In this document: positions 1 to 64,000 of the stretch, piece after piece
How positions within the stretch are numbered: the first letter of the stretch is position 1
Layout: each line of letters starts with the position of its first letter
DNA from: a virus
Lineage: Duplodnaviria > Caudoviricetes
IMG/VR virus record: IMGVR_UViG_3300035510_000283
Span: 2,544 to 66,543 of that record
Strand: one strand, 5' to 3'
DNA length: 64,000 nt
Made by a program: the position numbers and the translations under genes
The notes under the pieces: model-generated
The model's database searches: none
What the model was told of the DNA's origin: nothing
The model's input: only the letters and a program-made list of their open reading frames with translations

Positions 1-1
1 C

Positions 2-841
2 GTGATAATGGGGCGCATAGTGATGATTGCTTTCACGCAAGGCATCTCCGCTGCTGTCCGTGCCATGCAGCTGCTCAATGCCACATCAAAGATGAACCCC
101 TTTGCCTTGCTCCTCACTGCCGTATCTGCTTTGGTGGTTGCTATTCGTACGCTTGCTGACCGTACTTCCGAATATCAAAAGAAACTCAAAGAAGCTGTTC
201 ACTCTGCCACGCTGTTCAACAAGGAGTTGCGCAAGGAGATGAACAACCTCGATACTCTGTTCGGCAAGCTCGAAGCCGCCAAGAAGGGCACAAAGGAATA
301 TGAAAGCGTGAAAGAAGAAATCATCAACCAGTATGGCAAATACCTCAATGGCCTTATCAACGAGCGCAAGGAGATCGTAAATCTTGAAAAGGCTTACAAA
401 CGCCTTGCCGCCGCTGCTCGCATCGCAGCGAAAGAACGAGCCATTGAGTCGTCTCGCCAAACTGTTCAGGATACGTTTGACGAAAATATGGGCGACCTCG
501 CCAAGCAACTTCAACAGTCGCTACTCGACTACGGCATGGAACTGAAAGATGCCGTGAAATATACAAACCGTGTGCTTATCGGCTTGCAAACCGAGGGCAC
601 TATCGACCCGGCAACGGTCAATGCTCTGCAATCTATCAAAGGCAGCTATCAAGACGAGTGGGGATGGACTAAGCATCCGGTCAATCTCGTAAATAAAATG
701 TGCGAGGCGTACTCAGAATTTCGTGTCGCCATGAACGAGATTGAGTCTATCGAGGATGAAGTCAATTACTTTTGCATTGAGTTTCCATGCCGGAGTGAAA
801 TCAATCTTCACATAGCCGCGAGTCACTTTCATACCGTGTGA
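2..841 (+). pseudogene. Tail tape-measure-like fragment of an older element; 5' end outside the window, 3' end truncated
   Basis: Hydrophobic NPFALLLTAVSALVVAI segment followed by a helical coiled-coil tract typical of Bacteroidales tape measure proteins. The last ~27 codons are the antisense of the neighbouring integrase (overlap 713-841). Confidence 0.55.
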
Positions 842-1954
842 GTGGTTCAAACCAAAAGCAACTTCATAAAGATTGGCATCACAGTCGTTCTGCGCAATCG
901 TAGCCCATGTGTGGCGGAACGAATAGCAAGAGTATTGCTCCTTCTTTGGGATGCCCATATCCGTGCATATTTTCTTGATGCCGCTGTTGGCGTTAGAGCA
1001 GAGGCTGTCGTGGTCGCAGTAGCGCTGATAGAACGTCAAAAGGTATTCGCTATCGGTTTTGTCAAGGTACTTTTCAAAAATCGGTTTGATGAAAGGCTCA
1101 ACCCTAATTTCAAAGTACGCTTCATCGCTGCGAGAGTGCCGAGTTTTTGAACGCTTGTAGCAGATTATGCCGTTGCGATAGTTTTCTTTCTTCAAGTTGT
1201 ACAAGTCAACGGTATTCATGCCGCCAAGGCATAGAATCAGCATCGCCACGTCACGCCCCAACTCGGGCAGCGAAGAAATCATCTTTGTCTGCGGCAGCGG
1301 ACGATTGAAGAACAATCGGCATTCCTCGGCACTGATTGCCTTCTTCTCCGAAGTGTCGCACTTCGGTATTTGCACCTTGCTCCAAGGATTGAATTTAATC
1401 CTCATGATGTCGCGTTCCTCATCGTTGAGGTCAATCATTGCCTTCTTGAACATTTGACGAACGCAGATTGAATACTGCTCCTTTGCGCGTCGGGTGTACG
1501 ACAAGCTCTTAATCCATCCGTTGAGCGCAGCCGATGTGAGCTGTGAGAAGACGATTTTGTTTGTGCCGAGATAACGTTCCAAGTTCTCGAGCGCAAGCTT
1601 ATAGGTCTTCGCGTTGCGTTCATGCCCGGTGTTAATCATGTTGCGGATGTGCTGGCGCGCATAGTCGCTGTACGAAGCTTCGGCTTGCGCGTCTGTGAGA
1701 AGCTCGATAACTTCCGGCACGCTCATGTTCGTGATGTCGTGTCGGTTGATGATGTCGGTGTAGCGAAGGATTAGAGATGAACAATAATCGTTCACTACCG
1801 GGTCAATGATGTCACCGCTTTTAGTTATTTGCTTCGGCGAAACGATTTTGTTGGTCTTGATATAGCCCATACGCATTTGGTGACCAATTCGGATGTAAAC
1901 GGGATAGAGCCCGTCATTTCGTTGTTTTCTAACAACTGCTTTGAGTGTTGCCAT
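713..1954 (-). CDS. int: Tyrosine integrase of the older left-hand element (int1), lacking the C-terminal extension seen in int2
   Basis: N-terminal MATLKAVVRK..YPVYIRI arm-binding domain, SAM-like core, and motifs CLGGMNTVDL, YSFRHTWAT, GLNHS, RGYVKIDF. Clear paralog of 61641-63128 but diverges right after VIDFI. Confidence 0.85.
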   Translation of the reverse strand: MATLKAVVRKQRNDGLYPVYIRIGHQMRMGYIKTNKIVSPKQITKSGDIIDPVVNDYCSSLILRYTDIINRHDITNMSVPEVIELLTDAQAEASYSDYARQHIRNMINTGHERNAKTYKLALENLERYLGTNKIVFSQLTSAALNGWIKSLSYTRRAKEQYSICVRQMFKKAMIDLNDEERDIMRIKFNPWSKVQIPKCDTSEKKAISAEECRLFFNRPLPQTKMISSLPELGRDVAMLILCLGGMNTVDLYNLKKENYRNGIICYKRSKTRHSRSDEAYFEIRVEPFIKPIFEKYLDKTDSEYLLTFYQRYCDHDSLCSNANSGIKKICTDMGIPKKEQYSCYSFRHTWATIAQNDCDANLYEVAFGLNHSHGMKVTRGYVKIDFTPAWKLNAKVIDFILDRLNLVHGDTKF

Positions 1955-2002
1955 GATGTAATTTTTGCATTAGTGGTTAAGAATCTGATTTTCAGTCTAA
2001 AT

Positions 2003-2071
2003 TTGGTGTATGTTTTGGTGTATGTTTGGTGTATGTTCCACTTTCTGCTTGGTGTATGTTTTGTGTATGTT
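2003..2071. repeat. Five (T)TGGTGTATGTT-type direct repeats upstream of int1; probable arm-type integrase sites
   Basis: Copies at about 2003, 2015, 2027, 2049 and 2061 (last one degenerate), between the int1 start and the att core. Confidence 0.6.
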
Positions 2072-2128
2072 TTTTACGTTCATACTACAAAAAGAGTGGG
2101 TAGAAATGAACGTACCACTTAAGAACAG

Positions 2129-2172
2129 TTTAGGCTGTAACACCCTTATTTTTCGGAGTGTTACAGCCTAAA
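2129..2172. repeat. Perfect 15-bp inverted repeat with 14-nt spacer next to the att core
   Basis: TTTAGGCTGTAACAC / GTGTTACAGCCTAAA; an analogous structure sits at 63321-63356. Confidence 0.8.
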
Positions 2173-2220
2173 TATGCTGTGATTCTATGTAAATCTAAGC
2201 AGGATTTTTAATCCTCTATA

Positions 2221-2234
2221 GCTGCCTGCGCCGC
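2221..2234. repeat. Left att core of the prophage (GCTGCCTGCGCCGC)
   Basis: Identical to 63397-63410 inside the ppdK 3' end. On the minus strand it continues as GCG GCG CAG GCA GCT ATA GAG GAT TAA, a replacement PpdK C-terminus (AAQAAIED*). Confidence 0.9.
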
Positions 2235-2518
2235 TAGGGGAGTAGGCGGTGGATTAACAAGTTACGTGTGTCTAGGAAATGGATTGTGGCTTTTATCGGG
2301 TTTTAGGGAAATGGTTGTTTTTGTTATCGAGTTTCGCTTGTGCGGGTGGTTGCTTCATCGCGTTTGGGGTGGGAGAGTGTGGGGTGAGGAGTGGTGGCGA
2401 TATTCTAAAATGTGCGAGAAGGGCATTTAAATCGTTTCTGAGCCACTTTGTGCTCTCGGATGATAGTTTGCTTGTCTGAGGGGTGAGTGAGCGAAATTAG
2501 GGGCATTTCTCGCGGTCG

Positions 2519-2932
2519 CTATTGTTGTTTCATTAGAATTTGGATTAAGCGTTCTTTGTCATTGAGCTGCGACTTGAGCTGCTCAATGGCTTGCTTGAGG
2601 TCATCCACGCGGGTGTTGGTATCGCAGTCGTGGATGCACATGCCGTTGTTGTTGATGTCGCGCCCTGCCGCCTGTCCGCTGTCGTGCGCCTCAACTTTGG
2701 ATTGAGGCGTAGCTTCACGTTGCTCACCAAGTATAAGCCAATTGGCATCAACACCAAGAACTTGTATAATCTTGGCAATCATATCAACGCTTGGTTTGCT
2801 CCTCCTTTGTTTTCCGAGGTAGTTAGACAATCCGGTAGGAGGTAAACCAATCGACTTGGCAAATGCAGCTTTATTGCCATTAAAACGCTCATTGATAAGC
2901 ATTTCCATTCTGTCGTTTATGGTTTCAATCAT
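2519..2932 (-). CDS. XRE/CI-like HTH repressor
   Basis: N-terminal HTH (KAAFAKSIGLPPTGLSNYL..PSVDMIAKI..LGVDANWL), divergent from the early operon; no S24 peptidase domain is visible. Confidence 0.8.
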   Translation of the reverse strand: MIETINDRMEMLINERFNGNKAAFAKSIGLPPTGLSNYLGKQRRSKPSVDMIAKIIQVLGVDANWLILGEQREATPQSKVEAHDSGQAAGRDINNNGMCIHDCDTNTRVDDLKQAIEQLKSQLNDKERLIQILMKQQ

Positions 2933-2982
2933 ATATCGAGTAGTTAAATAAGGTTAAATGACTAAACAAAATAATCAAATGG

Positions 2983-3014
2983 TTTGGAAAATGCTAACCG
3001 ATTGACTAACTTTG
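2983..3014 (+). promoter_or_regulatory. Bacteroidetes sigma-A promoter for the early rightward operon
   Basis: TTTG (2983-2986), a 20-nt spacer and TAACTTTG (3007-3014) match the TTTG-N19-21-TAnnTTTG consensus. Confidence 0.75.
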
Positions 3015-3053
3015 CACCATAAAGTTACACAAAAAAGCTCTAAATAACAAATT

Positions 3054-3251
3054 ATGGGATTAAGAAAATTAGAAATACAGACGCTGCCCGAGGTGCTTTC
3101 GAGCATCAGAGTAGGCGAAACGGTGATAGCCCCGGCACACCGTTCGCGCAACTCGATAAAGGCAGCTATGGCACGACTAATGGCGAAGACCGATATGGTG
3201 TTCACGTCCACCACAAGGACAGGCGAACTCACAATCACTCGCATCCGATAA
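3054..3251 (+). CDS. Small Cro-like or early DNA-binding protein (putative)
   Basis: First ORF after the early promoter, divergent from the repressor, 65 aa and basic. Confidence 0.5.
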   Translation: MGLRKLEIQTLPEVLSSIRVGETVIAPAHRSRNSIKAAMARLMAKTDMVFTSTTRTGELTITRIR

Positions 3252-3321
3252 TTGAGCGACTAACAAAAAGGCAATTTCAATCATCCAACAAAAGATACGA
3301 ACAAATTTAAAACCAAACATT

Positions 3322-3573
3322 ATGACGACAAAATCACTCCTTCACATTGCATGCCTGGCAGTTCTGGCAATAGCAGGATTTGTAGGCGTATTTTCAGAGC
3401 CGGTGGAAGATGCGGCTCTGGGCGAGTGGATGCTGACGTTGCTGTGGTCGAAAGCCGCAGGCGTTGGAGCATTCGTAGCTGCATGGTGGTTGTTCAAGCG
3501 CTGGTTACCCACCGACAAAGTGCTGCAAGCATTTGACCGCTCAGGGCAGCGTGGCCTTGAAAGAGACTTGTAA
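3322..3573 (+). CDS. Small membrane protein with two hydrophobic helices
   Basis: Two apolar segments (LLHIACLAVLAIAGFVGVF; LTLLWSKAAGVGAFVAAWWLF). Confidence 0.6.
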   Translation: MTTKSLLHIACLAVLAIAGFVGVFSEPVEDAALGEWMLTLLWSKAAGVGAFVAAWWLFKRWLPTDKVLQAFDRSGQRGLERDL

Positions 3574-3792
3574 CCGACGACAGTAACGCTCTTCTTCAAC
3601 AACACGCCGCCATGAAAGAATTCAGATACAAAGTGATGCCTGCGCGCCCCATGGCAACCCCCGGCACTTACGCTTGGGCGAGCACACTGCAACAGGCATA
3701 CCAACAGAAGATGCTGCTTGAAGCTCTCACCGCAGAGGCATGGCACATCTGCATGCAAAACATAGAAAAGAACTAATAACGCTAAAAACAAG

Positions 3793-4053
3793 ATGCAAAT
3801 ACAATTCGCAGACAAGACAGTCACCTACGACAGATTTTTACTTGACGTTGCCGACGCCGTTGTGCGGCTGATGGATTTACGCAAGAACGGCGAGTTTATC
3901 TGTCAGAATGAGGCCTTTCGCCGCTTTGGCCGTGCCAACGTTGAGCGCTGGCGCAGAGAGGGCAAGGTTGAGGTGTTTGTCCGTCCCAAGAAGATTGAGT
4001 ATCGCCTGGAGGAGCTGCTGCGGATGCAAAGTAAGTCGCAAGACTATTTTTAG
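3793..4053 (+). CDS. Excisionase-like (MerR/Xis-type HTH) protein
   Basis: FICQNEAFRRFGRANVERWRREG..IEYRLEEL pattern resembles Bacteroidales Xis-like proteins; early-operon position. Confidence 0.6.
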   Translation: MQIQFADKTVTYDRFLLDVADAVVRLMDLRKNGEFICQNEAFRRFGRANVERWRREGKVEVFVRPKKIEYRLEELLRMQSKSQDYF

Positions 4054-4202
4054 CGTACAAAGAAATAGAAATAGACGTAAACATAGGATTTTTTTTAAGG
4101 TAAGAAGATAATACAAGTATACAACCTCCATTGCAAGTTAAAAACAGATTTTCGATTTTTTAGGACGTCTTAGCCGCTGTGACAGCGGCGAAAGACGAAA
4201 CT

Positions 4203-4292
4203 GGGTGAATAGTTTAATGGTAGAACACCGGGCGGCTAAAAGAATGAACATGGGTTAGCCCGCAAATGTCGGTTCGAGTCCGACTTCACTCG
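4203..4292 (+). ncRNA. tRNA-like RNA 1 with expanded anticodon arm
   Basis: Acceptor GGGTGAA/TTCACTC, D-arm GTTTAATGGTAGAAC and T-arm GTCGG-TTCGAGT-CCGAC are canonical. The anticodon region is about 18 nt too long (GGCTAA/TTAGCC stem, 15-nt loop). Confidence 0.7.
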
Positions 4293-4536
4293 CGTAGTTA
4301 GTATAGGCTTTTTGCCTTCCATGTTTAGGGTAATGTCCGGCACTCACAGAGGTGAGGTCGGATGCCTAAACCGGAAACTGAGACGAATATATATAGTTAT
4401 ATACCCCTATACGGTTAATAAAACAATGTGAAAGAATTTCCAATCCGTAATTCGCGCGGAGAAAGAAGTTTCATGCGTACTACTCCACCGTCGCGATGAC
4501 GTTGCTGAGTGGAGGCCCTGTTCGAGCAGGGCATTT

Positions 4537-4609
4537 GACGACACAGCATGAGTGGGTTCATGCGCGGCGCTCCCCCCGCCGAGATGAGGTTCGACTCCTT
4601 ATGTCGTCG
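4537..4609 (+). tRNA. tRNA with CCC (Gly) anticodon but non-Gly acceptor identity
   Basis: Acceptor GACGACA/TGTCGTC, D stem GCATGA/TCATGC, anticodon stem CGGCG/CGCCG with loop CTCCCCC, and T-arm TGAGG-TTCGACT-CCTTA. Followed by G-CAA. Confidence 0.65.
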
Positions 4610-4757
4610 CAAGTGTCTATGGTAATAAGACATAAGTACGGACATAATCTGCAGACGCCGTCGCGATGACGTTAGCTCTGCGGTAAATCAGTTAAACAAC
4701 GCATTTCTGATTTAAGAGATATGTGCATAATGACAGGCGCTCAGAGGAGCGCCATTT

Positions 4758-4817
4758 GGAGGTGAGACGGCAACACTGGTGTGCCACCACCACTTGGTTC
4801 GAGTCCAAGCACCTCCA
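4758..4817 (+). ncRNA. tRNA-like RNA 3, short (60 nt) with only one internal hairpin
   Basis: Perfect acceptor GGAGGTG/CACCTCC plus A, and T-arm CTTGG-TTCGAGT-CCAAG. Only 28 nt lie between them. Confidence 0.6.
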
Positions 4818-4987
4818 CCTAGTGTTAAAAGTTTTGTTTCAATAGTATTTTACGTATAAGCAAACCAAATCATTATCGAGTTCGTATACCCCCAGGCAAG
4901 AAGGAGTATATGCATGGATACAGGAGAGGTTGGTGCGTGAGCATAGGCTTTTCTAGCACCGATGCCGCAAGGTGTCGGTGTTTATTA

Positions 4988-5068
4988 GGAGGAAGGCACA
5001 ACAAGATGGGTGCAATTTTTGAGATTGGTTTACTTCTAACAACACGGGTTCGACTCCCGCTTCCTCCA
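4988..5068 (+). ncRNA. tRNA-like RNA 4 with degenerate anticodon arm
   Basis: Acceptor GGAGGAA/TTCCTCC, D stem GCAC/GTGC and T-arm CGGG-TTCGACT-CCCG. The anticodon stem is weak (possible TTG). Followed by A-CAA. Confidence 0.55.
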
Positions 5069-5104
5069 CAACGGTGCCAGATGTTGCCGTGATTGAAAAT
5101 GCCC

Positions 5105-5142
5105 GGTTCTCACCGGGGTAACACTCGGTGAGAACCTTTTTT
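5105..5142 (+). terminator. Intrinsic terminator closing the ncRNA cluster
   Basis: 11-bp stem GGTTCTCACCG/CGGTGAGAACC followed by T6. Confidence 0.8.
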
Positions 5143-5214
5143 CACTCACGCTAGGCAAGGCAGCTCTGCCACACATGAATAAACATATTTGTAAAACTTT
5201 AAAAATTTTCAATC

Positions 5215-6357
5215 ATGAGTAACAATCAAAACACTCAACCCACTCAAGTGCAGACAGCACAGCCGCAAGCACAAGCAGCTGTAGCACAACAACCCAAACA
5301 ACAAACTCGCACAGTGCAGTCACTGATGCAGTCACCCAACATCAAGAACAAGGTGCTCTCTCTGCTTGGCAGTGAGAAAGTAGCTGCCGGCTTTATAAGC
5401 TCGGTGGTGTCGGTGGCAAATGGTAACCCCCAGCTCAAACATGCCGATCCGATGACCGTTGTCGGCGCTGCCATGGTGGCTGCAACATTGCAACTGCCCA
5501 TCGTCCCGACAATCGGCCTTGCATACATTGTGCCCTACAAAGATAAAGCCAAGGGCGGTGTGATGCAAGCACAGTTCCAAATCTCGTATAAAGGCCTCAT
5601 TGAGCTTGCTGAACGTTCAGGTCAGTTCAAAAACATCATTGACGAGGTGGTGTATGAAGGTCAGCTGGTCAAGAAAAACAAGTTCACCGGTGACTACGTG
5701 TTCAACGAAGACGGTAAAAAGTCGGACAAGGTGATTGGCTACATGGCTCGCTTTGACCTTATCAACGGCTTCTCTAAAACAATATACTGGACTAAGGAGG
5801 AGGTTGACGCTCACGCCCGCAAGTTTAGCCAAGCTTTCCGCAGTGGCTTTAACTGCCCGTGGAAGACAGACTATGATGCAATGGCACGTAAGACAGTGCT
5901 CAAAGCATTGTTCTCAAAGTATGCGCCCAAGAGCATACAGATGCAGTCAGCAGTGCAATATGACCAAGCTATTGTACGTGCCAATGATGATATTGAGCAG
6001 AGCGATGTTGTTGACGTGGCATACTTCGACACTGAATATACTGACAACCCCGAGGCTGATGCACAAGCCTCTGACAATGCCGCAGAGCAAGACGGCACTG
6101 CCGTGGGTGAGGATGGCACTGCAACAGAGCAGCAGCGCCCCACAACGGCAACTGTCAGCAAGATACTTGCTGCCCGCCGTGCCGCTCGTGCTGCTGAGGG
6201 CACTGACAACCCCGAGGATATGAAAGAGCGTATGCGCAAACAAGTCAACGATGCCGCTGCAGCTGCCGCACAGGGTGGTGGTGATGCTGCTGCAGCACAG
6301 GCACAGACACAGACTTCTGCACAGAGTAATAATCTTCCTTTTGATTTGCCGTCATGA
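5215..6357 (+). CDS. recT: RecT-family single-strand annealing protein
   Basis: AAMVAATLQLPIVPTIGLAYIVPY..AQFQISYKGLIELAERSGQ..W...YDAMARKTVLK RecT signature, plus a long low-complexity C-terminal tail. Confidence 0.9.
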   Translation: MSNNQNTQPTQVQTAQPQAQAAVAQQPKQQTRTVQSLMQSPNIKNKVLSLLGSEKVAAGFISSVVSVANGNPQLKHADPMTVVGAAMVAATLQLPIVPTIGLAYIVPYKDKAKGGVMQAQFQISYKGLIELAERSGQFKNIIDEVVYEGQLVKKNKFTGDYVFNEDGKKSDKVIGYMARFDLINGFSKTIYWTKEEVDAHARKFSQAFRSGFNCPWKTDYDAMARKTVLKALFSKYAPKSIQMQSAVQYDQAIVRANDDIEQSDVVDVAYFDTEYTDNPEADAQASDNAAEQDGTAVGEDGTATEQQRPTTATVSKILAARRAARAAEGTDNPEDMKERMRKQVNDAAAAAAQGGGDAAAAQAQTQTSAQSNNLPFDLPS

Positions 6358-8435
6358 AAGAACCCTCAGTATATAAAAGCTTTAGCGAAGATGCGGTTGA
6401 AGAGCTGCTGTCAAACTTCCTTGTTGACAGTTGGAGCTACAGCTCTGTTACCTGCTTCTCACGCAACGAAAAAGACTTTGAGCGTCGCTATGTGTATCGC
6501 GAGCCTTATCGTCAGTCGCCCACAGCGGTTGCCGGCACAGCATATCACGCTGCACTCAAAGCATATTTCGAGGCTCTGCGCGACGGCGAGGAGTTGTCAA
6601 TCGCCGAGATGCAGAGAGCAGCCTACGCTATCATTGATGAGGTTGATGCAAATGCCTGGAAGCTCCTCAAAAAAACTCCCACAGTCGAGGTATGTATTGC
6701 CACGGCAACAAAGACGTGCGAGACACTGATTGAGAACTTCTACAAGGAACGTGACATCTACACCGGCGACATTGCAAATGTGCTTGCCGTTGAAGAACGC
6801 TTTGTTGATTGGCTGGTGGTGAATGGTGTTGACATACCTCTGCCGTGCCACATGATAATTGACCTTGTTGTTGAGACTAAGGACGGACGCCGCGTTATCA
6901 TTGACCACAAGTCAAAGTCGGCATATTCAGACGATGCCGAACTTGGTTTCACCGGTGCTAAACAATCTATCGTGTATGTGCTGGGGTGGGAAAACCAATA
7001 TCCCGACAAGCCAATAGATGAGGTGTGGTTCATTGAAAACAAAAGTTCAATGAATAAGGATAGGTCGCCGCAACTGCGCCGCTACACTATCACCCTTGAC
7101 GATGATACCCGCCGATTGTATGAGGCGTTGCTGTATGAGCCGCTGCGTCGCATGCTGCAAGCTACCTCTGACCCTGACTATGTTTATATGATAAATGACA
7201 GCGACACTCTTGCCGATCGTGCCGAGTTGTATGACTTTTGGGCACGTACAATCATCGCTGACATTGACGAATTTAATATTCCTGAAAGCAAAAAAGCGCT
7301 TATCTCTCGCCGTCAAAAGAAGATGCACGATGCTTCGACGGCTGCAATATCACCCAAAGTTATCACTTCATTCCGCAAAAATGCGGCCAACTTCATTTCA
7401 TACGAACTTAGAGACGACATGACACCTTCTGAGAAAATCGAACATATACTGCGCTCCTTCGGCATTATGGCTCGCGTGGCCAAAGTGTTCGGCGCTTATT
7501 CATCAACTTCATACCTGCTTGAAATTGGTGCCGGTGTGAAAATAGCAAGCATTGCTTCTCACGCCCTTGACATTGCCAATGTGATTGACGTGCCCGGTGT
7601 GCGTGTGCTGCCACAGCTCACCATGTATGAGGATAAATCATACCTCTGTATCGAAGCTCCGCAACGCTCAAATGAAACGCTCTTTTGGGATAGAAAATAC
7701 CTTGAGGGTGGTCGCATACCTCTTGGCCTCAACAACTTCTCGCAGACAGTTGTGTGGGACACTGACAATAACTCTACACCGCACGTGCTTATCTGCGGCG
7801 CAACAGGCTCGGGCAAGAGCGTGTGCATACGCTCAACCATTGAGTATGCTCGCCTTGCTAACTTTGAACGTGTCATTGTGTTTGACCCCAAGTTTGAGTT
7901 CGTTGGCCTCAACGGATGCGAGGTTATAAATGACATCTCCGATATTGAGCAGCGTCTCAAAACTCTAGTTGACGAAATGCAAGCTCGCGCCAAGAGTGGT
8001 GAGCGTGGCAAAACACTCATTATCTTCGATGAGTTTGCCGATGCCGTGTCGTCAGCACGTTCGGGTAAGGAGCTTGACATCAGAGAGACGGTGGTTATCG
8101 GCAGGTACAAAAACGGCCTCGACAAAGTTGAGACGCGAGTTGTAGGCCGCGAAAAGTCGCTTGAGGAAAACCTCAAGATGCTGTTGCAGAAAGGTCGCTC
8201 ACTTGGCTATCGCATTGTTGCCGCCACACAACGTGCATCAACAAAAGTGATTACAGGCGATGCCAAGGTCAACTTCCCCGTTCAAATCTGTTTCCGTGTT
8301 CCCAAGGCTGTTGACTCAAAGGTGGTGCTCGACGAAGAAGGCGCAGAGGTGCTGTCGGGCAAAGGTGACGGACTGTTAAAGTCTCCCGAATACTTCGGTG
8401 TTGTTCGCTTCCAAGGCTTCTTTTATAAATCTTAA
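6354..8435 (+). CDS. PD-(D/E)XK nuclease fused to an FtsK/SpoIIIE-type ATPase motor
   Basis: N-terminal SWSYSS..AGTAYH..IIDLVVE..IIDHKS nuclease. C-terminal PHVLICGATGSGKS (Walker A), LIIFDEFAD (Walker B) and IVAATQRAS..IKVN-like motifs. Start overlaps the recT stop (ATGA). Confidence 0.8.
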   Translation: MKEPSVYKSFSEDAVEELLSNFLVDSWSYSSVTCFSRNEKDFERRYVYREPYRQSPTAVAGTAYHAALKAYFEALRDGEELSIAEMQRAAYAIIDEVDANAWKLLKKTPTVEVCIATATKTCETLIENFYKERDIYTGDIANVLAVEERFVDWLVVNGVDIPLPCHMIIDLVVETKDGRRVIIDHKSKSAYSDDAELGFTGAKQSIVYVLGWENQYPDKPIDEVWFIENKSSMNKDRSPQLRRYTITLDDDTRRLYEALLYEPLRRMLQATSDPDYVYMINDSDTLADRAELYDFWARTIIADIDEFNIPESKKALISRRQKKMHDASTAAISPKVITSFRKNAANFISYELRDDMTPSEKIEHILRSFGIMARVAKVFGAYSSTSYLLEIGAGVKIASIASHALDIANVIDVPGVRVLPQLTMYEDKSYLCIEAPQRSNETLFWDRKYLEGGRIPLGLNNFSQTVVWDTDNNSTPHVLICGATGSGKSVCIRSTIEYARLANFERVIVFDPKFEFVGLNGCEVINDISDIEQRLKTLVDEMQARAKSGERGKTLIIFDEFADAVSSARSGKELDIRETVVIGRYKNGLDKVETRVVGREKSLEENLKMLLQKGRSLGYRIVAATQRASTKVITGDAKVNFPVQICFRVPKAVDSKVVLDEEGAEVLSGKGDGLLKSPEYFGVVRFQGFFYKS

Positions 8436-8447
8436 AGCCATGAAGTT

Positions 8448-8621
8448 ATGCGCGACACAATGCCCATTCCGGTTAAGGTCTCTGCTACAGACCTACGCAA
8501 GGCAATACAATACCTTGATGCCGCAGCGAAATTATACAGTGCACTGCCCGGGCAACAATGTGTATGCCGGGCTCACATGATAAACCAACTTACACAAAAA
8601 TTAAAAACAAAACTTAAATGA
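8448..8621 (+). CDS. Small hypothetical protein (57 aa, MRDTMPIPVKVS...), not in the ORF track
   Basis: Open frame filling the gap; its TGA overlaps the HU ATG. Confidence 0.45.
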   Translation: MRDTMPIPVKVSATDLRKAIQYLDAAAKLYSALPGQQCVCRAHMINQLTQKLKTKLK

Positions 8622-8896
8622 CTAAGTCAGACATTATCAAACAGCTAACCCGCAAGTGTGGGTTGACAACCTCAGCGGCTGCAGCAGCTGTTGAGTGCAC
8701 ACTGAATGCCATTGCTGAGTCACTGACAGAGGGTAACAATGTTTACCTGCGTGGCTTCGCCACATTTAAAGTGCGAACTTTGGCTGCAAAGGTCGGCCGC
8801 AACGTCAAAGCCGGCACTCCGATTGCTATCCCGGCACATCGCACTGCCCGACTGGTGTTGTCAAAAGACCTTAAGGCAAAGCTCAACAAGGAGTAA
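8618..8896 (+). CDS. HU/IHF-family DNA-binding protein
   Basis: MTKSDII..GNNVYLRGFATFKVR..GRNVKAG..IAIPA HU signature. Confidence 0.9.
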   Translation: MTKSDIIKQLTRKCGLTTSAAAAAVECTLNAIAESLTEGNNVYLRGFATFKVRTLAAKVGRNVKAGTPIAIPAHRTARLVLSKDLKAKLNKE

Positions 8897-8908
8897 TACC
8901 TATGAGCT

Positions 8909-9304
8909 ATGCCGTGCAAAAATCTATCGGTTAGAGAACAGATAGAGCAAGTATTAAAATCGAGGGCACGACAAAGGACTAAGCCAAGTAAATACCATAA
9001 TACCAAGGTCGGTGGCTATGCTTCGAAAAAGGAGCGGTCACGCGGCCAACAGTTAAGGCTTATGCTTCAAGCCGGTCTAATATCAAACCTCCGTGAGCAA
9101 GTGAGCTACACAATCATCCCTTCGCAAAAAGACAGCACCGGAAAGGTGGTGGAGCGAGCTTGCAAATACATTGCCGATTTTGTGTACACAGATGGGCATG
9201 GCAACACCGTGGTTGAAGACACAAAAGGTTTTCGCACTGCGGAGTACATCATCAAGCGCAAATTGATGCTCTTTGTACATGGTATCAGGATAAAGGAAAT
9301 CTAA
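8909..9304 (+). CDS. DUF1064-like PD-(D/E)XK endonuclease (possible resolvase)
   Basis: SKYHNTK..SKKE..LREQV..YIADFVY..VVEDTKGFRT pattern. Confidence 0.75.
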   Translation: MPCKNLSVREQIEQVLKSRARQRTKPSKYHNTKVGGYASKKERSRGQQLRLMLQAGLISNLREQVSYTIIPSQKDSTGKVVERACKYIADFVYTDGHGNTVVEDTKGFRTAEYIIKRKLMLFVHGIRIKEI

Positions 9305-9309
9305 ACATC

Positions 9310-10161
9310 ATGGCACGCCCGTTAAAGAAAGGCCTGGACTACTTTCTCTTCGACATAAATTTCTTCGATGATGAGAAAACGCGCGCAATAGCCGAGGAGT
9401 ACGGTAGTAAGGGTGAATTAGCAATGATCAAACTGCTCTGTGCGGTATATCGTGACAACGGTTACTTTGCTTTGTGGAATGAGACGCTAAAACAAGAGCT
9501 GCTGCAGCAGCTGCCCGGGGTTTCCTCTGAATTGCTGGACCAGATGATAAATCGCTTAGTTAAATGCGACTTCTTCGATGAGGAAGTGTTTAATTCGGTG
9601 AAGATTTTGACTTCTCGGGGCATTCAGCGACGATACCAAACAATTTGCAACAAGACGCACCGCAAGTGTCAGATAACGCAATATGGCTTGCTCGACAAGC
9701 CGCGTCGACAATCTGCACCGCTGCCCAAGCCCAAAAAGCAACCCAAGGAGGTTGCATCTGTGACCAAGCCCGACGCTGAGCCAATACTCGCGACGCCGCC
9801 TGTTGCTGCCGATACAACACCGGCTGCCGTCGCTCCCACGCCACAGCAAACATCTACGCAGCTCACACTCGATGAGATATGCAGTGTGTTGCTTAGAGAT
9901 AAGATGTGGAATGAGGCTGTTTGCATGCGCTATAGCTTTCGTGCCGAAGAGTTTGCTTTCGTTGTTGACCAGTTTAAACTACATTGTCTGTGTATCAGCA
10001 ATGTGCCGACTGAGATGAGCGATGCAAAACGATACTTCTATTTTTGGCTCGGCAAGTTTCATCAGAAATTAAAAGACCAACTTAAAACCAACATTTCATC
10101 ACATGATGCTCAAGCAACTGACTACACTTTTGACGGTGGCTTTGACAGCGTAGACAAATAA
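9310..10161 (+). CDS. Replication initiator-like protein (DUF4373/Lin1244-type N-terminus)
   Basis: MARPLKKGLDYF..FFDDEK..GELAMIKLLCAVYRDNGYF N-terminal motif and a Pro-rich linker, followed by an ATPase gene. Confidence 0.7.
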   Translation: MARPLKKGLDYFLFDINFFDDEKTRAIAEEYGSKGELAMIKLLCAVYRDNGYFALWNETLKQELLQQLPGVSSELLDQMINRLVKCDFFDEEVFNSVKILTSRGIQRRYQTICNKTHRKCQITQYGLLDKPRRQSAPLPKPKKQPKEVASVTKPDAEPILATPPVAADTTPAAVAPTPQQTSTQLTLDEICSVLLRDKMWNEAVCMRYSFRAEEFAFVVDQFKLHCLCISNVPTEMSDAKRYFYFWLGKFHQKLKDQLKTNISSHDAQATDYTFDGGFDSVDK

Positions 10162-10169
10162 ACAACATT

Positions 10170-11009
10170 ATGTCTTATCCCGAAAGCCTAATAAAAGAAC
10201 TGGCAAAGTACGGCGAAAAGCCAACCGGCGATGTCGAATGGGATAGAGCCGTGCTCATGTCGTTACGAAACGACAAGACAACATATCAGGTGCTGCACAA
10301 GGTGGCTGTCAAGGCCGCTGCCGAGGCAAGTAAGAACCAACTGTTGTCTATGACGCTCGCTGACGATGAAGCATACAAGGCGCACTCGCGTCTGCTGATT
10401 TGGATTGCCAACAATGTTGTGCTCAAATCGCAACGCCGCCGCTTTGTTGTTGATAAAAACAATGAGCATGAGCTGCGCTTCCTCCTCTATTACTTCAATG
10501 GTTGCCCGTTGTGTGAGGATGTGTTCCCCGGACGTGGCTACAAGCTGCACAAGCCTGTGCTGCTGCAAGGTGGTAAAGGTGTTGGTAAAACTCTGATGAT
10601 GCAAATCTTCTCTGAATATCTGCGCCTCACATCCAACCCGCGATATTTCCACAATATTTCGGTGACTGAGATGGTTGACTACTACTCGCTGCACAACAAC
10701 ATTGACCTGTATACTTTCAATCAGGCCGAGAGCCGCGGCTTTGCTTGCAAGCCTGAGAATGTGTGTCTTAATGACATTTGCATCCTCACGCGCAAACACT
10801 TCGGTGTTGATACCAATGAGCTTACCAATGAGTTCCTGCTGGCACGTAATGAGGTGTGGGTGACTTATGGCAAGTTTGCTCACCTCACTACCAACCTCAG
10901 TGCCCAACAGCTCAAGGATTATTTCCTTGCCCAAGACCCTTATGGGCGCATAGTTGATAGGCTTAAAACCTACAATGTTATTCCAATAATGGGCGAGTCT
11001 CGCCGCTAA
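10170..11009 (+). CDS. P-loop ATPase, DnaC/helicase-loader-like
   Basis: LLQGGKGVGKT Walker A, CLNDI Walker B-like motif and HLTTNLS..GRIVDRL; follows the initiator gene. Confidence 0.7.
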   Translation: MSYPESLIKELAKYGEKPTGDVEWDRAVLMSLRNDKTTYQVLHKVAVKAAAEASKNQLLSMTLADDEAYKAHSRLLIWIANNVVLKSQRRRFVVDKNNEHELRFLLYYFNGCPLCEDVFPGRGYKLHKPVLLQGGKGVGKTLMMQIFSEYLRLTSNPRYFHNISVTEMVDYYSLHNNIDLYTFNQAESRGFACKPENVCLNDICILTRKHFGVDTNELTNEFLLARNEVWVTYGKFAHLTTNLSAQQLKDYFLAQDPYGRIVDRLKTYNVIPIMGESRR

Positions 11010-11020
11010 ACATTCATAAA

Positions 11021-11260
11021 ATGGATAGTAAACATAATGAAAAATATGAAAAGGCTCTGGTAAAGAACACAACCGCTTGTGTTCTTGATGCACTCGATGA
11101 CTTGTCGAGCAATAACCTCAAGCTCTGTGTGCTTTCGCACTGCGTGGCACAAATTGCGATGATGGAAGGTAAGAGCGATTGGGCACCGTCAATATTCTTT
11201 GCCGCGCTGACCAACAAGGTAGCCTTTGACATTATTGACAAACATGCTTGTAAAAATTGA
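11021..11260 (+). CDS. Hypothetical early protein
   Basis: Fits the tightly packed + strand operon. Confidence 0.5.
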   Translation: MDSKHNEKYEKALVKNTTACVLDALDDLSSNNLKLCVLSHCVAQIAMMEGKSDWAPSIFFAALTNKVAFDIIDKHACKN

Positions 11261-11496
11261 CTGCAATGAAGGCAAGAATTAAAGGTACGTCTCGATGGGT
11301 GACAATACGGCGTGTTGTCTACTCTGCCGGTGGCTCTACTGTTTGTGCCCCACTCAGCAACTTCGATGCTTTTGACGTTGATGTTGCCGAATCGGCAGCA
11401 GCTGTCACATCTGACACTGCGAGTGATTATCTAAAGTGTAACAATAACAACAAAACAACTAATAAAGACAATGGAACTTCAAGCACAGGAAGGTAG
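11257..11496 (+). CDS. Hypothetical early protein
   Basis: Overlapping or coupled ORF in the early operon; start uncertain. Confidence 0.4.
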   Translation: MTAMKARIKGTSRWVTIRRVVYSAGGSTVCAPLSNFDAFDVDVAESAAAVTSDTASDYLKCNNNNKTTNKDNGTSSTGR

Positions 11497-11863
11497 CCTA
11501 GTTCATGAACGCTACCAGGAGCTTTTAAAGGAATATCCCAAGGCTGACACATGGATGGCTTTCCAGGGTGGTTGGGCATCTGCTTTTGCGTATGTCAGGA
11601 GAGTTCAATCAATGCTTGACAACATTAATGGTGGTGAGCAAGTGTGGTACAGTGTTGACAAAGACCTGCCTGATGACTTTCAACAGGTGTTGGCCGTCAA
11701 TAAAACGCCCTCTCTCAATGACCCAAATTCAACAAATATTGAATATGTTGTTGCGTATTATGACAGCAGCAGCGAGTGTTGGACTGCAGCTGACGGTGAC
11801 AATGAGCTGCACCACGTAACGCACTGGATAGAGCTGCCCGACTATTGCGTGACAGCTGAGTAA
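11471..11863 (+). CDS. DUF551-like phage protein
   Basis: WYSVDKDLPD..VLAV..VTHWIELPD motif. Confidence 0.65.
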   Translation: MELQAQEGSLVHERYQELLKEYPKADTWMAFQGGWASAFAYVRRVQSMLDNINGGEQVWYSVDKDLPDDFQQVLAVNKTPSLNDPNSTNIEYVVAYYDSSSECWTAADGDNELHHVTHWIELPDYCVTAE

Positions 11864-11877
11864 TTACCCCCTTAATT

Positions 11878-12126
11878 TTGCATAGCATTATGAAATTCTT
11901 GGTTGATCCCACAAATGATTGGGATGCTAAAAACGAAAAGTTGTATGCCAAAATCACAAATGCCGGCTTCAAGATTGAGCGCTATGAGAATAACGATGAC
12001 GAAGAGTATTACTACGTCTACATCTCAAGTCTCGAAGAGTTGTTGCGTTTTCGTGAGGTGTGTGGCTGTTACATCATCGTTATTGATAGCGAGAAACTTG
12101 AAATCTATAACGACTACAGAGAGTGA
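11878..12126 (+). CDS. Hypothetical acidic protein
   Basis: Operon position; ends LEIYNDYRE. Confidence 0.55.
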   Translation: MHSIMKFLVDPTNDWDAKNEKLYAKITNAGFKIERYENNDDEEYYYVYISSLEELLRFREVCGCYIIVIDSEKLEIYNDYRE

Positions 12127-12192
12127 AACTCAACGTGTCTGTTTTTCCGACAGGTTGAACTATTAAGAAAATATAAATAGTTGAATTTTTAA

Positions 12193-12456
12193 ATGCAGAT
12201 TGCCATGACAGCTCGCGATAAAAAGATAGACAAATTGACGAAAGAAAAGCTATATTTGGCTAAGCTCAAAGATAGGTTGATAGATTACGACAAGTATGTT
12301 TGTAAGAATAAGTTTGACAATGCGACAACAAACAAGCATGTTCTGGAAGAGCTGGGTTTAGAGTGCCTTAACTCAATCTTCAAACATAGAATTTTCTCAA
12401 TAAATGTACGTGTCGCCGCTATTAACGATAATTTAACCCAAATGACAAAGATATGA
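12193..12456 (+). CDS. Hypothetical protein
   Basis: Operon position; its stop overlaps the next ATG. Confidence 0.45.
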   Translation: MQIAMTARDKKIDKLTKEKLYLAKLKDRLIDYDKYVCKNKFDNATTNKHVLEELGLECLNSIFKHRIFSINVRVAAINDNLTQMTKI

Positions 12457-12899
12457 ACACAATAACACTTTGGGCAACGAAAGCTCCCGTTGAATACGGA
12501 CAAATTGATTTTTACTCCGAAGAACCGGAAGAGACGTCTGTAGCCGGATTTTATGACGGTGATTACATTGGCAATTTGGATATTTCCAACGTTAAAGACG
12601 GCATGGAGCTATACCATGCACTAGGTTACGAGCCTCAAAAAGTTGAACTCAAAATTTTAGACAATGAGTACAATTCAATTCAGAGGCAAACGTTTGGTTG
12701 GCGCAGAGTGAAAGACGAACTGCCTGAAACTAATAATGAAGTGTTGGCTGATATTGTCAATGTTGTCGGCGAGAAAGCCTTTCACGAGCATGCAATAGCA
12801 TATTTCAACAAAGACAAAGGGCAATGGTTTACAGTTGACGGTGAAGCTGTCAATGTCGTAAATTGGATGCCGCTTCCCGAACTACCTAAAAACGAGTAA
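12453..12899 (+). CDS. Protein with a C-terminal DUF551-like domain
   Basis: WRRVKDELPE..EVL..VVNWMPLPELP motif. Confidence 0.6.
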   Translation: MNTITLWATKAPVEYGQIDFYSEEPEETSVAGFYDGDYIGNLDISNVKDGMELYHALGYEPQKVELKILDNEYNSIQRQTFGWRRVKDELPETNNEVLADIVNVVGEKAFHEHAIAYFNKDKGQWFTVDGEAVNVVNWMPLPELPKNE

Positions 12900-12962
12900 A
12901 ATAAGGAAAAAATAAGGAAAAACGCGGAAATTTAAAAAAATTTCCCTATTCACAAAAAATTT

Positions 12963-13361
12963 ATGAGAACAATTAAATTCAGAGGTAAGCTTATATCGAG
13001 CGGCAAATGGGTGTACGGCTCACTTTTGCAAAGCGAGAACGGCACATGTGCAATATGCTCGATTGAGAATGTAAATTCCCCGTGGCCTGAAGTGATTGTT
13101 AAACCCGAAACCGTATGTCAATTCACTGGCCTGTGCGATGTCAACGGCACAGAGATTTATGAGGGCGATATTCTCGAAATTTCTGACGGTGTAATAGAAA
13201 CCGTAGAGTGGGATTTAGACAATCACCCATACGCAGCCGGATTTATCACAAGAGATGCTGATAAAATGGTGTGTGCTTACCCGTTAAATCTTTATTGGGT
13301 TGAGAACAAATTACCTCGTGTCATCGGCAACATTTACGACAACCTCGAACTAATTAAATGA
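12963..13361 (+). CDS. YopX-family protein
   Basis: MRTIKFRGK..WVYGSL..CQFTGLCDVNGTEIYEGDIL..VIGNIYDN signature. Confidence 0.9.
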   Translation: MRTIKFRGKLISSGKWVYGSLLQSENGTCAICSIENVNSPWPEVIVKPETVCQFTGLCDVNGTEIYEGDILEISDGVIETVEWDLDNHPYAAGFITRDADKMVCAYPLNLYWVENKLPRVIGNIYDNLELIK

Positions 13362-13604
13362 TTGAGTATGAACCACTGTGGTAGGTGCTACTATTTTGAC
13401 CAGACATCTGATAGGGGTTGGTTGCGTCAGTGCAAGATGCTCAAAGACAACGTACTGTTAACCGGAGATGACCGGGAAACATGCTGTCATTTCAAGGATT
13501 TGTACCAGTGCGATTTGTTCGGAGAGTCAATCTTCAGTGACCTTGTCAAGCGAGGCCTGCTGTTGGATTTTGGAAGTTACATTATTGATAATCGATTTAA
13601 ATAA
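13362..13604 (+). CDS. Cys-rich hypothetical protein
   Basis: CxxC..C..CC..C pattern, possibly zinc-binding. Confidence 0.5.
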   Translation: MSMNHCGRCYYFDQTSDRGWLRQCKMLKDNVLLTGDDRETCCHFKDLYQCDLFGESIFSDLVKRGLLLDFGSYIIDNRFK

Positions 13605-13612
13605 ATATAGTT

Positions 13613-13873
13613 ATGACACAAGAAGAAATATCAGAGTCAGCATCAGCGCTTGTTGACTACCTCTACAAAAACACTCAAAATCGTGAGGATACAACAATAC
13701 TTGACTTGTTGGCCATTGTATCTCAAGTGAAATGCGCAATATTAATGTTTGCGAAATGCGGTGGCAGTGGCGGCTTTTTATCGGAGCTGGCAGAGAAAGA
13801 GAGTAATCAATACAAAACGTTCATCGAGTTCAAACGTGCATGTGCAACATTGGAAATAACGGAGGACAAATGA
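13613..13873 (+). CDS. Hypothetical protein
   Basis: Operon position. Confidence 0.5.
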   Translation: MTQEEISESASALVDYLYKNTQNREDTTILDLLAIVSQVKCAILMFAKCGGSGGFLSELAEKESNQYKTFIEFKRACATLEITEDK

Positions 13874-13874
13874 T

Positions 13875-14162
13875 ATGAAAGTCAAATTACTCAAGCGTCT
13901 GCGCGAGAAAGCTCGCCGTGAAATGAAGCTTGTCTGTTGCCATGACGGCTTCAGCTATAAAGAATACGGAATTGTCTTCTTGGGCAGAGACCAAGATAGA
14001 CCAGCTAATGTTACTATACATACAGCAAACTTACGAGTTGCACTTCAATGGCTGTATAAGGAACGGGACAACCAGATAAGGCAGGTTTATCTGCAGAATT
14101 TACGTGAGAAACAAAGACAAGAAAGGCGCTCTGCCATAAATAGAATATTATCAAAATATTAA
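13875..14162 (+). CDS. Hypothetical basic protein
   Basis: Operon position; MKVKLLKRLR start. Confidence 0.55.
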   Translation: MKVKLLKRLREKARREMKLVCCHDGFSYKEYGIVFLGRDQDRPANVTIHTANLRVALQWLYKERDNQIRQVYLQNLREKQRQERRSAINRILSKY

Positions 14163-14185
14163 TCATTTACAAACAATAAACAATC

Positions 14186-14731
14186 ATGAAGAAAGTAAGT
14201 ATCGAAATTCCTAACAATAAGGAATTGGTTAAGGATGGCGACGTATATCGCTTGGTTGACAAAAGGACGGTCATGGAACGCATCAAGACGCTTGGCGATG
14301 CTGTGCATGAACTTGGTGAACAACACCCGTTGGTGGTAGAGTACAAGCAAGTCAAGAACATTGGCAGCATGAGTGCTGACGTGCTCGCTTATATGAAGCT
14401 GCGCATAATCGTTGCTGCGCTCAACGAAGGCTGGACTCCTAAATTCACCACCGACGAATATAGATACTATCCGTATTTCGTGCTATATACACAAGATGAG
14501 ATTGACCGCATGGATGAGGATGACAAATCACGCCTCGTCTTGTTCGGCGGCGTCTCGGCCGACGGCTCGTCTTGCGGTCGGGTCGCGACGTCCTCGGGTC
14601 ACGCTTGGACGGCCTCGTCCTCGGACTCTGGCTCGCGCCTTGCTTTCAAAACCCGCGACTTGGCTCTTTATGCCGGCAAGCAATTTAAAAAAATATATGC
14701 TGACTTTATGCTATTGAAAAAGGAGCAATGA
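14186..14731 (+). CDS. Remote DGR target protein (181 aa) carrying VR2
   Basis: Contains a 103-nt region matching TR at nearly all non-A positions, framed by LVLFGG...GSRLAF as in C-type-lectin-fold DGR targets. Confidence 0.85.
   Translation: MKKVSIEIPNNKELVKDGDVYRLVDKRTVMERIKTLGDAVHELGEQHPLVVEYKQVKNIGSMSADVLAYMKLRIIVAALNEGWTPKFTTDEYRYYPYFVLYTQDEIDRMDEDDKSRLVLFGGVSADGSSCGRVATSSGHAWTASSSDSGSRLAFKTRDLALYAGKQFKKIYADFMLLKKEQ
14537..14639 (+). repeat. DGR variable repeat VR2
   Basis: Hand alignment to TR over 103 nt gives 18 mismatches at TR adenines and 2 at non-A positions (CTC to CGG). Confidence 0.9.
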
Positions 14732-14934
14732 AACTGTTAATTACGCTATTATTAACCGCCGCTTTGTGCTCATGCACAAACGGCGGCGACGATATGAAAG
14801 AAATTAGTGTTGACATTGATACTCTTACGATACATGGTTACAAACATGAATTCATCCATTATTTTATTTATGATTGTAGTGGCATTTGTCACTCTCCCGA
14901 ATGTTGGTGTCACCAAGAAAACTGCCCGGATTAG
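14728..14934 (+). CDS. Small putative lipoprotein
   Basis: MKLLITLLLTAALCSC signal peptide with lipobox-like Cys; ATGA overlap with the VR2 gene. Confidence 0.6.
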   Translation: MKLLITLLLTAALCSCTNGGDDMKEISVDIDTLTIHGYKHEFIHYFIYDCSGICHSPECWCHQENCPD

Positions 14935-14936
14935 TT

Positions 14937-15194
14937 ATGGAAATTGAAAAATTTAATAAAGCTGTTGAGCTGCACATTCAAATCGACGAACTATGCAAGG
15001 CTTTGGATGAGATTAATGGTAGTATTCTTTCGTACTTCGGTGATAAATCTAGCATGGGGATATCCGGTCGCTATGTCATGTTTTTAGATACGCATCAGCC
15101 CATTCGCTATATTCTTGACCGGCACGATGCTGAAATACGTAAGGAACTCGAAGCAGAGATTGTTAGACTCAAAAACGAAATAGAACGTCTATGA
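14937..15194 (+). CDS. Hypothetical protein (last early gene)
   Basis: ATG at 14937 just after the lipoprotein stop. Confidence 0.5.
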   Translation: MEIEKFNKAVELHIQIDELCKALDEINGSILSYFGDKSSMGISGRYVMFLDTHQPIRYILDRHDAEIRKELEAEIVRLKNEIERL

Positions 15195-15310
15195 AACAAG
15201 ATGCTAACAGAATTTGGAGCTGCGTTCGTTTGGGGCGCGTATTTGACGTTCACAGCATAGCAAATAAAACCATAATCAAAACATAAAACCAAATCAGTCA
15301 CATCAATCAT

Positions 15311-15318
15311 TATCTTTG
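15311..15318 (+). promoter_or_regulatory. TAnnTTTG -7 promoter element directly before the 15323 ATG
   Basis: TATCTTTG ends 4 nt before the ATG, suggesting a near-leaderless mRNA. Confidence 0.6.
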
Positions 15319-15322
15319 TCAC

Positions 15323-15700
15323 ATGACCTCATTACTTAACAACTCCCGCAAGCCCGACATCTCGTTCAATCGCACAGGACGCATTGATGTTTCGGCACGT
15401 ATAGCTCACCAGCTCAATCTCAATGCCGGTGATGTTATTGACATTGCCACTCACGAAAGAGAATACTATCTACACGTGAAATACAGCGCTGATAGTGTTG
15501 TTGGCCGACATGAAGGCACGTGTTATCCCACAACTCGCCACGGCGGCTCGTTTCGCGCAAGTTCTGTGCGTTTGTGCAAAGCCATGATTGATGCGAGCGG
15601 CATAAACCCCGATGCGCAACAGTTGCGTTTGCCGTGCGGTGCACCGGAGACTATTAATGACAAGATATATATCCCAATTATAATACATAACGTGTTATGA
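15323..15700 (+). CDS. Hypothetical protein
   Basis: Own promoter; coupled (ATGA) to the large tail gene. Confidence 0.6.
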   Translation: MTSLLNNSRKPDISFNRTGRIDVSARIAHQLNLNAGDVIDIATHEREYYLHVKYSADSVVGRHEGTCYPTTRHGGSFRASSVRLCKAMIDASGINPDAQQLRLPCGAPETINDKIYIPIIIHNVL

Positions 15701-18405
15701 TACAAGAACTATCATACGATGGCTTCACCACTGCTCCGTCAGACTACGAATGCTCTGACGGGCAGTTGGCTGCGGCCATTAACCTTATCCCCGAAGATGG
15801 TGCGCTCCACCCGTTGCGCCCGGCAACGGCTCTGTTCACACTCAATACGAATGATAAGAAGGTGTTCCTACACAAGCCAACCGGATATGTGAACTATATT
15901 GTCATCTCCGGTGTAAATTCTAATGGCACTTACACGGTGTCGTGGATAAGCAGCACCGACTTGTCCACTCGCACGAACATTGTGACTCTGTCTGAGGTGA
16001 AAGACGTTGCCTCGGTTGGTAACACGTTGGTGTTTGCCACTGCAGAGGGGTTGAGATACGTTCTATGGAAAGACGGCGGGTACACATACCTTGGCGAAAA
16101 ACCGCCGTTCGTCTCGATTGCTTTTGGAGTTTACAAAGAAGGTACGCTTGATGATACAACAAGGTTTTCTGTGCATAGCATTGATGATGATTATGACGCG
16201 AAGACTGTGTGTGCATCGCTCACACAAAATGTGTATGGGCTTTTGCTTGCATCGGTTGCAGAAAATGTCACTTCTCAAGGACGTTTCTATCAACCATTCT
16301 TCGTACGCTATGCTTATCGCCTTTTCGATGGCTCATACTATTGGCATTCGTCACCGATATTGATGTTGCCAACAGTGCTGCCTCCGGTGGTGAAAGTTAG
16401 TTTTGACTCTATCAGCTCAATATCTGATTGGCAAAATGTTAAAGCTGGATGGTATAAAGGAGACCTCACTCTTGATGTGCCTTATTTTACTTTGGCATAT
16501 CGCATACTTACTGACGGAGCTGCAGACTTGAAAGATTGGAGCGATATAGTTGCTGGCATAGATGTATTTGTGTCTGCACCAATTTACACGTATGACCAAT
16601 CGGCAGATATAGGCAGCACTGCGTTCACAACAAAGGTGAGTATGGTGTCGCGGCTTGACCCTTCGTATGTTGAGGGTGGGCTCACCAGTAATGATGCTTT
16701 CCTTGGCCATTACGGAGATGCAGTTAACGGCACGTATAAGGATTACTACCTCTCTGATGAGGGAAGCAACGCAATGGTGAATGTTGTCAATATCCCACGT
16801 CATAGCGAGTTCGTTAGCAATGTCCGTGACTGCGCGAACTTTTATAAGGTTGCAGAGATAGATGTAAAAGATGTGGCTTCGATGTCAGAACTAAAGGATT
16901 TGCCTTTGCTGTTTACTGACATGACTTCACTGCGCGAACGAACGGCTATGACTGATGATTATCGTTCGCATTGCAAGCTAGTGCCTTCGCAGCTTTATGC
17001 GTTCAACTCGCGACTGAATATGGCTGACATAAAAATCTATCCTGCTGAGCCTTTCCCATTGCGCTCGCTTATGGCATGGAGTTATGACAATAGTAAAACG
17101 CTAACGTCTGGCGTTCGTATCACAGTCTGGTCGCGCATAAACGGCAAACGCTGCTATGCAATTCACGACGGTCTACAAACATATTCATCTGACCGTTGGT
17201 GCGACCCCGCGAATAATTTTCCGCGATATATTTTCTACCCGGACAGCTCGGCATATAAAATGGAGATATATGTGAGTTCCTCACAAATCTACACGATTGA
17301 TCTAAAGCAACACGACTTTTTAAATGGCGCTTACTTCTATAACCTTGGCGCTGGCATTAAGACTTCCAGTGTCAATGCAACCTCGGAGACAGGCGTGACT
17401 GATACTTCGGTTGAAATGCCCTCAAAGATATACACCTCAGAGGTTGGTAACCCATTCATGTTCCTTGCCTCAAACATAAACACCGTTGGCGATGGCACAA
17501 TCATCGGTCTGTCGTCAGCAGTGAGAGCACTCTCAGAAGGTCAGTTCGGTCAGTTCCCGCTGTATGCGTTTTCAACCGAAGGCGTGTGGGCATTGTCGGT
17601 TTCTTCAACCGGCACATATTCATCGGTGCAGCCTATCACTCGCGATGTCTGCATAAATGCTGCCGGCATAACACAGCTCGACGATACGGTTATGTTCCCC
17701 ACCAATCGCGGCCTCATGCAAGTGGCGGGCAGTTCCACGCTGTGCATAACTGATATGATAAGTTCGGCTTACCCATTCGATGTTACTGAGCTACCATATT
17801 TCGAGAAGCTTCACGAAATGATACATTCAGGTTCAGACACTTGTTTGCCGACTGTGCCGTTCACCGTCTTCATCAAAGATTGTAGGATGTTGTACGACTA
17901 CGTACACCAACGCATATATGTCTATAATCCAAATTACACGTATGCCTACGTTTTATCGCTCAAGTCAAAGGCTTGGGGCATGACCTTCTCGCGCATGCAA
18001 GATACGGTCAATTCTTACCCCGAGGCTTGCGCAATAATTGATGACGGCACGTCTCGTTACCTCGCAGATTACAGCGACGATAATGTTGACAACACCGACA
18101 AGGTAGGGTGCTTGTTCGCAACACGTCCCATAAAATTTGGTTCTGCAAATGTGCTCAAGACTATAAGCGGCATAATACAGCGAGGTTTCTTTGCCAAAGG
18201 CAACGTGACTACGGTGCTGTATGGCTCGCGTGATTGCCGCACGTGGCATCTCATCTGGTCATCGAAAGACCATTACCTGCGTGGCTTCCGTGGCACACCC
18301 TACAAGTATTTTCGCATAGCAGGTACGGCAACACTCTCCGCCAATGAAAGCATCTTTGGCGCAAGTGTTGACTTTGAACAGCGACTGACAAATCAAATTA
18401 GATAA
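15697..18405 (+). CDS. Tail nozzle / stabilization-like structural protein (902 aa)
   Basis: Large beta-rich protein with IYTSEVGNPF..GQFGQFPLYAFSTEGVWAL motif, reminiscent of podovirus tail hub proteins. Confidence 0.55.
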   Translation: MIQELSYDGFTTAPSDYECSDGQLAAAINLIPEDGALHPLRPATALFTLNTNDKKVFLHKPTGYVNYIVISGVNSNGTYTVSWISSTDLSTRTNIVTLSEVKDVASVGNTLVFATAEGLRYVLWKDGGYTYLGEKPPFVSIAFGVYKEGTLDDTTRFSVHSIDDDYDAKTVCASLTQNVYGLLLASVAENVTSQGRFYQPFFVRYAYRLFDGSYYWHSSPILMLPTVLPPVVKVSFDSISSISDWQNVKAGWYKGDLTLDVPYFTLAYRILTDGAADLKDWSDIVAGIDVFVSAPIYTYDQSADIGSTAFTTKVSMVSRLDPSYVEGGLTSNDAFLGHYGDAVNGTYKDYYLSDEGSNAMVNVVNIPRHSEFVSNVRDCANFYKVAEIDVKDVASMSELKDLPLLFTDMTSLRERTAMTDDYRSHCKLVPSQLYAFNSRLNMADIKIYPAEPFPLRSLMAWSYDNSKTLTSGVRITVWSRINGKRCYAIHDGLQTYSSDRWCDPANNFPRYIFYPDSSAYKMEIYVSSSQIYTIDLKQHDFLNGAYFYNLGAGIKTSSVNATSETGVTDTSVEMPSKIYTSEVGNPFMFLASNINTVGDGTIIGLSSAVRALSEGQFGQFPLYAFSTEGVWALSVSSTGTYSSVQPITRDVCINAAGITQLDDTVMFPTNRGLMQVAGSSTLCITDMISSAYPFDVTELPYFEKLHEMIHSGSDTCLPTVPFTVFIKDCRMLYDYVHQRIYVYNPNYTYAYVLSLKSKAWGMTFSRMQDTVNSYPEACAIIDDGTSRYLADYSDDNVDNTDKVGCLFATRPIKFGSANVLKTISGIIQRGFFAKGNVTTVLYGSRDCRTWHLIWSSKDHYLRGFRGTPYKYFRIAGTATLSANESIFGASVDFEQRLTNQIR

Positions 18406-18485
18406 GTAGCTTAGCATGGTAGTTTTAATGGTTTAAGGTTAAAGTGGTTTACAAGTACTATTTTTTACTCAAGATTGATAGCCAA

Positions 18486-18518
18486 AATGGCCGGGATGCG
18501 TGATGCACCTCGGCCATT
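18486..18518. terminator. Stem-loop between convergent operons
   Basis: AATGGCCG/CGGCCATT stem flanked by A/T-rich runs. Confidence 0.6.
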
Positions 18519-18563
18519 ATTTACAAAACAACTATGAAAAAAACAAACTAAGCTACGTTCATT

Positions 18564-19097
18564 TTAGAATGGTTGGAACGGACGCGTTAACGCTCCGGTG
18601 CGCATGTTCTTGACGCTGTCAATCTCTGCTTTGGCTTCCTGAGCTTTCTGTATCCAACGCTGTGAAGCTTGCTCGTTGGTGATTGAAAGCCAATCTGCGA
18701 GTACATTGTACACCATAAATTCATGTATGAGCTTACTGAGCAGATGTACTGATGTGCGCGAGAATGTTGATGGAACTGTTATTTCAACGATGTAGACCTC
18801 CGGCTCAAAAATGCTGTCCTCCACGGCTTCCTCTATCGCTTCGGCTTTGGTGAATGGATAAAGCATTTCTATTACTGCGGCATGCACAACGGCAAGAGTG
18901 CGAGTCACGCGATCACGATTGCCGTCGGCAAGGATGTCTTTGACCATGTGACGATTGTGCTCGGCCTCGTCGGGCATTATGTGTCCTTCGATGTAGGCAT
19001 AGTTTTCTATGCTGTAATCAAGGTTCTTGCGTCTGAATTTCAGAGTCACAGTGCGCGTCTGTGCGCGATTGCCAATGTTTGTGCAGCAGTTGTACAT
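18564..19097 (-). CDS. Putative head-tail adaptor paralog 3
   Basis: Shares the HEFMV..LADWLSITN..A motif with the two upstream genes. Confidence 0.55.
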   Translation of the reverse strand: MYNCCTNIGNRAQTRTVTLKFRRKNLDYSIENYAYIEGHIMPDEAEHNRHMVKDILADGNRDRVTRTLAVVHAAVIEMLYPFTKAEAIEEAVEDSIFEPEVYIVEITVPSTFSRTSVHLLSKLIHEFMVYNVLADWLSITNEQASQRWIQKAQEAKAEIDSVKNMRTGALTRPFQPF

Positions 19098-19125
19098 AAG
19101 TCTTTATGGTTGATGGGTAAGCAGA

Positions 19126-19653
19126 TTATTCTTTAACGTCGTCAAAGGTGGGGCGAGTGGGGCGGCTACGTTTGTACAGAGCACGTTTCACGTTCTCAAG
19201 TGAGATAGCGGCGTGTGCTGTGTAGTCTTGAGCGTCTGCCTTGTTGGTGATTGTAAACCACTCGGCGAGGGTGAGGTCAACGAGGTAGCTGTGCATACCC
19301 TTGCCTAAGCCAGATGCACTTGCGCTGTTGTAATTGCTGGGGAGTTTGAATGACAAAGTTAGTGCTCCGTCGTTGTCAATCTCCTTGTCAATTAAGTTGT
19401 CGGAAGTGGTGTTGCTTTCGTCAAGGTACTCGCCAAGTATAGTCTTCATCGCTGCAAAGTTGCTGGCGAGGCTGCGACGCAGTTGATAGCTGTTGTCCTC
19501 GTCCTCACTGGCTTGCATGTTCGATGCTGACTCGTAGTTCTTAGAGCCTTCTGCCTCTCGTGCTTGACCTGTAAGATAGGCTTTGTTGCGGATGTCGTGC
19601 ATCATCTCCTTGACTTGCAGGTCAACTTTTAGTGTGACTTTATTTTCTGCCAT
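19126..19653 (-). CDS. Putative head-tail adaptor paralog 2
   Basis: HSYLVDLTLAEWFTITNK motif. Confidence 0.55.
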   Translation of the reverse strand: MAENKVTLKVDLQVKEMMHDIRNKAYLTGQAREAEGSKNYESASNMQASEDEDNSYQLRRSLASNFAAMKTILGEYLDESNTTSDNLIDKEIDNDGALTLSFKLPSNYNSASASGLGKGMHSYLVDLTLAEWFTITNKADAQDYTAHAAISLENVKRALYKRSRPTRPTFDDVKE

Positions 19654-19664
19654 GACTTAAATTT

Positions 19665-20186
19665 TTAATTGTTGTTCGTCGTTTGTTCTGCACCGGTTGT
19701 GGTAGCAGTAGTATATGAGGGGCGTTGTGGTTTTTTCTTAAAGCACGCTTTACGATGAAAGCCTTCAAGTAATCCTGCTGCGGCGGTAGCATATTCCGAA
19801 GACTCCTTCTTGTTGGTAAAGCCATACCACTTAGCCGTGATGTTCATTACAAAGAATGAGAATAACTCTTTCTGCATACTCGGCAAAAGCTTCGTGTCAA
19901 ATGATGATGAGAACTCAAAAGTAAATGAATAGCCAACGTATGTCTTTGTGTCGCCGCTGACGGTGTAAGCGTCTCCTTCGTCGCTGAGAAAGCGGCGCAT
20001 TACTTCGCTGACCGAAACGCACGTCTCGTTCCAAAAGCGCTCCAGTTGGCTTTGGTCTTCGTCGGTTGTTGATATGCGGTCAAATGCAGTGGCGTCATCG
20101 TCCATCTTGGCGCCTGTATACGATGAGGTCTGCGCGACTTCGGTGTAGACCTCTTGCTTGTTTATAATGAATTCTGAACTTACCAT
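19665..20186 (-). CDS. Putative head-tail adaptor paralog 1
   Basis: FSFFVMNITAKWYGFTNK motif. Confidence 0.55.
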   Translation of the reverse strand: MVSSEFIINKQEVYTEVAQTSSYTGAKMDDDATAFDRISTTDEDQSQLERFWNETCVSVSEVMRRFLSDEGDAYTVSGDTKTYVGYSFTFEFSSSFDTKLLPSMQKELFSFFVMNITAKWYGFTNKKESSEYATAAAGLLEGFHRKACFKKKPQRPSYTTATTTGAEQTTNNN

Positions 20187-20725
20187 GTAAATATCGAATA
20201 ACTAATGCCTATGCCGATGTATGGTTGTGCTCCCTTGGGCGTGTAGCCATAACCCGCACTAATGCCTACACCCCAGTGTCGGGTACGCGGCACATACTTC
20301 TCTATAGTAACTATGCTATGGCTGTTGTAAACTTCTATGCTGTCAAGCTTGGCGTCATATCCGCTTACCCACGCTCTATATGTGCTGTCTCTATATTCGC
20401 GTTGTGTTATTGGTATCTCTACATCAACGCTGTCTTTATTACTGACAGCACCGTCAATAATGAGGCTGTCTTTGGGAATGTGCTCCGGCGCATTACTAAC
20501 GCTTGTCGTTGTCAGTGGCAGACGGACGGTGCGGTAGCACAATACAATGCTGTCACGTAGCTGAGGAACGTCGTATTTCACCGTGTCAACATATACCACA
20601 GTGTCAATCTGCGTTTGCTCTCCGTTGATGATGTCTGTATCTGCCCGTGTGCACTCTTGCATTGCGCCGATGCTCATCAGTGCTCCTGCTGCAAACAACA
20701 ATACGTATGTCAACCATTTTTTCAT
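20180..20725 (-). CDS. Spanin-like membrane-anchored lysis protein
   Basis: N-terminal TM helix and C-terminal WGVGISAGYGY..PYIGIGISY beta-hairpin; follows the endolysin. Confidence 0.55.
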   Translation of the reverse strand: MKKWLTYVLLFAAGALMSIGAMQECTRADTDIINGEQTQIDTVVYVDTVKYDVPQLRDSIVLCYRTVRLPLTTTSVSNAPEHIPKDSLIIDGAVSNKDSVDVEIPITQREYRDSTYRAWVSGYDAKLDSIEVYNSHSIVTIEKYVPRTRHWGVGISAGYGYTPKGAQPYIGIGISYSIFTW

Positions 20726-21372
20726 TTTTGAGAGTTGATATATTTTACAATACCTTGCACATGCAAGTCAACAATGGCTTTGCGCCCTGCTTCTGAGAGC
20801 AAGTAGTCGACGTCTGCATGTGTGTCTTGGAATAGGTTCTCTGTTAGGCATGCTGCACAGCGTGTCTTGGTGAGCATGTAAAATTTTGCTTCGTAGTCGC
20901 GGTCTCCGTCGCTCTTGTCTGTGCGGATAGGCTTCTGAGCAGATGTGTATTTGCCGGCTGCTTTCTGCGCTTCAAAATCGGTGATGTAGTCTTTGAGCGC
21001 AACTTCTGCTGCGTCATACAGGCACTCTGCAAGGTCGTCTCCGCGTGTTTTCCCCGGAGATGTCCACCCGCTCCAACCTCCGGCAAACATCCATTTGTCA
21101 CCGTTGCCTGCTGCGTTGCAGTGTATTGACACCAGGCACACGTTCTTCGCTCCGTATGTTGTGCAAACGGCGTTTACACGTCCGGCACGTTTTACTAGTG
21201 AGATGTCTGTTTCTTCGGGCACTATGCGTCGTGCATCGTAGCCAAGCGCTGTTAGTTGTGCAACCACTTCGATTGCAATTTCGCGTGCATATTTATATTC
21301 GCGCAGTGTCCCGTCGGGGCTGCGTTTGCCGGCTGTATCTTCACCGTGGCCGTTGTCTATAAGTATTACCAT
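20722..21372 (-). CDS. Endolysin, N-acetylmuramoyl-L-alanine amidase (Amidase_3)
   Basis: ILIDNGHG..GKRSPDG.LREY..VSIHCNAAG..CLTENLFQD Zn-amidase motifs. Confidence 0.92.
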   Translation of the reverse strand: MVILIDNGHGEDTAGKRSPDGTLREYKYAREIAIEVVAQLTALGYDARRIVPEETDISLVKRAGRVNAVCTTYGAKNVCLVSIHCNAAGNGDKWMFAGGWSGWTSPGKTRGDDLAECLYDAAEVALKDYITDFEAQKAAGKYTSAQKPIRTDKSDGDRDYEAKFYMLTKTRCAACLTENLFQDTHADVDYLLSEAGRKAIVDLHVQGIVKYINSQK

Positions 21373-21374
21373 TT

Positions 21375-21923
21375 CTATTTACTTGTTGTTTCTTTCATCG
21401 TTTCTTTCATCGTTTCTTTCACCGGTTCTTTCGTCTGTTCTTTCACCGTTTCATTCAAGTCGGATAGGTCAATGTCAAAGTGCCGCGCTGTTTTATCAAC
21501 AAGGATGCGGCGTATGATACTAGCCCACTTAGCACCGTTGCAAGAACTTTCGTTTTCGAGTATGCTCCAGAGCTGCCAAAAGCAAATTGCTCCGGCGGCA
21601 ACTTTCGTCAGATCTACGGGCAGTCCGTCAGTGATATGTCGCTGTATCAGGAAGGCGAGAATAATCATCACCCACGCCTTGAGCACTGTCACTATCACTG
21701 TGCCAAAGTGGCGGCTGTTAAACTTTGCTCCGTCTTCACTCACCTTGTCGGGGTAAGTCTTGCGTGCTCGTCTTGATAGTGACCATGCCGTGTAACAATC
21801 GGCAAATATCATCAACGTGCAAATCAGTATGTACGGATATGCCGGCTTAATTACTGCCAGCACTGCCCCGACAGCTGTGAACAGCCATCGCAAGATTTCT
21901 GATAAAAGGTTGTTCGTGTTCAT
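21375..21923 (-). CDS. Holin
   Basis: Three hydrophobic segments and a WQLWSILENES motif, directly upstream of the endolysin; repetitive KExx C-terminal tail. Confidence 0.75.
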   Translation of the reverse strand: MNTNNLLSEILRWLFTAVGAVLAVIKPAYPYILICTLMIFADCYTAWSLSRRARKTYPDKVSEDGAKFNSRHFGTVIVTVLKAWVMIILAFLIQRHITDGLPVDLTKVAAGAICFWQLWSILENESSCNGAKWASIIRRILVDKTARHFDIDLSDLNETVKEQTKEPVKETMKETMKETTSK

Positions 21924-22029
21924 TATTCCTGGTGATAATAATTTTATCTTACAAAGATAAACATACGTTTGCCGATGTCGTGTTTATCTTTTGACAGACA
22001 AACGTCTTTCTTGGTATTATAGCGCAAGA

Positions 22030-22073
22030 GAGTGGGCGCGTGGTGTCTTTTGCTTGACTTCACGCGCCCACTC
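22030..22073. terminator. 13-bp GC-rich inverted repeat downstream of the RT operon
   Basis: GAGTGGGCGCGTG / CACGCGCCCACTC. Confidence 0.6.
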
Positions 22074-22109
22074 CCAACAGAATAGTAGGCATGTCGTTAT
22101 TGTATCTTC

Positions 22110-22526
22110 TTACACTCCCAATTTAGCGACGACTTTGCGGGCGATGTCTTTGGCTTTTTTGCGCCAAGATTGGAAAGCCACATACTCCGCGATATATTCG
22201 GCACGTTTGTCCTCGTCAATGTCAGCGTCGGTGTCCTTTGCCTCGTTGTAGTTCGCTGTGAGAGCTTGCGCATCGTCAGCATTGTAGCGGTCATTGACAA
22301 TCGCCGACACAATAGAGGCGTAGGTGTTCGCACCTTTCACGCGCACAAGCTCGCACGAATAGCGCAGTGTCGGCTCGGTCGCTTCTTCTGCGTCAGTGTC
22401 GGGGTTTTCGTCGCTGACTTCTTCGGTGTCAAAGTCAAAGTACACGTTAAGCGTGTCGGTAAAGCGAGACAGCATAATGCCGTCGTCGTCGGGGGAGTAA
22501 GCTCCTTTGTCAAAATACGTTTTCAT
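22110..22526 (-). CDS. Hypothetical protein downstream of the RT ORFs
   Basis: 138-aa ORF starting 20 nt after the RT part 3 stop. Confidence 0.7.
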   Translation of the reverse strand: MKTYFDKGAYSPDDDGIMLSRFTDTLNVYFDFDTEEVSDENPDTDAEEATEPTLRYSCELVRVKGANTYASIVSAIVNDRYNADDAQALTANYNEAKDTDADIDEDKRAEYIAEYVAFQSWRKKAKDIARKVVAKLGV

Positions 22527-22546
22527 AAGACTATATTTGTTGAGAT

Positions 22547-23092
22547 TTATTCAAAGTAAAAATCATGCTTGCCGTTGCCAATATCCTGCTGACGAATGAT
22601 TGTCTCAATGGGGAAGATACCCGGTTGAGTTTTGGATAGCTTGCGAGCGTCGTCAAGTTGATTTTTCAACGAATAGGAATTAGTCACGAATTTGTAGCTA
22701 TTGTCGTTCAAACGAAAATGAACAACGTAGCGGCCATCGCCGTGAGCAGTTTTTATATTCGTCTCAAAATCAACTACAAATATAGTTAAATTTACAATTT
22801 CAAACAATCTTTTTACGGGAAAATCAAAGATTTTCTTTCCGTCTTTCGTCGTGGTGCGTTTCTTTATGCCGTATGTTGAAAATGACATATCTGTGATAGT
22901 AGTGAATAAGGTTGCACAGTTTGCCCACTTGCACCAGCCATAATAGCTGTCGTTGACTTCCTTCTTACGTTTTTCTGTCTTAGCTGATTTGTGCTTGCGG
23001 GCAAATGATTGTTTAATTCGCTTTCTTAGTTTAGTATATCTTGGCTGAAAGCAATAACCAAGAAAATCTATATGGTTAGCGCATTTTGGCAT
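22547..23092 (-). CDS. DGR reverse transcriptase part 3 (motif 7, thumb and a ~110-aa C-terminal extension)
   Basis: IDFLGY motif, then KLRKRIK..SYYGWCKWAN thumb-like region. Confidence 0.8.
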   Translation of the reverse strand: MPKCANHIDFLGYCFQPRYTKLRKRIKQSFARKHKSAKTEKRKKEVNDSYYGWCKWANCATLFTTITDMSFSTYGIKKRTTTKDGKKIFDFPVKRLFEIVNLTIFVVDFETNIKTAHGDGRYVVHFRLNDNSYKFVTNSYSLKNQLDDARKLSKTQPGIFPIETIIRQQDIGNGKHDFYFE

Positions 23093-23402
23093 GGCTGCGG
23101 CGGCGTTTGCGATGCGGTCGGTAGCGTTGAGCTGTGCTACCTATCGGAGCTAAAACAAGGCTATGTTTCACCGTGACACCGGCTCTCTCGCAGAGCATGA
23201 CAAATTCTGCGGCTTGACGGCGAGCCTCGGCTTTGCTCTTGGCTAGACCTACGCAGTCGTCGGCATAGCGAAAGTAGGGATGCACCGCTACGATGTGCTT
23301 CATTGCATGGTCAATACTCGCCACTGCATAGTTGCCGAAAAGCTGACTTGTGAAGCCGCCGATTGATAAACCGTGTCCGCTCTCGTTCATGTTCGATTTC
23401 AT
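23076..23402 (-). CDS. DGR reverse transcriptase part 2 (motifs 4-6, catalytic YADD)
   Basis: GLSIGGFTSQLFGN (DGR-type SQ motif) and YFRYADD at 23256-23267. Confidence 0.85.
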   Translation of the reverse strand: MKSNMNESGHGLSIGGFTSQLFGNYAVASIDHAMKHIVAVHPYFRYADDCVGLAKSKAEARRQAAEFVMLCERAGVTVKHSLVLAPIGSTAQRYRPHRKRRRSHAKMR

Positions 23403-24075
23403 CTAACGTTTGTTTGTCGGTGTGATAAAACAATGCCGTTTTCTCTATTAGCTCAATGAATTGTTCATCTTTGAACTTGTTGCGCAGTTGGTTGAGTATA
23501 AGCTCGTGAGGGATGCTCTGATAAAACTTCTTGCAGTCTGATTGCCACCGCCAAGTGTATTGCGGTTGCAGTCGCAATGTCTTTTTGAAACGCTGTGCGC
23601 CAAAGTGCAAACCTTTGCCTTTGATGCACGAAAATGTCATATAGATTAGTGACTTGCAGATTATCGGGGCGATTACTTGCACTACGGCGTGGTCGATGAT
23701 GTGCCACGGTGCAAACGGCTTTATTACTATTCTGCGCACTTTGCCCGCGTCTGATTTTCTATCATCTTCGATGTAGTCAACCTCGGGCAGATTGCCGGTA
23801 AGCAGCATGAGCTGTAATGCTCTAAGATTATTGGTTAAGTTATTTCCATATTTCTTTATTAATTTATTCTTTGACTTCTTTTTCTTGGCTTCGTGGAACG
23901 CTTCGCGCAGATTATCCATTGCGCAGATGCGCTCCATGATGTGGCCTTCACGTTTTGGTCGGCGGTTGCCGTTTGCTATAATATTCTTCTCGTAACTTAG
24001 GATGCGGCTAGCGAGCAAATTGTCTATCTGCTCGCCGCTCATGTCGCTGTAATCATAGGTGTCTAGGCGTTGCAT
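23311..24075 (-). CDS. DGR reverse transcriptase part 1 (motifs 1-3)
   Basis: NLREAFHEAKK, KVRRI..IIDHAVVQ..SCIKGKGLH and SDCKKFYQSIPH (first catalytic Asp). Confidence 0.85.
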   Translation of the reverse strand: MQRLDTYDYSDMSGEQIDNLLASRILSYEKNIIANGNRRPKREGHIMERICAMDNLREAFHEAKKKKSKNKLIKKYGNNLTNNLRALQLMLLTGNLPEVDYIEDDRKSDAGKVRRIVIKPFAPWHIIDHAVVQVIAPIICKSLIYMTFSCIKGKGLHFGAQRFKKTLRLQPQYTWRWQSDCKKFYQSIPHELILNQLRNKFKDEQFIELIEKTALFYHTDKQTLDEIEHERERTRFINRRLHKSAFRQLCSGEY

Positions 24076-24499
24076 CTTCTAGCTAAGAGAGTTAAGGGTT
24101 GACGATTTTTAGGATTTCTGAAGGGCAGGTATTTAGGGATAGAAGATTATGCTTTGTGTGTGGTGGTTGAGATTGTTGTGACTATCTATTTTTCGACTGA
24201 ACGTTGTTTTTGTTTTTTTTTGTGCTACGCCAATGCTTCTCTATTTCAGCTTTCCGATATATATATGCTTGCTAAAGCTGAACGCCTCAAACTTTCGAGA
24301 GTTAACCTACTCGCATGACTTCCGACACTCTGCTGCTGCAAGCTGTTTTTGAGTGCCTTTTTCGCAATTATTTTTCGACTTCGCTTTCTTGCTCGTTGCG
24401 GAGCTTTTGAGCTACGCTGCGTAGTTGATTATAGGCGCAGGGTCGGGGTGCAGGGAGTTTGTTTATCGTAATGCCTTGCGGCATACGTTTCTTTAGATT

Positions 24500-24608
24500 G
24501 GCGCGAGCCATAGTTCGAGTTCGAGTTCGTCCAAGCGTTATTCGAGTTCGTCGCGACGAGACCGCAATTCGAGCCGTTGTTCGAGTTGCCGCCGAACAAG
24601 ACGAGGCT
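24500..24608 (-). ncRNA. DGR template repeat (TR)
   Basis: Rich in AAC/AAT codons (23 adenines in the 103-nt core); matches two VRs except at adenines; upstream of the RT. Confidence 0.93.
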
Positions 24609-24805
24609 CACTCCCTTCTACCCACCGCTATCGGCTGTCGCTTTTACGAAAAATCGCTTCGCTTTACGCTCTACGCTTTTCGGATAGCGGGTTTGGATAT
24701 TCAGTTTCAATAAATTGTCACCATATTTTTCTCACCTTAATACTTCAACCTTCGTTTTTTTGTTGTTTGTTTTTTTGAGGGTTAATATTTTGGTTTTTTT
24801 TAAAA

Positions 24806-24853
24806 GTGACGTGAAAGTCGTTGTTGCGCCTCTGCGCTTGACTTTCACATCAC
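24806..24853. repeat. 14-bp inverted repeat (1 mismatch) upstream of TR
   Basis: GTGACGTGAAAGTC / GACTTTCACATCAC with a 20-nt spacer. Confidence 0.6.
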
Positions 24854-24913
24854 GAAATTAATAAAATTGTTTCATTTGTGCAACTTTTTCGTAATAAAAA
24901 TGTTACGAAAATT

Positions 24914-24937
24914 TGGGGCGGCTACGCTCCCGCCCCA
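24914..24937 (-). other. GC-rich hairpin downstream of VR1 and the target gene (candidate DGR retrohoming hairpin or terminator)
   Basis: TGGGGCGG / CCGCCCCA 8-bp stem with an 8-nt loop. Confidence 0.55.
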
Positions 24938-24978
24938 CGAAAATAACGTTATTGCGCTAATTACGAGAATGTTACGCT

Positions 24979-26256
24979 TTAGGCTATATCCTTGCCATTA
25001 ACAAAGTTTAACGTGCCATAATATGCAAGGCGCGAGCCATAGTACGAGTTCGAGTACGGCCAAGCGCCAATCGAGAGCGTCGCGACGAGACCGCAACCCG
25101 AGCCGCGGGACGAGTAGCCGCCGAACAAGACGACATTGCCACCATCGGTATTAGCACTCCAGCAAGCGTCACACCACGGCGTGGATGCGCTGCCACCGCT
25201 AGCGGTCTTAGGTGCAACGTCAAAGTATTCGCCCAAATGCAGCTCTGTGATATAACTAGACGACCATGTAGTTGCGCGTGATAGGGCACGATAGTCACCC
25301 GTGGGGCCGTTAGTGCGTTCATCAGAACTAAGCAAGCGGTTGCCCGTGTAGATGTAAAAATAGCTGCCAATACCATAAATACCTTGCGCAAATTCCCACT
25401 GCAAGCCATAGGGGTCTTCGATGCCGCCCATTGACACGCGGCATGAATTGGTTGTTGCGTCGGTTATATCAATCTTGCCCCATGCGTCGCCGAGTTCTGC
25501 CGTTGCGCCATTATACCATTCGCTAGTGTTAATAGATATTCCGCTATTGCCCGTTACACCACGTCCAAGACATGACTGTATATCGGGGTTGCCATACTCG
25601 CTAAGTCCGAGCATGACGATTAGCTGTTGAAATGCGTAGTCGCGTAAGCCAAAATCTTTGCCGTTTACTCGAGCGTAATTCCAAAATTGCTCGAGTGTTT
25701 TAGAATGTGCGCGAAGGACACCGCTACGTGATGTCAATGCTCCGTCAGACGTAACCGAGGCTTTATATGCGCCATAGCAGTTGTGCAAGCCACCGTTGCA
25801 CGTGCCAATGTAATGACCGGATATTGGGAGTTGAGACATCCATAATATTGGTATTCCTGACTCGTTTTGCACCAAATAGTAAATTCGCGGCGCAATCCAC
25901 ATGATGTGCCCCTTGCTCTCGTCCAGCTCAGTGCCGTCGGCATACACCGTCGAATCCGTCTTTGACAACTTCGCAGCATCACCCGAGTTCGTCAACAAAT
26001 ATCGCCCCGAGTTCGATTTCCACTCCTCGTACATCAATGTATTGCCGATTACTCCCCACGATAACGTGTCGTAACCTTGCATCAACGGCACTCCCCACGC
26101 CACTTGCCGCAGGTAGTAACCATACTGATTTATCACTTTCGCGAGGTTGTCGAGGCTGATGCGCCGCAACGCCCCGTCTATCTCTATCAATACGCTGTTC
26201 GTCAACAACGCCGTACTAACACTCGTCAGCGTCGTTAGTTCTGTTGTATTTGCCAT
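24979..26256 (-). CDS. DGR target tail / receptor-binding protein (C-type lectin-like C-terminus)
   Basis: GGIEDPYGLQWEF and VVLFGG..GSRLAY flank VR1; last gene of the tail operon. Confidence 0.85.
   Translation of the reverse strand: MANTTELTTLTSVSTALLTNSVLIEIDGALRRISLDNLAKVINQYGYYLRQVAWGVPLMQGYDTLSWGVIGNTLMYEEWKSNSGRYLLTNSGDAAKLSKTDSTVYADGTELDESKGHIMWIAPRIYYLVQNESGIPILWMSQLPISGHYIGTCNGGLHNCYGAYKASVTSDGALTSRSGVLRAHSKTLEQFWNYARVNGKDFGLRDYAFQQLIVMLGLSEYGNPDIQSCLGRGVTGNSGISINTSEWYNGATAELGDAWGKIDITDATTNSCRVSMGGIEDPYGLQWEFAQGIYGIGSYFYIYTGNRLLSSDERTNGPTGDYRALSRATTWSSSYITELHLGEYFDVAPKTASGGSASTPWCDACWSANTDGGNVVLFGGYSSRGSGCGLVATLSIGAWPYSNSYYGSRLAYYGTLNFVNGKDIA
25029..25131 (-). repeat. DGR variable repeat VR1
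   Basis: Hand alignment to TR over 103 nt gives 15 mismatches, all at TR adenines. Confidence 0.95.
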
Positions 26257-26268
26257 AATCTGGTATGT

Positions 26269-28269
26269 TTAAATGAATGTATCTGCTATTTCTCTAATTA
26301 ACCATTTTGTTTTGGACTCTCCCTCTTGGTGGTAACCAATTAGCTCGAATTGCTTGCCGGAGTTTATCCCGGCTCCGCTTATCGTTTTAGGAGAATTAAA
26401 GTCGCTTATATAAACATTGCTATCTGCAGCTGTTAGAGTTAAGTCGTAAATTGAATCTTCCCTAGTTACCACCGGATTATAAATGCGAATTGTGCGCGCT
26501 GTTCCTTCCGGTAAATTTTCAAGTGTAATTGCGGATATGGAAATGTACATCGAGCAATCCGATGAACTATATAAACCGGCACCAAATTTCAGATAAAGTG
26601 CCCTGGCAACAAGGTCACCGGTTACTTTTGCGTTTGTAATAGTCACGCTATCAATCGTGCCGTTGGTGATTTCGGCGCTATCAATCGTGCCCTTCGATAT
26701 TGATGCGTCGGTCACGGCAATGTTTTTAAACGTGCCGACATTGCACCTAACGTTGCCGTCGCGAGCATAGAATATCTCGTTGCCGTCAGCGTCTGTCATA
26801 TAGACATTCTCAACACCGAGGTTCTTTATCAGCGCATACGATGCCAGCAATATCTTCGTGGCCACGAAGTCAATCTTGTCGCCGACTTTCCAATACTTGT
26901 TGTTCGCTGCCAGCGTCAGTGGATTGCTGCCAACATCGCTCTTGACGTGGTTTTCCGTGCAATAGTAATACTGCTCCTTGTACAGCACAACGTCAATGTA
27001 GGTGTCGTCTTCGCCGCCGCTCTCAAAGCTGAATGTGTCGTCAAGCGACTCCCAGTCGAGAGGCCCTCGAAGTGTCGGCCCTCGACTTCCGTCATACACA
27101 ACCGGAATGTCGATTATTTGCATGGTTGAACTGTTTTCGCCGTCCCAATAAATTAAAGAGAAGCTGACAGAGGTGTAGGAGTTATCTCCTGCAGCTATTG
27201 TCATCGTCGTGCCCCACGCTACGTATGCGTTTCTTGCCTTGCCTACAACTTGCACAGCATAACAAGGAACACCGGGTGCAAATGCAGAATACATTGTGCT
27301 CGTAATATCTTCAGCTGCTGCTTCTCCAACTTTCTTGTACACCTTGACACTAACGGTCTGCGCTGATGTGGTAGGGTTAATAGATGCTTTGTCTGCAACC
27401 ATATAAATCATCACGCCATCGTCGCCTTTTGCTCCGTCGGTGATAAATGGAATGGTAACGGTATCAATATCTTTATCAACGCCGTTCACTCGCTGTGCCA
27501 AATAGAAAGTAAGATATCCCATTTCTGCAGATATGTCTACACTCGTAGTAAATGCCGTGCCTGCAATTTTTGTGGCATAGTGTACAAATAGTCCGTTGGC
27601 AACAGGGCCGGCTGTTATTAGAGAGTTTGTATAGTCAGTTTCCGTGTTGCTGCCAATTCGCTTCATAACTTTCACACTGACGGTTGACTCTGACAAGTTG
27701 CCGTCAGCGTCAATATGCACAGCTGTGACACTAGGCACAAGACGATACACAACCGCATCGTCGCCCTTATCTCCTGTATCGCCTTTATCTCCGGTGTCAC
27801 CCTTGTCCCCCTTGTCGCCGGTGTCACCTTTTTCTCCCGTATCTCCTTTTTCACCGTCGCTAACAACGGGCACTTCGATTGTCTGCATTTCGGTGAGAGA
27901 CATGCCTGATACGGAATACAGCGTAAATGTTATTGATGAAATATCGCTTGGGTTGCCTGCAGCAATAGTTGCCGAGCTGCCAATAGTTGCAGATTTGCTA
28001 GGCATATCTGTGTAGTTAACCATATACTTGACGGTATATCCAGACGATGCAGCCATTACATAGCTGATTAGCGAGTCGGTTATATCTTCCTGCTCGCCCG
28101 AGCCAACGCGCTTATACACCTTGACGCTAACCGTTTGGTCTGACGTAGTGGGATTGATTGATGCCTTGTCTGCAACCATGTGTACAAACACAGCATCTTC
28201 ACCGTTACTGCCGTCCTCGCCACTCTCGGGGTAGGGGATTAGCACATCAAAAGCTGAAACTTTACTCAT
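26269..28269 (-). CDS. Tail fibre-like protein with collagen-like repeats and repeated beta modules
   Basis: G-x-K-G-D-T collagen tract and two near-identical MVADKASINPTTS.QTVSVKVYK modules plus a third diverged one. Confidence 0.75.
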   Translation of the reverse strand: MSKVSAFDVLIPYPESGEDGSNGEDAVFVHMVADKASINPTTSDQTVSVKVYKRVGSGEQEDITDSLISYVMAASSGYTVKYMVNYTDMPSKSATIGSSATIAAGNPSDISSITFTLYSVSGMSLTEMQTIEVPVVSDGEKGDTGEKGDTGDKGDKGDTGDKGDTGDKGDDAVVYRLVPSVTAVHIDADGNLSESTVSVKVMKRIGSNTETDYTNSLITAGPVANGLFVHYATKIAGTAFTTSVDISAEMGYLTFYLAQRVNGVDKDIDTVTIPFITDGAKGDDGVMIYMVADKASINPTTSAQTVSVKVYKKVGEAAAEDITSTMYSAFAPGVPCYAVQVVGKARNAYVAWGTTMTIAAGDNSYTSVSFSLIYWDGENSSTMQIIDIPVVYDGSRGPTLRGPLDWESLDDTFSFESGGEDDTYIDVVLYKEQYYYCTENHVKSDVGSNPLTLAANNKYWKVGDKIDFVATKILLASYALIKNLGVENVYMTDADGNEIFYARDGNVRCNVGTFKNIAVTDASISKGTIDSAEITNGTIDSVTITNAKVTGDLVARALYLKFGAGLYSSSDCSMYISISAITLENLPEGTARTIRIYNPVVTREDSIYDLTLTAADSNVYISDFNSPKTISGAGINSGKQFELIGYHQEGESKTKWLIREIADTFI

Positions 28270-28281
28270 AACTTCTCTTTT

Positions 28282-29409
28282 TTAACCGTTACCTGTTGCT
28301 TCAATATACACTGTTACTTGGCCGTACTCTTGCACGGTTGCACCCGACACATTAAATTTGCCGTTGGAAACACTTCCTGATACGATGGTTGAGCCATTGT
28401 AGTCTAAAATCGCATAGCTGAAAGTCCAGTTTGTTTGCGTAGTTCTGCTTGCGCGAGCCAATACTTGTGGGGTGTAGGTAACTGTTTCGGTTGCACGGAT
28501 AAGATTTGAGGCTGTGCTGCGCCCCATTTCAATGTAATATGGGTCGTGTGTATCGCACACCTCAATGCCTTTCGTGTATGTATTGCCGTCGAGTGTGGCA
28601 ACGGCATAAAATTGCTCGGTGCTGTCAATAGCTGCTTCCGTAAGAGTAATGGTTTTACCATCGTTGGATACAGTTACGCCTACGACACCTTTCACTAAAT
28701 CTCCTTTCGTTACAATGTCTATCAAATTGCCGGCTGAAGCTTTCTTCCATGACCATGCTCCGGCTTGTATGGATGCGCCATTTAGCTGCAAATCGGCAGT
28801 TATCTCGAGCGTTTCACTGTCGCTGTCAATAACAGTGTCCGGGTGTCCTCCTTCGTTGACGCACGACAACACTATGTCATACACGTTGCCAACTGTCTCG
28901 CGTATAGCGATGTCACCGTGACACGTGGTGCTGACACCGTTAATCTCTCCCTTAAAGTATATTGCAACATCTTGGTTGTAGCTGTTGATAGAGTTTTCGC
29001 CGGCAAGGTTGCCTATGATTTTCAGTGCGGGGAATGTTTGCCCGTTCACTGTATATGTTAGCTTGTTGCCGTTGTCGTCAAGATTGGTGAAATAGTTTTT
29101 GTACTTTTCCTTTACATTGCCCGTATCAGGGTCAACTATTAGGGCTTCACTGCTGTCGGGGTTGTTGAAATACCACCTCTCCGTTCCTTCGGTCGGCACA
29201 ACATACTTGCCGGCATTAGAGCTGTAGCAGCATGGGTACAACATGATTTGTGTATTCGTATCTGTGTAGTCAGGACTACATACTTTTGTTGTGGGGTTGT
29301 AGTATTGTGTTGTTCCAACACCGGCACCCATGACGAAAGCCATGCGCGGCACGATGGTATCACCGTCAACCACACATTCAAGTGTGTCTATTGCTGATAT
29401 TTGTGACAT
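28282..29409 (-). CDS. Tail structural protein
   Basis: Beta-rich Thr/Ser/Gly composition within the tail operon. Confidence 0.55.
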   Translation of the reverse strand: MSQISAIDTLECVVDGDTIVPRMAFVMGAGVGTTQYYNPTTKVCSPDYTDTNTQIMLYPCCYSSNAGKYVVPTEGTERWYFNNPDSSEALIVDPDTGNVKEKYKNYFTNLDDNGNKLTYTVNGQTFPALKIIGNLAGENSINSYNQDVAIYFKGEINGVSTTCHGDIAIRETVGNVYDIVLSCVNEGGHPDTVIDSDSETLEITADLQLNGASIQAGAWSWKKASAGNLIDIVTKGDLVKGVVGVTVSNDGKTITLTEAAIDSTEQFYAVATLDGNTYTKGIEVCDTHDPYYIEMGRSTASNLIRATETVTYTPQVLARASRTTQTNWTFSYAILDYNGSTIVSGSVSNGKFNVSGATVQEYGQVTVYIEATGNG

Positions 29410-29423
29410 AACGTTGTGATGGT

Positions 29424-29618
29424 TTATAGATTAAACATTTTCTTTGCCTCTTTGCGCGTGAGCTGCACTGCGCCCTCGCTGATTGCTCGTTCCGTGCCAT
29501 AGCAGCAGAGGTCTTGCCCGGATAGCAGATACTGCCCGTCCTTGCAGCTGCGTATGCTTTTTAGATTTAGCGCTGCCGCAATGCTTTCGGGCACCGCAAA
29601 ATAATACATTGTTGCCAT
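29424..29618 (-). CDS. Small tail-operon protein
   Basis: 64-aa ORF filling the gap between tail genes. Confidence 0.55.
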   Translation of the reverse strand: MATMYYFAVPESIAAALNLKSIRSCKDGQYLLSGQDLCCYGTERAISEGAVQLTRKEAKKMFNL

Positions 29619-29631
29619 AGTTTGTTCGTGT

Positions 29632-30753
29632 TTAGTCTTTGATGTCTTGATATGTCAATATTGAGCCGTTAACGGTCAGCACACTGCCGTTGACTGAGCA
29701 AGCTCGCAAAGCTGTGCGCTCTTTTACCTCTACGCCAAACACCGGTATCACCTTTGGATCTGTGCCGGCAATAGAAGCGTCAACAGTAAAGCTCTCGCCG
29801 TAGCCAAGCATTGTCTGCGTTGCATTTGTGGCGCTTGTGGTGAATATGTGGGCGATGCTGAAATACTTCGCCGGGTTTGAGATTTGCCCTTTGGGTAAGT
29901 CAATAATGCACTTCGTCTCTATTTCCTTAGTGTCGGGGCGAATGTACTTGCCGCGCACAATCTTCACACGCTCGTCCCACAGACCATACCAGCGATATAG
30001 TTTCGTTTGAGCTGTCACTGTCTTTGTTGGCGATGCTACGTGCGATGCTTGCACACGTATCACTTCTTTGTCGATGTAGCTTTGGTCAATGGTGATAGCC
30101 TTCGTGCCTTGCCCCGACACATAAAGCAAGTCGTCTTCGGTGATGTCTCGCCACGATGAGCCGTCTTGCACTTGCCAGTTGTATATGGCATTGTCATCGT
30201 CAACCAGGTTTTCACCGTTATAGAGCGTGGCGGTGATGGTGCGCTGCTGCACACTCTTAAAAGGCGATATAGGCATTTTAGACGTTGCATCAATGCTAAC
30301 GGCTAAGTTCACAGCTATTGCCTTTGTCGACGAAAGGGTGAGCTGATATGTTGCTCTATACGTGTTGCCCGAACGGCTGTCAAGATAGGCACAGCTGAAA
30401 AATAAGTTCACCGGTGAATCGGGCACAACATTCTCTTTCACGGTCAGCACTCCGTAGCTTCCTACCACATACTTTGTGTTGGTGCTGAGTATGCGTGTCG
30501 TTTCATCTTCGCCGTCTGAGGCTAGATACCAACGTATGTCGGTGAGTTGTTTGGTGTGGTCGCCGCTGACGAGCACGCCGTCGCTGTCTTTTACAATCAG
30601 CTTTGGTGTTATCACCAACGGAGTGAGAGAGCGGTCGGGGCTGTAGTCTCCGCTCACTCCGTCTAGCACTTGCGAGGTGCTGCCGCCTGTCATCTCCATT
30701 TGCAGTGACACTGTCAATGGAGTGTAGAGTATGTATGCGCTCGCTGTTTTCAT
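29632..30753 (-). CDS. Tail structural protein
   Basis: Beta-rich; YSPDRSLTPLVITP motif; tail operon. Confidence 0.55.
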   Translation of the reverse strand: MKTASAYILYTPLTVSLQMEMTGGSTSQVLDGVSGDYSPDRSLTPLVITPKLIVKDSDGVLVSGDHTKQLTDIRWYLASDGEDETTRILSTNTKYVVGSYGVLTVKENVVPDSPVNLFFSCAYLDSRSGNTYRATYQLTLSSTKAIAVNLAVSIDATSKMPISPFKSVQQRTITATLYNGENLVDDDNAIYNWQVQDGSSWRDITEDDLLYVSGQGTKAITIDQSYIDKEVIRVQASHVASPTKTVTAQTKLYRWYGLWDERVKIVRGKYIRPDTKEIETKCIIDLPKGQISNPAKYFSIAHIFTTSATNATQTMLGYGESFTVDASIAGTDPKVIPVFGVEVKERTALRACSVNGSVLTVNGSILTYQDIKD

Positions 30754-32429
30754 TTGTTGAAGTTAATTTCGGTTGTTAATTCTTTTACCTCGCCGCCGTC
30801 GCCGCTATCTTCGCCGTTTTCGCTTTCATCTTCATCTCCGTCTTTGAGGAATACGGTGACACGAAAGGTGACTTGTTTGGTTTCTGCCCAGTTGCTGGGC
30901 ATGTCTTTCGGAGTAATCTCAACGCTTTGGTTGCTCTCAGCATGTTCGGAGTTCCACACAAGGTCTTCATCGGGTAGTCCGCTGTCTCGTTCCCACTCAA
31001 CTTGAAAGGCATCTGCACTGATGTCCATGTCGCCGTGCTTGAGCTTGTAGGTGAGTGTTGTATATTCACGGCCAAGACGAAAGAAATGGCCTCTGCTGCT
31101 GTCAATCTCCAGTGTGAAGTTGCTGTCACCAACCACGCACACCCACTCGGTGTTGTTCCACCGTGGTGCTACACCAATGGTTGCCTTGTCAACGGCAACG
31201 CGCCAACAACATGACTTGTACCACACTTGATGTTGCACATACTCGCCATACTCCTCTGAGTAACCACGTATGTACTGCACGTTCTCTTGCCATACGCCAA
31301 GGTCAATTATCTCGTACTTTTGAACACCCTTATAGTCAATGCGCAGCAAATCTTGTATGATTGCACCACGTGCGAACAGGTAGGGGTGGTCATAGTTTAT
31401 CGGCAAGTTCTCAAACAACTCAAGATGTTTGGGCTTGCCTATAAACATGTAGTAGTTCTCCTCGTCAAGTATTGGCTTTGTGACACCTTCCAGATACATT
31501 ATCGTGCCCTCGAAGCTTGATATATACCAGCAGCTTTGGCGCTCCTCGTTGAGAGCATTGCCGCGGCGGTTTACCACCATGCCCGCAACGGGAGCATAGT
31601 TTTTCTTTGCCGGCACATCAAGGTTCGCGTATAGCGACACAATGAGTGTGTTTGCCGAGGTGTCAACGCTGTTCACCCTAAACCAGCTTGTGAAGTAGCT
31701 GCCGTCAAATAGCAGCGTGTTTACTGAGCCATATACTACGTCGTTCTCCTTGAAGGCGGTGTAGTCATAGTCCCAACGCTTTCGCATTTTCAGCTTATAG
31801 GTGTCGGTGCTGATTTTGGTGACGCTCTCAATAGTTCCTGAGTCGGTGAAGGTAAATTCGCTTTCTACGGCTGTTAGGCGGTTGGTAATAAGCTCCATTA
31901 CCTTCATGTACGTGCGCACCTCGATGCTTTCTACTTGGGCATTGCCATCGGCATCTATGCCAGCGCCGCGTCCGGCACTCATTGAGTTAACATAGTTGCC
32001 GATGTCAAGGCCTTTAAGGAATGATATTAAGCCACTTGCGGTGTCAGCACCGGTCTTCGATAGAAAGTAATTTGAGAGGTCTCTGATTACTTCTTGCGTG
32101 ACAGCACCTGAGAGGTCGGCATAGCCGGCTGTTGAGCCGGTGTCTATCCACTTGCCGTCGTAGGCTCGATATACCTCACCCGGGATGGAGTCGCCAACCA
32201 ATGCCCACCAACCGTCGTGAGGGTAGGGGTATGCCGTACGCAGCTCGTCAGCAGTGGCAAAAAAACCTTTGTTTGCTGCCTTGATATTTGCTGCGTCAAT
32301 CGTACCCTTCACTACCAGGTCATGCCCGATGGTTGCCGTGCCTTTGATTGATGCGTCACCTCCGGTGTCTATATCGCGTCCAACCGATAAGTCACCGCCA
32401 AGTGTCTGTCTGGGAAAGTAATCGCTCAT
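30750..32429 (-). CDS. Tail structural protein
   Basis: Operon position; ATGA coupling at both ends. Confidence 0.55.
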   Translation of the reverse strand: MSDYFPRQTLGGDLSVGRDIDTGGDASIKGTATIGHDLVVKGTIDAANIKAANKGFFATADELRTAYPYPHDGWWALVGDSIPGEVYRAYDGKWIDTGSTAGYADLSGAVTQEVIRDLSNYFLSKTGADTASGLISFLKGLDIGNYVNSMSAGRGAGIDADGNAQVESIEVRTYMKVMELITNRLTAVESEFTFTDSGTIESVTKISTDTYKLKMRKRWDYDYTAFKENDVVYGSVNTLLFDGSYFTSWFRVNSVDTSANTLIVSLYANLDVPAKKNYAPVAGMVVNRRGNALNEERQSCWYISSFEGTIMYLEGVTKPILDEENYYMFIGKPKHLELFENLPINYDHPYLFARGAIIQDLLRIDYKGVQKYEIIDLGVWQENVQYIRGYSEEYGEYVQHQVWYKSCCWRVAVDKATIGVAPRWNNTEWVCVVGDSNFTLEIDSSRGHFFRLGREYTTLTYKLKHGDMDISADAFQVEWERDSGLPDEDLVWNSEHAESNQSVEITPKDMPSNWAETKQVTFRVTVFLKDGDEDESENGEDSGDGGEVKELTTEINFNK

Positions 32430-33112
32430 TCTTGTAATTGAGATTTCGATAGTTCTTCAAATACTTTGCCTCGCTCGGTATCGCTCAGAGCATATAGTGT
32501 GAGTGCTGCCACCATGTACACTATTGCGGGATAACAGCGCTCGGATAGGTCTACGTTGCCGCTGTCGTCTATGCTTGCCAGTGGTATGTAAACGGCTCGC
32601 GTGACGGTGACGTTGCGGCTCTTGCATGAGAAGAACTCCAACGCTAAACCTTCTGAGCGAACTGCTATTGCACACACAGGCTTTTGCGATGTGCCTCGCA
32701 AACCTTTAAAGCGTGAGAATTGTTTCTCGTACTCGGTGTCGTCGGTCGAAATAGCGTTGTACACCGGGCGCTCCCAGTCGCTGAGTTGGAACACAACAAG
32801 GCGTTGAAAGTCTTTGGGAAGCAAAACAAACCCTGCGGTGTCTGTGCCCACAGTTGTCGTTGACACTCCGTTGATTGTGGTGGTAACATCGTCAAGCCAG
32901 CAGATTGACACGGGGATGTTGTGCCCTTGCTCAAGCATGTAATATGGTGCGGTGGCATGCACACTGCGCACGGCTTCAACTATCTTTGACTTGATAATTT
33001 CGTTCAGCGACAATGTGTCAATGTCTCCTTCTGCCAACAAGGCCGTGCTGCTGTTGTTCTGATCTAGAGCAACGCGCACGTCTTCTATGATGTCTTCAAC
33101 GCTCTTCGTCAT
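32426..33112 (-). CDS. Putative head-tail connector protein
   Basis: Downstream of the capsid gene; IIEDVRVALDQN N-terminal helix and a C-terminal helical pattern typical of connectors. Confidence 0.5.
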   Translation of the reverse strand: MTKSVEDIIEDVRVALDQNNSSTALLAEGDIDTLSLNEIIKSKIVEAVRSVHATAPYYMLEQGHNIPVSICWLDDVTTTINGVSTTTVGTDTAGFVLLPKDFQRLVVFQLSDWERPVYNAISTDDTEYEKQFSRFKGLRGTSQKPVCAIAVRSEGLALEFFSCKSRNVTVTRAVYIPLASIDDSGNVDLSERCYPAIVYMVAALTLYALSDTERGKVFEELSKSQLQE

Positions 33113-33124
33113 GTGCTAAGTGTT

Positions 33125-33763
33125 TTATTCTGCTGCCGGGAATACAAACACAAGACCGTTTTGGCGTGCGTATTCTTGGGCGGCTATTTTACTGCGTACT
33201 TTGCTCGATGCGATACCAAAGTTCTCTTTGAGGTACACTTGTGCCTCGGTCAAACATGATACCTCAACTTCGGTGGGGGTTACCTCAACGGCATCTGGTG
33301 TAGTATGTACCTCCGAGTCGTCTATCTCGGTCGGCTCGTCTGCCACTTCGTCAGCTGCCTCACTTGCCGGCTCTTGAGCTGCCTCACTCGACTGTTCTGC
33401 TGCAGCTGCAGTGGGTGTAGCTTGTGCAGCTTGCGCTGTGGGTTTGGCTACCTTCGGTTCTTTTACGTCGGGAGTGCCCGATGTGCGCAACAACTTGATG
33501 CGATTTGTCTTAAAGTAGTTGCTGTGCTCAATGACAGTTTGAATGAATGGGTTGCCTGTTGTGTACAATGCCGGGGTTACACCGTATGCCGTTGCTGTGC
33601 CGCCGGTAAAGTGTACTCTCACTTTGGCTTTGCCTGTTTCAATCTCAGCATCCCAGTCCATGAGATTGTCAACGCTGTATGTTTTAAGTTCCATATATGT
33701 AATACTTGTTTTTATAAATAGAGGCGACAGGCGCAGCTCGCACGGCTTTGCCAATCGCCTCAA
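33125..33763 (-). CDS. Hypothetical virion-associated protein with Ala/Glu-rich linker (start probably near 33694)
   Basis: Directly follows the capsid gene. Confidence 0.55.
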   Translation of the reverse strand: MRRLAKPCELRLSPLFIKTSITYMELKTYSVDNLMDWDAEIETGKAKVRVHFTGGTATAYGVTPALYTTGNPFIQTVIEHSNYFKTNRIKLLRTSGTPDVKEPKVAKPTAQAAQATPTAAAAEQSSEAAQEPASEAADEVADEPTEIDDSEVHTTPDAVEVTPTEVEVSCLTEAQVYLKENFGIASSKVRSKIAAQEYARQNGLVFVFPAAE

Positions 33764-33792
33764 TTAACTACAATACAATAAGTCCAGCTCTT

Positions 33793-35316
33793 TTAGGCTG
33801 CTGTCACTGTGCCGGTGTACTCAGTCCACTTGCCGTCTTTGTATTGCCACATTTGACCATTTTGTGCGTTTGCACTAATGCCGGGGCAATCTTGGATGAG
33901 GTAGTAAACGCAACCGTCTACAAGGTCATCATCAGTAGGAGCTTCTGCGCTGTCCCATATCTCGTATGTCACGCTGTCAGCGTTAGCGGGTTCGCCTTCG
34001 CCGTCAATCCAGATGTGGCATGAGCCTTTGAGTGCGAGAGCATCCCAGATAACGATGCCTCTGCGGGTTGCCTCTTCGCCGTCAACACGGTCGTTGAACT
34101 CGTGTTGGTTAGAGTAGATGTAGTGCACAAGTCGGTCTTCGCCGAGGAGAGCACCGCTGTTGCTCCAACCGAGGGTGTCGAGTGTCGGCTCGCGTTTGAT
34201 GTCGATGTCACCGTAAACGGTGTGGATACGTGTAACAACCCAACCAACGGTGTTGGTGGTTGAGGTGATTTGGATTTCGGGGTGCTTCGAGTAGTCGATG
34301 CACTGAATTTCCTCAAGGAGGTTTTTACCTGCAAGCAGGATGGCAGTTTTGGGGACGTCCTCGCCGGTGTAGAACATCTTGGCAAGGGCAATGAATTTTT
34401 CGATTGTCCATTTGCCGGTGTGGCGAAGCTCGCGTTTGAATTGCCAACGTACACCTTCGGTAGTGTAAACCATTTGTTCACCAAGTTTGGGAACACGCAC
34501 GGGGAATGCGCCTTTGCGGCCGGCCCAAAGGGTGCGGTTGCCGGCACGTTTGAAGTTGAGGATGGCTTGCTCGGCGATGATGCTTTGAGCAAAAGGTATG
34601 CGTTTTTTCTGTGCGTCGAAGTAGTCAGATACCACTTGGTTCATGCCGCGTTTTTGCAGATATACCTGCGAGGGTTGCGGGATGATGAGGTCGGGGTCAA
34701 CTTCTTTTTGTGTCTCGTAGAGAGCGTTTGCGAGAAGTTTGATTTTTGAACCGATGGGGATAGCGGGCGTGCTGCAGAAAGTATCGGTCTTAGATGCTTT
34801 CGGGCCGTTAACGGCACGTACAACGGGGTTGCCTGTAACGGTGTCGTGACCGGTAACAAAGAGCATGAGGTCTTTGCCCGGGGTTTTGGTTTGACCGTCC
34901 TCTGTGTAACCGTCAACGTCTTTAACAAGGACGGTGTGGTAGTCACGCAAGATGTTTTGGTCGTTTGCAGAGAGGGGTAGGGTGAAGTTGTTGCTTGTTC
35001 CCTCGGTCACAGCTGCCGTGGTCTCAAAGGTTGAACGTTGCTCGTCAATCATGTAGTGTTCAACTACGGGAGAGCTGACGTTGACTTTCTTGGCTTTGAG
35101 CATGAGCGACATCAACGCAGTGTCTTCGCTTTGGAACGCAAAGATTTTATCGTCAATGTCAGTCTCAATAAAATTGCCGGGCTGAATGCCGTCGGATGCT
35201 TGTGCAGCACCGCTGACGGTGGTGGCTTGACCGGGTACTTGGGTCGATAACCCGGCACTGCCGGGGGCTGGAGTAGTTGCTACTCCTGTGCCCATGTTTA
35301 CAGTTTCTTCTGCCAT
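33793..35316 (-). CDS. Major capsid protein
   Basis: 507 aa after the scaffold-like gene; the FIETDIDDKIF..TALMSLM and VTRIHTVYGDIDIKREP segments resemble HK97-fold capsids of Bacteroidales podo-like phages. Confidence 0.75.
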   Translation of the reverse strand: MAEETVNMGTGVATTPAPGSAGLSTQVPGQATTVSGAAQASDGIQPGNFIETDIDDKIFAFQSEDTALMSLMLKAKKVNVSSPVVEHYMIDEQRSTFETTAAVTEGTSNNFTLPLSANDQNILRDYHTVLVKDVDGYTEDGQTKTPGKDLMLFVTGHDTVTGNPVVRAVNGPKASKTDTFCSTPAIPIGSKIKLLANALYETQKEVDPDLIIPQPSQVYLQKRGMNQVVSDYFDAQKKRIPFAQSIIAEQAILNFKRAGNRTLWAGRKGAFPVRVPKLGEQMVYTTEGVRWQFKRELRHTGKWTIEKFIALAKMFYTGEDVPKTAILLAGKNLLEEIQCIDYSKHPEIQITSTTNTVGWVVTRIHTVYGDIDIKREPTLDTLGWSNSGALLGEDRLVHYIYSNQHEFNDRVDGEEATRRGIVIWDALALKGSCHIWIDGEGEPANADSVTYEIWDSAEAPTDDDLVDGCVYYLIQDCPGISANAQNGQMWQYKDGKWTEYTGTVTAA

Positions 35317-35325
35317 TTTAAATAA

Positions 35326-35508
35326 TTATTTTGATGGTTTGTAAATATTTGTCTCTATCAGTGCTCCGGGGTGAATGCCGCCGCTTGCCGCCGCTACGCT
35401 GCTAACAGTCACCGCTACGCCGGGGCATTGTGTTGCCAAACCCGCGCTGCCTGTTGTCGGCATTTGCGGTCGTTGGGTAGGGAATTGTATATGTTCTTCC
35501 AATGCCAT
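35326..35508 (-). CDS. 60-aa paralog of the capsid N-terminal arm
   Basis: 24 of 36 residues identical to the capsid N-terminus (GSAGL...IET.I); in frame with the capsid gene. Confidence 0.7.
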   Translation of the reverse strand: MALEEHIQFPTQRPQMPTTGSAGLATQCPGVAVTVSSVAAASGGIHPGALIETNIYKPSK

Positions 35509-35519
35509 GAGAGTTTGTC

Positions 35520-36257
35520 TTAACGTGCTCCTTCGGCAATGTCAAATATGCTGTTGCCTCGCTGGCGTGAAGGTGCGTTGTTGCTGCCGGCTAGATTGGG
35601 CACTCCGTCTGAGGCTTTATCTTTGCGCAGTTTCTCAACAATGCGTTCGTTGCGGCCATTAATCTTGCCTTCCTCGCGAGCTTGCTCAACGTCGGTGTCG
35701 TGATTAATGGCTTTGTAGATCATTTCAAATGTTTCGCGTGAGGCCTTGCCTACAATAGCGTCATTGGCTATCTGAGTTAGCTTATCCCACGTTTGGTCAA
35801 TCTGCTCGTCGGTGAGGCTCATTTCTTTTTGTACGTCTTCGAGCATTTTGATTGTCTCGCCAAGGTTCTTTGAATACTCGGCTTCAAGTTCGTCGTTCTT
35901 GGTCTTGCGAGCAAGATAGTCTTCTTGAGCTTTCGCAATCTCCTCTTTGTATTTGGGATTTTCAAAGATGTCGGTGATGCCGTCAATGCCCAACTGCTCC
36001 ACCATAGACACCCATGGGTTTTTGCCGTTGGCCATGTCTGCAATAAATTGAGCGCTCTGCGGGTACTGAGTAATCATTCCTGCGAACTTGTCCTCACTAT
36101 CCTTGTAGCCTTTCAACTTATTATCATATTCGTCATAATCGTCATTAATTTGACCGAATAGTGCTTCATCGTCGGCATACTCGCGGTCGGGGTATTTCTT
36201 TTTTAACCGCTCGCCGAAAATGTCGCGTTTGCTCTTAACTGTCTGTGTTTCAGCCAT
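35520..36257 (-). CDS. Capsid scaffolding-like protein
   Basis: Charged, helical 245-aa protein upstream of the capsid gene. Confidence 0.6.
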   Translation of the reverse strand: MAETQTVKSKRDIFGERLKKKYPDREYADDEALFGQINDDYDEYDNKLKGYKDSEDKFAGMITQYPQSAQFIADMANGKNPWVSMVEQLGIDGITDIFENPKYKEEIAKAQEDYLARKTKNDELEAEYSKNLGETIKMLEDVQKEMSLTDEQIDQTWDKLTQIANDAIVGKASRETFEMIYKAINHDTDVEQAREEGKINGRNERIVEKLRKDKASDGVPNLAGSNNAPSRQRGNSIFDIAEGAR

Positions 36258-36344
36258 AACAAAGTTGTATTAGGTTGTACTTTAATTTTACGACAAAAAT
36301 AATGCATTTATACGTGGTTTGCGTTTTATGTTCTGACTGACAAA

Positions 36345-36833
36345 ATGAGTAAATTTAAAGTACGTAATCCCTTAATTACTAACTTAATGAAACCTCACGG
36401 AAGCATTTTAAGATTTACAAAAAGACGGAATGATGAATTGATTAAGGCGTATCGCTACCAACTTGGCATCGCCAAACACATTAAGGTTTATGATATTGGT
36501 GTTGCGCTTGTTAATATGCCGTCATCACGTTTTTGGGTATCGGAAGACCGTGCTGCCATTGTTATTGGAGCAATGCTCTCAGGCCGTGGCTTGCCTAAAA
36601 ACATGCGCCCTACGAAGCGTGAAATGTTCACCGCTATCTACGAACAGGTGCTGCAGCTGCGCACTAAATATCCTGATATGTCTATTCGTGACCTCACTGC
36701 AAAGGCTGTCAACTGCCCTGCACCGAAGTTCTATATGCTGCCACGCTCGGCTCTCGATGTTATCTACAAAATTAAAAACGGGTATTATGATGAAGTCTTC
36801 AACAAACAAAAGCAAGAGTATAAATCCTATTGA
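36345..36833 (+). CDS. Hypothetical basic protein upstream of terL (possible late regulator)
   Basis: Divergent from the capsid operon; overlaps the terL start. Confidence 0.55.
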   Translation: MSKFKVRNPLITNLMKPHGSILRFTKRRNDELIKAYRYQLGIAKHIKVYDIGVALVNMPSSRFWVSEDRAAIVIGAMLSGRGLPKNMRPTKREMFTAIYEQVLQLRTKYPDMSIRDLTAKAVNCPAPKFYMLPRSALDVIYKIKNGYYDEVFNKQKQEYKSY

Positions 36834-38934
36834 TGCTATACTCAAGGAGAATGAGCATCGTAATGCTATCATTCATGCTCCGTTCAATCCTGTGACGGGT
36901 AAAGGTTCGTTGGGTGAGCGTGTGCTTATAGAAATATCTGATTTTCCGATACGCCGACAATGGGTGCCGCGTGCCATGCTTGCCGTGCCCATGGTTAAGA
37001 CGTTGACACGGCTGGGTTCGCTTGATGAATTTATTCGCAAGGAATTGGAGGTTGAGCCGGATGCGTCGACACGCACACATGTTGTTGACCAGTTCACGCG
37101 CATACGCTGTCGCTTTGATTTTCCGTTTTGGGCGGCTGTGTTTGCATATATCAAGAATAAAAACATCGACGGAGACCCTGAGATACTTTTTCGTCTGTCA
37201 TACCCGCAACGCAAGTTTGTCAGTGTGCTTGAAAGCTTTCGCCTTGCCGGCAAACCAATTCGTTTGGTGCTGCTCAAGGCTCGTCAGTGGGGTGGCTCTA
37301 CTACCTCTCAACTTTATATGGCGTGGATGCAGTTCACTCAGCGATATGGGTTAAACTCTCTGATTATTGCACACCAGGGTACAGCATCTGACGAAATCAA
37401 GGATATGTTTGACCGAATGGTAAAGAACTATCCGGTTTCGATGCTGCATCGCTTGGGCGATGCCTATTCAGAAAATGAGCCTAAAATGGTTGGCGTGGGT
37501 AAATCAGGTTCTATCTTCCGTGTGCCTCAACGCGAGTGCAAGATAAAGATTGGCACGGCAGAGCGCCCCGACTCTTGCCGTGGCGGTGACTATGCACTTG
37601 TGCATCTTTCTGAGGTTGGTATATGGAAGGAGACTGAGGGCAAAAAGCCTGCCGATATTGTGCGCTCTGCTTGCGGTGGCGTACTCAACCGTCCCGGCAC
37701 GATGATTGTCTATGAGTCAACGGCAAACGGCCATGGTAATTTTTTCCATAAGGAATATGTTGATGCTCGCGACAACCCCCGTTCACAGTTCAAGCGCTTG
37801 TTTGTGCCGTGGTATGATATTGACTGGAATGTCATACCATTTGAGGATGACAATGCGAAGTTGGCATTTGCTAAACAGCTATACGAAAATCGTAACAATG
37901 CGAATGCTCCGTCAAATCGTGAAGAACCGGGCAAGTATCTTTGGTGGCTTTGGGGTTTGGGCGCAACGCTCGAGGGTATTAATTGGTATATCGTTGAGCG
38001 AAGCAAGCACACTGAGCATGGTTCAATGGCTGCTGAGTGTCCCTCTGATGATATAGAGGCCTTTGTCAACTCAGGTGCTTGCGTATTTGACAAATACCTC
38101 GTTGAGAAATTTCGCCCCGCGTGTCGGCCTCCTTTGTATGTCGGCGATGTCTACGGGCGTTCAAATGCCGGCATAGATGCTCTCTCCGAACTGCGCTTTG
38201 CCGAAGATAAACAAGGCGTGTTGTGGGTGTGGGCTTTACCCGATGTGGCAGACGACGATGACACCGAGGTTATAAATGACCGCTATCTGACTGTTGTTGA
38301 CGTCGGTGGCCGTTCAAACAAGGCCGACTGGTCTGTAATTGTTGTGTTTGATAGGATAGCGATGATGGATGGTGAGAAGCCTGCTGTCGTTGCTCAGTGG
38401 CGTGGCCACATTGATATTGACCTTTTGGCGTGGAAAGCGGCGCAGATTGCTGCCTTCTACGATGACTCTCTGCTCGTTATCGAAAGTAATACGCTTGAGA
38501 CGCACGATAAAGAGCGCCAAGTTGACGGTGACCAATCGCAATATATTCTCAATCAGATAAAGGAGATATATCCAAACCTGTATGCACGCCGTCAGTCTGA
38601 GGAGGATATACGCCAGTGTCTGCCGCGCAAATATGGCTTCCATACCAACACATACACAAAGCCCATGATTATTAGCGGCCTTGTAAAGTACGTGCGTGAG
38701 CATGCGTATGTCGAAGCAGACTCTCGCTGCTTGGATGAGTTTCTTGCATACGAGAGAAAGCCCAACGGCGCTTATGGTGCTATTATAGGAGAGCATGATG
38801 ACCTCCTAATGACACGCGCTATTGGGCTTCATATATGTTTCAACGAAATGCCGCTGCCAACAGTCACTCAAACCGAAAGTGAAGTGTTTAGGCGCATAAC
38901 AGCATCACATGTTGTGAGTGCTGCTTCGTTCTAG
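36787..38934 (+). CDS. terL: Terminase large subunit
   Basis: LLKARQWGGST Walker A, VHLSEVGIW Walker B, YESTANG coupling motif and TVVDVGG..HDDLLM nuclease motifs. The start at 36787 is preferred over 36463. Confidence 0.9.
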   Translation: MMKSSTNKSKSINPIDAILKENEHRNAIIHAPFNPVTGKGSLGERVLIEISDFPIRRQWVPRAMLAVPMVKTLTRLGSLDEFIRKELEVEPDASTRTHVVDQFTRIRCRFDFPFWAAVFAYIKNKNIDGDPEILFRLSYPQRKFVSVLESFRLAGKPIRLVLLKARQWGGSTTSQLYMAWMQFTQRYGLNSLIIAHQGTASDEIKDMFDRMVKNYPVSMLHRLGDAYSENEPKMVGVGKSGSIFRVPQRECKIKIGTAERPDSCRGGDYALVHLSEVGIWKETEGKKPADIVRSACGGVLNRPGTMIVYESTANGHGNFFHKEYVDARDNPRSQFKRLFVPWYDIDWNVIPFEDDNAKLAFAKQLYENRNNANAPSNREEPGKYLWWLWGLGATLEGINWYIVERSKHTEHGSMAAECPSDDIEAFVNSGACVFDKYLVEKFRPACRPPLYVGDVYGRSNAGIDALSELRFAEDKQGVLWVWALPDVADDDDTEVINDRYLTVVDVGGRSNKADWSVIVVFDRIAMMDGEKPAVVAQWRGHIDIDLLAWKAAQIAAFYDDSLLVIESNTLETHDKERQVDGDQSQYILNQIKEIYPNLYARRQSEEDIRQCLPRKYGFHTNTYTKPMIISGLVKYVREHAYVEADSRCLDEFLAYERKPNGAYGAIIGEHDDLLMTRAIGLHICFNEMPLPTVTQTESEVFRRITASHVVSAASF

Positions 38935-40901
38935 CTGCGCATAGCATCGTTGAGGCGGTTAACTGCGTCCAGGTTGGTGTTCTGCTCAACTTGGGCACGC
39001 AGCTCCGGCGAAACACCTTGTGGTTGCTCTCCGTTTTGTATCTGCGCTTGTTGTGCTTGCAATGACTGCAGCAGTTGGTCTGCGAATGGAAATTCTCCCG
39101 TTTGCAAAAGTTGTTGCAGTGAGATTTGTCCCGACTGCCAAATTTGCATGAGGAATTCATTTGCCATGGCTCTGTATACGGGCGTGGCTGTGCTCTGTGC
39201 AACCGCAAGGTTGAAATCTGAATTAACAACCTCTTTGGGATTGAACTCGATGCTTGAGAGATTTGTGCCGGCAATAGCCGTGATTTGTTTCTCGTCGTAG
39301 AACTGCTGGATGTTCTTAACATCTTTCGATGCTGCATCCACAACAAACTCATTGAACGACTCAAGTAAATCAAGCAACGATGTTGTTGCGTTTTGCGTCT
39401 GCTGATTGTAGAGCGCTCCACTGATGCCTGAATAACCCGGTTTTCCTTGCAATGCGCCGTTTACACCGCTAATGTCCTCAAAGAACTTGAGCTGTAGGTT
39501 TAAAAGTTCGTTGATGCCTATGTTTGTAGAGTTAGCTGCAATTTGTTGCGGCACGTTGCCATGCTTGGCGCTTGGAGTGTATAAAAGCATGCCATTCGGA
39601 CTGCTCCATGTTTCGGCAAAATCTTCGGGGCTTACTCCCTTGGGAATACAGTCAGTCGGCACCATCAACACACCTTTGGCACTTGCTCGCATTATCCAGT
39701 CATACAGCGTTATCAATCGGTTGGTGTAGCGCTGTTGGTCGATGATGTCTGCAACAAAGCTGTGTATCTCTCCGTCAATGAACGGGTATGCTTTGAATAC
39801 GTATGGATGCCCTCCATGCTCGTAAGGTGTTTCGCCTTCGTCAAGTATGTCTCCTTGCGGCGAGAGCATGTAATAGTACCAATACTCGTCAAGGCCATAC
39901 TCAGCATCAATGAGAGGGATGTCGTTCACCTCCATGCCAAACGATGTACCTTGCTGTATGCGACGTTCGTTTTCTTGCACCACCATCTTCGGGTAGTCTT
40001 CAAGCTCGCACTTGAATACCTTGGCTGTGTTCCAGTCGTGGCAGAAATAACGCGGCTTGCTTTCCTTGCGCCACACCTCAATCACGCGACAACGTGTTTC
40101 GTCAAGCGGCATAAGAAAATCAAGTTGTGATGTCGTGCGGTTTGTATAGCCAAAGTCTTGCCATGCTTGCGTAAGTGCGCTACGGTTGCGGGCTACACGA
40201 TAAATCTCTGCCAAACGTTCATAGTCTTGCGGAGAGTGAACAAAACGTTTGCACAGGGTATTAAAGTCGATGTCATGTATCTCGCCTACGCAAGAGCAGT
40301 CCCAACCACGAAAGTCGCGCATGTTGGTGTCTATAAAGAAGTTGTTAGGCTGCACGTTATCAGTCCAACAATCGAGCTTGCCAAACTTCCAACCGTAATA
40401 TTTACGATGCACAATGAAGCCGCTGATAAGATATTCCTCCATGGTGCGGGCATAAAGCTCCTTCATGCGATTGAGCTGCATGTTGTACTGCAGCAGTGTG
40501 CTCATTACGTCAGCGAGTGGTTGCTCGTCCTTGTCGCGTGCCGAGCATGTTGGCTCGGTTGATTGGCTGCGATACACACCAATAACGTTGCGCACAAGGC
40601 GGCGTATAAGATTGTTCTTCAATGGGATGTTGCCTTGCTTCATGATATATTCGTCTTCGCGCATTTTTTCGCCGTTGACACATATCACGTCTGACCACTG
40701 GTCACCATAGTTGTATTTCTTATTGCGCTCTCGATCGCGACGAAATCTGTCCATCGCTTGGTAATATGTCTGCACTTCCAACAGAATGTTCAATGCGCGT
40801 GTGCGGTCATCGCGGTCGGTTATCTTCGAGCGCTTCACCGTGTCCATTTCTTCTGTCGTACGGCAAGTGCCAACACGACTCATGCTATGCAATCTCATCA
40901 T
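38931..40901 (-). CDS. Portal protein
   Basis: 656 aa, P22-like: NNLIRRLVRNVIG..IDQQRYTNRL..EDISGVNGALQG. Confidence 0.8.
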   Translation of the reverse strand: MMRLHSMSRVGTCRTTEEMDTVKRSKITDRDDRTRALNILLEVQTYYQAMDRFRRDRERNKKYNYGDQWSDVICVNGEKMREDEYIMKQGNIPLKNNLIRRLVRNVIGVYRSQSTEPTCSARDKDEQPLADVMSTLLQYNMQLNRMKELYARTMEEYLISGFIVHRKYYGWKFGKLDCWTDNVQPNNFFIDTNMRDFRGWDCSCVGEIHDIDFNTLCKRFVHSPQDYERLAEIYRVARNRSALTQAWQDFGYTNRTTSQLDFLMPLDETRCRVIEVWRKESKPRYFCHDWNTAKVFKCELEDYPKMVVQENERRIQQGTSFGMEVNDIPLIDAEYGLDEYWYYYMLSPQGDILDEGETPYEHGGHPYVFKAYPFIDGEIHSFVADIIDQQRYTNRLITLYDWIMRASAKGVLMVPTDCIPKGVSPEDFAETWSSPNGMLLYTPSAKHGNVPQQIAANSTNIGINELLNLQLKFFEDISGVNGALQGKPGYSGISGALYNQQTQNATTSLLDLLESFNEFVVDAASKDVKNIQQFYDEKQITAIAGTNLSSIEFNPKEVVNSDFNLAVAQSTATPVYRAMANEFLMQIWQSGQISLQQLLQTGEFPFADQLLQSLQAQQAQIQNGEQPQGVSPELRAQVEQNTNLDAVNRLNDAMRS

Positions 40902-40922
40902 TGTATGTTCTTATAATGTTTT

Positions 40923-40961
40923 AAAAGTTAGAGACAAAGTTACTCTCTGCCTCTAACTTTT
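40923..40961 (-). terminator. Inverted repeat after the giant gene, enclosing a TAACTTTG promoter element for the portal gene
   Basis: AAAAGTTAGAG / CTCTAACTTTT arms; TAACTTTG at 40942-40935 on the minus strand. Confidence 0.55.
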
Positions 40962-40970
40962 TGATTTTAA

Positions 40971-43900
40971 CTATTGATTGTTGTTGCGTTTCTCCCACTC
41001 GCTGACGATTTTTATCAGCTCCTTTTGAGCCTCGCGAGCCTTCTGCTTATCTTTGTAGCTGTTAAGCATTCTTACTGCGGCGCTTTTGTAGTTGACAATA
41101 TCGGCGGCGTTGGCGGCTGCAAGTTCCGGAGTTGGAGCACTTGTCCATGATTTTATCATCTTGTCAAGCTTGCCGTGTAAGCCTTGGTAAAGCATGTAGC
41201 GTTGACCTTCGGGTGTGCGGAATAACTCTTGAGCCTTTGCTGCGCGGTTTATCATGTCGTTGCTGTCAATCTCGCGCAGACGTTGGCCGAATTGCTTATA
41301 CTCCTCTTCGTACTTGTCAAAGCTATCACTTATTGCACTGTCAGTGAGCTTGGAGATGCGCACCTTGGCTTCTTTGTTGAAGCGGGTGTTGAAGCGGTCA
41401 AGTTCCGATGCCCATTTATCCTTGCTCATTGCCAGGAGTGTCGTGAAGTTGGCGCGTCGTGCTTTGTAAATGGCGTAGCGCTCTGCCAGCTCCTCCGGTG
41501 ACTTACGTTGTGCCTCGCGTGCGTCCATGCCAAGCTCGTCAAAGTACACTTGGTCAATCTGAGACTGCGGGCATGATAGTATACGCATCCCAAGTATTGC
41601 AAGGTCTCTCATGCTCTTGTCGTCAGCGCCGAAATAGTCCAAGCCTGCCACAATCCAGTCCTCAAACACTTGCGGGTTAATACCTAGGGTGTATGCTGCA
41701 AGTGTCTGCACTCCGGTGTGTGCGGCTTCATAATACTTGCGGTTGACAATCGACGTTATCTCGTCTTCTAGCAGACTTGCTGCCGGAGACATGTCGGTGT
41801 CAAAATACGGACGTGTGCCTTGTATTGCACTGTATATAACATCGGGTATTGTGCCGCCTCCGGTGAAACCTTCAAGCGGGCCGAGAAAGCCTCGTTTCAA
41901 AGCATCTTCCGCTTGCTCCTTTTTCTTGTCTTTGTCCTTGCCGAATATCGCATACCACGCACCGGTAAGGCCGTATGACCAAAGTGCCGGCAGTATAAAG
42001 TCAAATGTGGCAGACTTCACAACATTGCGGCCAAGGTTGCGGTTGAACAGCCGGTTGGCTCGCCTTTCGGCTTGTTCTTCTGTCAAACCCATGCGCACAC
42101 CTTTCTTAATCTCATAAGCAATTTGCTCTTCCCTATTGGTTAGGCTGTTGTAAAGCTCGCGCTTGCTTTGTATTGATTGGCGAAGGTAGCTCATCGGGGA
42201 GTTGCGGAATGCAGTGAAACATGCTGTCATGTAGCTGCGGTCATTTTGCATCAGCGACAGATACGGCAGCTCGCTTGATTGTTGCGAGAGGTTGAATATC
42301 TGCTCTGCGTCCATAATGGCTTGCTTGTGCGCTTGCTCCGGGGTAAAGCCGTCTTTGATATATTCCTTATATTTGCAGGTATAGACAGCCTCAGAACCCA
42401 TTGACACTGTCAGTGCATCAATGAATGCGTTGGCCGACATGCCCCCACGTTGCAGTCGTTGCATGAACTCAGTGTTAGTCCATTTCCAATCGTGCTCTGT
42501 AGAACGCAATACCTCATTGCCCGCCTGTCTTGATTGCCAGCGGCGTTGGAATGACGGCATATTTTCCATTGCCCACTTCCAACACTCGCGTTGACGCTTT
42601 GGCGCTGTGTTATAGAGCAATCGTGCAACGTTAGCCTCGGCTAGAAATGCCGGGTATGAAAGCAGCTGTTTGAGCGCAGTGTTGAAGCGGAATGCAATAC
42701 ATGATGCCGTTACCAACTTTGTTGTGTTCACCAATGCCTTGTCAAATTCATTGACTTTAGGCTTGTATGCACCGCCAACCAACATTGAGAGGTTGTAGAA
42801 TTTCGCCCACAACTTCTTGCCGCTGCCGTATACAGTTGACATGTTCTTGATTTGGTTGCGGAAGCGTTTGTATGACAGCAATGTGCCAAGGTCGCGGCGA
42901 TACTCGGCAAATGCTGCCCAGTTCTCCATTTCGCGAACGTGGTCAAGTGCCACCGATATAGCATCCGAACCGGGTATGTCAAGCATGCTCGTGTTGAACT
43001 TGCGACGTATGATTGCACCGGTCATAATCTTTGGCAACTCGCGTCCTTCGGGGTCGAGACCTGCTTCTATCTGTGTTTGCTCTTGACGTGACTCTCCGAG
43101 TATCTTCAACGGGAAGTAGTTCTCTATCTCGTCCATCGGAGCACCAAACATGCGCATGTGTACCTCGTTGTACTTGTGTCGCAGTGCGGGTAGCAATTCT
43201 CCCTGTAGCCAATCTGCAGCTGCTTTAAGCCTCGGGTCTAATTTATCCTCAACGTTGATTATGTTTTCATCGGTGATGCCCATGGCACGGAGTTTTACAC
43301 GTCCGTCTTCCATTTTGTTGACCATGTACATATACATGAGGTTACCTTGCGTCACATTGTGGTTGCGCATTTCTCCGCCGTCCCACCAGCTGATGTGGCC
43401 GGCTTTCTTGTTGCTGAGGTCATAGAGGTCACTCCAGCGTGATTTGCGCTTGCCAAGTATCTGTGCGGCTTTGGCGTTGAGAATACCTTCGGTTTTTTGA
43501 GTCTCTGTCCACTCTTTGTCGCGGCACTCTTGCCAACCGTCAACGAAGCGTCTTTTCAGATACCCCTCCCCGTTAATGCTCTTTGAACCAAGCACTCTCA
43601 TCATCTGCTCGAATGTAGCTGTCGGTGCAAAGAAAATACGTGTCAAAATACCATTAGATAGCACTGTGCGCACTGACCTCTTCTGTCCGAACTCATTATA
43701 CGGTCTGCCGCTCATATCTGAGTTAGCGCAGTGGTGAATGTCGTTGATGCGCTGTTTCTCTCGCTGACGATACTCATTGAGGCGGTCTATTGACTCACTC
43801 ATCTCCGTGCCGATCAGCGAGGCAAGGTTGCGCAGCGCTTCTGCACGCTCAATCTTGGCCTTGCGAATTGACTCGTAGAGAGCTGCCTTCTGTTCAATGT

Positions 43901-46900
43901 AAGCTCGACGTGCTTCTCCGTTCATGTTCTTATCCCACTTGGCGGTAAGGTCGCCGATGGCGTTACGAATAGCGGTTTCATCGCTCTCGCGTGCACGCAC
44001 ATCGTTGCGATACTTCTGTGCAAGCACTAAGCCTCTGTGTTCGGCTGCTGCCATGATAGCAACATTGTCGTCATCACCGGCAAGGCGCTCCTCAAGTGTT
44101 GAGATACGCTCTGCGATTTCACCGTCTTCTTTGACGTTCATGTAGTCTTTGAACGCACGAACCATAACCTGACCTTGCGGGTCAAGTTTGCCGGCAACTG
44201 CAACACCCTTGGCATTGACCTTGTCGCCGCGCACTTTCAGCATTTTGTCAAAGAAGCGTTCTGACAAGCGCAACTGGTTGTCAACAAACAAGTCCATAAG
44301 CGAGTTAACGGCATCTGCAAAGTCTTTGTCGGTTTGTGCGTGGTGCTGCACTTTCTGTTTGTCGGTGTAGTTGTGACCTAAACCTTTTTGCAGTATTGCT
44401 GTCAGTCGTTTCACTTCCTCGCGTCCCTCGGGGCAAAAGTCTGCACTCTCCATGAGCACGTTGGCAACGTTGCGCAGTGACTTGACGGTGTTGTAGTCAA
44501 GTTCTTGCTGTGCTGTCATAGCCTTGCGGATGTCACTGAGGGTATTGCCGATTGCTTGAAGTGCTGCATCTTTAACGGCAATATCGTCTTTGTGTCGCTC
44601 TGAGAGCATGGTGGCAATCTTCAAGGTTTTCTCCTGCATGTCCATGCTGCGCATTTCCTCCTTGTCGCGCTCGTTCTGCTCGTCGGCATCGCGGAACTCC
44701 AACCCTTGCTCCGGGTCAAAGTCACGCCCGCTCTCGCGTGCCCAGTCATATTCAACAGGTGTCATATCAGGATGCTCACTGTTGAACTTGTCTATGACTT
44801 GACGTGCTTCGGCATCGCCGATTATACGGTTAGCCTTGAATGCTCCGGCAACATACCAACCCACACGGTCTGCCTGGCTCTTTCCCTTGTCAGCATTTGT
44901 GGCTTTGATGTAGTAACCATCTTCGGGAATGCGGTCGGGTAGGTCGCGGTCGGGATTGCGCTCTGCTTCGGCATTGTAGTCAACGTCAGCTGATACCTCG
45001 CCCTCAACCCACACAAAGCTGTTGTCGCGAAGGTTCTTTTCTTTACCCTTGCCGATTTGTCGCATTGTAGGCAGAGAGCCGGCATGCCAACCGGGGCGCA
45101 GTGAGAATGTTGATACGCTGCCCGAACCGTTGATGCCCAAGTTCCAATACTTGCGGTTTTCACCGTCAAAGCGGCGTTGTGCTTTTTCGGTCTGCTCTAT
45201 GACCATCCAACGCAGTCCGTTGTCTGAGGCATAGTTGATAGCGTCAACGTTTGGATATTTTGTTGACGTTGCCATGTCGGCATGTTCGGCGTTGAACTGC
45301 TCGCGTGTCATCACCTCTCCGGTTGACGGATTGACAAGGTATGTGCCCGGGGCTTTGTCTCGGAGCATTGACAAGTCGGGGCTGTCTGCATCGTACCATC
45401 TGCCTAATTCAGTGGGAACGGAGCTGTCAATAAACAGCGGATATAGCTTGCCGTCTTTGCCAAGACGCATGAGCTTGTAAACCTTGATTGTCCTTTTCGG
45501 CGCTTCTTTCTCACGCGGACGATACTCCGGCACTGAATTTTTTTCTTCGCTTGTTGCCTGAGTATCAGAATTATTTTGTACCTTTGTGCCATCAAAGTCT
45601 AATTCTTTATCGGTGTGTGCGCCTTCGGGCGTGTTAGTATCACTTTGTGCTCTGCGAGACGTACCGGAAGATTGGACTTTTTTGTTTGTATAGAAGTCAT
45701 TGAATTCTTCAACACCTTTCTTCCTTTCGGTCACAACGGTATATCTAACGCCATCTTTAACCAATGTATATTCATACAAGTTCGCTCCACGTCGTTCCTT
45801 TTCAACGCGTTCCCCGTTGGTTAGTACTTCGGGGATAAGTTTCAAGTCTTCTGCTCTAATAACTCCCACGCCTGTACCATAGTGACGGTAAATGCTGTGT
45901 TTTGTCCCAGCTCCACCTTCGCTGCCTTGTCGCATGATTACAGTGTGCTTGCCGTCTTCGCGCTCAACAGTTAGACGTGTATTGTCCTTGTCGCCGCTGA
46001 ATGCGTCAACAACGGCACGTTGATTGTCGTCAAGCTCTGCATCTTTCAATGTTTCTTTGATTTCACGCATACGCTTCGGCACACGGCTACCCATTTCAGA
46101 TACGCCGCCAAGCATACTTTCAAGCAAGATTTGGTCTTCGCGTGCAACATCCTCCGTCTCGCTTGCTAGACTACTGCGGCGCTCCTCATCGGACATGCTC
46201 ATACGCTTTTCAACGTTGCGGCTCTCAACCTCACCACCCAATCTGCGATACTGATCAAATGCGCTTGGTATGTTCTCCAAATCTGCCACAAGACCGTCAA
46301 TGTCACCATAGCCATACCGCTTGGCAAGTCGCTGCAATACGTCTGAATACGCGTCTCTTATCCTGTAATGTTCATATCCGGGCACTTTCATATTCATGCT
46401 CTTATCCAATGCGGCTGCTAGACTTCTGCTATCAGAAATCACAGTATCGTCTTCAAGCAAGTGTCCGTCAGTAAGGAAGTTTAATCTGCGTATAACGTCT
46501 GCTCGTTGGTCCTTAAATTCTCTGGCACTACCGCCACGCGCAAAACCTTCTTGTGCCTGAATTGCATGTTGCAATTCGTGAGCTAAAACATCTTCAGCTT
46601 TGTGGTTGAGTACAATGATATTTGCCTCTGGATCATAATATGCAAGACTTCCGCGCAAGTTATCTGTTCCAATCTTTACTTCCATGTTGCGTAATTCTGG
46701 ATAGGCTTCAAATAGCTCGTCATCGTCAACAAAGTCGTCTAAGTGTTTAGGCTGGTCAGACAATTCTGCTTCCTTTGTTTCTAGTTCGGCAATTCGATGA
46801 GCTTTTTCCGGGTCCATACCTCCGGCAATATATATATCTGCCATATCGGTATCCTCGGTAACCTCGCCGCCACTTTTTTCAAATATTTCACTACCTTTCC

Positions 46901-49900
46901 TGAATGCTTCGATTGATTCTTTAAATGAAGCTCTTAGCTCATCTCGTTCTTCTTTAGTTAATTCAAAACGTTCAGGGTGCAAGTTGCCGTTTCGGTCAAA
47001 CTTTTTAAAGTCGGGTGTCTCGTAGCGCCACTTGCCGTCTGCGCCACGTTCCCAACCTGTTGCAAGTTTGATAGCGCGAGCGTCCTTGCCGGTTTTCTCC
47101 ATGTCGCGAGCAACGCCAAGGTTGTCCATGCGAGTTGTTGCCTCCTCGCTCTTATCAAGCTGCTCAGCACCTCGCTCACCGATAAACCGATACTCTTGCG
47201 ATTGGTCGCGAGCCACAAGTGGCATACTGTCTGCGTTGCGCTCCCATTGCTGGCGGCGTACTTCATCGTTGGCACGGTCAAAGAAATCACCCTCAACGCT
47301 CTTGCCCTCTGCTTTGCGCACTTGGTGCTGATACAACTTCCACAGCATATAGCTGAGGTCATCATCAGTGAGCTTTATGCGTTTGGGTATCTTCATATCG
47401 GCGAAGATGCGATTAAGGAACTCCTCAACCTTTGTCTTCAACTTGTTCCAGACACTCTTTTGCTCTGTTTCAAGTTTATCATAACCTTTCTCGTGCACGG
47501 TCTCGGCAAGTCCTGCAATATACTCGCGTGTGGCTTTGCGATAGTCCCATGCGTTCTTGCGCATGAGCGATGCAATGCCGTTCTTGGTTTTTTCGCCGGC
47601 ATGTTCCCAAACCTCGTCAACGAACTTGTTGAAACGTTCCTCGCCCATGATTTGCTCAAGGTCTTTGTGACCTACAATTTCGTGCATGATGGTGCGCGCA
47701 ACGTCTTCAACATTGCGATGCGTGGCTATGTTAACATGTATCTCGCCTGTATTGGGGTTGTACCAACCTTTTGCACGACGCTTCTTGTACAGCTGCTCCA
47801 TATTGCTGTCATGTATGTCACCGGGGGCTTCATACACCACAACTTTCTCGCCAAGGCGTTTTGCAAACTCGTTGGCGGTTGCAACCATCTTCAAGTGCGT
47901 GACGCGGTCGGGCATGGTGTTTGCCACGTCCTCACCATCTGCCATGCGCTTGTAGTATAGCTTCATATAGTCAAGCTCGGCAAGTTCTTGGTCTATTGCT
48001 CGCTGACCTTTGGCGTCGTAATACTCGCGGTCTTCCAACAGCTCTTGACGGCGGCGGTCAATGATGTCCATGGCACTCTCGCCAATCTCTTTAGCTCGTG
48101 CCGATATGAGAGAGCCGTCCTCGTTGTAAATGCTGCCAACGCTTTTCTTGGTCTTGTTTATTTCGGCTGTTGCACCGCCATGGCCGTATGCGTTGTCGTA
48201 ATAGTAGTCTTCGCTGAGGTCACCTTTGGGGTTGCGAGTGTTGGTGTGCTCGGCTTTCCACTGCTGCTCCCATGCTTTCTCTTGCGATGCAAGGTCGCGG
48301 AGAGTGCTGCGCTCGTGCAAGCTGAGTGGATGTCCAAGCTCGTCACGCTTGAAGCGCAGACGGTCAAGTTGCTCGCTCCATGGCTGCACAAGTCGTGCGT
48401 TCTCGTACTCAACACCTTCTTCGGCTGTGCGGAAACGAATAGGTTGAGCTGCCTTGTCACGCTCTGCTTCCCATGCTTTTCTCTCCTCTGACGATTTATA
48501 TTCCTCCATCTTTTGGCGATATTCAGCACGTTCTTTCTCGTAAACAGCATCATCTTTTGCAGTGCCGTCCTCATTGTAAGCAGACGGTGGAATGGGGGCT
48601 TTCGGTTGCGACTTGAGCACGTCAAGATATTTCTTGGCATTGTTGTAAAGCTCCTCAATGCCTTTTTCATCAATTATGCGCAAGGGGTTATTCTTGCCGC
48701 CAAGTCCAAACACACTGTAGCCGTCTGCCCTGTCAATGTTGACAATGGCGTTGGGGTTAATCACGCAAAGCTCTTGCTCGGAATGGTCGGATGTTCTGTC
48801 ACCAATCCACACAGCATCAACACCGTCTTTCCATAAGTCGGTGATAATGTCGTCAAGCTCGGCTGCGTCCGACAAATCGGGTCGCTCTATTACCTTGGCG
48901 TTCTTTGCCAAAATAACCGGCATAATCCTTACATGTGATGATGTGCCGGAAAAGCGTGAGGCAATGCGTTTGCTGCTGCTTAGGCTTACTCCCCAATACT
49001 TCTGACCGTAACCGCCGCCACCTGTTCTCTCAACTTCGCGGTCGCTCATCAGTATGCTCGGCTTTAATGAGCCGCCACCATACGCTGTGCCATGATAGAA
49101 CATGTGTTCTGCTAGTTCTTTGGGACTGCTAAACTCTGAAATCAGTTTTGCTGCCCATGTTACACCCTTGCGGCTGCCAACCATGTCTTTCAGTCGGCGA
49201 ATGATTTTGTCCTTTGTCCATTCTCCTCTGATAGGGCTAATTGTTGCACGGGGGTTGTAACCGTTTTCATCGTCACCTGTGCGGAACTCCAAATTATTTT
49301 CGCTATTTGCTTGCTTATCAGCGGAATTAGTTGTACCTTTGTCGGCAGAAAGGTTTGGTTCGACAGCGCGTGAGCCATCTGGATTTTCAGTCTGACCAGC
49401 GGTTGCTAGGGTGGCAGAGCCTTTCTTTGACTTGGGTACGTTATTGTCGAAAGACGTAACTACCCAATTTTTATTTTCATCAATAATCTTGCCGGTTTCC
49501 TTATCACGTGTATTTTTACGAATTACAACACGCATACCATCTTTTTCGATTGTCATCTTATCCCAACGGTCTTTAATGACGTTACCATTGTTAATAACGT
49601 CTTCAATTACGTTCTGGGCTTCTTCAATGTTTGCAAAGTCTTTCCCACTACCAACATGCTTGTCAACAATGTGTTCAAGACCTCCGCTCTTATCGCCCCA
49701 CACAAGGTCAATATCACCAACCTCTTTTCGGTGGAATACACTTAATAAATCACCGGCTTTATTATTAGTTAAGAAAGCGAATGCCTCCTTGACCTTGCCT
49801 TTGAATTGGTCGTAGATGTCTCCAAATGCACCTTTGCCAATGGGCTTAACGTCACGTTGTTTGGCGGCGAGAGCGTCTGAGTAGATGCGCTTCTTGGCGA

Positions 49901-52900
49901 TAGCATCTGCCACCTCCGACAAAGTCCAGCTATACAGGCCGTCAGCGTAACCGCCTGTTCTGCCTAACAGCTGATTAATACCTTCGCTCTTTCGATACGT
50001 TGCTTCATTGTCTTGCAAATACTTGTCAACGCTATCCGGTGCGTCAGATAGCTTATCAAGTTCCTGCTGCAACTCAGCTTCGGTCATAGACTGCGCACGT
50101 TGCTCAAGCTCCTTGCCTTTGTCGCCGTCGATGAATGCGTTGTAGTAACCGTTTATTTTCTCGTTTACCATCTTGCCAACTGCGTCTTCAGCGTCAACAA
50201 CATCTTGCGGCTTGCCCCATTGTTCAACGTAATCATCGTATGCTTGCTCACGTTCAGCGTTGTTTCTGTTAATGCCACGATGCTCCTTTTCCAAGTCATA
50301 GCGTGCTTCTTGAGCATTTGTAGGCTCAGGCAACTCTGGAGCGGTATATACAGGGTTCTCGGCAAGAGACTTTTCATATTCAAGCGCTCTCACCTCGTGC
50401 GGTTTCAGCGTGCCGCTCTCAAGTTGTGAGTTTATGCGGTCAACGTTAATGTCGCGCTCTGTGGGGCGCATAACAATGCCGTCGCGCACAACATAACCTT
50501 GCTTGTGAACTTCCTCACCCATGCCGAGCGCAATAGCACGTGTATCTTTGCCTTTGACCATAATGGCGTGTGTGCCGTCTTTGTATTTAATCTGCATCTT
50601 GGCACCGTCACCGGCAGTGTCATACACATCAAGTATGGCTTTAGCCAGTGTCGTGTCCATGAGCGTTGTGCCACGGCCAGTGCCAACCTCAACCACAACA
50701 ACATGCTCTTTGCCCATGGCTTTCTTGGCCTCAAGCGCACGTGCAACGTTGCGTCTGAACTCTTCTGCGTCAAATTCTTCGGTTGCATGTTTATCAAACG
50801 CATTGAACACTCTTGTGTGGTCAGGGAACTTGCCGTCAATCTTCTCGCCTTTCTTTGTGCGGATGCTGCCCTCAAACTCGGCGGGGTAGTCGGCTTTCTT
50901 CTCAACAAGTATGCGAGTGTCGGTTGCAACGGCTCGGCCTTTGGTGTAGAATACACCTTGAGTTTGCTTGCGGTCTCCGTCTTTTTCTTTGCCAGTGTAG
51001 TTGAATAGGTTGAGCTTTGTTTCCTTCTTGGGCATAACCGGCTCTTTGGCTACGCGCTTAGCCTTTTCAATCAGCGTCTCGTTGTGGCGACGTGCAATCT
51101 CGTCCTGTAAGATTGGCAGATAAACATTAGCCTCCACTCGTTGACGTTCATATTGCTCTGTGTCAGCCTTGGTGGGGATGCTGTTCTCATCGTTATAAAT
51201 GTCACCGCTTTTGAAACCGAAATCTTCGTGCTCCTCGTTGCGGTGTGGTGCAAGTCGTTCAATTTCTGCCTCAATCCACTCTGTGGGGCGGTGGCTTACT
51301 TTCTCGCGGTAGTCTTTTGTTGTGTGAGCAAACTCCTTGCGAGTTTGATTGTAATAGCGCTTGCCGTAGTCGTAAGCATCGTCCATGCTGTCAAAGTCAG
51401 GCTGCTGTTTTGTTTCGGTCTCTGCCTTAGCCTCCGGCTGCACTTGTTCGCTCTCTGCGGCTGTGCTCTCTGCTTTTTCGGCATTGTCAAACAGCGACAA
51501 CTGCTCTCCTTTGTCCTCAGCTGCGTGTTGTTTCACGCTCGCATACTCGGCAAACGGCTTGGTCTTGCGGTGGCTGCTGTCAATCCACTTCTTGAACTCG
51601 GCTTTGCTGACGCGAGTAATTGCACCCAAACCTTGCCAACCTTCAGAATAATTTGACAAATAAGCTTGACGTGCGGCTTCTTCATTTTCAAAGCCGTACA
51701 TAACCTTGTGCTCGTCAAATTCACCGGTCTTCGGGTTTACTTGGTCAACAACATACACGTCACCATGTTCGGGGTTGTCTGATAAGAACACGTCAATGTG
51801 GTCACCATCAACGCCCTCAGTGCCGCGAATATACCCGTAGGTATTGTTCATGGTGCTCTCCCACTCGTTGCCGTCAGCATCTACGCCGCGGCGAGTGCTG
51901 CCCTTGGGGTTCTCAATGGTGATGTCGTGTCCGTCAACCTTGACGTGACCTTTCTTGTAGTTGCCGGCTTCCTTCTGTGCTTGTGTCGGTTCGGTGTTCA
52001 CCTCCGCTTCAGCTGCCTTCACTGCCGACTGAACAGACGGCGTTTCAGCTGCGCGGTTGTTCAGTGCTTCAATCATGGGTATAACAACATCACGGAGTTC
52101 ACGCTCGTGAGAGAGTGCTGCATTTGCTTGCTTAACCCATTCTTTGATGTCATAACCTTGCACGCCACGTTTATCGTCAGCTTCGCCAATACTCTTGAGG
52201 TACTCCCAAAAATCATTTTCATCTTTCACTTTCGACAAACGCTCATTGTTATCGTGGTCGCGTTCGTATTTTGCTAACTGCTTGTGTGCATCGTCAAGCT
52301 CGGCTGCACCTTTTTCGCCGGTAACGTCGTCAAGCCAATAAACAGTGTGACCTTGTTTATTGCCAATACGAATACCTTTGTTGCCGTTAGCGTCTTCGGT
52401 TTCCTCGAATACGGTTATGCCATTGCCCTTTTCGTTGAGAGCCTTGTCGCGTATCTCGGTTAACCGGTCATTGCCTAATACCTTGTCTGTCTCAGCAGTG
52501 GCAATTTCGTCGTTTATCTGTTCTTGCTCAGCGTTTTTCTGTGAACTTTTTTCGCTAACTCCTTGTTTTTCTTGTAACAAAGTATTACCTTTGCTGACAG
52601 AACTCGAACTTTTACTCTGACTTCCAGTGCGGCTCAATTGCTCGTCGCCTTGTTGAGCATTGATAGTGGGAACGGTTGGAGTTGCGACATCTTCAGGAAC
52701 GACGTGTGCGCCCCGTTCCCAGAGTAAAGGTCGTTCTTTTAATCCTTTTAAACTCTCATATCCTGATGTGCGGATGCCGATGAATTCACCGGTATCTCCG
52801 TTGACTACGATGGTAATTGCCCTACGTCCAACCTTATTTTTGCCGTTCTCTATGGAGAAAATATATGAATTGTCACGGCCTAATCTAACGTGGTCAACGT

Positions 52901-55900
52901 TGTTTATAATTGACAATACGAAATCTATTGCATCATCAAGATTGCTCATCTTGGTCTCCTTGGCGTGAGCATCGTACACGTGCCAAGCCATTGACTCTGT
53001 TAATTTGAAAGGCACCGGAGTAAGGCCAATACGCTCAAATATTTCGTCTGGTATTGAGGCTAATGAAGTTGAACCACTTTCATTTGCGTAAAAACGCTCT
53101 CCGTTTAAAGCACTTTCGGTTGAAATGGTGTATTTCTTGCCAAGGTTACTTTCTATTTTCTTGCGACGTTCGACTATTTTATTATTAGCCAGTTCTCCTT
53201 GGTCTCCGAAGGACGTGCCTGTTTGTGCAGCTTGGCTCTGGTTATTACCTCGGCTATCAGTCTGCGCGTATCCTGCGCCCTGAGAGTTTCTATCTCCTTG
53301 CGGCTGATTAGATTGTTGTTCAGACAATAAATCATCGCCTCCTTGTACTCCTTCGCTAACTGCTGTTGCTGTGTCGTTTGATTGTTGTCCATTTGATAGT
53401 TCTTCATTAATTTGGTCGTCAATAGCCTTGATGTCGGCATCTGACAACGATTTGTAAGTGTTATATGTTTCTTCTACATGGGCATCATAATCTTCCTTGC
53501 CCATATTATAACGTTGCATGTACCAGTCATGTTGCATCTCGCCGTAATTATTATCAAGTTCGCGAGCTGCTTGCACATCTTCGTCAAGCTCATCTTCGCG
53601 TGCACGATAAATTTCTGCGGCTGCATCAAACATGTCTTTAGATCGCGGAGTGCGACGCAATATTTCAATCACGGCATTGCGCACGTCAACATCATTAATG
53701 CGGTCTGCATTAAACTCAACATTGCCGGCATCACCTTGCAGCTCTTCATAGAGCATGTGTGTAAACTCATCAAAGTTCATGCCGTTGGCGTCAGACACTA
53801 TCCAGCCCATGTCAGCACGTTCGCCGGCTTTGTCTGAGCCAAACACTTGTGCTGCCATGCCTTTATCGCCTGACCACTTGGTCTTCATGTCCTTGCTGTT
53901 CGCTGCCAGTCGGCGCAACAACCATTCTTCCAGACTTGCGGGGGCATGCTCCCACTTATCCATAGCCTTACCAAACTGAGCCGGGCCTTTCAGCCTATCC
54001 TCAGTATCGCGGCGAGCCTTGACTGCTCTGCGGCTTTCACTGTTGAGGAGCGCATCTTTTTCTGCGTTAAAACTTTCGTCAAATGTAGTAAGCGCTTGCT
54101 CTTTCTCTTGGTTCTCCGGCTTTGCCGCTTCGGCGGCTTTAGCCTCTGCCTCTGCAATGGCTGCTTGGCGTGCTTGCTCTGCTGCTTGCGCCTGTGCTTG
54201 TCGTTCAGCTTCGCGTTGTGCTGCGTATGCCTTTTCGGCCTCGGCTTGCTCCAGTGCTTTGCGATGTATCTCTTCACGTCTGTTGGCCTCGGCTTGCTCC
54301 TTGCGCTCGGTGGGCACATTCATTATCGCTCTCCACTTTTGAGCAATAGCTTGAGCTGTTGCATATTCTTGCTCTGCGGCTTGTATTGCAGCATCAAATT
54401 GGTCGATGTCGTCAGTGTCCGGGTCTAGCTTGTCGAGAGTGCGTTTAGCATCGTTCATCTTCTTGCGTGCTGCTGCCTCTTGCTTTTCGATAAACAATTT
54501 AGCCTTGTCCTCGTTGCCTCGTAGCTTTTCTACAACTGCATCGTATGCGGTGGTAGGCTCAGCGTCAGTCCAAATAGCTTTGCCGTTTTCGTCTTTGGGT
54601 ACTTGCTCGTAGTAAGACGTTGAAGGTGCTGACTCAGCTAATGCACTTTCTTCGCTTGCTCTTGCACTTTCAGCATCAACAGCAGGAGCTTCTGCATCAG
54701 CTTGGGTGGGCGGCTGCTCTGTGGGCTGAGGTCTTGGATTTGCCGGCACATAATCAACGATGTTGCCTTTGTCATCGCGAGTGAACATTGTGTCAAGCGT
54801 CTCTGCCGGAATTGTTGTGTTGTAACCGGAGCGTGTGCTGCTCGGCTTACTGTTCTCGTTGATAGGAGAGGGTGTCCACACTGTCACATCGTTGCCCGAC
54901 ACATCAAGCACCGATGCAATTTGGTCATTGTCTTGACCATCAATCGGCAAGCGGAAAGTATCGCCAAACTCAAATGCGGTCTCGCTTGCAGCTTGGTTTG
55001 CACTTTCGCTTGCAGCTTGGTTTGCACTTTCGGTCGCTGGTTCGCTTGCAGCTTCTGTATTGGCTTCTGCTTGGCTTTCTGTCGGTGTCTCTGCTTGCGG
55101 CTCTGCACCTCGTTGTCGGCGTGCGAGTGCATCTTTGCATCCGGCAAGCCAACCCTTACCGGTGTCGGTCAGATTATCCTCTTCTTCCTCGTATGATTTA
55201 ATGATAGCAGCAAGCTCCTCATCGCTTCTGTTCTCAGCGTCAGCAATAGCGGTATTATACCAATTCTGATACTCTTCGCTTTGCTCTGACTTGTTGGTGT
55301 TGGTGTTGGTGTTGGTTGCTTCTTCATCAACGCGCACTGCGTCTTCATCAACGCGCACTGCGTCTTCATCAACGCGCACTGCGTCTTCTTCAACGTCCTC
55401 AGTCTCAGCTGCAGCGTTGATAATGGATGCAATTTGTTCCTGCTCAAGGCTTAGCTGCTGCTCTGCGCCTTCTTGCATTTCCCGCGGGTCAATCGGTTCA
55501 CTCATTTCCTTAATCTCAGAAGGAGAGATAACCTCAACCTCGTTGGTCTTGCCGTCAACCACAACAATAGTATTGTCTGAGGCATCAACGTCAACCGTGC
55601 CGTCCTCCGTGCGTTCTATCTTGCCGTCAATGACATATACGTCGCGGTCATTGAGAGTGAGTTTAGCCGGTTCAAGCATTCCGCTTTGAGGATTGGTGCG
55701 CTTCACAAATGCCTCTTGCATCTGCTTGCGTTTGTTCTCAATGCTTTCGTTGCTGGCGTCAACAAAGCCTTCCACACGCTGACGTGCGTTGATATAGTCA
55801 AGCACAGTCTGACGTTGTGCATCGTTTAGATCCGGATATGTGAGGTAACCAATCGGGTCTTCATCAATCTCACTGAGAGCACGCTCGCCAAGGTCGGCTT

Positions 55901-58900
55901 TCACACGTTCAATGCACTCGCGCATGTTGGCGGCGTTAGCTGCCATTTGCTCTGCTGCAGATGTGTCGCCTTGTTCGTATGCCTTGTGAGCCTCTGCGCC
56001 TTCGTTATATGAAGCCTCGGCTTGCTCGTTGGCTTTTTGCACTGTCTCGCGCTCCGGGTACAGCACATTCATATATTCATATAGAGCCTCTTTCTCAACG
56101 TCACTGCGCTCGCCCTCGTTCTTGGCAATAGTCTCATTGAGGTCTATGCCGTACTTTTTGGATATTTCATTGCGTTGGTTGGTGGCCTCGTCAGAGTATC
56201 GAGAGAGTATCTCATTGTACCTATCAAGTAGACGGCTCTTGCTGAGTTCAACGTCTAGGTTGCCCGCTTGAGCCATTTGGATGTCTTTTATGTCTCCGGA
56301 TAGTTTCTCTTCGTCAACATTAACCTCTTTGGCAAGGTCAGCAATGGCTTTCTTAGATGCATCATAAGCATTGCGTTGATTGAACTTCTGCTCGCCAACG
56401 TTGATTGAGTTAAGTTCAACCTGGTGCTTCACCTTGGCTTCCTCGGCTCTAGCTTCATCTTCTGTTGCAAACTCTCGTGAGGTTACAACTTCATTGTCGG
56501 CTGTGCGCGATTGCACAGTCCACTTTTTGCCATTGTCACTTGATGTAGTTGTACACTTGGCAATAGTGCCGGGGCTGAGCATGTGTCCGCCTGTTGCTAT
56601 GTAGTAGGCTTTTGCTCTTACGGCTTGACTTACCTCCGTGTCTTCCATTAGCTTTTGCATCTCAGCATAGCCGGTCAAACGTCCGTCTTTGACGTGCGCC
56701 GAAGCATCCTTGTCGAATTTGAACAACTCGCTGAGGTCGCTGTACCCATGCTCATCCAGCTCTGCGATGTCGTCTTTGCTGAGACGCACTTGCGGAACAG
56801 ACTGAGCATTGCGGCGTATCACTGTTGAGAGTGGCTCGCCGCGCTGCACAAGTTCCTTAACAACATGACCGGCTGACTTGATAGCGCCTTGAGTTTTTAA
56901 ACCCAACATAAATATAATGTTGTCGCCCCACACGTCACCGAAACTTGTTTTCTTCTTCTCGTCTGAGCTAAGAGTGAGGTAGTCTGCTGTTGCAAAGATT
57001 GTGCCGTCAAGCAAACCACTACCTGCTGCAGCTGCTGCTCGTGTTGCAACCTTGCCCGTGGTGCTGCCTATTCCGTCGACCACAGCGTCAGTGGCATTGC
57101 CCCACAGCGGAGCGAGTGCGCCTGTAACACCGCCAAGCACCACGCCGTGCATGGATTTTGACAGTGCATCGCCAACTGAATAGCTGCCAATGGTGCCGTC
57201 ATCTTTAAGCACACCGCCATGTGATATTTGCGTTTCGATGTTTTTAGCAGCATCGTATGCGCCGAGGTTGGCTGCACCGCCAACTGCACTCGCAAACATG
57301 CGAGAGCCGACTCTGCTCATAGCATATCTGGCTGCTGCGCTCTTCGTCGCTTCTTGCAGTGTGCGCTTGCCCATGAAGTTTATCATGCCTCTTGTTGCTG
57401 CACCTCCCAAACCACCGGTTGCCCACAGCATAGGGTCAGTGGCCATACTTGCTATGGATGCCGTTGTAGCCAACCAGCGATGCTTGCTGCCGTACTCAGA
57501 TAGCGCTTGCTCACGTGCAAGTTGGTCACCGCTGCTGCCTGACATGCCTCGTGCTGCAGCATCGAGCACCCAACCGTAGTTCTCCATCATCTTGGCGGCG
57601 AAGTACTCCAGCTTGTTTTTAGGCACGTTAGCCTTGACAGCACGATTGTACATATCCTTGTAGATTTCGCCTTTCATTGCTGTTACAGCTGCTGCATACG
57701 GTGACATGCCGTTGCACTCGTCGGGGTTCTCCTCAAAGTATTGCGTGTATTGAGCAATTGTATTGTCGCGATACTCTTGCGGCATGGCGTGATAGGCTTC
57801 ATTGGTAAGCCTATCCATGTCAAAGTTTTTGTTGTGTTCTGCGCTGCTTATAAGCGAGTTCACAAGGTCACCATGCGAGGTGGCGTATGTTTGCGTGGGG
57901 TTGGCGTCAGCCTTGACAGCCTTGTTCCATGCTTGGTCAATGGCTGCGTCAGCTTTAGCCTTCATTGCAGCATCGCCCTGGTGGAATGCTCTGTTCTCTG
58001 CTTCGGCGGCTTCGCGGCTGAATGTGCGCTCTCCTGACGCGGTCAGATACTCACGTTTCACTTGCCCTGATGCAGCATCGTATTTCAAGCCGGTGCTTAC
58101 GGCACGGTCTCTGCCGTGGCTCAGCTCTTGATACTGACGCATGTTCTCGGCACGGTCAGCGGCGGCGTTGAGCTGCTGCTGTGTCTGAATATTCTTCTTG
58201 AACGTTTTGCTGAGGTCTGCGGTTTGACTTGATGTTGGAGTATAGCGGTGGCCATTATCTTCACGTGACTCAACAGTCCAACCGTCTTTTATAAGGTTCA
58301 TCGCCTTTGATACGTTCACGTGGTACAACTTACCCTCGGTGTCACGCATGTAAACGCGAATGGGAGCACCTGCACCTTTCGTCTTTGCCCATGCTGCCAA
58401 GTCGCCATTGTGGTTTATCTCCGACTGCAGCACCTCAAAGTCCTTGCCACCACGACGCAAGCGCACAATGCGGTCGGGCTTACCTTCGCGCTTTGCTGCT
58501 TGTGCTTGCAGCTTTGTGGGCTGCTGAGTGTCACCTTGCGGGGGAAGTGTGTTCTTTTGCAGTGGCGTAGTCGGGCGCATTTCATTTGCGCTTTTTCCCG
58601 TTGGTGTAGTCGTATCTTGCTCCGTCACCATTTGAGACTTCATCATCGGCTTGGCCGATGTCGCCGGCTGTGCTGCCATTGTTTGCGCGGCTGCAGTTGT
58701 GGTAGGCTGCATTGACGGCTTGGGAGTGGCGTCAATAGTGAAAGGATGCCAACCTCTGCCAAGAGCCTCTTTCATTCGCCCAATGGGAATGTCGTAGTCA
58801 TTCTTGTCGTTGTCGCGCACGCGCACAGTTGCGTTGGGGTAGTCTTCTGCGTATCTACTCCAACCATATTTATCTATGTTCGACTTTGAAACGTTGTGCT

Positions 58901-58946
58901 TCTTGCCGTCAATAGTAAATTCATATTTATAATCTTTCTCTGCCAT
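40971..58946 (-). CDS. Giant polyvalent (DarB/LPD-type) virion or ejection protein, 5991 aa
   Basis: Uninterrupted 17,976-bp ORF with recognisable InPase-like, ART-like (YHGT), zincin (HEIVGH, HELQH), LPD23-like and Barnase/RelE-like segments. Confidence 0.85.
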   Translation of the reverse strand: MAEKDYKYEFTIDGKKHNVSKSNIDKYGWSRYAEDYPNATVRVRDNDKNDYDIPIGRMKEALGRGWHPFTIDATPKPSMQPTTTAAAQTMAAQPATSAKPMMKSQMVTEQDTTTPTGKSANEMRPTTPLQKNTLPPQGDTQQPTKLQAQAAKREGKPDRIVRLRRGGKDFEVLQSEINHNGDLAAWAKTKGAGAPIRVYMRDTEGKLYHVNVSKAMNLIKDGWTVESREDNGHRYTPTSSQTADLSKTFKKNIQTQQQLNAAADRAENMRQYQELSHGRDRAVSTGLKYDAASGQVKREYLTASGERTFSREAAEAENRAFHQGDAAMKAKADAAIDQAWNKAVKADANPTQTYATSHGDLVNSLISSAEHNKNFDMDRLTNEAYHAMPQEYRDNTIAQYTQYFEENPDECNGMSPYAAAVTAMKGEIYKDMYNRAVKANVPKNKLEYFAAKMMENYGWVLDAAARGMSGSSGDQLAREQALSEYGSKHRWLATTASIASMATDPMLWATGGLGGAATRGMINFMGKRTLQEATKSAAARYAMSRVGSRMFASAVGGAANLGAYDAAKNIETQISHGGVLKDDGTIGSYSVGDALSKSMHGVVLGGVTGALAPLWGNATDAVVDGIGSTTGKVATRAAAAAGSGLLDGTIFATADYLTLSSDEKKKTSFGDVWGDNIIFMLGLKTQGAIKSAGHVVKELVQRGEPLSTVIRRNAQSVPQVRLSKDDIAELDEHGYSDLSELFKFDKDASAHVKDGRLTGYAEMQKLMEDTEVSQAVRAKAYYIATGGHMLSPGTIAKCTTTSSDNGKKWTVQSRTADNEVVTSREFATEDEARAEEAKVKHQVELNSINVGEQKFNQRNAYDASKKAIADLAKEVNVDEEKLSGDIKDIQMAQAGNLDVELSKSRLLDRYNEILSRYSDEATNQRNEISKKYGIDLNETIAKNEGERSDVEKEALYEYMNVLYPERETVQKANEQAEASYNEGAEAHKAYEQGDTSAAEQMAANAANMRECIERVKADLGERALSEIDEDPIGYLTYPDLNDAQRQTVLDYINARQRVEGFVDASNESIENKRKQMQEAFVKRTNPQSGMLEPAKLTLNDRDVYVIDGKIERTEDGTVDVDASDNTIVVVDGKTNEVEVISPSEIKEMSEPIDPREMQEGAEQQLSLEQEQIASIINAAAETEDVEEDAVRVDEDAVRVDEDAVRVDEEATNTNTNTNKSEQSEEYQNWYNTAIADAENRSDEELAAIIKSYEEEEDNLTDTGKGWLAGCKDALARRQRGAEPQAETPTESQAEANTEAASEPATESANQAASESANQAASETAFEFGDTFRLPIDGQDNDQIASVLDVSGNDVTVWTPSPINENSKPSSTRSGYNTTIPAETLDTMFTRDDKGNIVDYVPANPRPQPTEQPPTQADAEAPAVDAESARASEESALAESAPSTSYYEQVPKDENGKAIWTDAEPTTAYDAVVEKLRGNEDKAKLFIEKQEAAARKKMNDAKRTLDKLDPDTDDIDQFDAAIQAAEQEYATAQAIAQKWRAIMNVPTERKEQAEANRREEIHRKALEQAEAEKAYAAQREAERQAQAQAAEQARQAAIAEAEAKAAEAAKPENQEKEQALTTFDESFNAEKDALLNSESRRAVKARRDTEDRLKGPAQFGKAMDKWEHAPASLEEWLLRRLAANSKDMKTKWSGDKGMAAQVFGSDKAGERADMGWIVSDANGMNFDEFTHMLYEELQGDAGNVEFNADRINDVDVRNAVIEILRRTPRSKDMFDAAAEIYRAREDELDEDVQAARELDNNYGEMQHDWYMQRYNMGKEDYDAHVEETYNTYKSLSDADIKAIDDQINEELSNGQQSNDTATAVSEGVQGGDDLLSEQQSNQPQGDRNSQGAGYAQTDSRGNNQSQAAQTGTSFGDQGELANNKIVERRKKIESNLGKKYTISTESALNGERFYANESGSTSLASIPDEIFERIGLTPVPFKLTESMAWHVYDAHAKETKMSNLDDAIDFVLSIINNVDHVRLGRDNSYIFSIENGKNKVGRRAITIVVNGDTGEFIGIRTSGYESLKGLKERPLLWERGAHVVPEDVATPTVPTINAQQGDEQLSRTGSQSKSSSSVSKGNTLLQEKQGVSEKSSQKNAEQEQINDEIATAETDKVLGNDRLTEIRDKALNEKGNGITVFEETEDANGNKGIRIGNKQGHTVYWLDDVTGEKGAAELDDAHKQLAKYERDHDNNERLSKVKDENDFWEYLKSIGEADDKRGVQGYDIKEWVKQANAALSHERELRDVVIPMIEALNNRAAETPSVQSAVKAAEAEVNTEPTQAQKEAGNYKKGHVKVDGHDITIENPKGSTRRGVDADGNEWESTMNNTYGYIRGTEGVDGDHIDVFLSDNPEHGDVYVVDQVNPKTGEFDEHKVMYGFENEEAARQAYLSNYSEGWQGLGAITRVSKAEFKKWIDSSHRKTKPFAEYASVKQHAAEDKGEQLSLFDNAEKAESTAAESEQVQPEAKAETETKQQPDFDSMDDAYDYGKRYYNQTRKEFAHTTKDYREKVSHRPTEWIEAEIERLAPHRNEEHEDFGFKSGDIYNDENSIPTKADTEQYERQRVEANVYLPILQDEIARRHNETLIEKAKRVAKEPVMPKKETKLNLFNYTGKEKDGDRKQTQGVFYTKGRAVATDTRILVEKKADYPAEFEGSIRTKKGEKIDGKFPDHTRVFNAFDKHATEEFDAEEFRRNVARALEAKKAMGKEHVVVVEVGTGRGTTLMDTTLAKAILDVYDTAGDGAKMQIKYKDGTHAIMVKGKDTRAIALGMGEEVHKQGYVVRDGIVMRPTERDINVDRINSQLESGTLKPHEVRALEYEKSLAENPVYTAPELPEPTNAQEARYDLEKEHRGINRNNAEREQAYDDYVEQWGKPQDVVDAEDAVGKMVNEKINGYYNAFIDGDKGKELEQRAQSMTEAELQQELDKLSDAPDSVDKYLQDNEATYRKSEGINQLLGRTGGYADGLYSWTLSEVADAIAKKRIYSDALAAKQRDVKPIGKGAFGDIYDQFKGKVKEAFAFLTNNKAGDLLSVFHRKEVGDIDLVWGDKSGGLEHIVDKHVGSGKDFANIEEAQNVIEDVINNGNVIKDRWDKMTIEKDGMRVVIRKNTRDKETGKIIDENKNWVVTSFDNNVPKSKKGSATLATAGQTENPDGSRAVEPNLSADKGTTNSADKQANSENNLEFRTGDDENGYNPRATISPIRGEWTKDKIIRRLKDMVGSRKGVTWAAKLISEFSSPKELAEHMFYHGTAYGGGSLKPSILMSDREVERTGGGGYGQKYWGVSLSSSKRIASRFSGTSSHVRIMPVILAKNAKVIERPDLSDAAELDDIITDLWKDGVDAVWIGDRTSDHSEQELCVINPNAIVNIDRADGYSVFGLGGKNNPLRIIDEKGIEELYNNAKKYLDVLKSQPKAPIPPSAYNEDGTAKDDAVYEKERAEYRQKMEEYKSSEERKAWEAERDKAAQPIRFRTAEEGVEYENARLVQPWSEQLDRLRFKRDELGHPLSLHERSTLRDLASQEKAWEQQWKAEHTNTRNPKGDLSEDYYYDNAYGHGGATAEINKTKKSVGSIYNEDGSLISARAKEIGESAMDIIDRRRQELLEDREYYDAKGQRAIDQELAELDYMKLYYKRMADGEDVANTMPDRVTHLKMVATANEFAKRLGEKVVVYEAPGDIHDSNMEQLYKKRRAKGWYNPNTGEIHVNIATHRNVEDVARTIMHEIVGHKDLEQIMGEERFNKFVDEVWEHAGEKTKNGIASLMRKNAWDYRKATREYIAGLAETVHEKGYDKLETEQKSVWNKLKTKVEEFLNRIFADMKIPKRIKLTDDDLSYMLWKLYQHQVRKAEGKSVEGDFFDRANDEVRRQQWERNADSMPLVARDQSQEYRFIGERGAEQLDKSEEATTRMDNLGVARDMEKTGKDARAIKLATGWERGADGKWRYETPDFKKFDRNGNLHPERFELTKEERDELRASFKESIEAFRKGSEIFEKSGGEVTEDTDMADIYIAGGMDPEKAHRIAELETKEAELSDQPKHLDDFVDDDELFEAYPELRNMEVKIGTDNLRGSLAYYDPEANIIVLNHKAEDVLAHELQHAIQAQEGFARGGSAREFKDQRADVIRRLNFLTDGHLLEDDTVISDSRSLAAALDKSMNMKVPGYEHYRIRDAYSDVLQRLAKRYGYGDIDGLVADLENIPSAFDQYRRLGGEVESRNVEKRMSMSDEERRSSLASETEDVAREDQILLESMLGGVSEMGSRVPKRMREIKETLKDAELDDNQRAVVDAFSGDKDNTRLTVEREDGKHTVIMRQGSEGGAGTKHSIYRHYGTGVGVIRAEDLKLIPEVLTNGERVEKERRGANLYEYTLVKDGVRYTVVTERKKGVEEFNDFYTNKKVQSSGTSRRAQSDTNTPEGAHTDKELDFDGTKVQNNSDTQATSEEKNSVPEYRPREKEAPKRTIKVYKLMRLGKDGKLYPLFIDSSVPTELGRWYDADSPDLSMLRDKAPGTYLVNPSTGEVMTREQFNAEHADMATSTKYPNVDAINYASDNGLRWMVIEQTEKAQRRFDGENRKYWNLGINGSGSVSTFSLRPGWHAGSLPTMRQIGKGKEKNLRDNSFVWVEGEVSADVDYNAEAERNPDRDLPDRIPEDGYYIKATNADKGKSQADRVGWYVAGAFKANRIIGDAEARQVIDKFNSEHPDMTPVEYDWARESGRDFDPEQGLEFRDADEQNERDKEEMRSMDMQEKTLKIATMLSERHKDDIAVKDAALQAIGNTLSDIRKAMTAQQELDYNTVKSLRNVANVLMESADFCPEGREEVKRLTAILQKGLGHNYTDKQKVQHHAQTDKDFADAVNSLMDLFVDNQLRLSERFFDKMLKVRGDKVNAKGVAVAGKLDPQGQVMVRAFKDYMNVKEDGEIAERISTLEERLAGDDDNVAIMAAAEHRGLVLAQKYRNDVRARESDETAIRNAIGDLTAKWDKNMNGEARRAYIEQKAALYESIRKAKIERAEALRNLASLIGTEMSESIDRLNEYRQREKQRINDIHHCANSDMSGRPYNEFGQKRSVRTVLSNGILTRIFFAPTATFEQMMRVLGSKSINGEGYLKRRFVDGWQECRDKEWTETQKTEGILNAKAAQILGKRKSRWSDLYDLSNKKAGHISWWDGGEMRNHNVTQGNLMYMYMVNKMEDGRVKLRAMGITDENIINVEDKLDPRLKAAADWLQGELLPALRHKYNEVHMRMFGAPMDEIENYFPLKILGESRQEQTQIEAGLDPEGRELPKIMTGAIIRRKFNTSMLDIPGSDAISVALDHVREMENWAAFAEYRRDLGTLLSYKRFRNQIKNMSTVYGSGKKLWAKFYNLSMLVGGAYKPKVNEFDKALVNTTKLVTASCIAFRFNTALKQLLSYPAFLAEANVARLLYNTAPKRQRECWKWAMENMPSFQRRWQSRQAGNEVLRSTEHDWKWTNTEFMQRLQRGGMSANAFIDALTVSMGSEAVYTCKYKEYIKDGFTPEQAHKQAIMDAEQIFNLSQQSSELPYLSLMQNDRSYMTACFTAFRNSPMSYLRQSIQSKRELYNSLTNREEQIAYEIKKGVRMGLTEEQAERRANRLFNRNLGRNVVKSATFDFILPALWSYGLTGAWYAIFGKDKDKKKEQAEDALKRGFLGPLEGFTGGGTIPDVIYSAIQGTRPYFDTDMSPAASLLEDEITSIVNRKYYEAAHTGVQTLAAYTLGINPQVFEDWIVAGLDYFGADDKSMRDLAILGMRILSCPQSQIDQVYFDELGMDAREAQRKSPEELAERYAIYKARRANFTTLLAMSKDKWASELDRFNTRFNKEAKVRISKLTDSAISDSFDKYEEEYKQFGQRLREIDSNDMINRAAKAQELFRTPEGQRYMLYQGLHGKLDKMIKSWTSAPTPELAAANAADIVNYKSAAVRMLNSYKDKQKAREAQKELIKIVSEWEKRNNNQ

Positions 58947-58962
58947 GTTATGTCAGTTTTTG

Positions 58963-59976
58963 TTAGTCCAGAGGTGCGGGCTGGCGAGAGTCGCCATCTC
59001 TGCGATACGTCTCTAGATCATTGTTATTGCCGGCATTATTCTTCCCGGTATAGGGAGCACGATTTTTGGTCGTTGTGGTTGTAACGTTGTGTGCGTTGCC
59101 GTATCTATCAAATACTACACCGTCCTTTGTCGTCGTCTCTGTGTAGTAATTGTTGTGGCCGCTGCCGCCACGTCCGCTGCCGCCGGTTGAACGTCTGTTG
59201 TTGTATGCTGCTTGCGAGTTAAGCGCATTTATGCGAGCTTCTGTCAAGCGAGCTTTGTACTCCTCTTCTGCTTGTTTGGCGAGCGCTGCTTGCTCTTGGT
59301 CTGTTATTTTTCCGCTTAGGTATTTCTCTTTGAGGTCTGCAAGCTTCGCGGCATTGTCGGCCTTGGCTTGCTCAATCTGGTCAAGCATATCCTGTCGCGC
59401 TCTGGTGTACTGCGTCTGCTCCTGATTGTCCTTGATGCGAGCAATCTGCATAGCGTAGTTGAGATGTCGGTCAGCATTCTCGCGGTAGTCTTGCATCATC
59501 TTGTCATGCTTTGCCTGAGCCTTGTCAGCGAGGCTATTCTCTTGCTTGTAAGCACTCGGTGCATATCCGGTTGTAGCAAACAAGTTGGCAAGCGCAGAGA
59601 CAGTGTCACCTATTGCACCAACTGTCTTTTCTGTCTTATAGCGACGGCGTTCTTTCTCAAGCTCTTCCTTTGTGGGTAGATTGATTGCACTATCAGCCTG
59701 CTCCAGCCAAGACAACACACCGCCCCAGTTGCCCCACGGAGCGCCAATCTGCGTGGGTTGAGGTTTGTCAATGGTGCTGCCGGCACTCAAGTTTACACTC
59801 TTTACTCTGTTGGTGAGAACGTTGTTATTGTTATTGCCACTATCGTTGTTGCCGGCATTGGTGTCATTGTCGTTGCCATTGTCATTGTTGTTGGGCAGTG
59901 GTGGAACACTACCTGCACCGGCCAAGTTACTATCGTAGGGCGCGGTGGGTGAGAAATCTTTCTTTTCGTATGCCAT
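58963..59976 (-). CDS. Putative ejection / internal virion protein
   Basis: Asn/Gly-rich and coiled-coil; lies between the small pilot-like gene and the giant gene. Confidence 0.5.
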   Translation of the reverse strand: MAYEKKDFSPTAPYDSNLAGAGSVPPLPNNNDNGNDNDTNAGNNDSGNNNNNVLTNRVKSVNLSAGSTIDKPQPTQIGAPWGNWGGVLSWLEQADSAINLPTKEELEKERRRYKTEKTVGAIGDTVSALANLFATTGYAPSAYKQENSLADKAQAKHDKMMQDYRENADRHLNYAMQIARIKDNQEQTQYTRARQDMLDQIEQAKADNAAKLADLKEKYLSGKITDQEQAALAKQAEEEYKARLTEARINALNSQAAYNNRRSTGGSGRGGSGHNNYYTETTTKDGVVFDRYGNAHNVTTTTTKNRAPYTGKNNAGNNNDLETYRRDGDSRQPAPLD

Positions 59977-59988
59977 AATGCTCGATGT

Positions 59989-60468
59989 TTAGAATGGGAG
60001 ACCTCCGGCGGCGGATGCAACTCCGGCGGCTGCTTGCTGTATGTTGTTAGCTTTCTGCTGCTCAAGTTCGTTGAGTTGATTGTTCAGCGATGTCTTGTTG
60101 CTTTGGTAGGTGCTCTCAATGTTGTCTTTGCGAGCTTCACCTGCTACGTCAATTTGCGATGCAGCATTAGCGAGAGCTTCGTTGTTGGCTTGACGCGATG
60201 CAGCAAGGCTCTCATCAGTGCCGCCGCCTACGGCTTGCGCACCCGCGGCTTGCTTGTTGCGCTGACGTATGTTCTCTTGGGTTGTGGTGAGAATGCGTTG
60301 CGCGTCGGCACGCTGCGTGGCATCCTCGTTGTAACGACGGTTATACCACGACTCATTGTCTTTCTGCTGTTGCTCCAGGTTGGCCTTGACTTTCTTCATG
60401 GCCTTTGAAGCTGCGATGCCGCCGAATATAGAAGCTGCACCACCTATTGCTGTACCTATTAGTCCCAT
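59989..60468 (-). CDS. Putative DNA ejection (pilot) protein
   Basis: MGLIGTAIGGAASIFGGIAA Gly/Ala-rich N-terminus and Gln-rich coiled coil, like P22 gp7-type proteins. Confidence 0.6.
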   Translation of the reverse strand: MGLIGTAIGGAASIFGGIAASKAMKKVKANLEQQQKDNESWYNRRYNEDATQRADAQRILTTTQENIRQRNKQAAGAQAVGGGTDESLAASRQANNEALANAASQIDVAGEARKDNIESTYQSNKTSLNNQLNELEQQKANNIQQAAAGVASAAGGLPF

Positions 60469-60503
60469 GGGAGATATATAATTTGGAAGTTAAAATTTAT
60501 ATG

Positions 60504-60525
60504 CAAAAATACAATCGTATCTTTG
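60504..60525. promoter_or_regulatory. Back-to-back divergent TAnnTTTG promoters
   Basis: TATTTTTG (minus strand, 60511-60504) and TATCTTTG (plus strand, 60518-60525). Confidence 0.6.
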
Positions 60526-60551
60526 TAATTAGATTTTAAGTATTGACGCAC

Positions 60552-60857
60552 ATGAAAGGTAAAAAGACAGGTGGTCGCCAAAAAGGCACACCCAATCGTG
60601 ATAACCCCATTCGTGGGTATCTGCTCAAGCACTCTATCAAGTATTTTCAACCAAACGAAAATAACCCCGATGGCATAAGTGACTTTGAAATGGATTTACT
60701 CCAGATGTCTGCCGAGGATAGGGTGACAGCAGAAATAAAAATACTCAAGCATCACACATCCGAGCTTAAGAGTGTTGACGTTGACGCTACGCTCACTGAC
60801 CACGTTCAGACCATTGACGAACGTCTTGCAGAGCTTGCCGGAGAAGATGATGTTTGA
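60552..60857 (+). CDS. Terminase small subunit-like protein
   Basis: KGKKTGGRQKGTPN N-terminal motif common in small terminase-like proteins. Confidence 0.55.
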   Translation: MKGKKTGGRQKGTPNRDNPIRGYLLKHSIKYFQPNENNPDGISDFEMDLLQMSAEDRVTAEIKILKHHTSELKSVDVDATLTDHVQTIDERLAELAGEDDV

Positions 60858-61147
60858 GCGGACAGACTAGTATATCTAATTTGTCTAACTTAGATTTGCA
60901 TTTTTATAACCATATCGTTAGGATTTAGATTTTAGAATTTGCACACTGCATGTGAATGTGGTGTGCATTTTTTGCATACGTCGTTGTGGTTTGGGCGGTC
61001 AAAAACAGCAGAATGTGCCATTGGAAAAATCGGCAGAAACATTGGTGTATATTTCTTTTGTTATAAAATGGCTTAAAAGTTAAGCAATGCAAACGGATAT
61101 AAAATAACTAATATTTATGTTACCAATAATTAACTCGTACAAAACTC

Positions 61148-61348
61148 GAGTTTCCTCCGAGGAAACTCCCATTTCCTCGGAGGAAACCCCATAAAACAAC
61201 ATGTTTTGCATGAATTTCATGCTTTTTGTGCATCTTTGTGTTGAGTTTCCTCGGAGGAAACTCCGGGGTTTTGTACGAGGAAACTCATTTCCTCCGAGGA
61301 AACTCAAGTTTTGTACGAGGAAACCCCAATTAACTCGGAGGAAACTCT
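61148..61348. repeat. Cluster of palindromic GAGTTTCCTC(C/G)GAGGAAACTC iteron-like repeats followed by a very AT-rich tract
   Basis: Full 21-bp palindromes at 61148 and 61243, shorter ones near 61172 and 61288, and half-sites near 61272, 61313 and 61334; AT-rich 61400-61530. Confidence 0.75.
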
Positions 61349-61558
61349 TGATTTTTCTGTTAACGAAAGCAAAATTCCTCTCCCCCCACACCCCCCTATA
61401 TATAGCTTAATATAATATATAATTATATATATAATAATTAAAATATAAATATAATAATATTATTATTTTTGTTGTTGTTATTGTTTATATAAAAGAAAAA
61501 ATATAAAAAGAAAATTTTTTTTGATTTTTGAAATGAAACGGCGTTAACAAAAGCAAAA

Positions 61559-61592
61559 ACCGACTTCTCGAGAAAACTCTCTAAAAGTCGGT
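61559..61592 (-). terminator. Intrinsic terminator for int2
   Basis: ACCGACTT/AAGTCGGT stem followed by TTTTGCTTTT on the minus strand. Confidence 0.6.
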
Positions 61593-61640
61593 AGAAAAAA
61601 ATTTTAAGGGGAAAAAGGGGGCGGCGGCGCGGCCAAAAAT

Positions 61641-63128
61641 TTAGATGCCTTTGCCCTTCATCCGCTCGTAGATTTGAGTGAGGCCTTTGTCAACAATCTC
61701 AATCTTGAATTGCACCATTGAACGTTCGGGCACATCATCAGGGACAGAAGGGGCGAGAGCTCTTATCACTTCGTCAATGTTGTTGAAACCTGTATCGTGG
61801 ACTTCGCCAAGCATCTTGCCTCGGAAATAAGCTGCAGCTGCAATCATGTGTTTGGCCGAAAAACGGAACAGCCTGCTTTCAGGATCTGCGGGCAGCATTG
61901 TTTGAGTTTCATCCTCGCGGAAGAATATATAATCAACAACTTTCTCGTTGAGCTGCCACGCCGGTGAGAAATCAATCTTGACATAGCCGCGAGTTACTCG
62001 CGTTGAGCGTTGGCTGTGGTTCAGTGCAAAGCCTACCTCTTCAAGCGTAGCTCCACAATCGTTCTGAGCAACCGTAGCCCAAGTATGACGCCATGTGTAA
62101 ACGCAGTATCTGTCTTTGCCATGTATGCCCAGAGTGTCGCATATCTGTTTAATGCCAAAGTTAACGTTAGAGCCGAAGGAGTCTGACGTGTGATAACGCT
62201 TGTGGAATGAGAATAGAAATTCGTCATCGTCTGCTGTCTTGTACTTCTCAAAGATTGGGTAGAGCAGTGGTGGCACTCGCATTTCTATGTAGGCATTATC
62301 TGCACGTGCCTTTCTAGTCTTTGCACGTTGGTAGTGGATAATGCCGTCATGGTAGTCCGACTTCTTGAGGTTGAAGATGTCAATGGTGTTTATGCCCGCC
62401 AGGCACAGCACCATCATCGCCAAGTCTCGCCCAAGTTCCGGGAGCGGTTCTTTGAGCTTCGACTCAGGCAACGGCGCAGAGAAGAATGCCCGCGCTTGCT
62501 GCGCGGTGATTGCTATCTTCTGCGGTGTGTCTGCCGAGGGTATCTTCACCTTTGGCCACGGATTGGTTTTTATGCGAAGCACTCCTTTGTCGTAGTCGTT
62601 GTACTCGTTCATCGCAGTCTTAAACACCTGTCGCATGCAAATGGGGTAGTGCTCCTTTGCACGTCGTGTCTGTGACAGCGACTCAATCCATTCGTTGACA
62701 AACGTTGATGTCATTGCAGAAAACATAACCGACTTTGTGCCGGCAAACCGCTCAAGGTGGTTTAATGCGTTCTCGTACGTCTGAGAGTTGCGCTCTTGCC
62801 CGCGCTGAAACATCTTGTGGATGTAAGAGCGTGCATACTGCGAGAATGATATGTCACTTTCGCCTGTCTGCAGAAAGCGCACAACATCGCGCACACTCCA
62901 GTGGTCGATGTCTTGACGGTTCAGCTGCTCAACATAGCCAATGATTTTGGCTGTGCAATATTGCAGCACATAGGGGTCTTCTATCTCGCCTGTGCGAGAC
63001 AGTCCCTTATCAGTTACAAACTTGTCGGTTGGCATGTACGCCAACTTCGCTCTTTGGGTGACACGAATGTACACCGGATAAAATCCATCCTTACGTTTGG
63101 ATTTTACAATAGCTTTAAATGTTGCCAT
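61641..63128 (-). CDS. int: Prophage tyrosine integrase (int2), full length
   Basis: MATFKAIVK start at 63128, motifs CLAGINTIDI, YTWRHTWAT, ALNHS and RGYVKIDF, plus a C-terminal extension of about 85 aa. Confidence 0.9.
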   Translation of the reverse strand: MATFKAIVKSKRKDGFYPVYIRVTQRAKLAYMPTDKFVTDKGLSRTGEIEDPYVLQYCTAKIIGYVEQLNRQDIDHWSVRDVVRFLQTGESDISFSQYARSYIHKMFQRGQERNSQTYENALNHLERFAGTKSVMFSAMTSTFVNEWIESLSQTRRAKEHYPICMRQVFKTAMNEYNDYDKGVLRIKTNPWPKVKIPSADTPQKIAITAQQARAFFSAPLPESKLKEPLPELGRDLAMMVLCLAGINTIDIFNLKKSDYHDGIIHYQRAKTRKARADNAYIEMRVPPLLYPIFEKYKTADDDEFLFSFHKRYHTSDSFGSNVNFGIKQICDTLGIHGKDRYCVYTWRHTWATVAQNDCGATLEEVGFALNHSQRSTRVTRGYVKIDFSPAWQLNEKVVDYIFFREDETQTMLPADPESRLFRFSAKHMIAAAAYFRGKMLGEVHDTGFNNIDEVIRALAPSVPDDVPERSMVQFKIEIVDKGLTQIYERMKGKGI

Positions 63129-63320
63129 GTTCCAATTTGATTTAGCGTTTACGGTTCGTAGCCTATCCATGTTTAGGGGTAACTTGTTTATTGACTGACT
63201 ATTCCGTTGGAAAATCAACTGGGAAATGTCGGGAAATAGCGCTATTGAAATCGGGAAAATTCTGGGAAATTATCCCGCATGTACTGCACGAAAGTCATGT
63301 TTTTTCGTGCTGATTTTTTA

Positions 63321-63356
63321 AGATGATAGGCCCTCATTATCAAGAGCCTATCATCT
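63321..63356. repeat. 11-bp inverted repeat with 14-nt spacer beside the right att core
   Basis: AGATGATAGGC / GCCTATCATCT. Confidence 0.75.
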
Positions 63357-63386
63357 AACTATCTGATAATTAGCATTTTATTGCTC

Positions 63387-64000
63387 TTATTCAAGCGCTG
63401 CCTGCGCCGCAGCTACGCGCGCGATGGGAACGCGGAAGGGTGAGCAACTAACATAGTTCATACCAAGTTTTGCACAGAACTTAACTGATGACGGTTCGCC
63501 GCCGTGTTCGCCGCAAATGCCAACTTTGAGTTCGGGCTTGACTGAGCGGCCTTTTTCTACGCCCATGCGAACAAGTTGGCCAACGCCGTCTTGGTCGAGC
63601 ACTTCAAAGGGATCGGTCTTTATGATGCCATGTTCTTTATAGAATTTGAGGAATTTGGGTGCGTCGTCGCGTGAGAAACCGAATGTCATTTGCGTGAGGT
63701 CGTTCGTGCCGAATGAGAAGAAGTCGGCAACGGTTGCGATTTCGTTAGCGGTGAGTGCTGCACGCGGCACCTCAATCATTGTACCAATACGATAGGGGAT
63801 TGATTGGCCTTTTTCTGCAAATACTTTCGATGCTGTTTCGTTGATAACATTTGCTTGGTGTTGGATTTCTTTGAGTGAACCTACCAACGGAATCATGATT
63901 TCGGGGTGAACATCAATGCCGCGAGCTTTGCATGAAAGTGCTGCTTCGATGATTGCACGTGTTTGCATTTCAGTGATTTCGGGGTATGTGATGCCAAGAC
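63387..64000 (-). CDS. ppdK: Host pyruvate phosphate dikinase, C-terminal part
   Basis: [53 protein letters not shown]-utilising enzyme motifs. Confidence 0.97.
63397..63410. repeat. Right att core inside ppdK
   Basis: Identical to 2221-2234. Confidence 0.9.

What the first reader, a model, noticed from the sequence alone, without database searches (positions are those of the whole stretch)
14186..14731. One TR drives a second, remote, opposite-strand target in the early region
Seen: VR2 (14537-14639, + strand) matches TR with 18 adenine-position mismatches and only 2 others. It lies about 10 kb from TR, inside the early replication operon rather than the tail genes. All ten AAY codons of TR are changed, mostly to small residues (S, A, G, D), while VR1 favours Y, R and L. 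Known: multi-target DGRs exist, but the role of non-structural targets is largely unexplained. Inference: a hypervariable 181-aa intracellular or early binder (anti-defence, host takeover or exclusion) diversified from the same template as the receptor-binding protein.
Basis: partly seen in the sequence, partly recalled or inferred. Interest (0 to 1): 0.75.

Follow-up and report, generated by a model that had tools for sequence, protein, structure and literature searches.

The report
Remote second DGR target in phage
A gut Bacteroidales phage uses one mutagenic retroelement template to diversify its tail fibre and also a small soluble protein encoded among its replication genes; that protein belongs to a very large, unnamed family that is hit in the same way in many gut phages, and its function is unknown.

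Summary
VR2 (14532-14639, +) lies in a 181-aa ORF. It matches the template repeat (24500-24607, -) with 18 of 20 mismatches at template adenines (p ~5e-14), and all ten AAY codons are changed. A 99.4%-identical phage from another metagenome has the same TR but 22 substitutions inside VR2 and none in the surrounding ~4 kb, so VR2 does vary between strains.

The protein is phrog_11581, with no Pfam family and no match to a solved fold. It is soluble and sits in the replication/recombination module in 80 of 80 related loci. In 22 of 24 RT-carrying IMG/VR phage records, and in LoVEphage and phage BT-TP2, the family member is a remote second target of that phage's own TR, alongside a tail protein. 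Profile similarity to the tail targets covers only the 40 VR-coded residues. A C-type lectin fold is not supported, but this test was inconclusive.

The phenomenon is already noted briefly: Nature 2025 (PMC12629997) reports distal second VRs, and LoVEphage is listed with two. The definition of the target family appears to be new. The anti-defence role is untested. VR2 seems to change less often than VR1. The RT is in three reading frames here and in LoVEphage. Earlier notes of this scan on the same window cover the RT and the missing avd.

The parts
14186..14731 (+). Target gene 2: a 181-aa soluble protein of family phrog_11581, with VR2 coding residues ~116-151
   Evidence: ORF. phrog_11581 match at E 9.7e-45. 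No Pfam, NCBIfam or PADLOC hit. 4728 clusters at 90% identity. No signal peptide or TM segment.
14532..14639 (+). VR2, the remote variable repeat
   Evidence: 18 of 20 mismatches to the TR are at TR adenines. There are 22 substitutions against a 99.4%-identical phage, and none in the flanks.
14630..14643 (+). IMH-like 3' end of VR2 (GGCTCGCGCC then TTGC). VR1 has the identical sequence; the TR has AATC instead.
   Evidence: Read directly from the alignment. The same VR-only 3' extension is seen in LoVEphage and BT-TP2.
24500..24607 (-). Template repeat (TR): intergenic, upstream of the RT, with ten AAY codons
   Evidence: Identical in four other contigs of this phage lineage.
25029..25133 (-). 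VR1, at the C-terminus of the tail protein
   Evidence: Three alleles occur among near-identical phages that share the same TR.
24979..26256 (-). Target gene 1: a 425-aa tail protein (phrog_5302). Its LoVEphage-type homologues are annotated as tail collar fibre or Mtd_N-like.
22547..24075 (-). DGR reverse transcriptase, colinear with an intact 431-aa RT but read in three frames (23311-24075, 23076-23402, 22547-23092)
   Evidence: An independent contig has the same layout with no indels. LoVEphage and IMG/VR record G003 also share the layout.

Best explanation
Shown: the window is a complete ~66.5-kb temperate phage of Bacteroidales with one diversity-generating retroelement (DGR). TR RNA is copied by the adenine-error-prone RT, and the cDNA overwrites any repeat that carries the matching 3' recognition end. 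Two such repeats exist. VR1 is in the tail fibre. VR2 lies 9.9 kb away on the other strand, at the C-terminal third of a 181-aa protein in the early replication/recombination operon. VR2 is a real target and has been diversified in nature. The protein belongs to a very large, unnamed family (phrog_11581) that is repeatedly the remote second target of the resident DGR in many Bacteroidales phages. Its conserved scaffold is unrelated to the tail targets outside the 40 VR-coded residues.

Inferred: the protein is a soluble protein made early, inside the cell. A conserved body presents a Tyr/Ser/Asn/Asp-rich variable surface that binds a variable ligand. The most likely ligand is a host component that differs between strains, so the role would be counter-defence or host takeover. 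A conserved face would contact a constant partner. VR2 is rewritten less often than VR1.
For: The TR/VR2 adenine bias is p 5e-14. The record holds only three copies of the repeat.

The window and contig L004 are 99.4% identical over 20.5 kb with identical TRs. They differ by 22 substitutions in 88 nt of VR2 and by none in 13875-18134 otherwise (binomial p 3e-33).

In six LoVEphage-species records, 23 of 23 variable VR2 positions lie at TR adenines and the TR is invariant. Among the 120 best hits, one scaffold group is 99.9% identical in the scaffold yet has 21 members with 21 different VR peptides. 99% of residues at the diversified positions are ones reachable from AAY codons.

At family level, in 22 of 24 RT-positive IMG/VR records the family member's C-terminus matches a TR next to the RT with nearly all mismatches at A (for example 16/16, 20/20, 21/21), and it also matches a VR1. 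The same holds in LoVEphage and in the unrelated 45-kb phage BT-TP2, which has a different VR type (10 of 10 mismatches at A).

For context, neighbours in 80 loci are a DnaD-like initiator (52 loci, usually the next gene), a DnaC-like loader (36), RecT, YqaJ, a metallo-beta-lactamase and a DEAD helicase. In the window the neighbours are a replisome organiser, DnaC-like, YopX and DUF551.

The protein is soluble: maximum Kyte-Doolittle (19-residue window) 1.3, no signal peptide, family median pI 5.0. hhalign between the family and the tail targets aligns only the 40 VR columns (probability 97%).
Against: No experiment or homology gives a function. There is no hit in Pfam, NCBIfam, PADLOC, PDB sequences or PDB folds. 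Early expression and cytoplasmic location are inferred only from gene position and the lack of export signals; virion packaging is not excluded.

AUSP0021 (from B. thetaiotaomicron) and AUSP0022 (from P. dorei) carry the same VR2 but different VR1. This does not fit VR2 tracking the host closely.

The RT is in three frames, so present-day activity in this phage is not proven. Two complete phages carry a family member without any RT or TR.
Confidence: 0.6

Rival explanations
1. The 181-aa protein is a virion-associated protein, such as a second receptor-binding or adhesin subunit, or an ejected protein, that happens to be encoded outside the tail module. It would be diversified together with the tail fibre to recognise surface ligands.
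For: It shares the same 40-residue variable cassette as the tail fibre. Two-target phage DGRs with both targets at the particle surface are described (tentaclins, PMC10743442). No proteomics excludes this.
Against: The gene is in the replication/recombination module, on the early strand, in 80 of 80 loci, most often directly upstream of the replication initiator. In BT-TP2 it is the second gene after the cro-like regulator. It shows no similarity to any structural PHROG. VR1 and VR2 do not change together.
Confidence: 0.15
2. In this phage the DGR is dead because the RT is a frameshifted pseudogene. VR2 would then be a fossil of past diversification rather than something the TR drives today.
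For: The RT is colinear with an intact 431-aa RT but needs two +1 frame changes. The VR2 allele P0001 is identical in four contigs from four samples.
Against: An independently assembled strain shows the identical three-frame layout with no indels, and all three frames stay open. RT part 1 shows 12 synonymous against 7 non-synonymous codon changes. LoVEphage and record G003 have the same layout at the same junctions. LoVEphage is inducible, and its six records have six VR1 and five VR2 alleles with one invariant TR. Phages that share the frameshifts differ at VR1 and VR2.
Confidence: 0.15
3. VR2 is a collateral, non-adaptive target: a copy of the VR cassette that landed in an unrelated early gene and is tolerated there.
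For: Outside the VR the two targets are unrelated. VR2 changes less often than VR1.
Against: The arrangement recurs in 22 of 24 RT-positive phages, with at least two different VR sequence types and both strand orientations. The AAY codons are always in frame, and the scaffold is strongly conserved: 27 near-invariant positions across 135 sequences. The family has thousands of clusters.
Confidence: 0.05

Closest known systems
LoVEphage-type DGRs with a distal second variable repeat (Dahlman et al., Nature 2025, PMC12629997; LoVEphage MW660583, Van Espen et al. 2021, PMC8525569)
   Same: The architecture is the same: tail-fibre VR1, then TR, then RT, with no avd listed, plus a second VR 10-15 kb away on the opposite strand in a homologous early-region gene (QVQ57199, 44% identity). 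The RT is in three frames at the same junctions.
   Different: This is a different phage: no megablast match to any record of the phage collection searched, and a 66.5-kb genome. The paper only notes that four prophage species have a distal VR near counter-defence genes. In the papers I could search, it does not name or characterise the target family.
Bordetella phage BPP-1 DGR (Mtd, TR, Brt, Avd), the founding DGR
   Same: Adenine-specific TR-to-VR information transfer. [quoted passage not shown] The VR has a GC-rich IMH-like end that differs from the TR end. There is a tail-fibre target, and LoVEphage-type homologues are annotated Mtd_N-like.
   Different: There is a second, remote target in a non-structural module. 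No avd ORF is seen. The RT is in three frames. No significant hairpin follows either VR. The second target has no recognisable C-type lectin fold.
Remote-target DGRs of cellular genomes (Legionella, Treponema, cyanobacteria; Wu et al. 2018, PMC5758913; PMC7517822)
   Same: One TR acts in trans on VRs many kilobases from the RT.
   Different: In those cases the multiple targets are usually paralogues of one surface or signalling protein family. Here the two targets share only the 40-residue cassette.
Tentaclins: two-target phage DGRs (PMC10743442)
   Same: A gut phage DGR whose single TR diversifies two proteins of different topology.
   Different: In tentaclins the VR is in an N-terminal C-lectin domain, and both genes lie inside the DGR cassette and are proposed to be receptor-binding proteins. 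Here the VR is in the C-terminal third, the gene is remote, and it lies in the early operon.

Membership tests
Diversity-generating retroelement (DGR) variable repeat / target | A TR/VR repeat pair whose mismatches fall almost only at template adenines | tested here: met
   18 of 20 mismatches fall at 23 A positions in 107 nt, p 5e-14.
Diversity-generating retroelement (DGR) variable repeat / target | A DGR-type reverse transcriptase next to the TR | tested here: inconclusive
   An RT homologous to an intact phage DGR-cassette RT lies 425 nt downstream of the TR and carries SIGGFTSQ and YADD. It is read in three frames, and its Pfam RVT_1 scores are below the cut-off.
Diversity-generating retroelement (DGR) variable repeat / target | The VR lies inside an ORF towards its 3' end, with the template AAY codons in frame | tested here: met
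   VR2 codes residues ~116-151 of 181. All ten AAY codons are in frame and all are substituted.
Diversity-generating retroelement (DGR) variable repeat / target | A VR-specific 3' end (IMH) that differs from the TR end (IMH*) | tested here: met
   Both VRs have GGCTCGCGCC+TTGC, while the TR has GGCTCGCGCC+AATC. The same is true in LoVEphage and BT-TP2. Function in homing was not tested.
Diversity-generating retroelement (DGR) variable repeat / target | The VR varies between otherwise identical genomes while the TR is constant | tested here: met
Diversity-generating retroelement (DGR) variable repeat / target | An accessory variability determinant (Avd) gene in the cassette | tested here: inconclusive
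   There is no Avd-sized ORF between VR1 and the RT. The 138-aa ORF after the RT has no NCBIfam hit. LoVEphage is listed as Avd NA in Supplementary Table 3 of PMC12629997. No dedicated Avd profile test was run.
C-type lectin-fold DGR variable proteins (Mtd, TvpA, TaqVP; Pfam FGE-sulfatase, DUF1566) | A predicted or detected C-type lectin fold that carries the VR | tested here: inconclusive
   The AF2 model has pLDDT 82, with the scaffold above 90 but the VR residues 121-149 below 50. Foldseek against PDB gives best E 0.58. VIA-align against 48,161 chains gives best Z 4.2-4.7, rmsd 4.0-4.2 A, 62 aligned residues, to a phage portal. No lectin appears in the lists.
C-type lectin-fold DGR variable proteins (Mtd, TvpA, TaqVP; Pfam FGE-sulfatase, DUF1566) | A sequence match to the Pfam families typical of DGR targets | tested here: not met
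   There are no Pfam hits even at E<=10 for this protein or three relatives, and none in 135 family members at E<=0.001.
phrog_11581 (phage protein family of unknown function) | A significant full-length match to the family profile | tested here: met
   E 9.7e-45, residues 23-179 against profile positions 37-195 of 200.
Tentaclins | [quoted passage not shown] | tested here: not met
   The VR is in the C-terminal third, and the gene is 9.9 kb from the cassette.
Virion structural protein | Encoded in the structural module, or detected in particles | not testable with these tools
   By gene position the protein is in the early module in 80 of 80 loci. Particle proteomics is not available.

The most novel reading that the evidence does not exclude
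The phrog_11581 proteins are a new scaffold for DGR diversification that is not recognisably a C-type lectin. They would work inside the infected cell as a pre-diversified, antibody-like binder that gut Bacteroidales phages use against strain-variable host defence or takeover targets. This would be a second, intracellular arm of DGR-driven adaptation, running in parallel with receptor switching in thousands of phages.
Probability: 0.25. Interest if true: 0.85.

Novelty: new member of a known kind. Interest (0 to 1): 0.58.

Why it matters
Almost everything known about phage DGRs concerns receptor-binding proteins. The largest survey states that it could not see remote targets (PMC8144416). This work shows that the remote target in this window is not an oddity. 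It is one member of a very large protein family: 2899 clusters at 50% identity at E<=0.001, found in prophages of Bacteroides, Phocaeicola, Alistipes, Prevotella, Muribaculaceae and others. That family is systematically coupled to the resident DGR while sitting among replication genes. This gives a concrete and experimentally tractable handle on what DGRs do beyond host-range switching, because LoVEphage, BI-TP1, PV4-TP1 and BT-TP2 are cultured. It also offers a compact 20-kDa scaffold that tolerates massive variation.

Tried and rejected
Fold assignment. I made two AF2 models, from 55- and 135-sequence alignments. Searching them with Foldseek against PDB and with VIA-align wide gave nothing above Z 4.7. 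BFVD gave only uncharacterised gut-phage proteins. The ESM Atlas gave only hypothetical viral clusters.

Sequence and profile searches. These found no informative hit: Pfam at E<=10, NCBIfam, PADLOC, and PDB sequences searched with the profiles.

Fused forms. Longer family members of 313-362 aa have N-terminal extensions with no Pfam match.

Other negative results.
- An exact 35-nt flank search in IMG/VR for more VR2 alleles of this lineage found nothing.
- A hairpin or cruciform after the VRs is not significant (z -0.4 and +0.6).
- I considered an Avd-substitute idea and rejected it. The family is acidic (median pI 5.0), whereas, from my own knowledge, Avd is a basic protein. The family also occurs in phages without an RT.
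- Opposite-strand placement is not a rule: by my reading, about 14 records have the same strand and 8 the opposite strand.
- The 10-kb flanks of the IMG/VR loci were too short to see most TRs. I solved this by fetching the RT loci separately.

Full report
OBSERVATION. A BLASTN of 14500-14680 against the window finds two further copies. One is at 24500-24607 (minus strand, 81.5% identity, E 1e-25) and the other at 25025-25133 (minus strand, 79.8%). The whole 66,543-nt virus record from which the window comes (CheckV 100% complete) holds only these three copies. The copy at 24500-24607 is intergenic and rich in AAY codons, and it lies 425 nt upstream of a reverse-transcriptase gene, so it is the template repeat (TR). 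The copy at 25029-25133 is the C-terminus of a 425-aa tail protein (phrog_5302) and is VR1. VR2 (14532-14639, plus strand) differs from the TR at 20 of 107 positions. Eighteen of these are template adenines, and the other two are adjacent (14580-14581). The chance probability of this bias is 5e-14. The ten AAY codons of the TR are in frame in ORF 14186-14731, and all ten are changed. Both VRs end in GGCTCGCGCC followed by TTGC, where the TR has AATC. This is an IMH/IMH*-like distinction, and it recurs in LoVEphage and BT-TP2.

IS VR2 REALLY DIVERSIFIED? The nearest database protein (P0001, 93% identical) is identical to the window protein outside the VR. It is encoded on a JGI metagenome contig that is 99.4% identical to the window over 20.5 kb. 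The two share the TR exactly. They differ by 22 substitutions within 14540-14627 and by none in the rest of 13875-18134 (binomial p 3e-33). All 12 changed codons in the gene are non-synonymous and lie in the VR. Among the 120 best hits, groups with 95-100% identical scaffolds have as many VR peptides as members; in one group, 21 members with 99.9% identical scaffolds have 21 different VRs and 70% VR identity. At the diversified positions of 82 alleles, 99% of residues are those reachable from AAY codons. Tyr, Ser, Asn, Asp and His dominate. The small-residue bias of the window allele is therefore anecdotal.

WHAT THE PROTEIN IS. It matches phrog_11581, a family of unknown function (E 9.7e-45). 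It has no Pfam, NCBIfam or PADLOC match, and neither do 135 diverse relatives in Pfam. The family is very large: 4728 clusters at 90% identity and 2899 clusters at 50% identity at E<=0.001. It occurs in phages and prophages across Bacteroidales, including Bacteroides, Phocaeicola, Alistipes, Prevotella, Muribaculaceae and Porphyromonadaceae. The protein is soluble, with no signal peptide or membrane segment, and the family median pI is 5.0.

AlphaFold2 with a 135-sequence alignment gives a confident scaffold (mean pLDDT 82, 100 residues above 90). It consists of an N-terminal beta-hairpin, four helices, a short beta region and two C-terminal helices. The VR-coded residues 121-149 stay below pLDDT 50. 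Neither Foldseek (best E 0.58) nor an exhaustive VIA-align scan of 48,161 chains (best Z 4.2-4.7, 62 residues aligned, rmsd 4.0-4.2 A, a phage portal) finds a related solved fold. A profile-profile comparison with the C-terminal domains of 20 tail-protein VR1 targets aligns only the 40 VR-coded columns (probability 97%) and nothing on either side. The variable cassette is therefore shared, but the two scaffolds are unrelated at this level of sensitivity. A C-type lectin fold is neither shown nor excluded.

CONTEXT. In the window the gene follows RecT, an exonuclease-ATPase, HU, the replisome organiser, a DnaC-like loader, DUF551 and YopX, all on the plus strand. The lysis and structural genes lie on the minus strand from 18.5 kb onward. 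In 80 IMG/VR loci that carry a relative, the commonest neighbours are a DnaD-like replication initiator (52 loci, most often the next gene), a DnaC-like loader (36), RecT, a YqaJ exonuclease, a metallo-beta-lactamase and a DEAD-box helicase. In phage BT-TP2 the gene directly follows the cro-like regulator.

GENERALITY. LoVEphage (MW660583) has a 44%-identical homologue in its early region. Its C-terminus matches LoVEphage's own TR and the VR1 in the tail collar fibre 15 kb away. Across six LoVEphage-species records, including induced and isolated phages, the TR is invariant and VR1 has six alleles. VR2 has five alleles, and all 23 of its variable positions lie at TR adenines. BT-TP2 is an unrelated 45-kb phage with a different VR sequence type, and it shows the same pattern (10 of 10 mismatches at A). 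Of 26 IMG/VR records that are at least 90% complete and carry a family member, 18 have an RT hit. In 22 of 24 RT-positive records, the family member matches a TR beside the RT with nearly all mismatches at A, and also matches a VR1. Both strand arrangements occur. Two complete phages have a family member but no RT or TR. Even so, their VRs differ from the TR of a related phage only at adenines (12/12 and 15/16).

RELATIVE RATES. In the two informative pairs VR2 is the same but VR1 differs. The first pair is contigs L099 and L100 of the window lineage. The second pair is LoVEphage AUSP0021 from B. thetaiotaomicron and AUSP0022 from P. dorei. VR2 thus seems to change less often than VR1. In that one case it does not follow the host species. 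This is a caution for the idea that VR2 tracks the host.

IS THE DGR ALIVE? The RT is colinear with the intact 431-aa RT of BT-TP2 but is read in frames 1, 2 and 3 in turn. The independent contig has no indel in this region, all three frames stay open, and part 1 shows 12 synonymous against 7 non-synonymous codon changes. LoVEphage and IMG/VR record G003 have the same three-frame layout, whereas other relatives have a single-frame RT. Phages that share the layout differ at both VRs, so the element most likely still works, either by recoding or as separate pieces. I did not test this. Earlier notes of this scan on the same window (e1-5911857 and e1-5911859) made the same RT and no-avd observations.

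MECHANISM AND RIVALS. Shown: one TR and two bona fide VRs, a remote target in a soluble early-module protein, and a family-wide coupling to DGRs. Inferred: an intracellular binder with a conserved body and a variable Tyr/Ser-rich surface, most likely acting on strain-variable host components. The rivals are three: a virion-associated second binder (0.15), a DGR that is now dead in this phage (0.15), and a collateral target (0.05).

WHAT IS KNOWN. DGR remote targets are known in cellular genomes. Dahlman et al. [quoted passage not shown] Roux et al. 2021 state that their survey could not detect remote targets. Tentaclins are a different two-target case. The window is therefore a new member of a described kind. 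In the papers I could search, nothing defines the target family, its size, its constant position beside the replication genes, or the restriction of similarity with the tail target to the VR cassette.

Noticed in passing
window 22547-24075 (-); L003 (LoVEphage) ~400-2100; record G003 28051-28585: The DGR RT is read in three successive frames at the same two junctions in this phage, in an independently assembled strain, in LoVEphage and in IMG/VR record G003. Other relatives have a single-frame RT of 435-500 aa. Part 1 shows 12 synonymous against 7 non-synonymous changes between strains. This suggests recoding or a split enzyme rather than decay.
   Followed up: partly
L009 10343-10448 and L010 10343-10448 (records G001, G002): Two CheckV-complete phages carry a family member but have no RT or TR anywhere in the record. 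Their VRs still differ from the TR of a related phage (G003) only at adenines (12/12 and 15/16). These are orphan VRs. Possible causes are loss of the DGR, exchange of the early module between phages, or diversification in trans by a co-resident prophage.
   Followed up: partly
window 14728-14934 (+): A 68-aa ORF overlaps the stop codon of the VR2 gene (ATGA). It starts with a lipoprotein-type signal (LLLTAALCSC) and has a Cys/His-rich tail. It is not among the 18 largest neighbour families, so it is not a widely conserved neighbour of the family.
   Followed up: no
window 15697-18405 (+): A 902-aa protein of phrog_32516 (unknown function, no Pfam hit) lies about 1 kb downstream of the VR2 gene. 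A homologous protein of about 900 aa lies within six genes downstream in 10 of the loci. BT-TP2 has a 967-aa protein at about the same distance, which I did not compare.
   Followed up: no
window 40971-58946 (-): A single 5991-aa ORF takes up about 28% of the window, in the late region.
   Followed up: no
window 24467-24487 (-): About 12 nt after the TR there is an 8-9-bp hairpin with a GCAA loop (the 101-nt stretch containing it folds with z -2.05). It may be part of the TR-RNA priming structure. No comparable significant hairpin follows VR1 or VR2.
   Followed up: no
L215 (OY731444) VR1; window 14580-14581; L004 VR2: Non-adenine changes occur at low frequency in the VRs. Examples are a 3-nt deletion in one LoVEphage VR1, adjacent T>G and C>G changes in the window VR2, and three T>G changes in the sister allele.
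   Followed up: no

Follow-up and report, generated by a model that had tools for sequence, protein, structure and literature searches.

A diversity-generating retroelement reverse transcriptase encoded in three overlapping frames in a divergent relative of Quimbyvirus and LoVEphage

Reverse transcriptases (RTs) of diversity-generating retroelements (DGRs) are under development as targeted-mutagenesis tools, and to our knowledge all characterised DGR RTs are single chains that need Avd. An RT laid out in three reading frames has been described for Quimbyvirus, and two programmed frameshifts were proposed for it (Benler et al. 2021, Microbiome 9:78, PMC8008677). We have analysed a 64,000-nucleotide stretch of a Caudoviricetes virus (IMG/VR record IMGVR_UViG_3300035510_000283, positions 2,544 to 66,543; hereafter the window) that contains such an RT. 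The first-pass annotation of this DNA took the layout to be unknown among characterised DGR RTs, a claim that the published Quimbyvirus case (Benler et al. 2021, PMC8008677) contradicts. The window is a divergent member of the Quimbyvirus/LoVEphage-type layout, and the layout itself is not new.

As in Quimbyvirus/LoVEphage (MW660583; BI-TP1 PQ571265; PV4-TP1 PQ571302), there are two variable repeats (VRs), one beside tail genes and the other at a distance. The gene order is also that of LoVEphage-type phages (target gene, template repeat (TR), RT, small acidic protein, lysis genes), and Avd is unannotated in both. Their RTs share only 46-50% amino-acid identity with that of the window, and the second frame junction differs, as set out below. 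Megablast and blastn searches with the RT region against INPHARED phages gave no match; relatives emerged by protein-level search only.

The reverse transcriptase gene and its retroelement

The RT is encoded on the minus strand by three overlapping ORFs, termed pieces A, B and C (Table 1), each of which is in the +1 frame relative to the preceding one. The first-pass annotation had described this arrangement, and both the ORF coordinates and the frame arithmetic bear it out: (24075-23402) mod 3 = 1 and (23402-23092) mod 3 = 1, so that both junctions are +1. The three-frame layout in the window is real. The ATGs that had been pointed out at the junctions are all present, those at 23390 and 23092 arising from CAT-G and that at 23402 directly following a TAG (23405-23403). 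Homopolymers in the two junction windows reach 4 nt at most, as had been claimed, and the ~18-kb ORF that had been cited as intact is indeed an uninterrupted ORF of 5991 aa (40971..58946).

Table 1. Features of the DGR in the window; positions are numbered from the first nucleotide of the window.
Feature	Position	Strand	Description
VR2	14532..14639	+	3' end of ORF 14186..14731
RT piece C	22547..23092	-	181 aa; motif 7 (IDFLGY), thumb, C-terminal beta-rich domain
C-terminal domain	22550..22888	-	~113 aa, fused to RT
Junction 2	23075..23092	-	frame-C ATG-CCA (23092), 17 nt before end of frame-B stop
RT piece B	23076..23402	-	108 aa; motif 4 (GLSIGGFTSQ), motif 5 (YADD), motif 6, K/R-rich tail
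K/R-rich insert ending piece B	23079..23126	-	RYRPHRKRRRSHAKMR; read in frame B; absent from continuous relatives
RT piece A	23311..24075	-	254 aa; N-terminal extension, fingers, motifs 1-3; catalytic Asp in SDCKK
Junction 1 crossing	23370..23382	-	GAG-CGG-ACA-CGG-T; two rare CGG codons in frame A
Candidate starts of piece B	23388..23402	-	frame-B ATGs at 23402 and 23390, shortly before junction 1
TR	24500..24607	-	
VR1	25029..25136	-	3' end of 425-aa target gene 24979..26256

The Pfam RVT_1 profile is divided between two of the pieces: its positions 18-107 match piece A and positions 122-186, which include YADD, match piece B, while piece C gave a weak GIIM match only. The catalytic aspartates are, as annotated, on separate ORFs, in SDCKK of piece A and YADD of piece B. 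Piece A can be aligned with continuous relatives over 24075..23374 only; its final 20 codons are motif 4 read in the wrong frame. One break separates motifs 3 and 4, the other motifs 6 and 7. Alignment with Hankyphage-type continuous RTs places both in loops that are ~14-17 residues longer in the window, in agreement with the extra loop residues noted earlier. A conceptual A-B-C fusion aligns end to end with two continuous RTs of the same clade, P0030 and P0026.

Piece B carries a DGR-type motif 4 (SIGGFTSQ), and the continuous relative P0030 exceeds the RVT_1 cut-off with 57.5 bits. VR1 had been said to differ from the TR at adenines only, and all 15 internal mismatches (15/15) are indeed at TR adenines; for VR2 the figure is 18/20. 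The same pattern was seen in every lineage tested, with TR/VR mismatches either all at TR adenines or 17-18 of 18-20. The window and a close strain (L059) have identical TRs and VR1 sequences that differ at adenine positions. The repeats thus indicate that the element is a working DGR with recent adenine-specific VR mutagenesis.

The Avd profile PF05635 finds nothing anywhere in the 66.5-kb record, and the interval from the target gene to the RT holds no ORF of suitable size; the element may have a divergent accessory protein or a substitute for it. Pfam gave no match for either target protein. A LoVEphage-type target homologue has an Mtd_N-like structural match according to its depositors' annotation. 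The C-terminal domain of the RT is a separate +1 overlapping ORF starting ATG-AAA in lineages L045-L047, an observation that favours the separate starts discussed below. Foldseek found no match to this domain at E <= 0.001, and VIA-align, whose hits are mostly OB-fold ssDNA-binding proteins, reached a best Z of 5.5, which is too weak to name a fold.

Conservation of the three-frame layout

ORFs identical to those of the window occur in at least eight independent samples or assemblies, and the same three-frame layout is present in 14 divergent lineages (~45-50% amino-acid identity). The frame order n, n+1, n+2 is kept in every relative at 40-52% identity. The layout is also found in LoVEphage, in the induced phages BI-TP1 and PV4-TP1, and in isolate genomes of B. 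acidifaciens, B. oleiciplenus and B. intestinalis. Recurrence in independent assemblies and divergent relatives is far beyond what chance would produce. Synonymous and non-synonymous SNPs between strains number 13/7 in piece A, 1/0 in piece B and 5/0 in piece C, a pattern indicating that purifying selection acts in each of the three frames.

Given these data, it is scarcely credible that the layout stems from faulty sequencing or assembly, or that the gene has only recently become a pseudogene. Sequencing error had been judged unlikely from the outset, and the identity of at least eight independent assemblies upholds that view. Both breakpoints are conserved at ~45% identity, in isolates and induced phages as well, change within each frame is mostly synonymous, and VR1 has diverged at adenines between strains that share one TR. 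One contig does favour an error: the 454-era contig L004 has an in-frame junction 2, owing to an A8 run in place of A6. We rejected it because the run lies upstream of the crossing and the conserved K/R peptide would become wrong-frame, so that it looks like a homopolymer artefact.

In the RT tree, all three-frame RTs, LoVEphage included, fall in one clade with support 100/100, within which the window, L066 and L072 make up a separate sub-clade (99/99). The continuous RTs P0030 and P0026 are nested within this clade, P0030 as sister to the three-frame L002. In P0020, junction 1 is shifted and junction 2 is in frame. Continuous, one-break and two-break forms thus coexist in one clade, and the three-frame layout has been passed down through a large group of related Bacteroidales phages. 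Continuous close homologues had been named in advance as grounds for doubting the split; they exist, but the breakpoints are conserved all the same, and the layout is not refuted by them. P0020, P0026 and P0030 were found by an exhaustive phmmer search with piece B, whose nearest relatives are mostly stand-alone pieces of 105-150 aa; a search by sequence words yielded no longer relatives of that piece, and with piece A alone no relative was confirmed.

Routes of expression at the two junctions

The first-pass annotation offered two readings, three chains or double recoding. Both are compatible with the data, and the sequence favours neither decisively. Our preference, held tentatively, is that the RT is made as three separately started polypeptides. 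Piece B would start at its own conserved ATG, 23402 or 23390, and piece C at its own conserved ATG, 23092. The three chains would then fold into one RT, with the fingers and motif 3 from A, motifs 4-6 with YADD from B, and motif 7, the thumb and the C-terminal domain from C, the chain breaks falling in two surface loops. If so, and we put this no more strongly, the enzyme would be a natural three-subunit RT with internal-ATG starts and a divided palm, the motif-3 Asp and YADD being on different chains.

The distribution of ATGs supports separate starts. A +1-frame ATG with no intervening stop lies at most 25 codons upstream of 16 of the 18 lineage-junctions, against a background of 4-38% per lineage, although the nine lineages are related and independence is therefore overstated. 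The frame-B ATG at junction 1 is kept in 7/9 lineages scored. The junction ATGs arise from NAT-G codon pairs in which the synonymous T is always kept, contrary to the phage's preference for C-ending codons (~65:35) for Asp, Asn and His. Scored with a start-context matrix built from 39 of the window's genes, the junction-1 ATGs are at the 88th-94th percentile of internal ATGs and the junction-2 ATG at the 96th; compared with true starts, the same ATGs are at the 18th-29th percentile, i.e. in the lower third. A-richness upstream of the internal ATGs is variable and not decisive.

The rival that has to be weighed most carefully is the one put forward by Benler et al. 2021 (PMC8008677), in which two programmed +1 ribosomal frameshifts yield one chain of ~508 residues. 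We regard it as possible, though less probable than separate starts. The ribosome would stall on a rare CGG at junction 1 and read GGT (ERERT-GLSIGG), and would shift at CGC-TAA-C at junction 2 (HAKMR-NHIDFLGY). In the window the crossing at junction 1 that appears to fit best is ACA-CGG-T (23376..23370), like those of L066 and L072; its +1 codon, GGT (23372..23370), encodes the first residue of motif 4, a Gly. The 0-frame crossing codon is AGG or CGG in 14/14 lineages, and the rare Arg codon swaps synonymously between sister lineages (ATT-AGG-T in L066, ATA-CGG-C in L072), which supports a frameshift. AGG and CGG are the two rarest Arg codons of the phage, with 3-4% of Arg (for CGG, 1.8 per 1000 codons and 3% of Arg), and on the RT path of the window they occur at codons 176, 233 and 235 only. 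At least two (A/C)GG codons fall within four codons at junction 1 in 10/14 lineages, a clustering that dual coding accounts for only in part.

Selection also changes frame at this point. Frame A is conserved until the junction-1 crossing and frame B from there, and synonymous changes switch frame likewise, among strains and among lineages. The LoVEphage population (19 distinct sequences, 147 variable sites) confirmed the switch; its overlap sites are too few to separate the models. Frame B retains an ancestral RRG ahead of motif 4, which the continuous P0030 reads in frame; this detail speaks for separate starts. The switch of frame favours a frameshift, as do the end-to-end fit of the conceptual fusion to P0030 and P0026, the sister relationship of P0030 and L002, the +1 direction of both junctions, and the presence of a slowly decoded 0-frame codon (CGG) at junction 1 and a TAA stop at junction 2.

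Several of these observations count directly against separate starts, namely the rare (A/C)GG codon at every junction-1 crossing and the single-chain relatives nested in the clade. In addition, at junction 1 frame B of lineages L066, L033 and L037 offers only a TTG in place of an ATG, and yet their VRs still show A-only mutagenesis, which a frameshift would accommodate. The wrong-frame tail of piece A would range from 7 to 83 residues across lineages, with no conserved nearby stop to end it, and this too speaks against piece A as a chain of its own. Finally, we know of no natural three-chain RT.

The case for frameshifting has weaknesses of its own. The codon preceding the junction-1 crossing differs by lineage (AAG, GAG, CAG, GCG, AGA, ATT, ATA, ACA), which means that no slippery codon is kept in the P site, and +1 re-pairing would be poor for most lineages. 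The crossings at junction 2 are heterogeneous, the conserved ATGs in the downstream frames are left unexplained, and the yield of enzyme would be very low if two inefficient shifts had to follow one another. RNA structure downstream of both crossings, calculated for 12 lineages, gave z-scores of mostly -1 to +1 and no consistent stimulator. A tRNA scan of the window found none, and there is thus no phage-encoded Arg tRNA in it that could tune a hungry-codon shift. We know of no bacterial or phage gene that is read through two +1 shifts.

At junction 2 of the window, frame B terminates CGC-TAA (stop 23078..23076), and the +1 codon AAC (23077..23075) opens NHIDFLGY. A frame-C ATG is present in 9/9 scored lineages and in the others inspected, and ATGCCA is common to the window, L066 and L072. 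In this sub-clade the frame-B stop coincides with the crossing, and ATG-CCA precedes it by 11-17 nt. The spacing of 17 nt in the window is the usual arrangement for coupled re-initiation, as separate starts would have it. The corresponding distance between frame-C ATG and frame-B stop is 50-95 nt in LoVEphage-type lineages. Among lineages generally the crossing is mixed (CGG, AGG, TGG, GGG or a stop). A purine string, GGR-AGR, is fixed at junction 2 beyond what coding for Gly-Arg needs, as would be expected if both frames are read there, and this too speaks for separate starts; the LoVEphage-type GGA-AGR is absent from the window, L066 and L072.

A mixed route would combine a +1 shift at the rare-Arg cluster of junction 1 with termination-re-initiation at junction 2, giving two chains, A-B and C. 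In its favour are the rare codons clustered at junction 1, where some lineages have lost the ATG, the ATG at junction 2 in all lineages examined, and the ATGCCA...stop arrangement of the window, L066 and L072, which is typical of coupled genes; P0020, in which only junction 1 is shifted, shows that the junctions evolve independently. The 50-95 nt in LoVEphage-type lineages are far for re-initiation, and we consider the mixed route unlikely.

Removal or skipping of the loop sequences, whether by translational bypassing, a mini-intron, RNA editing or transcriptional slippage, is suggested by the location of both frame changes at clade-specific inserts, but we consider it very improbable. The insert peptides are conserved in the upstream frame, as seen in KRKRQRG with its synonymous AGA/CGY switches and in L(E/D)xE…RKK, and the Arg codons of the K/R-rich insert vary synonymously in frame B among lineages; conservation as amino acids implies that the inserts are translated and not skipped. 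Matched take-off and landing codons are absent, and there is no homopolymer >4 nt. On the in-frame conserved insert peptides and the absence of homopolymers, bypassing, an intron and slippage were rejected.

Comparison with known systems

A conserved DGR RT that is three-piece or doubly recoded, has no detectable Avd and carries an extra C-terminal domain would show another way to build or throttle the enzyme. If the three-subunit reading is true, the arrangement has been kept in a highly prevalent group of human-gut temperate phages and their relatives. LoVEphage-type phages are inducible from cultured Bacteroides, which makes the route of expression directly testable. What the window adds to the published layout is modest: a divergent sub-clade whose junction 2 is of another kind, a map of both crossings, and the coexistence within one clade of RTs with no break, one break and two.

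Hankyphage (Bacteroides phage p00, BK010646) and lineages L003 and L041-L043 have an RT of the same family, including a C-terminal domain of ~110 aa, with ~40-43% identity to piece C. Their RT is a continuous ORF of ~430 aa that has neither the acidic/basic insert of junction 1 nor the K/R-rich one of junction 2. The best structural match of the modelled P0030 is the bRT of Bordetella phage BPP-1 (PDB 8UB7_A), with a TM score of 0.88 over the length of bRT and 25% identity. BPP-1 bRT resembles the RT of the window in a motif 4 ending in SQ and in adenine-specific transfer from TR to VR. It differs in being a single 328-aa chain that works with Avd, whereas the window has no detected Avd-family gene and an extra C-terminal domain in its RT.

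Programmed +1 frameshifts occur at slow codons, as in prfB (CUU-UGA-C), yeast Ty1 (CUU-AGG-C) and Ty3 (GCG-AGU-U) and tandem AGG-AGG in E. coli. The window is like these sites in having a 0-frame rare Arg codon or stop overlapped by a readable +1 codon. The known sites keep a specific P-site codon, and prfB also has a Shine-Dalgarno-like stimulator upstream, whereas the P-site codon varies in the clade of the window; Shine-Dalgarno pairing is little used by Bacteroidetes. For separately made pieces, we know of no reverse transcriptase that is split within the palm. The multisubunit RNA polymerases of jumbo phages have split beta and beta-prime subunits and assemble their catalytic core from several polypeptides, but each of these comes from a separate gene that does not overlap the others, unlike the overlapping RT ORFs described here.

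A reverse transcriptase gene in three reading frames

The DGR reverse transcriptase (RT) of the window, which derives from an IMG/VR virus record of 66.5 kb, is encoded by three overlapping ORFs, A, B and C. B is read in the +1 frame relative to A (junction 1) and C in the +1 frame relative to B (junction 2). The first-pass annotation had reported ATGs at 23402, 23390 and 23092, a TAG preceding the first of these, and no homopolymers longer than 4 nt in either junction window; all are borne out by the sequence. The 18-kb ORF that it had cited as showing no obvious frameshifts is indeed intact. The first ATG of piece A has a poor start score (-2.15 on the start matrix derived from the window). 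The 40-residue N-terminal extension of piece A is kept in three related loci (L032, L033 and L066), and in three others (L002, L016 and L040) piece A starts approximately 40 residues further downstream.

Coordinates of the RT pieces, DGR repeats and associated ORFs in the window
Feature	Position	Strand	Description
RT piece A	24075..23311	-	ORF, 254 aa; RVT_1 positions 18-107 (Pfam)
RT piece B	23402..23076	-	ORF, 108 aa; RVT_1 positions 122-186 (Pfam)
RT piece C	23092..22547	-	ORF, 181 aa; carries IDFLGY; maturase-type thumb match weak (Pfam)
C-terminal domain	22550-22888	-	final ~113 RT residues
Acidic protein	22110-22526	-	138 aa; immediately downstream of RT
Template repeat (TR)	24500-24607
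Variable repeat VR1	25029-25136
Variable repeat VR2	14532-14639	+	end of ORF 14186..14731; adenines at 18/20 differences
Second DGR target	14186-14731	+	ORF, 181 aa; ~10 kb from cassette
Long ORF	40971..58946	-	single ORF, 5991 aa, 18 kb; ~27% of genome

At least eight independent assemblies, from JGI and Logan, contain ORF C and the 254-aa and 108-aa ORFs without any change. In a 98.6% identical strain (L059) and two others, differences are mostly synonymous in the frame proposed for each piece (synonymous/non-synonymous: A, 13/7; B, 1/0; C, 5/0). L059 has the same TR as the window, but its VR1 differs at TR-adenine positions, which indicates that mutagenic homing has occurred since the two strains diverged and that the three-frame gene was already present at the time. 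These observations rule out a sequencing or assembly error and a pseudogene: odd as it is, the three-frame RT gene is real and functional. One contig of the LoVEphage type, taken from an old data set (IMGVR_UViG_2065487001_000014; L004:1270-1420), reads A8 at a run that is A6 in all others, joining B and C in one frame via a wrong-frame linker; this is probably a homopolymer error.

Anatomy of the junctions and possible routes of expression

At junction 1, the stretch on the frame A side is acidic/basic and conserved, L(E/D)xE…(R/K)K, and the reading passes to frame B at the glycine opening motif 4, G(V/I/L)(P/S)IGxxxSQ. The 0-frame codon over this glycine is AGG or CGG in 14/14 lineages examined; the sub-clade of the window crosses at ACA-CGG-T (window, 23376..23370), ATT-AGG-T (L066) and ATA-CGG-C (L072). 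CGG and AGG are the rarest arginine codons of the phage (3-4% of Arg), and the window's 508-codon RT path has them at codons 176, 233 and 235 and nowhere else. At junction 2, the frame B side is an insert rich in K and R; its sequence is HRKRRRSHAK in the window and (K/R)RKRQRG in most lineages, and its synonymous Arg-codon variation across lineages indicates that it is translated. The reading passes to frame C at GRx(I/L)D(F/Y)LGY, and the crossing is NGG-AAG in most lineages. The window, L066 and L072 have a frame-B stop exactly at this crossing and a common ATGCCA 11-17 nt upstream. Bypassing, splicing and slippage are unlikely, because the inserts at both junctions are conserved as peptides.

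From the sequence comparisons, we tentatively suggest that the RT may be made as three chains, each piece having its own start. A +1-frame ATG without intervening stop lies at most 25 codons upstream in 16 of 18 lineage-junctions (background, 4-38%), although such lineage statistics overstate independence because the lineages are related. Every junction ATG needs a synonymous T, which is always retained even though the window favours C-ending codons, and the window's junction ATGs are more start-like than 88-96% of its internal ATGs. In the related loci L045-L047, the C-terminal domain forms an overlapping ORF of its own (ATG-AAA…; L045:2857-3171, L046:3197-3508). Two sequence features are compatible with dual reading: the GGR-AGR string, which is fixed at junction 2, and the RRG that frame B retains at junction 1.

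Two programmed +1 frameshifts would be a possible but less probable explanation. The rare arginine codon is universal at the crossing, and 10 of 14 lineages have at least two such codons within four codons. In three lineages junction 1 lacks an ATG, yet their VR differences are A-only; the wrong-frame tails of piece A (7-83 residues) have never been trimmed by selection; and single-chain and three-frame forms interchange on the tree. The retention of the junction ATGs favours own starts instead, as do the P-site codon, which is not conserved across lineages at the crossings, and downstream RNA structure, which is not enriched there. A mixed route seems improbable.

Continuous and half-broken relatives

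When piece B was searched exhaustively with phmmer, most hits were stand-alone pieces, 105-150 aa long. Two fully continuous RTs were also among them, P0030 (477 aa, 8 contigs; L069-L071) and P0026, as was P0020 (L068), in which B and C share one frame and junction 1 is still shifted, at AAG-AGG-A. All three fall inside the three-frame RT clade (support 100/100) in a maximum-likelihood tree, with P0030 sister to L002 (support 88/81, identity 58%), and a conceptual A+B+C fusion can be aligned with these in-clade relatives end to end. The presence within the clade of forms with only junction 1 broken, or neither, implies that the two breaks were gained or lost independently. Neither P0020 nor P0030 has the K/R insert of junction 2; at junction 1, the loop of P0030 is longer and N/S-rich. 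The best match of the P0030 AlphaFold model (pLDDT 88.7) is the Bordetella DGR RT (8UB7_A; TM 0.88 over target); junction 1 falls after a helix that runs into a long loop, and junction 2 in an inter-strand loop.

The DGR cassette and known systems

VR1 had been described as differing from TR at adenines only, and all 15 internal differences are at TR adenines. The remote second target protein has no match in Pfam; in Quimbyvirus, the remote DGR target sits in a defence-related island. In every relative seen, Hankyphage-type loci included, an acidic protein (126-138 aa) occupies the same position behind the RT. The window's copy, for which Pfam gives no match, may belong to the DGR cassette. 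The C-terminal domain of the RT is conserved and β-rich, with weak structural matches (best Z 5.5), mostly to OB-fold ssDNA-binding proteins. No gene of the family of Avd, the usual DGR accessory protein, was found in the 66.5-kb record, and the C-terminal domain might replace it.

A profile of the C-terminal part identified 45 viral loci and eight in Bacteroides/Phocaeicola genomes, including B. acidifaciens DSM 15896, B. oleiciplenus YIT 12058 and B. intestinalis AF14-32. Relatives at 40-52% identity all have the RT in frames n, n+1 and n+2, with the same two break positions. Among annotated phages, the window is closest to LoVEphage and to BI-TP1 and PV4-TP1, both induced prophages; identity to piece C is 50%, and their depositors annotated three separate CDSs. 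Hankyphage-type RTs (~40-43% identity), unlike that of the window, are continuous. The three-frame RT layout was described for Quimbyvirus, with two programmed frameshifts suggested as its explanation, and A-specific VR variation and two VRs were shown, by Benler et al. (2021; PMC8008677), whom a later paper credits, jointly with the LoVEphage description, with the discovery of LoVEphage. In the literature after Benler et al., we found no paper on the mechanism of the three-frame RT. This kind of RT is already published, and the window adds a further member.
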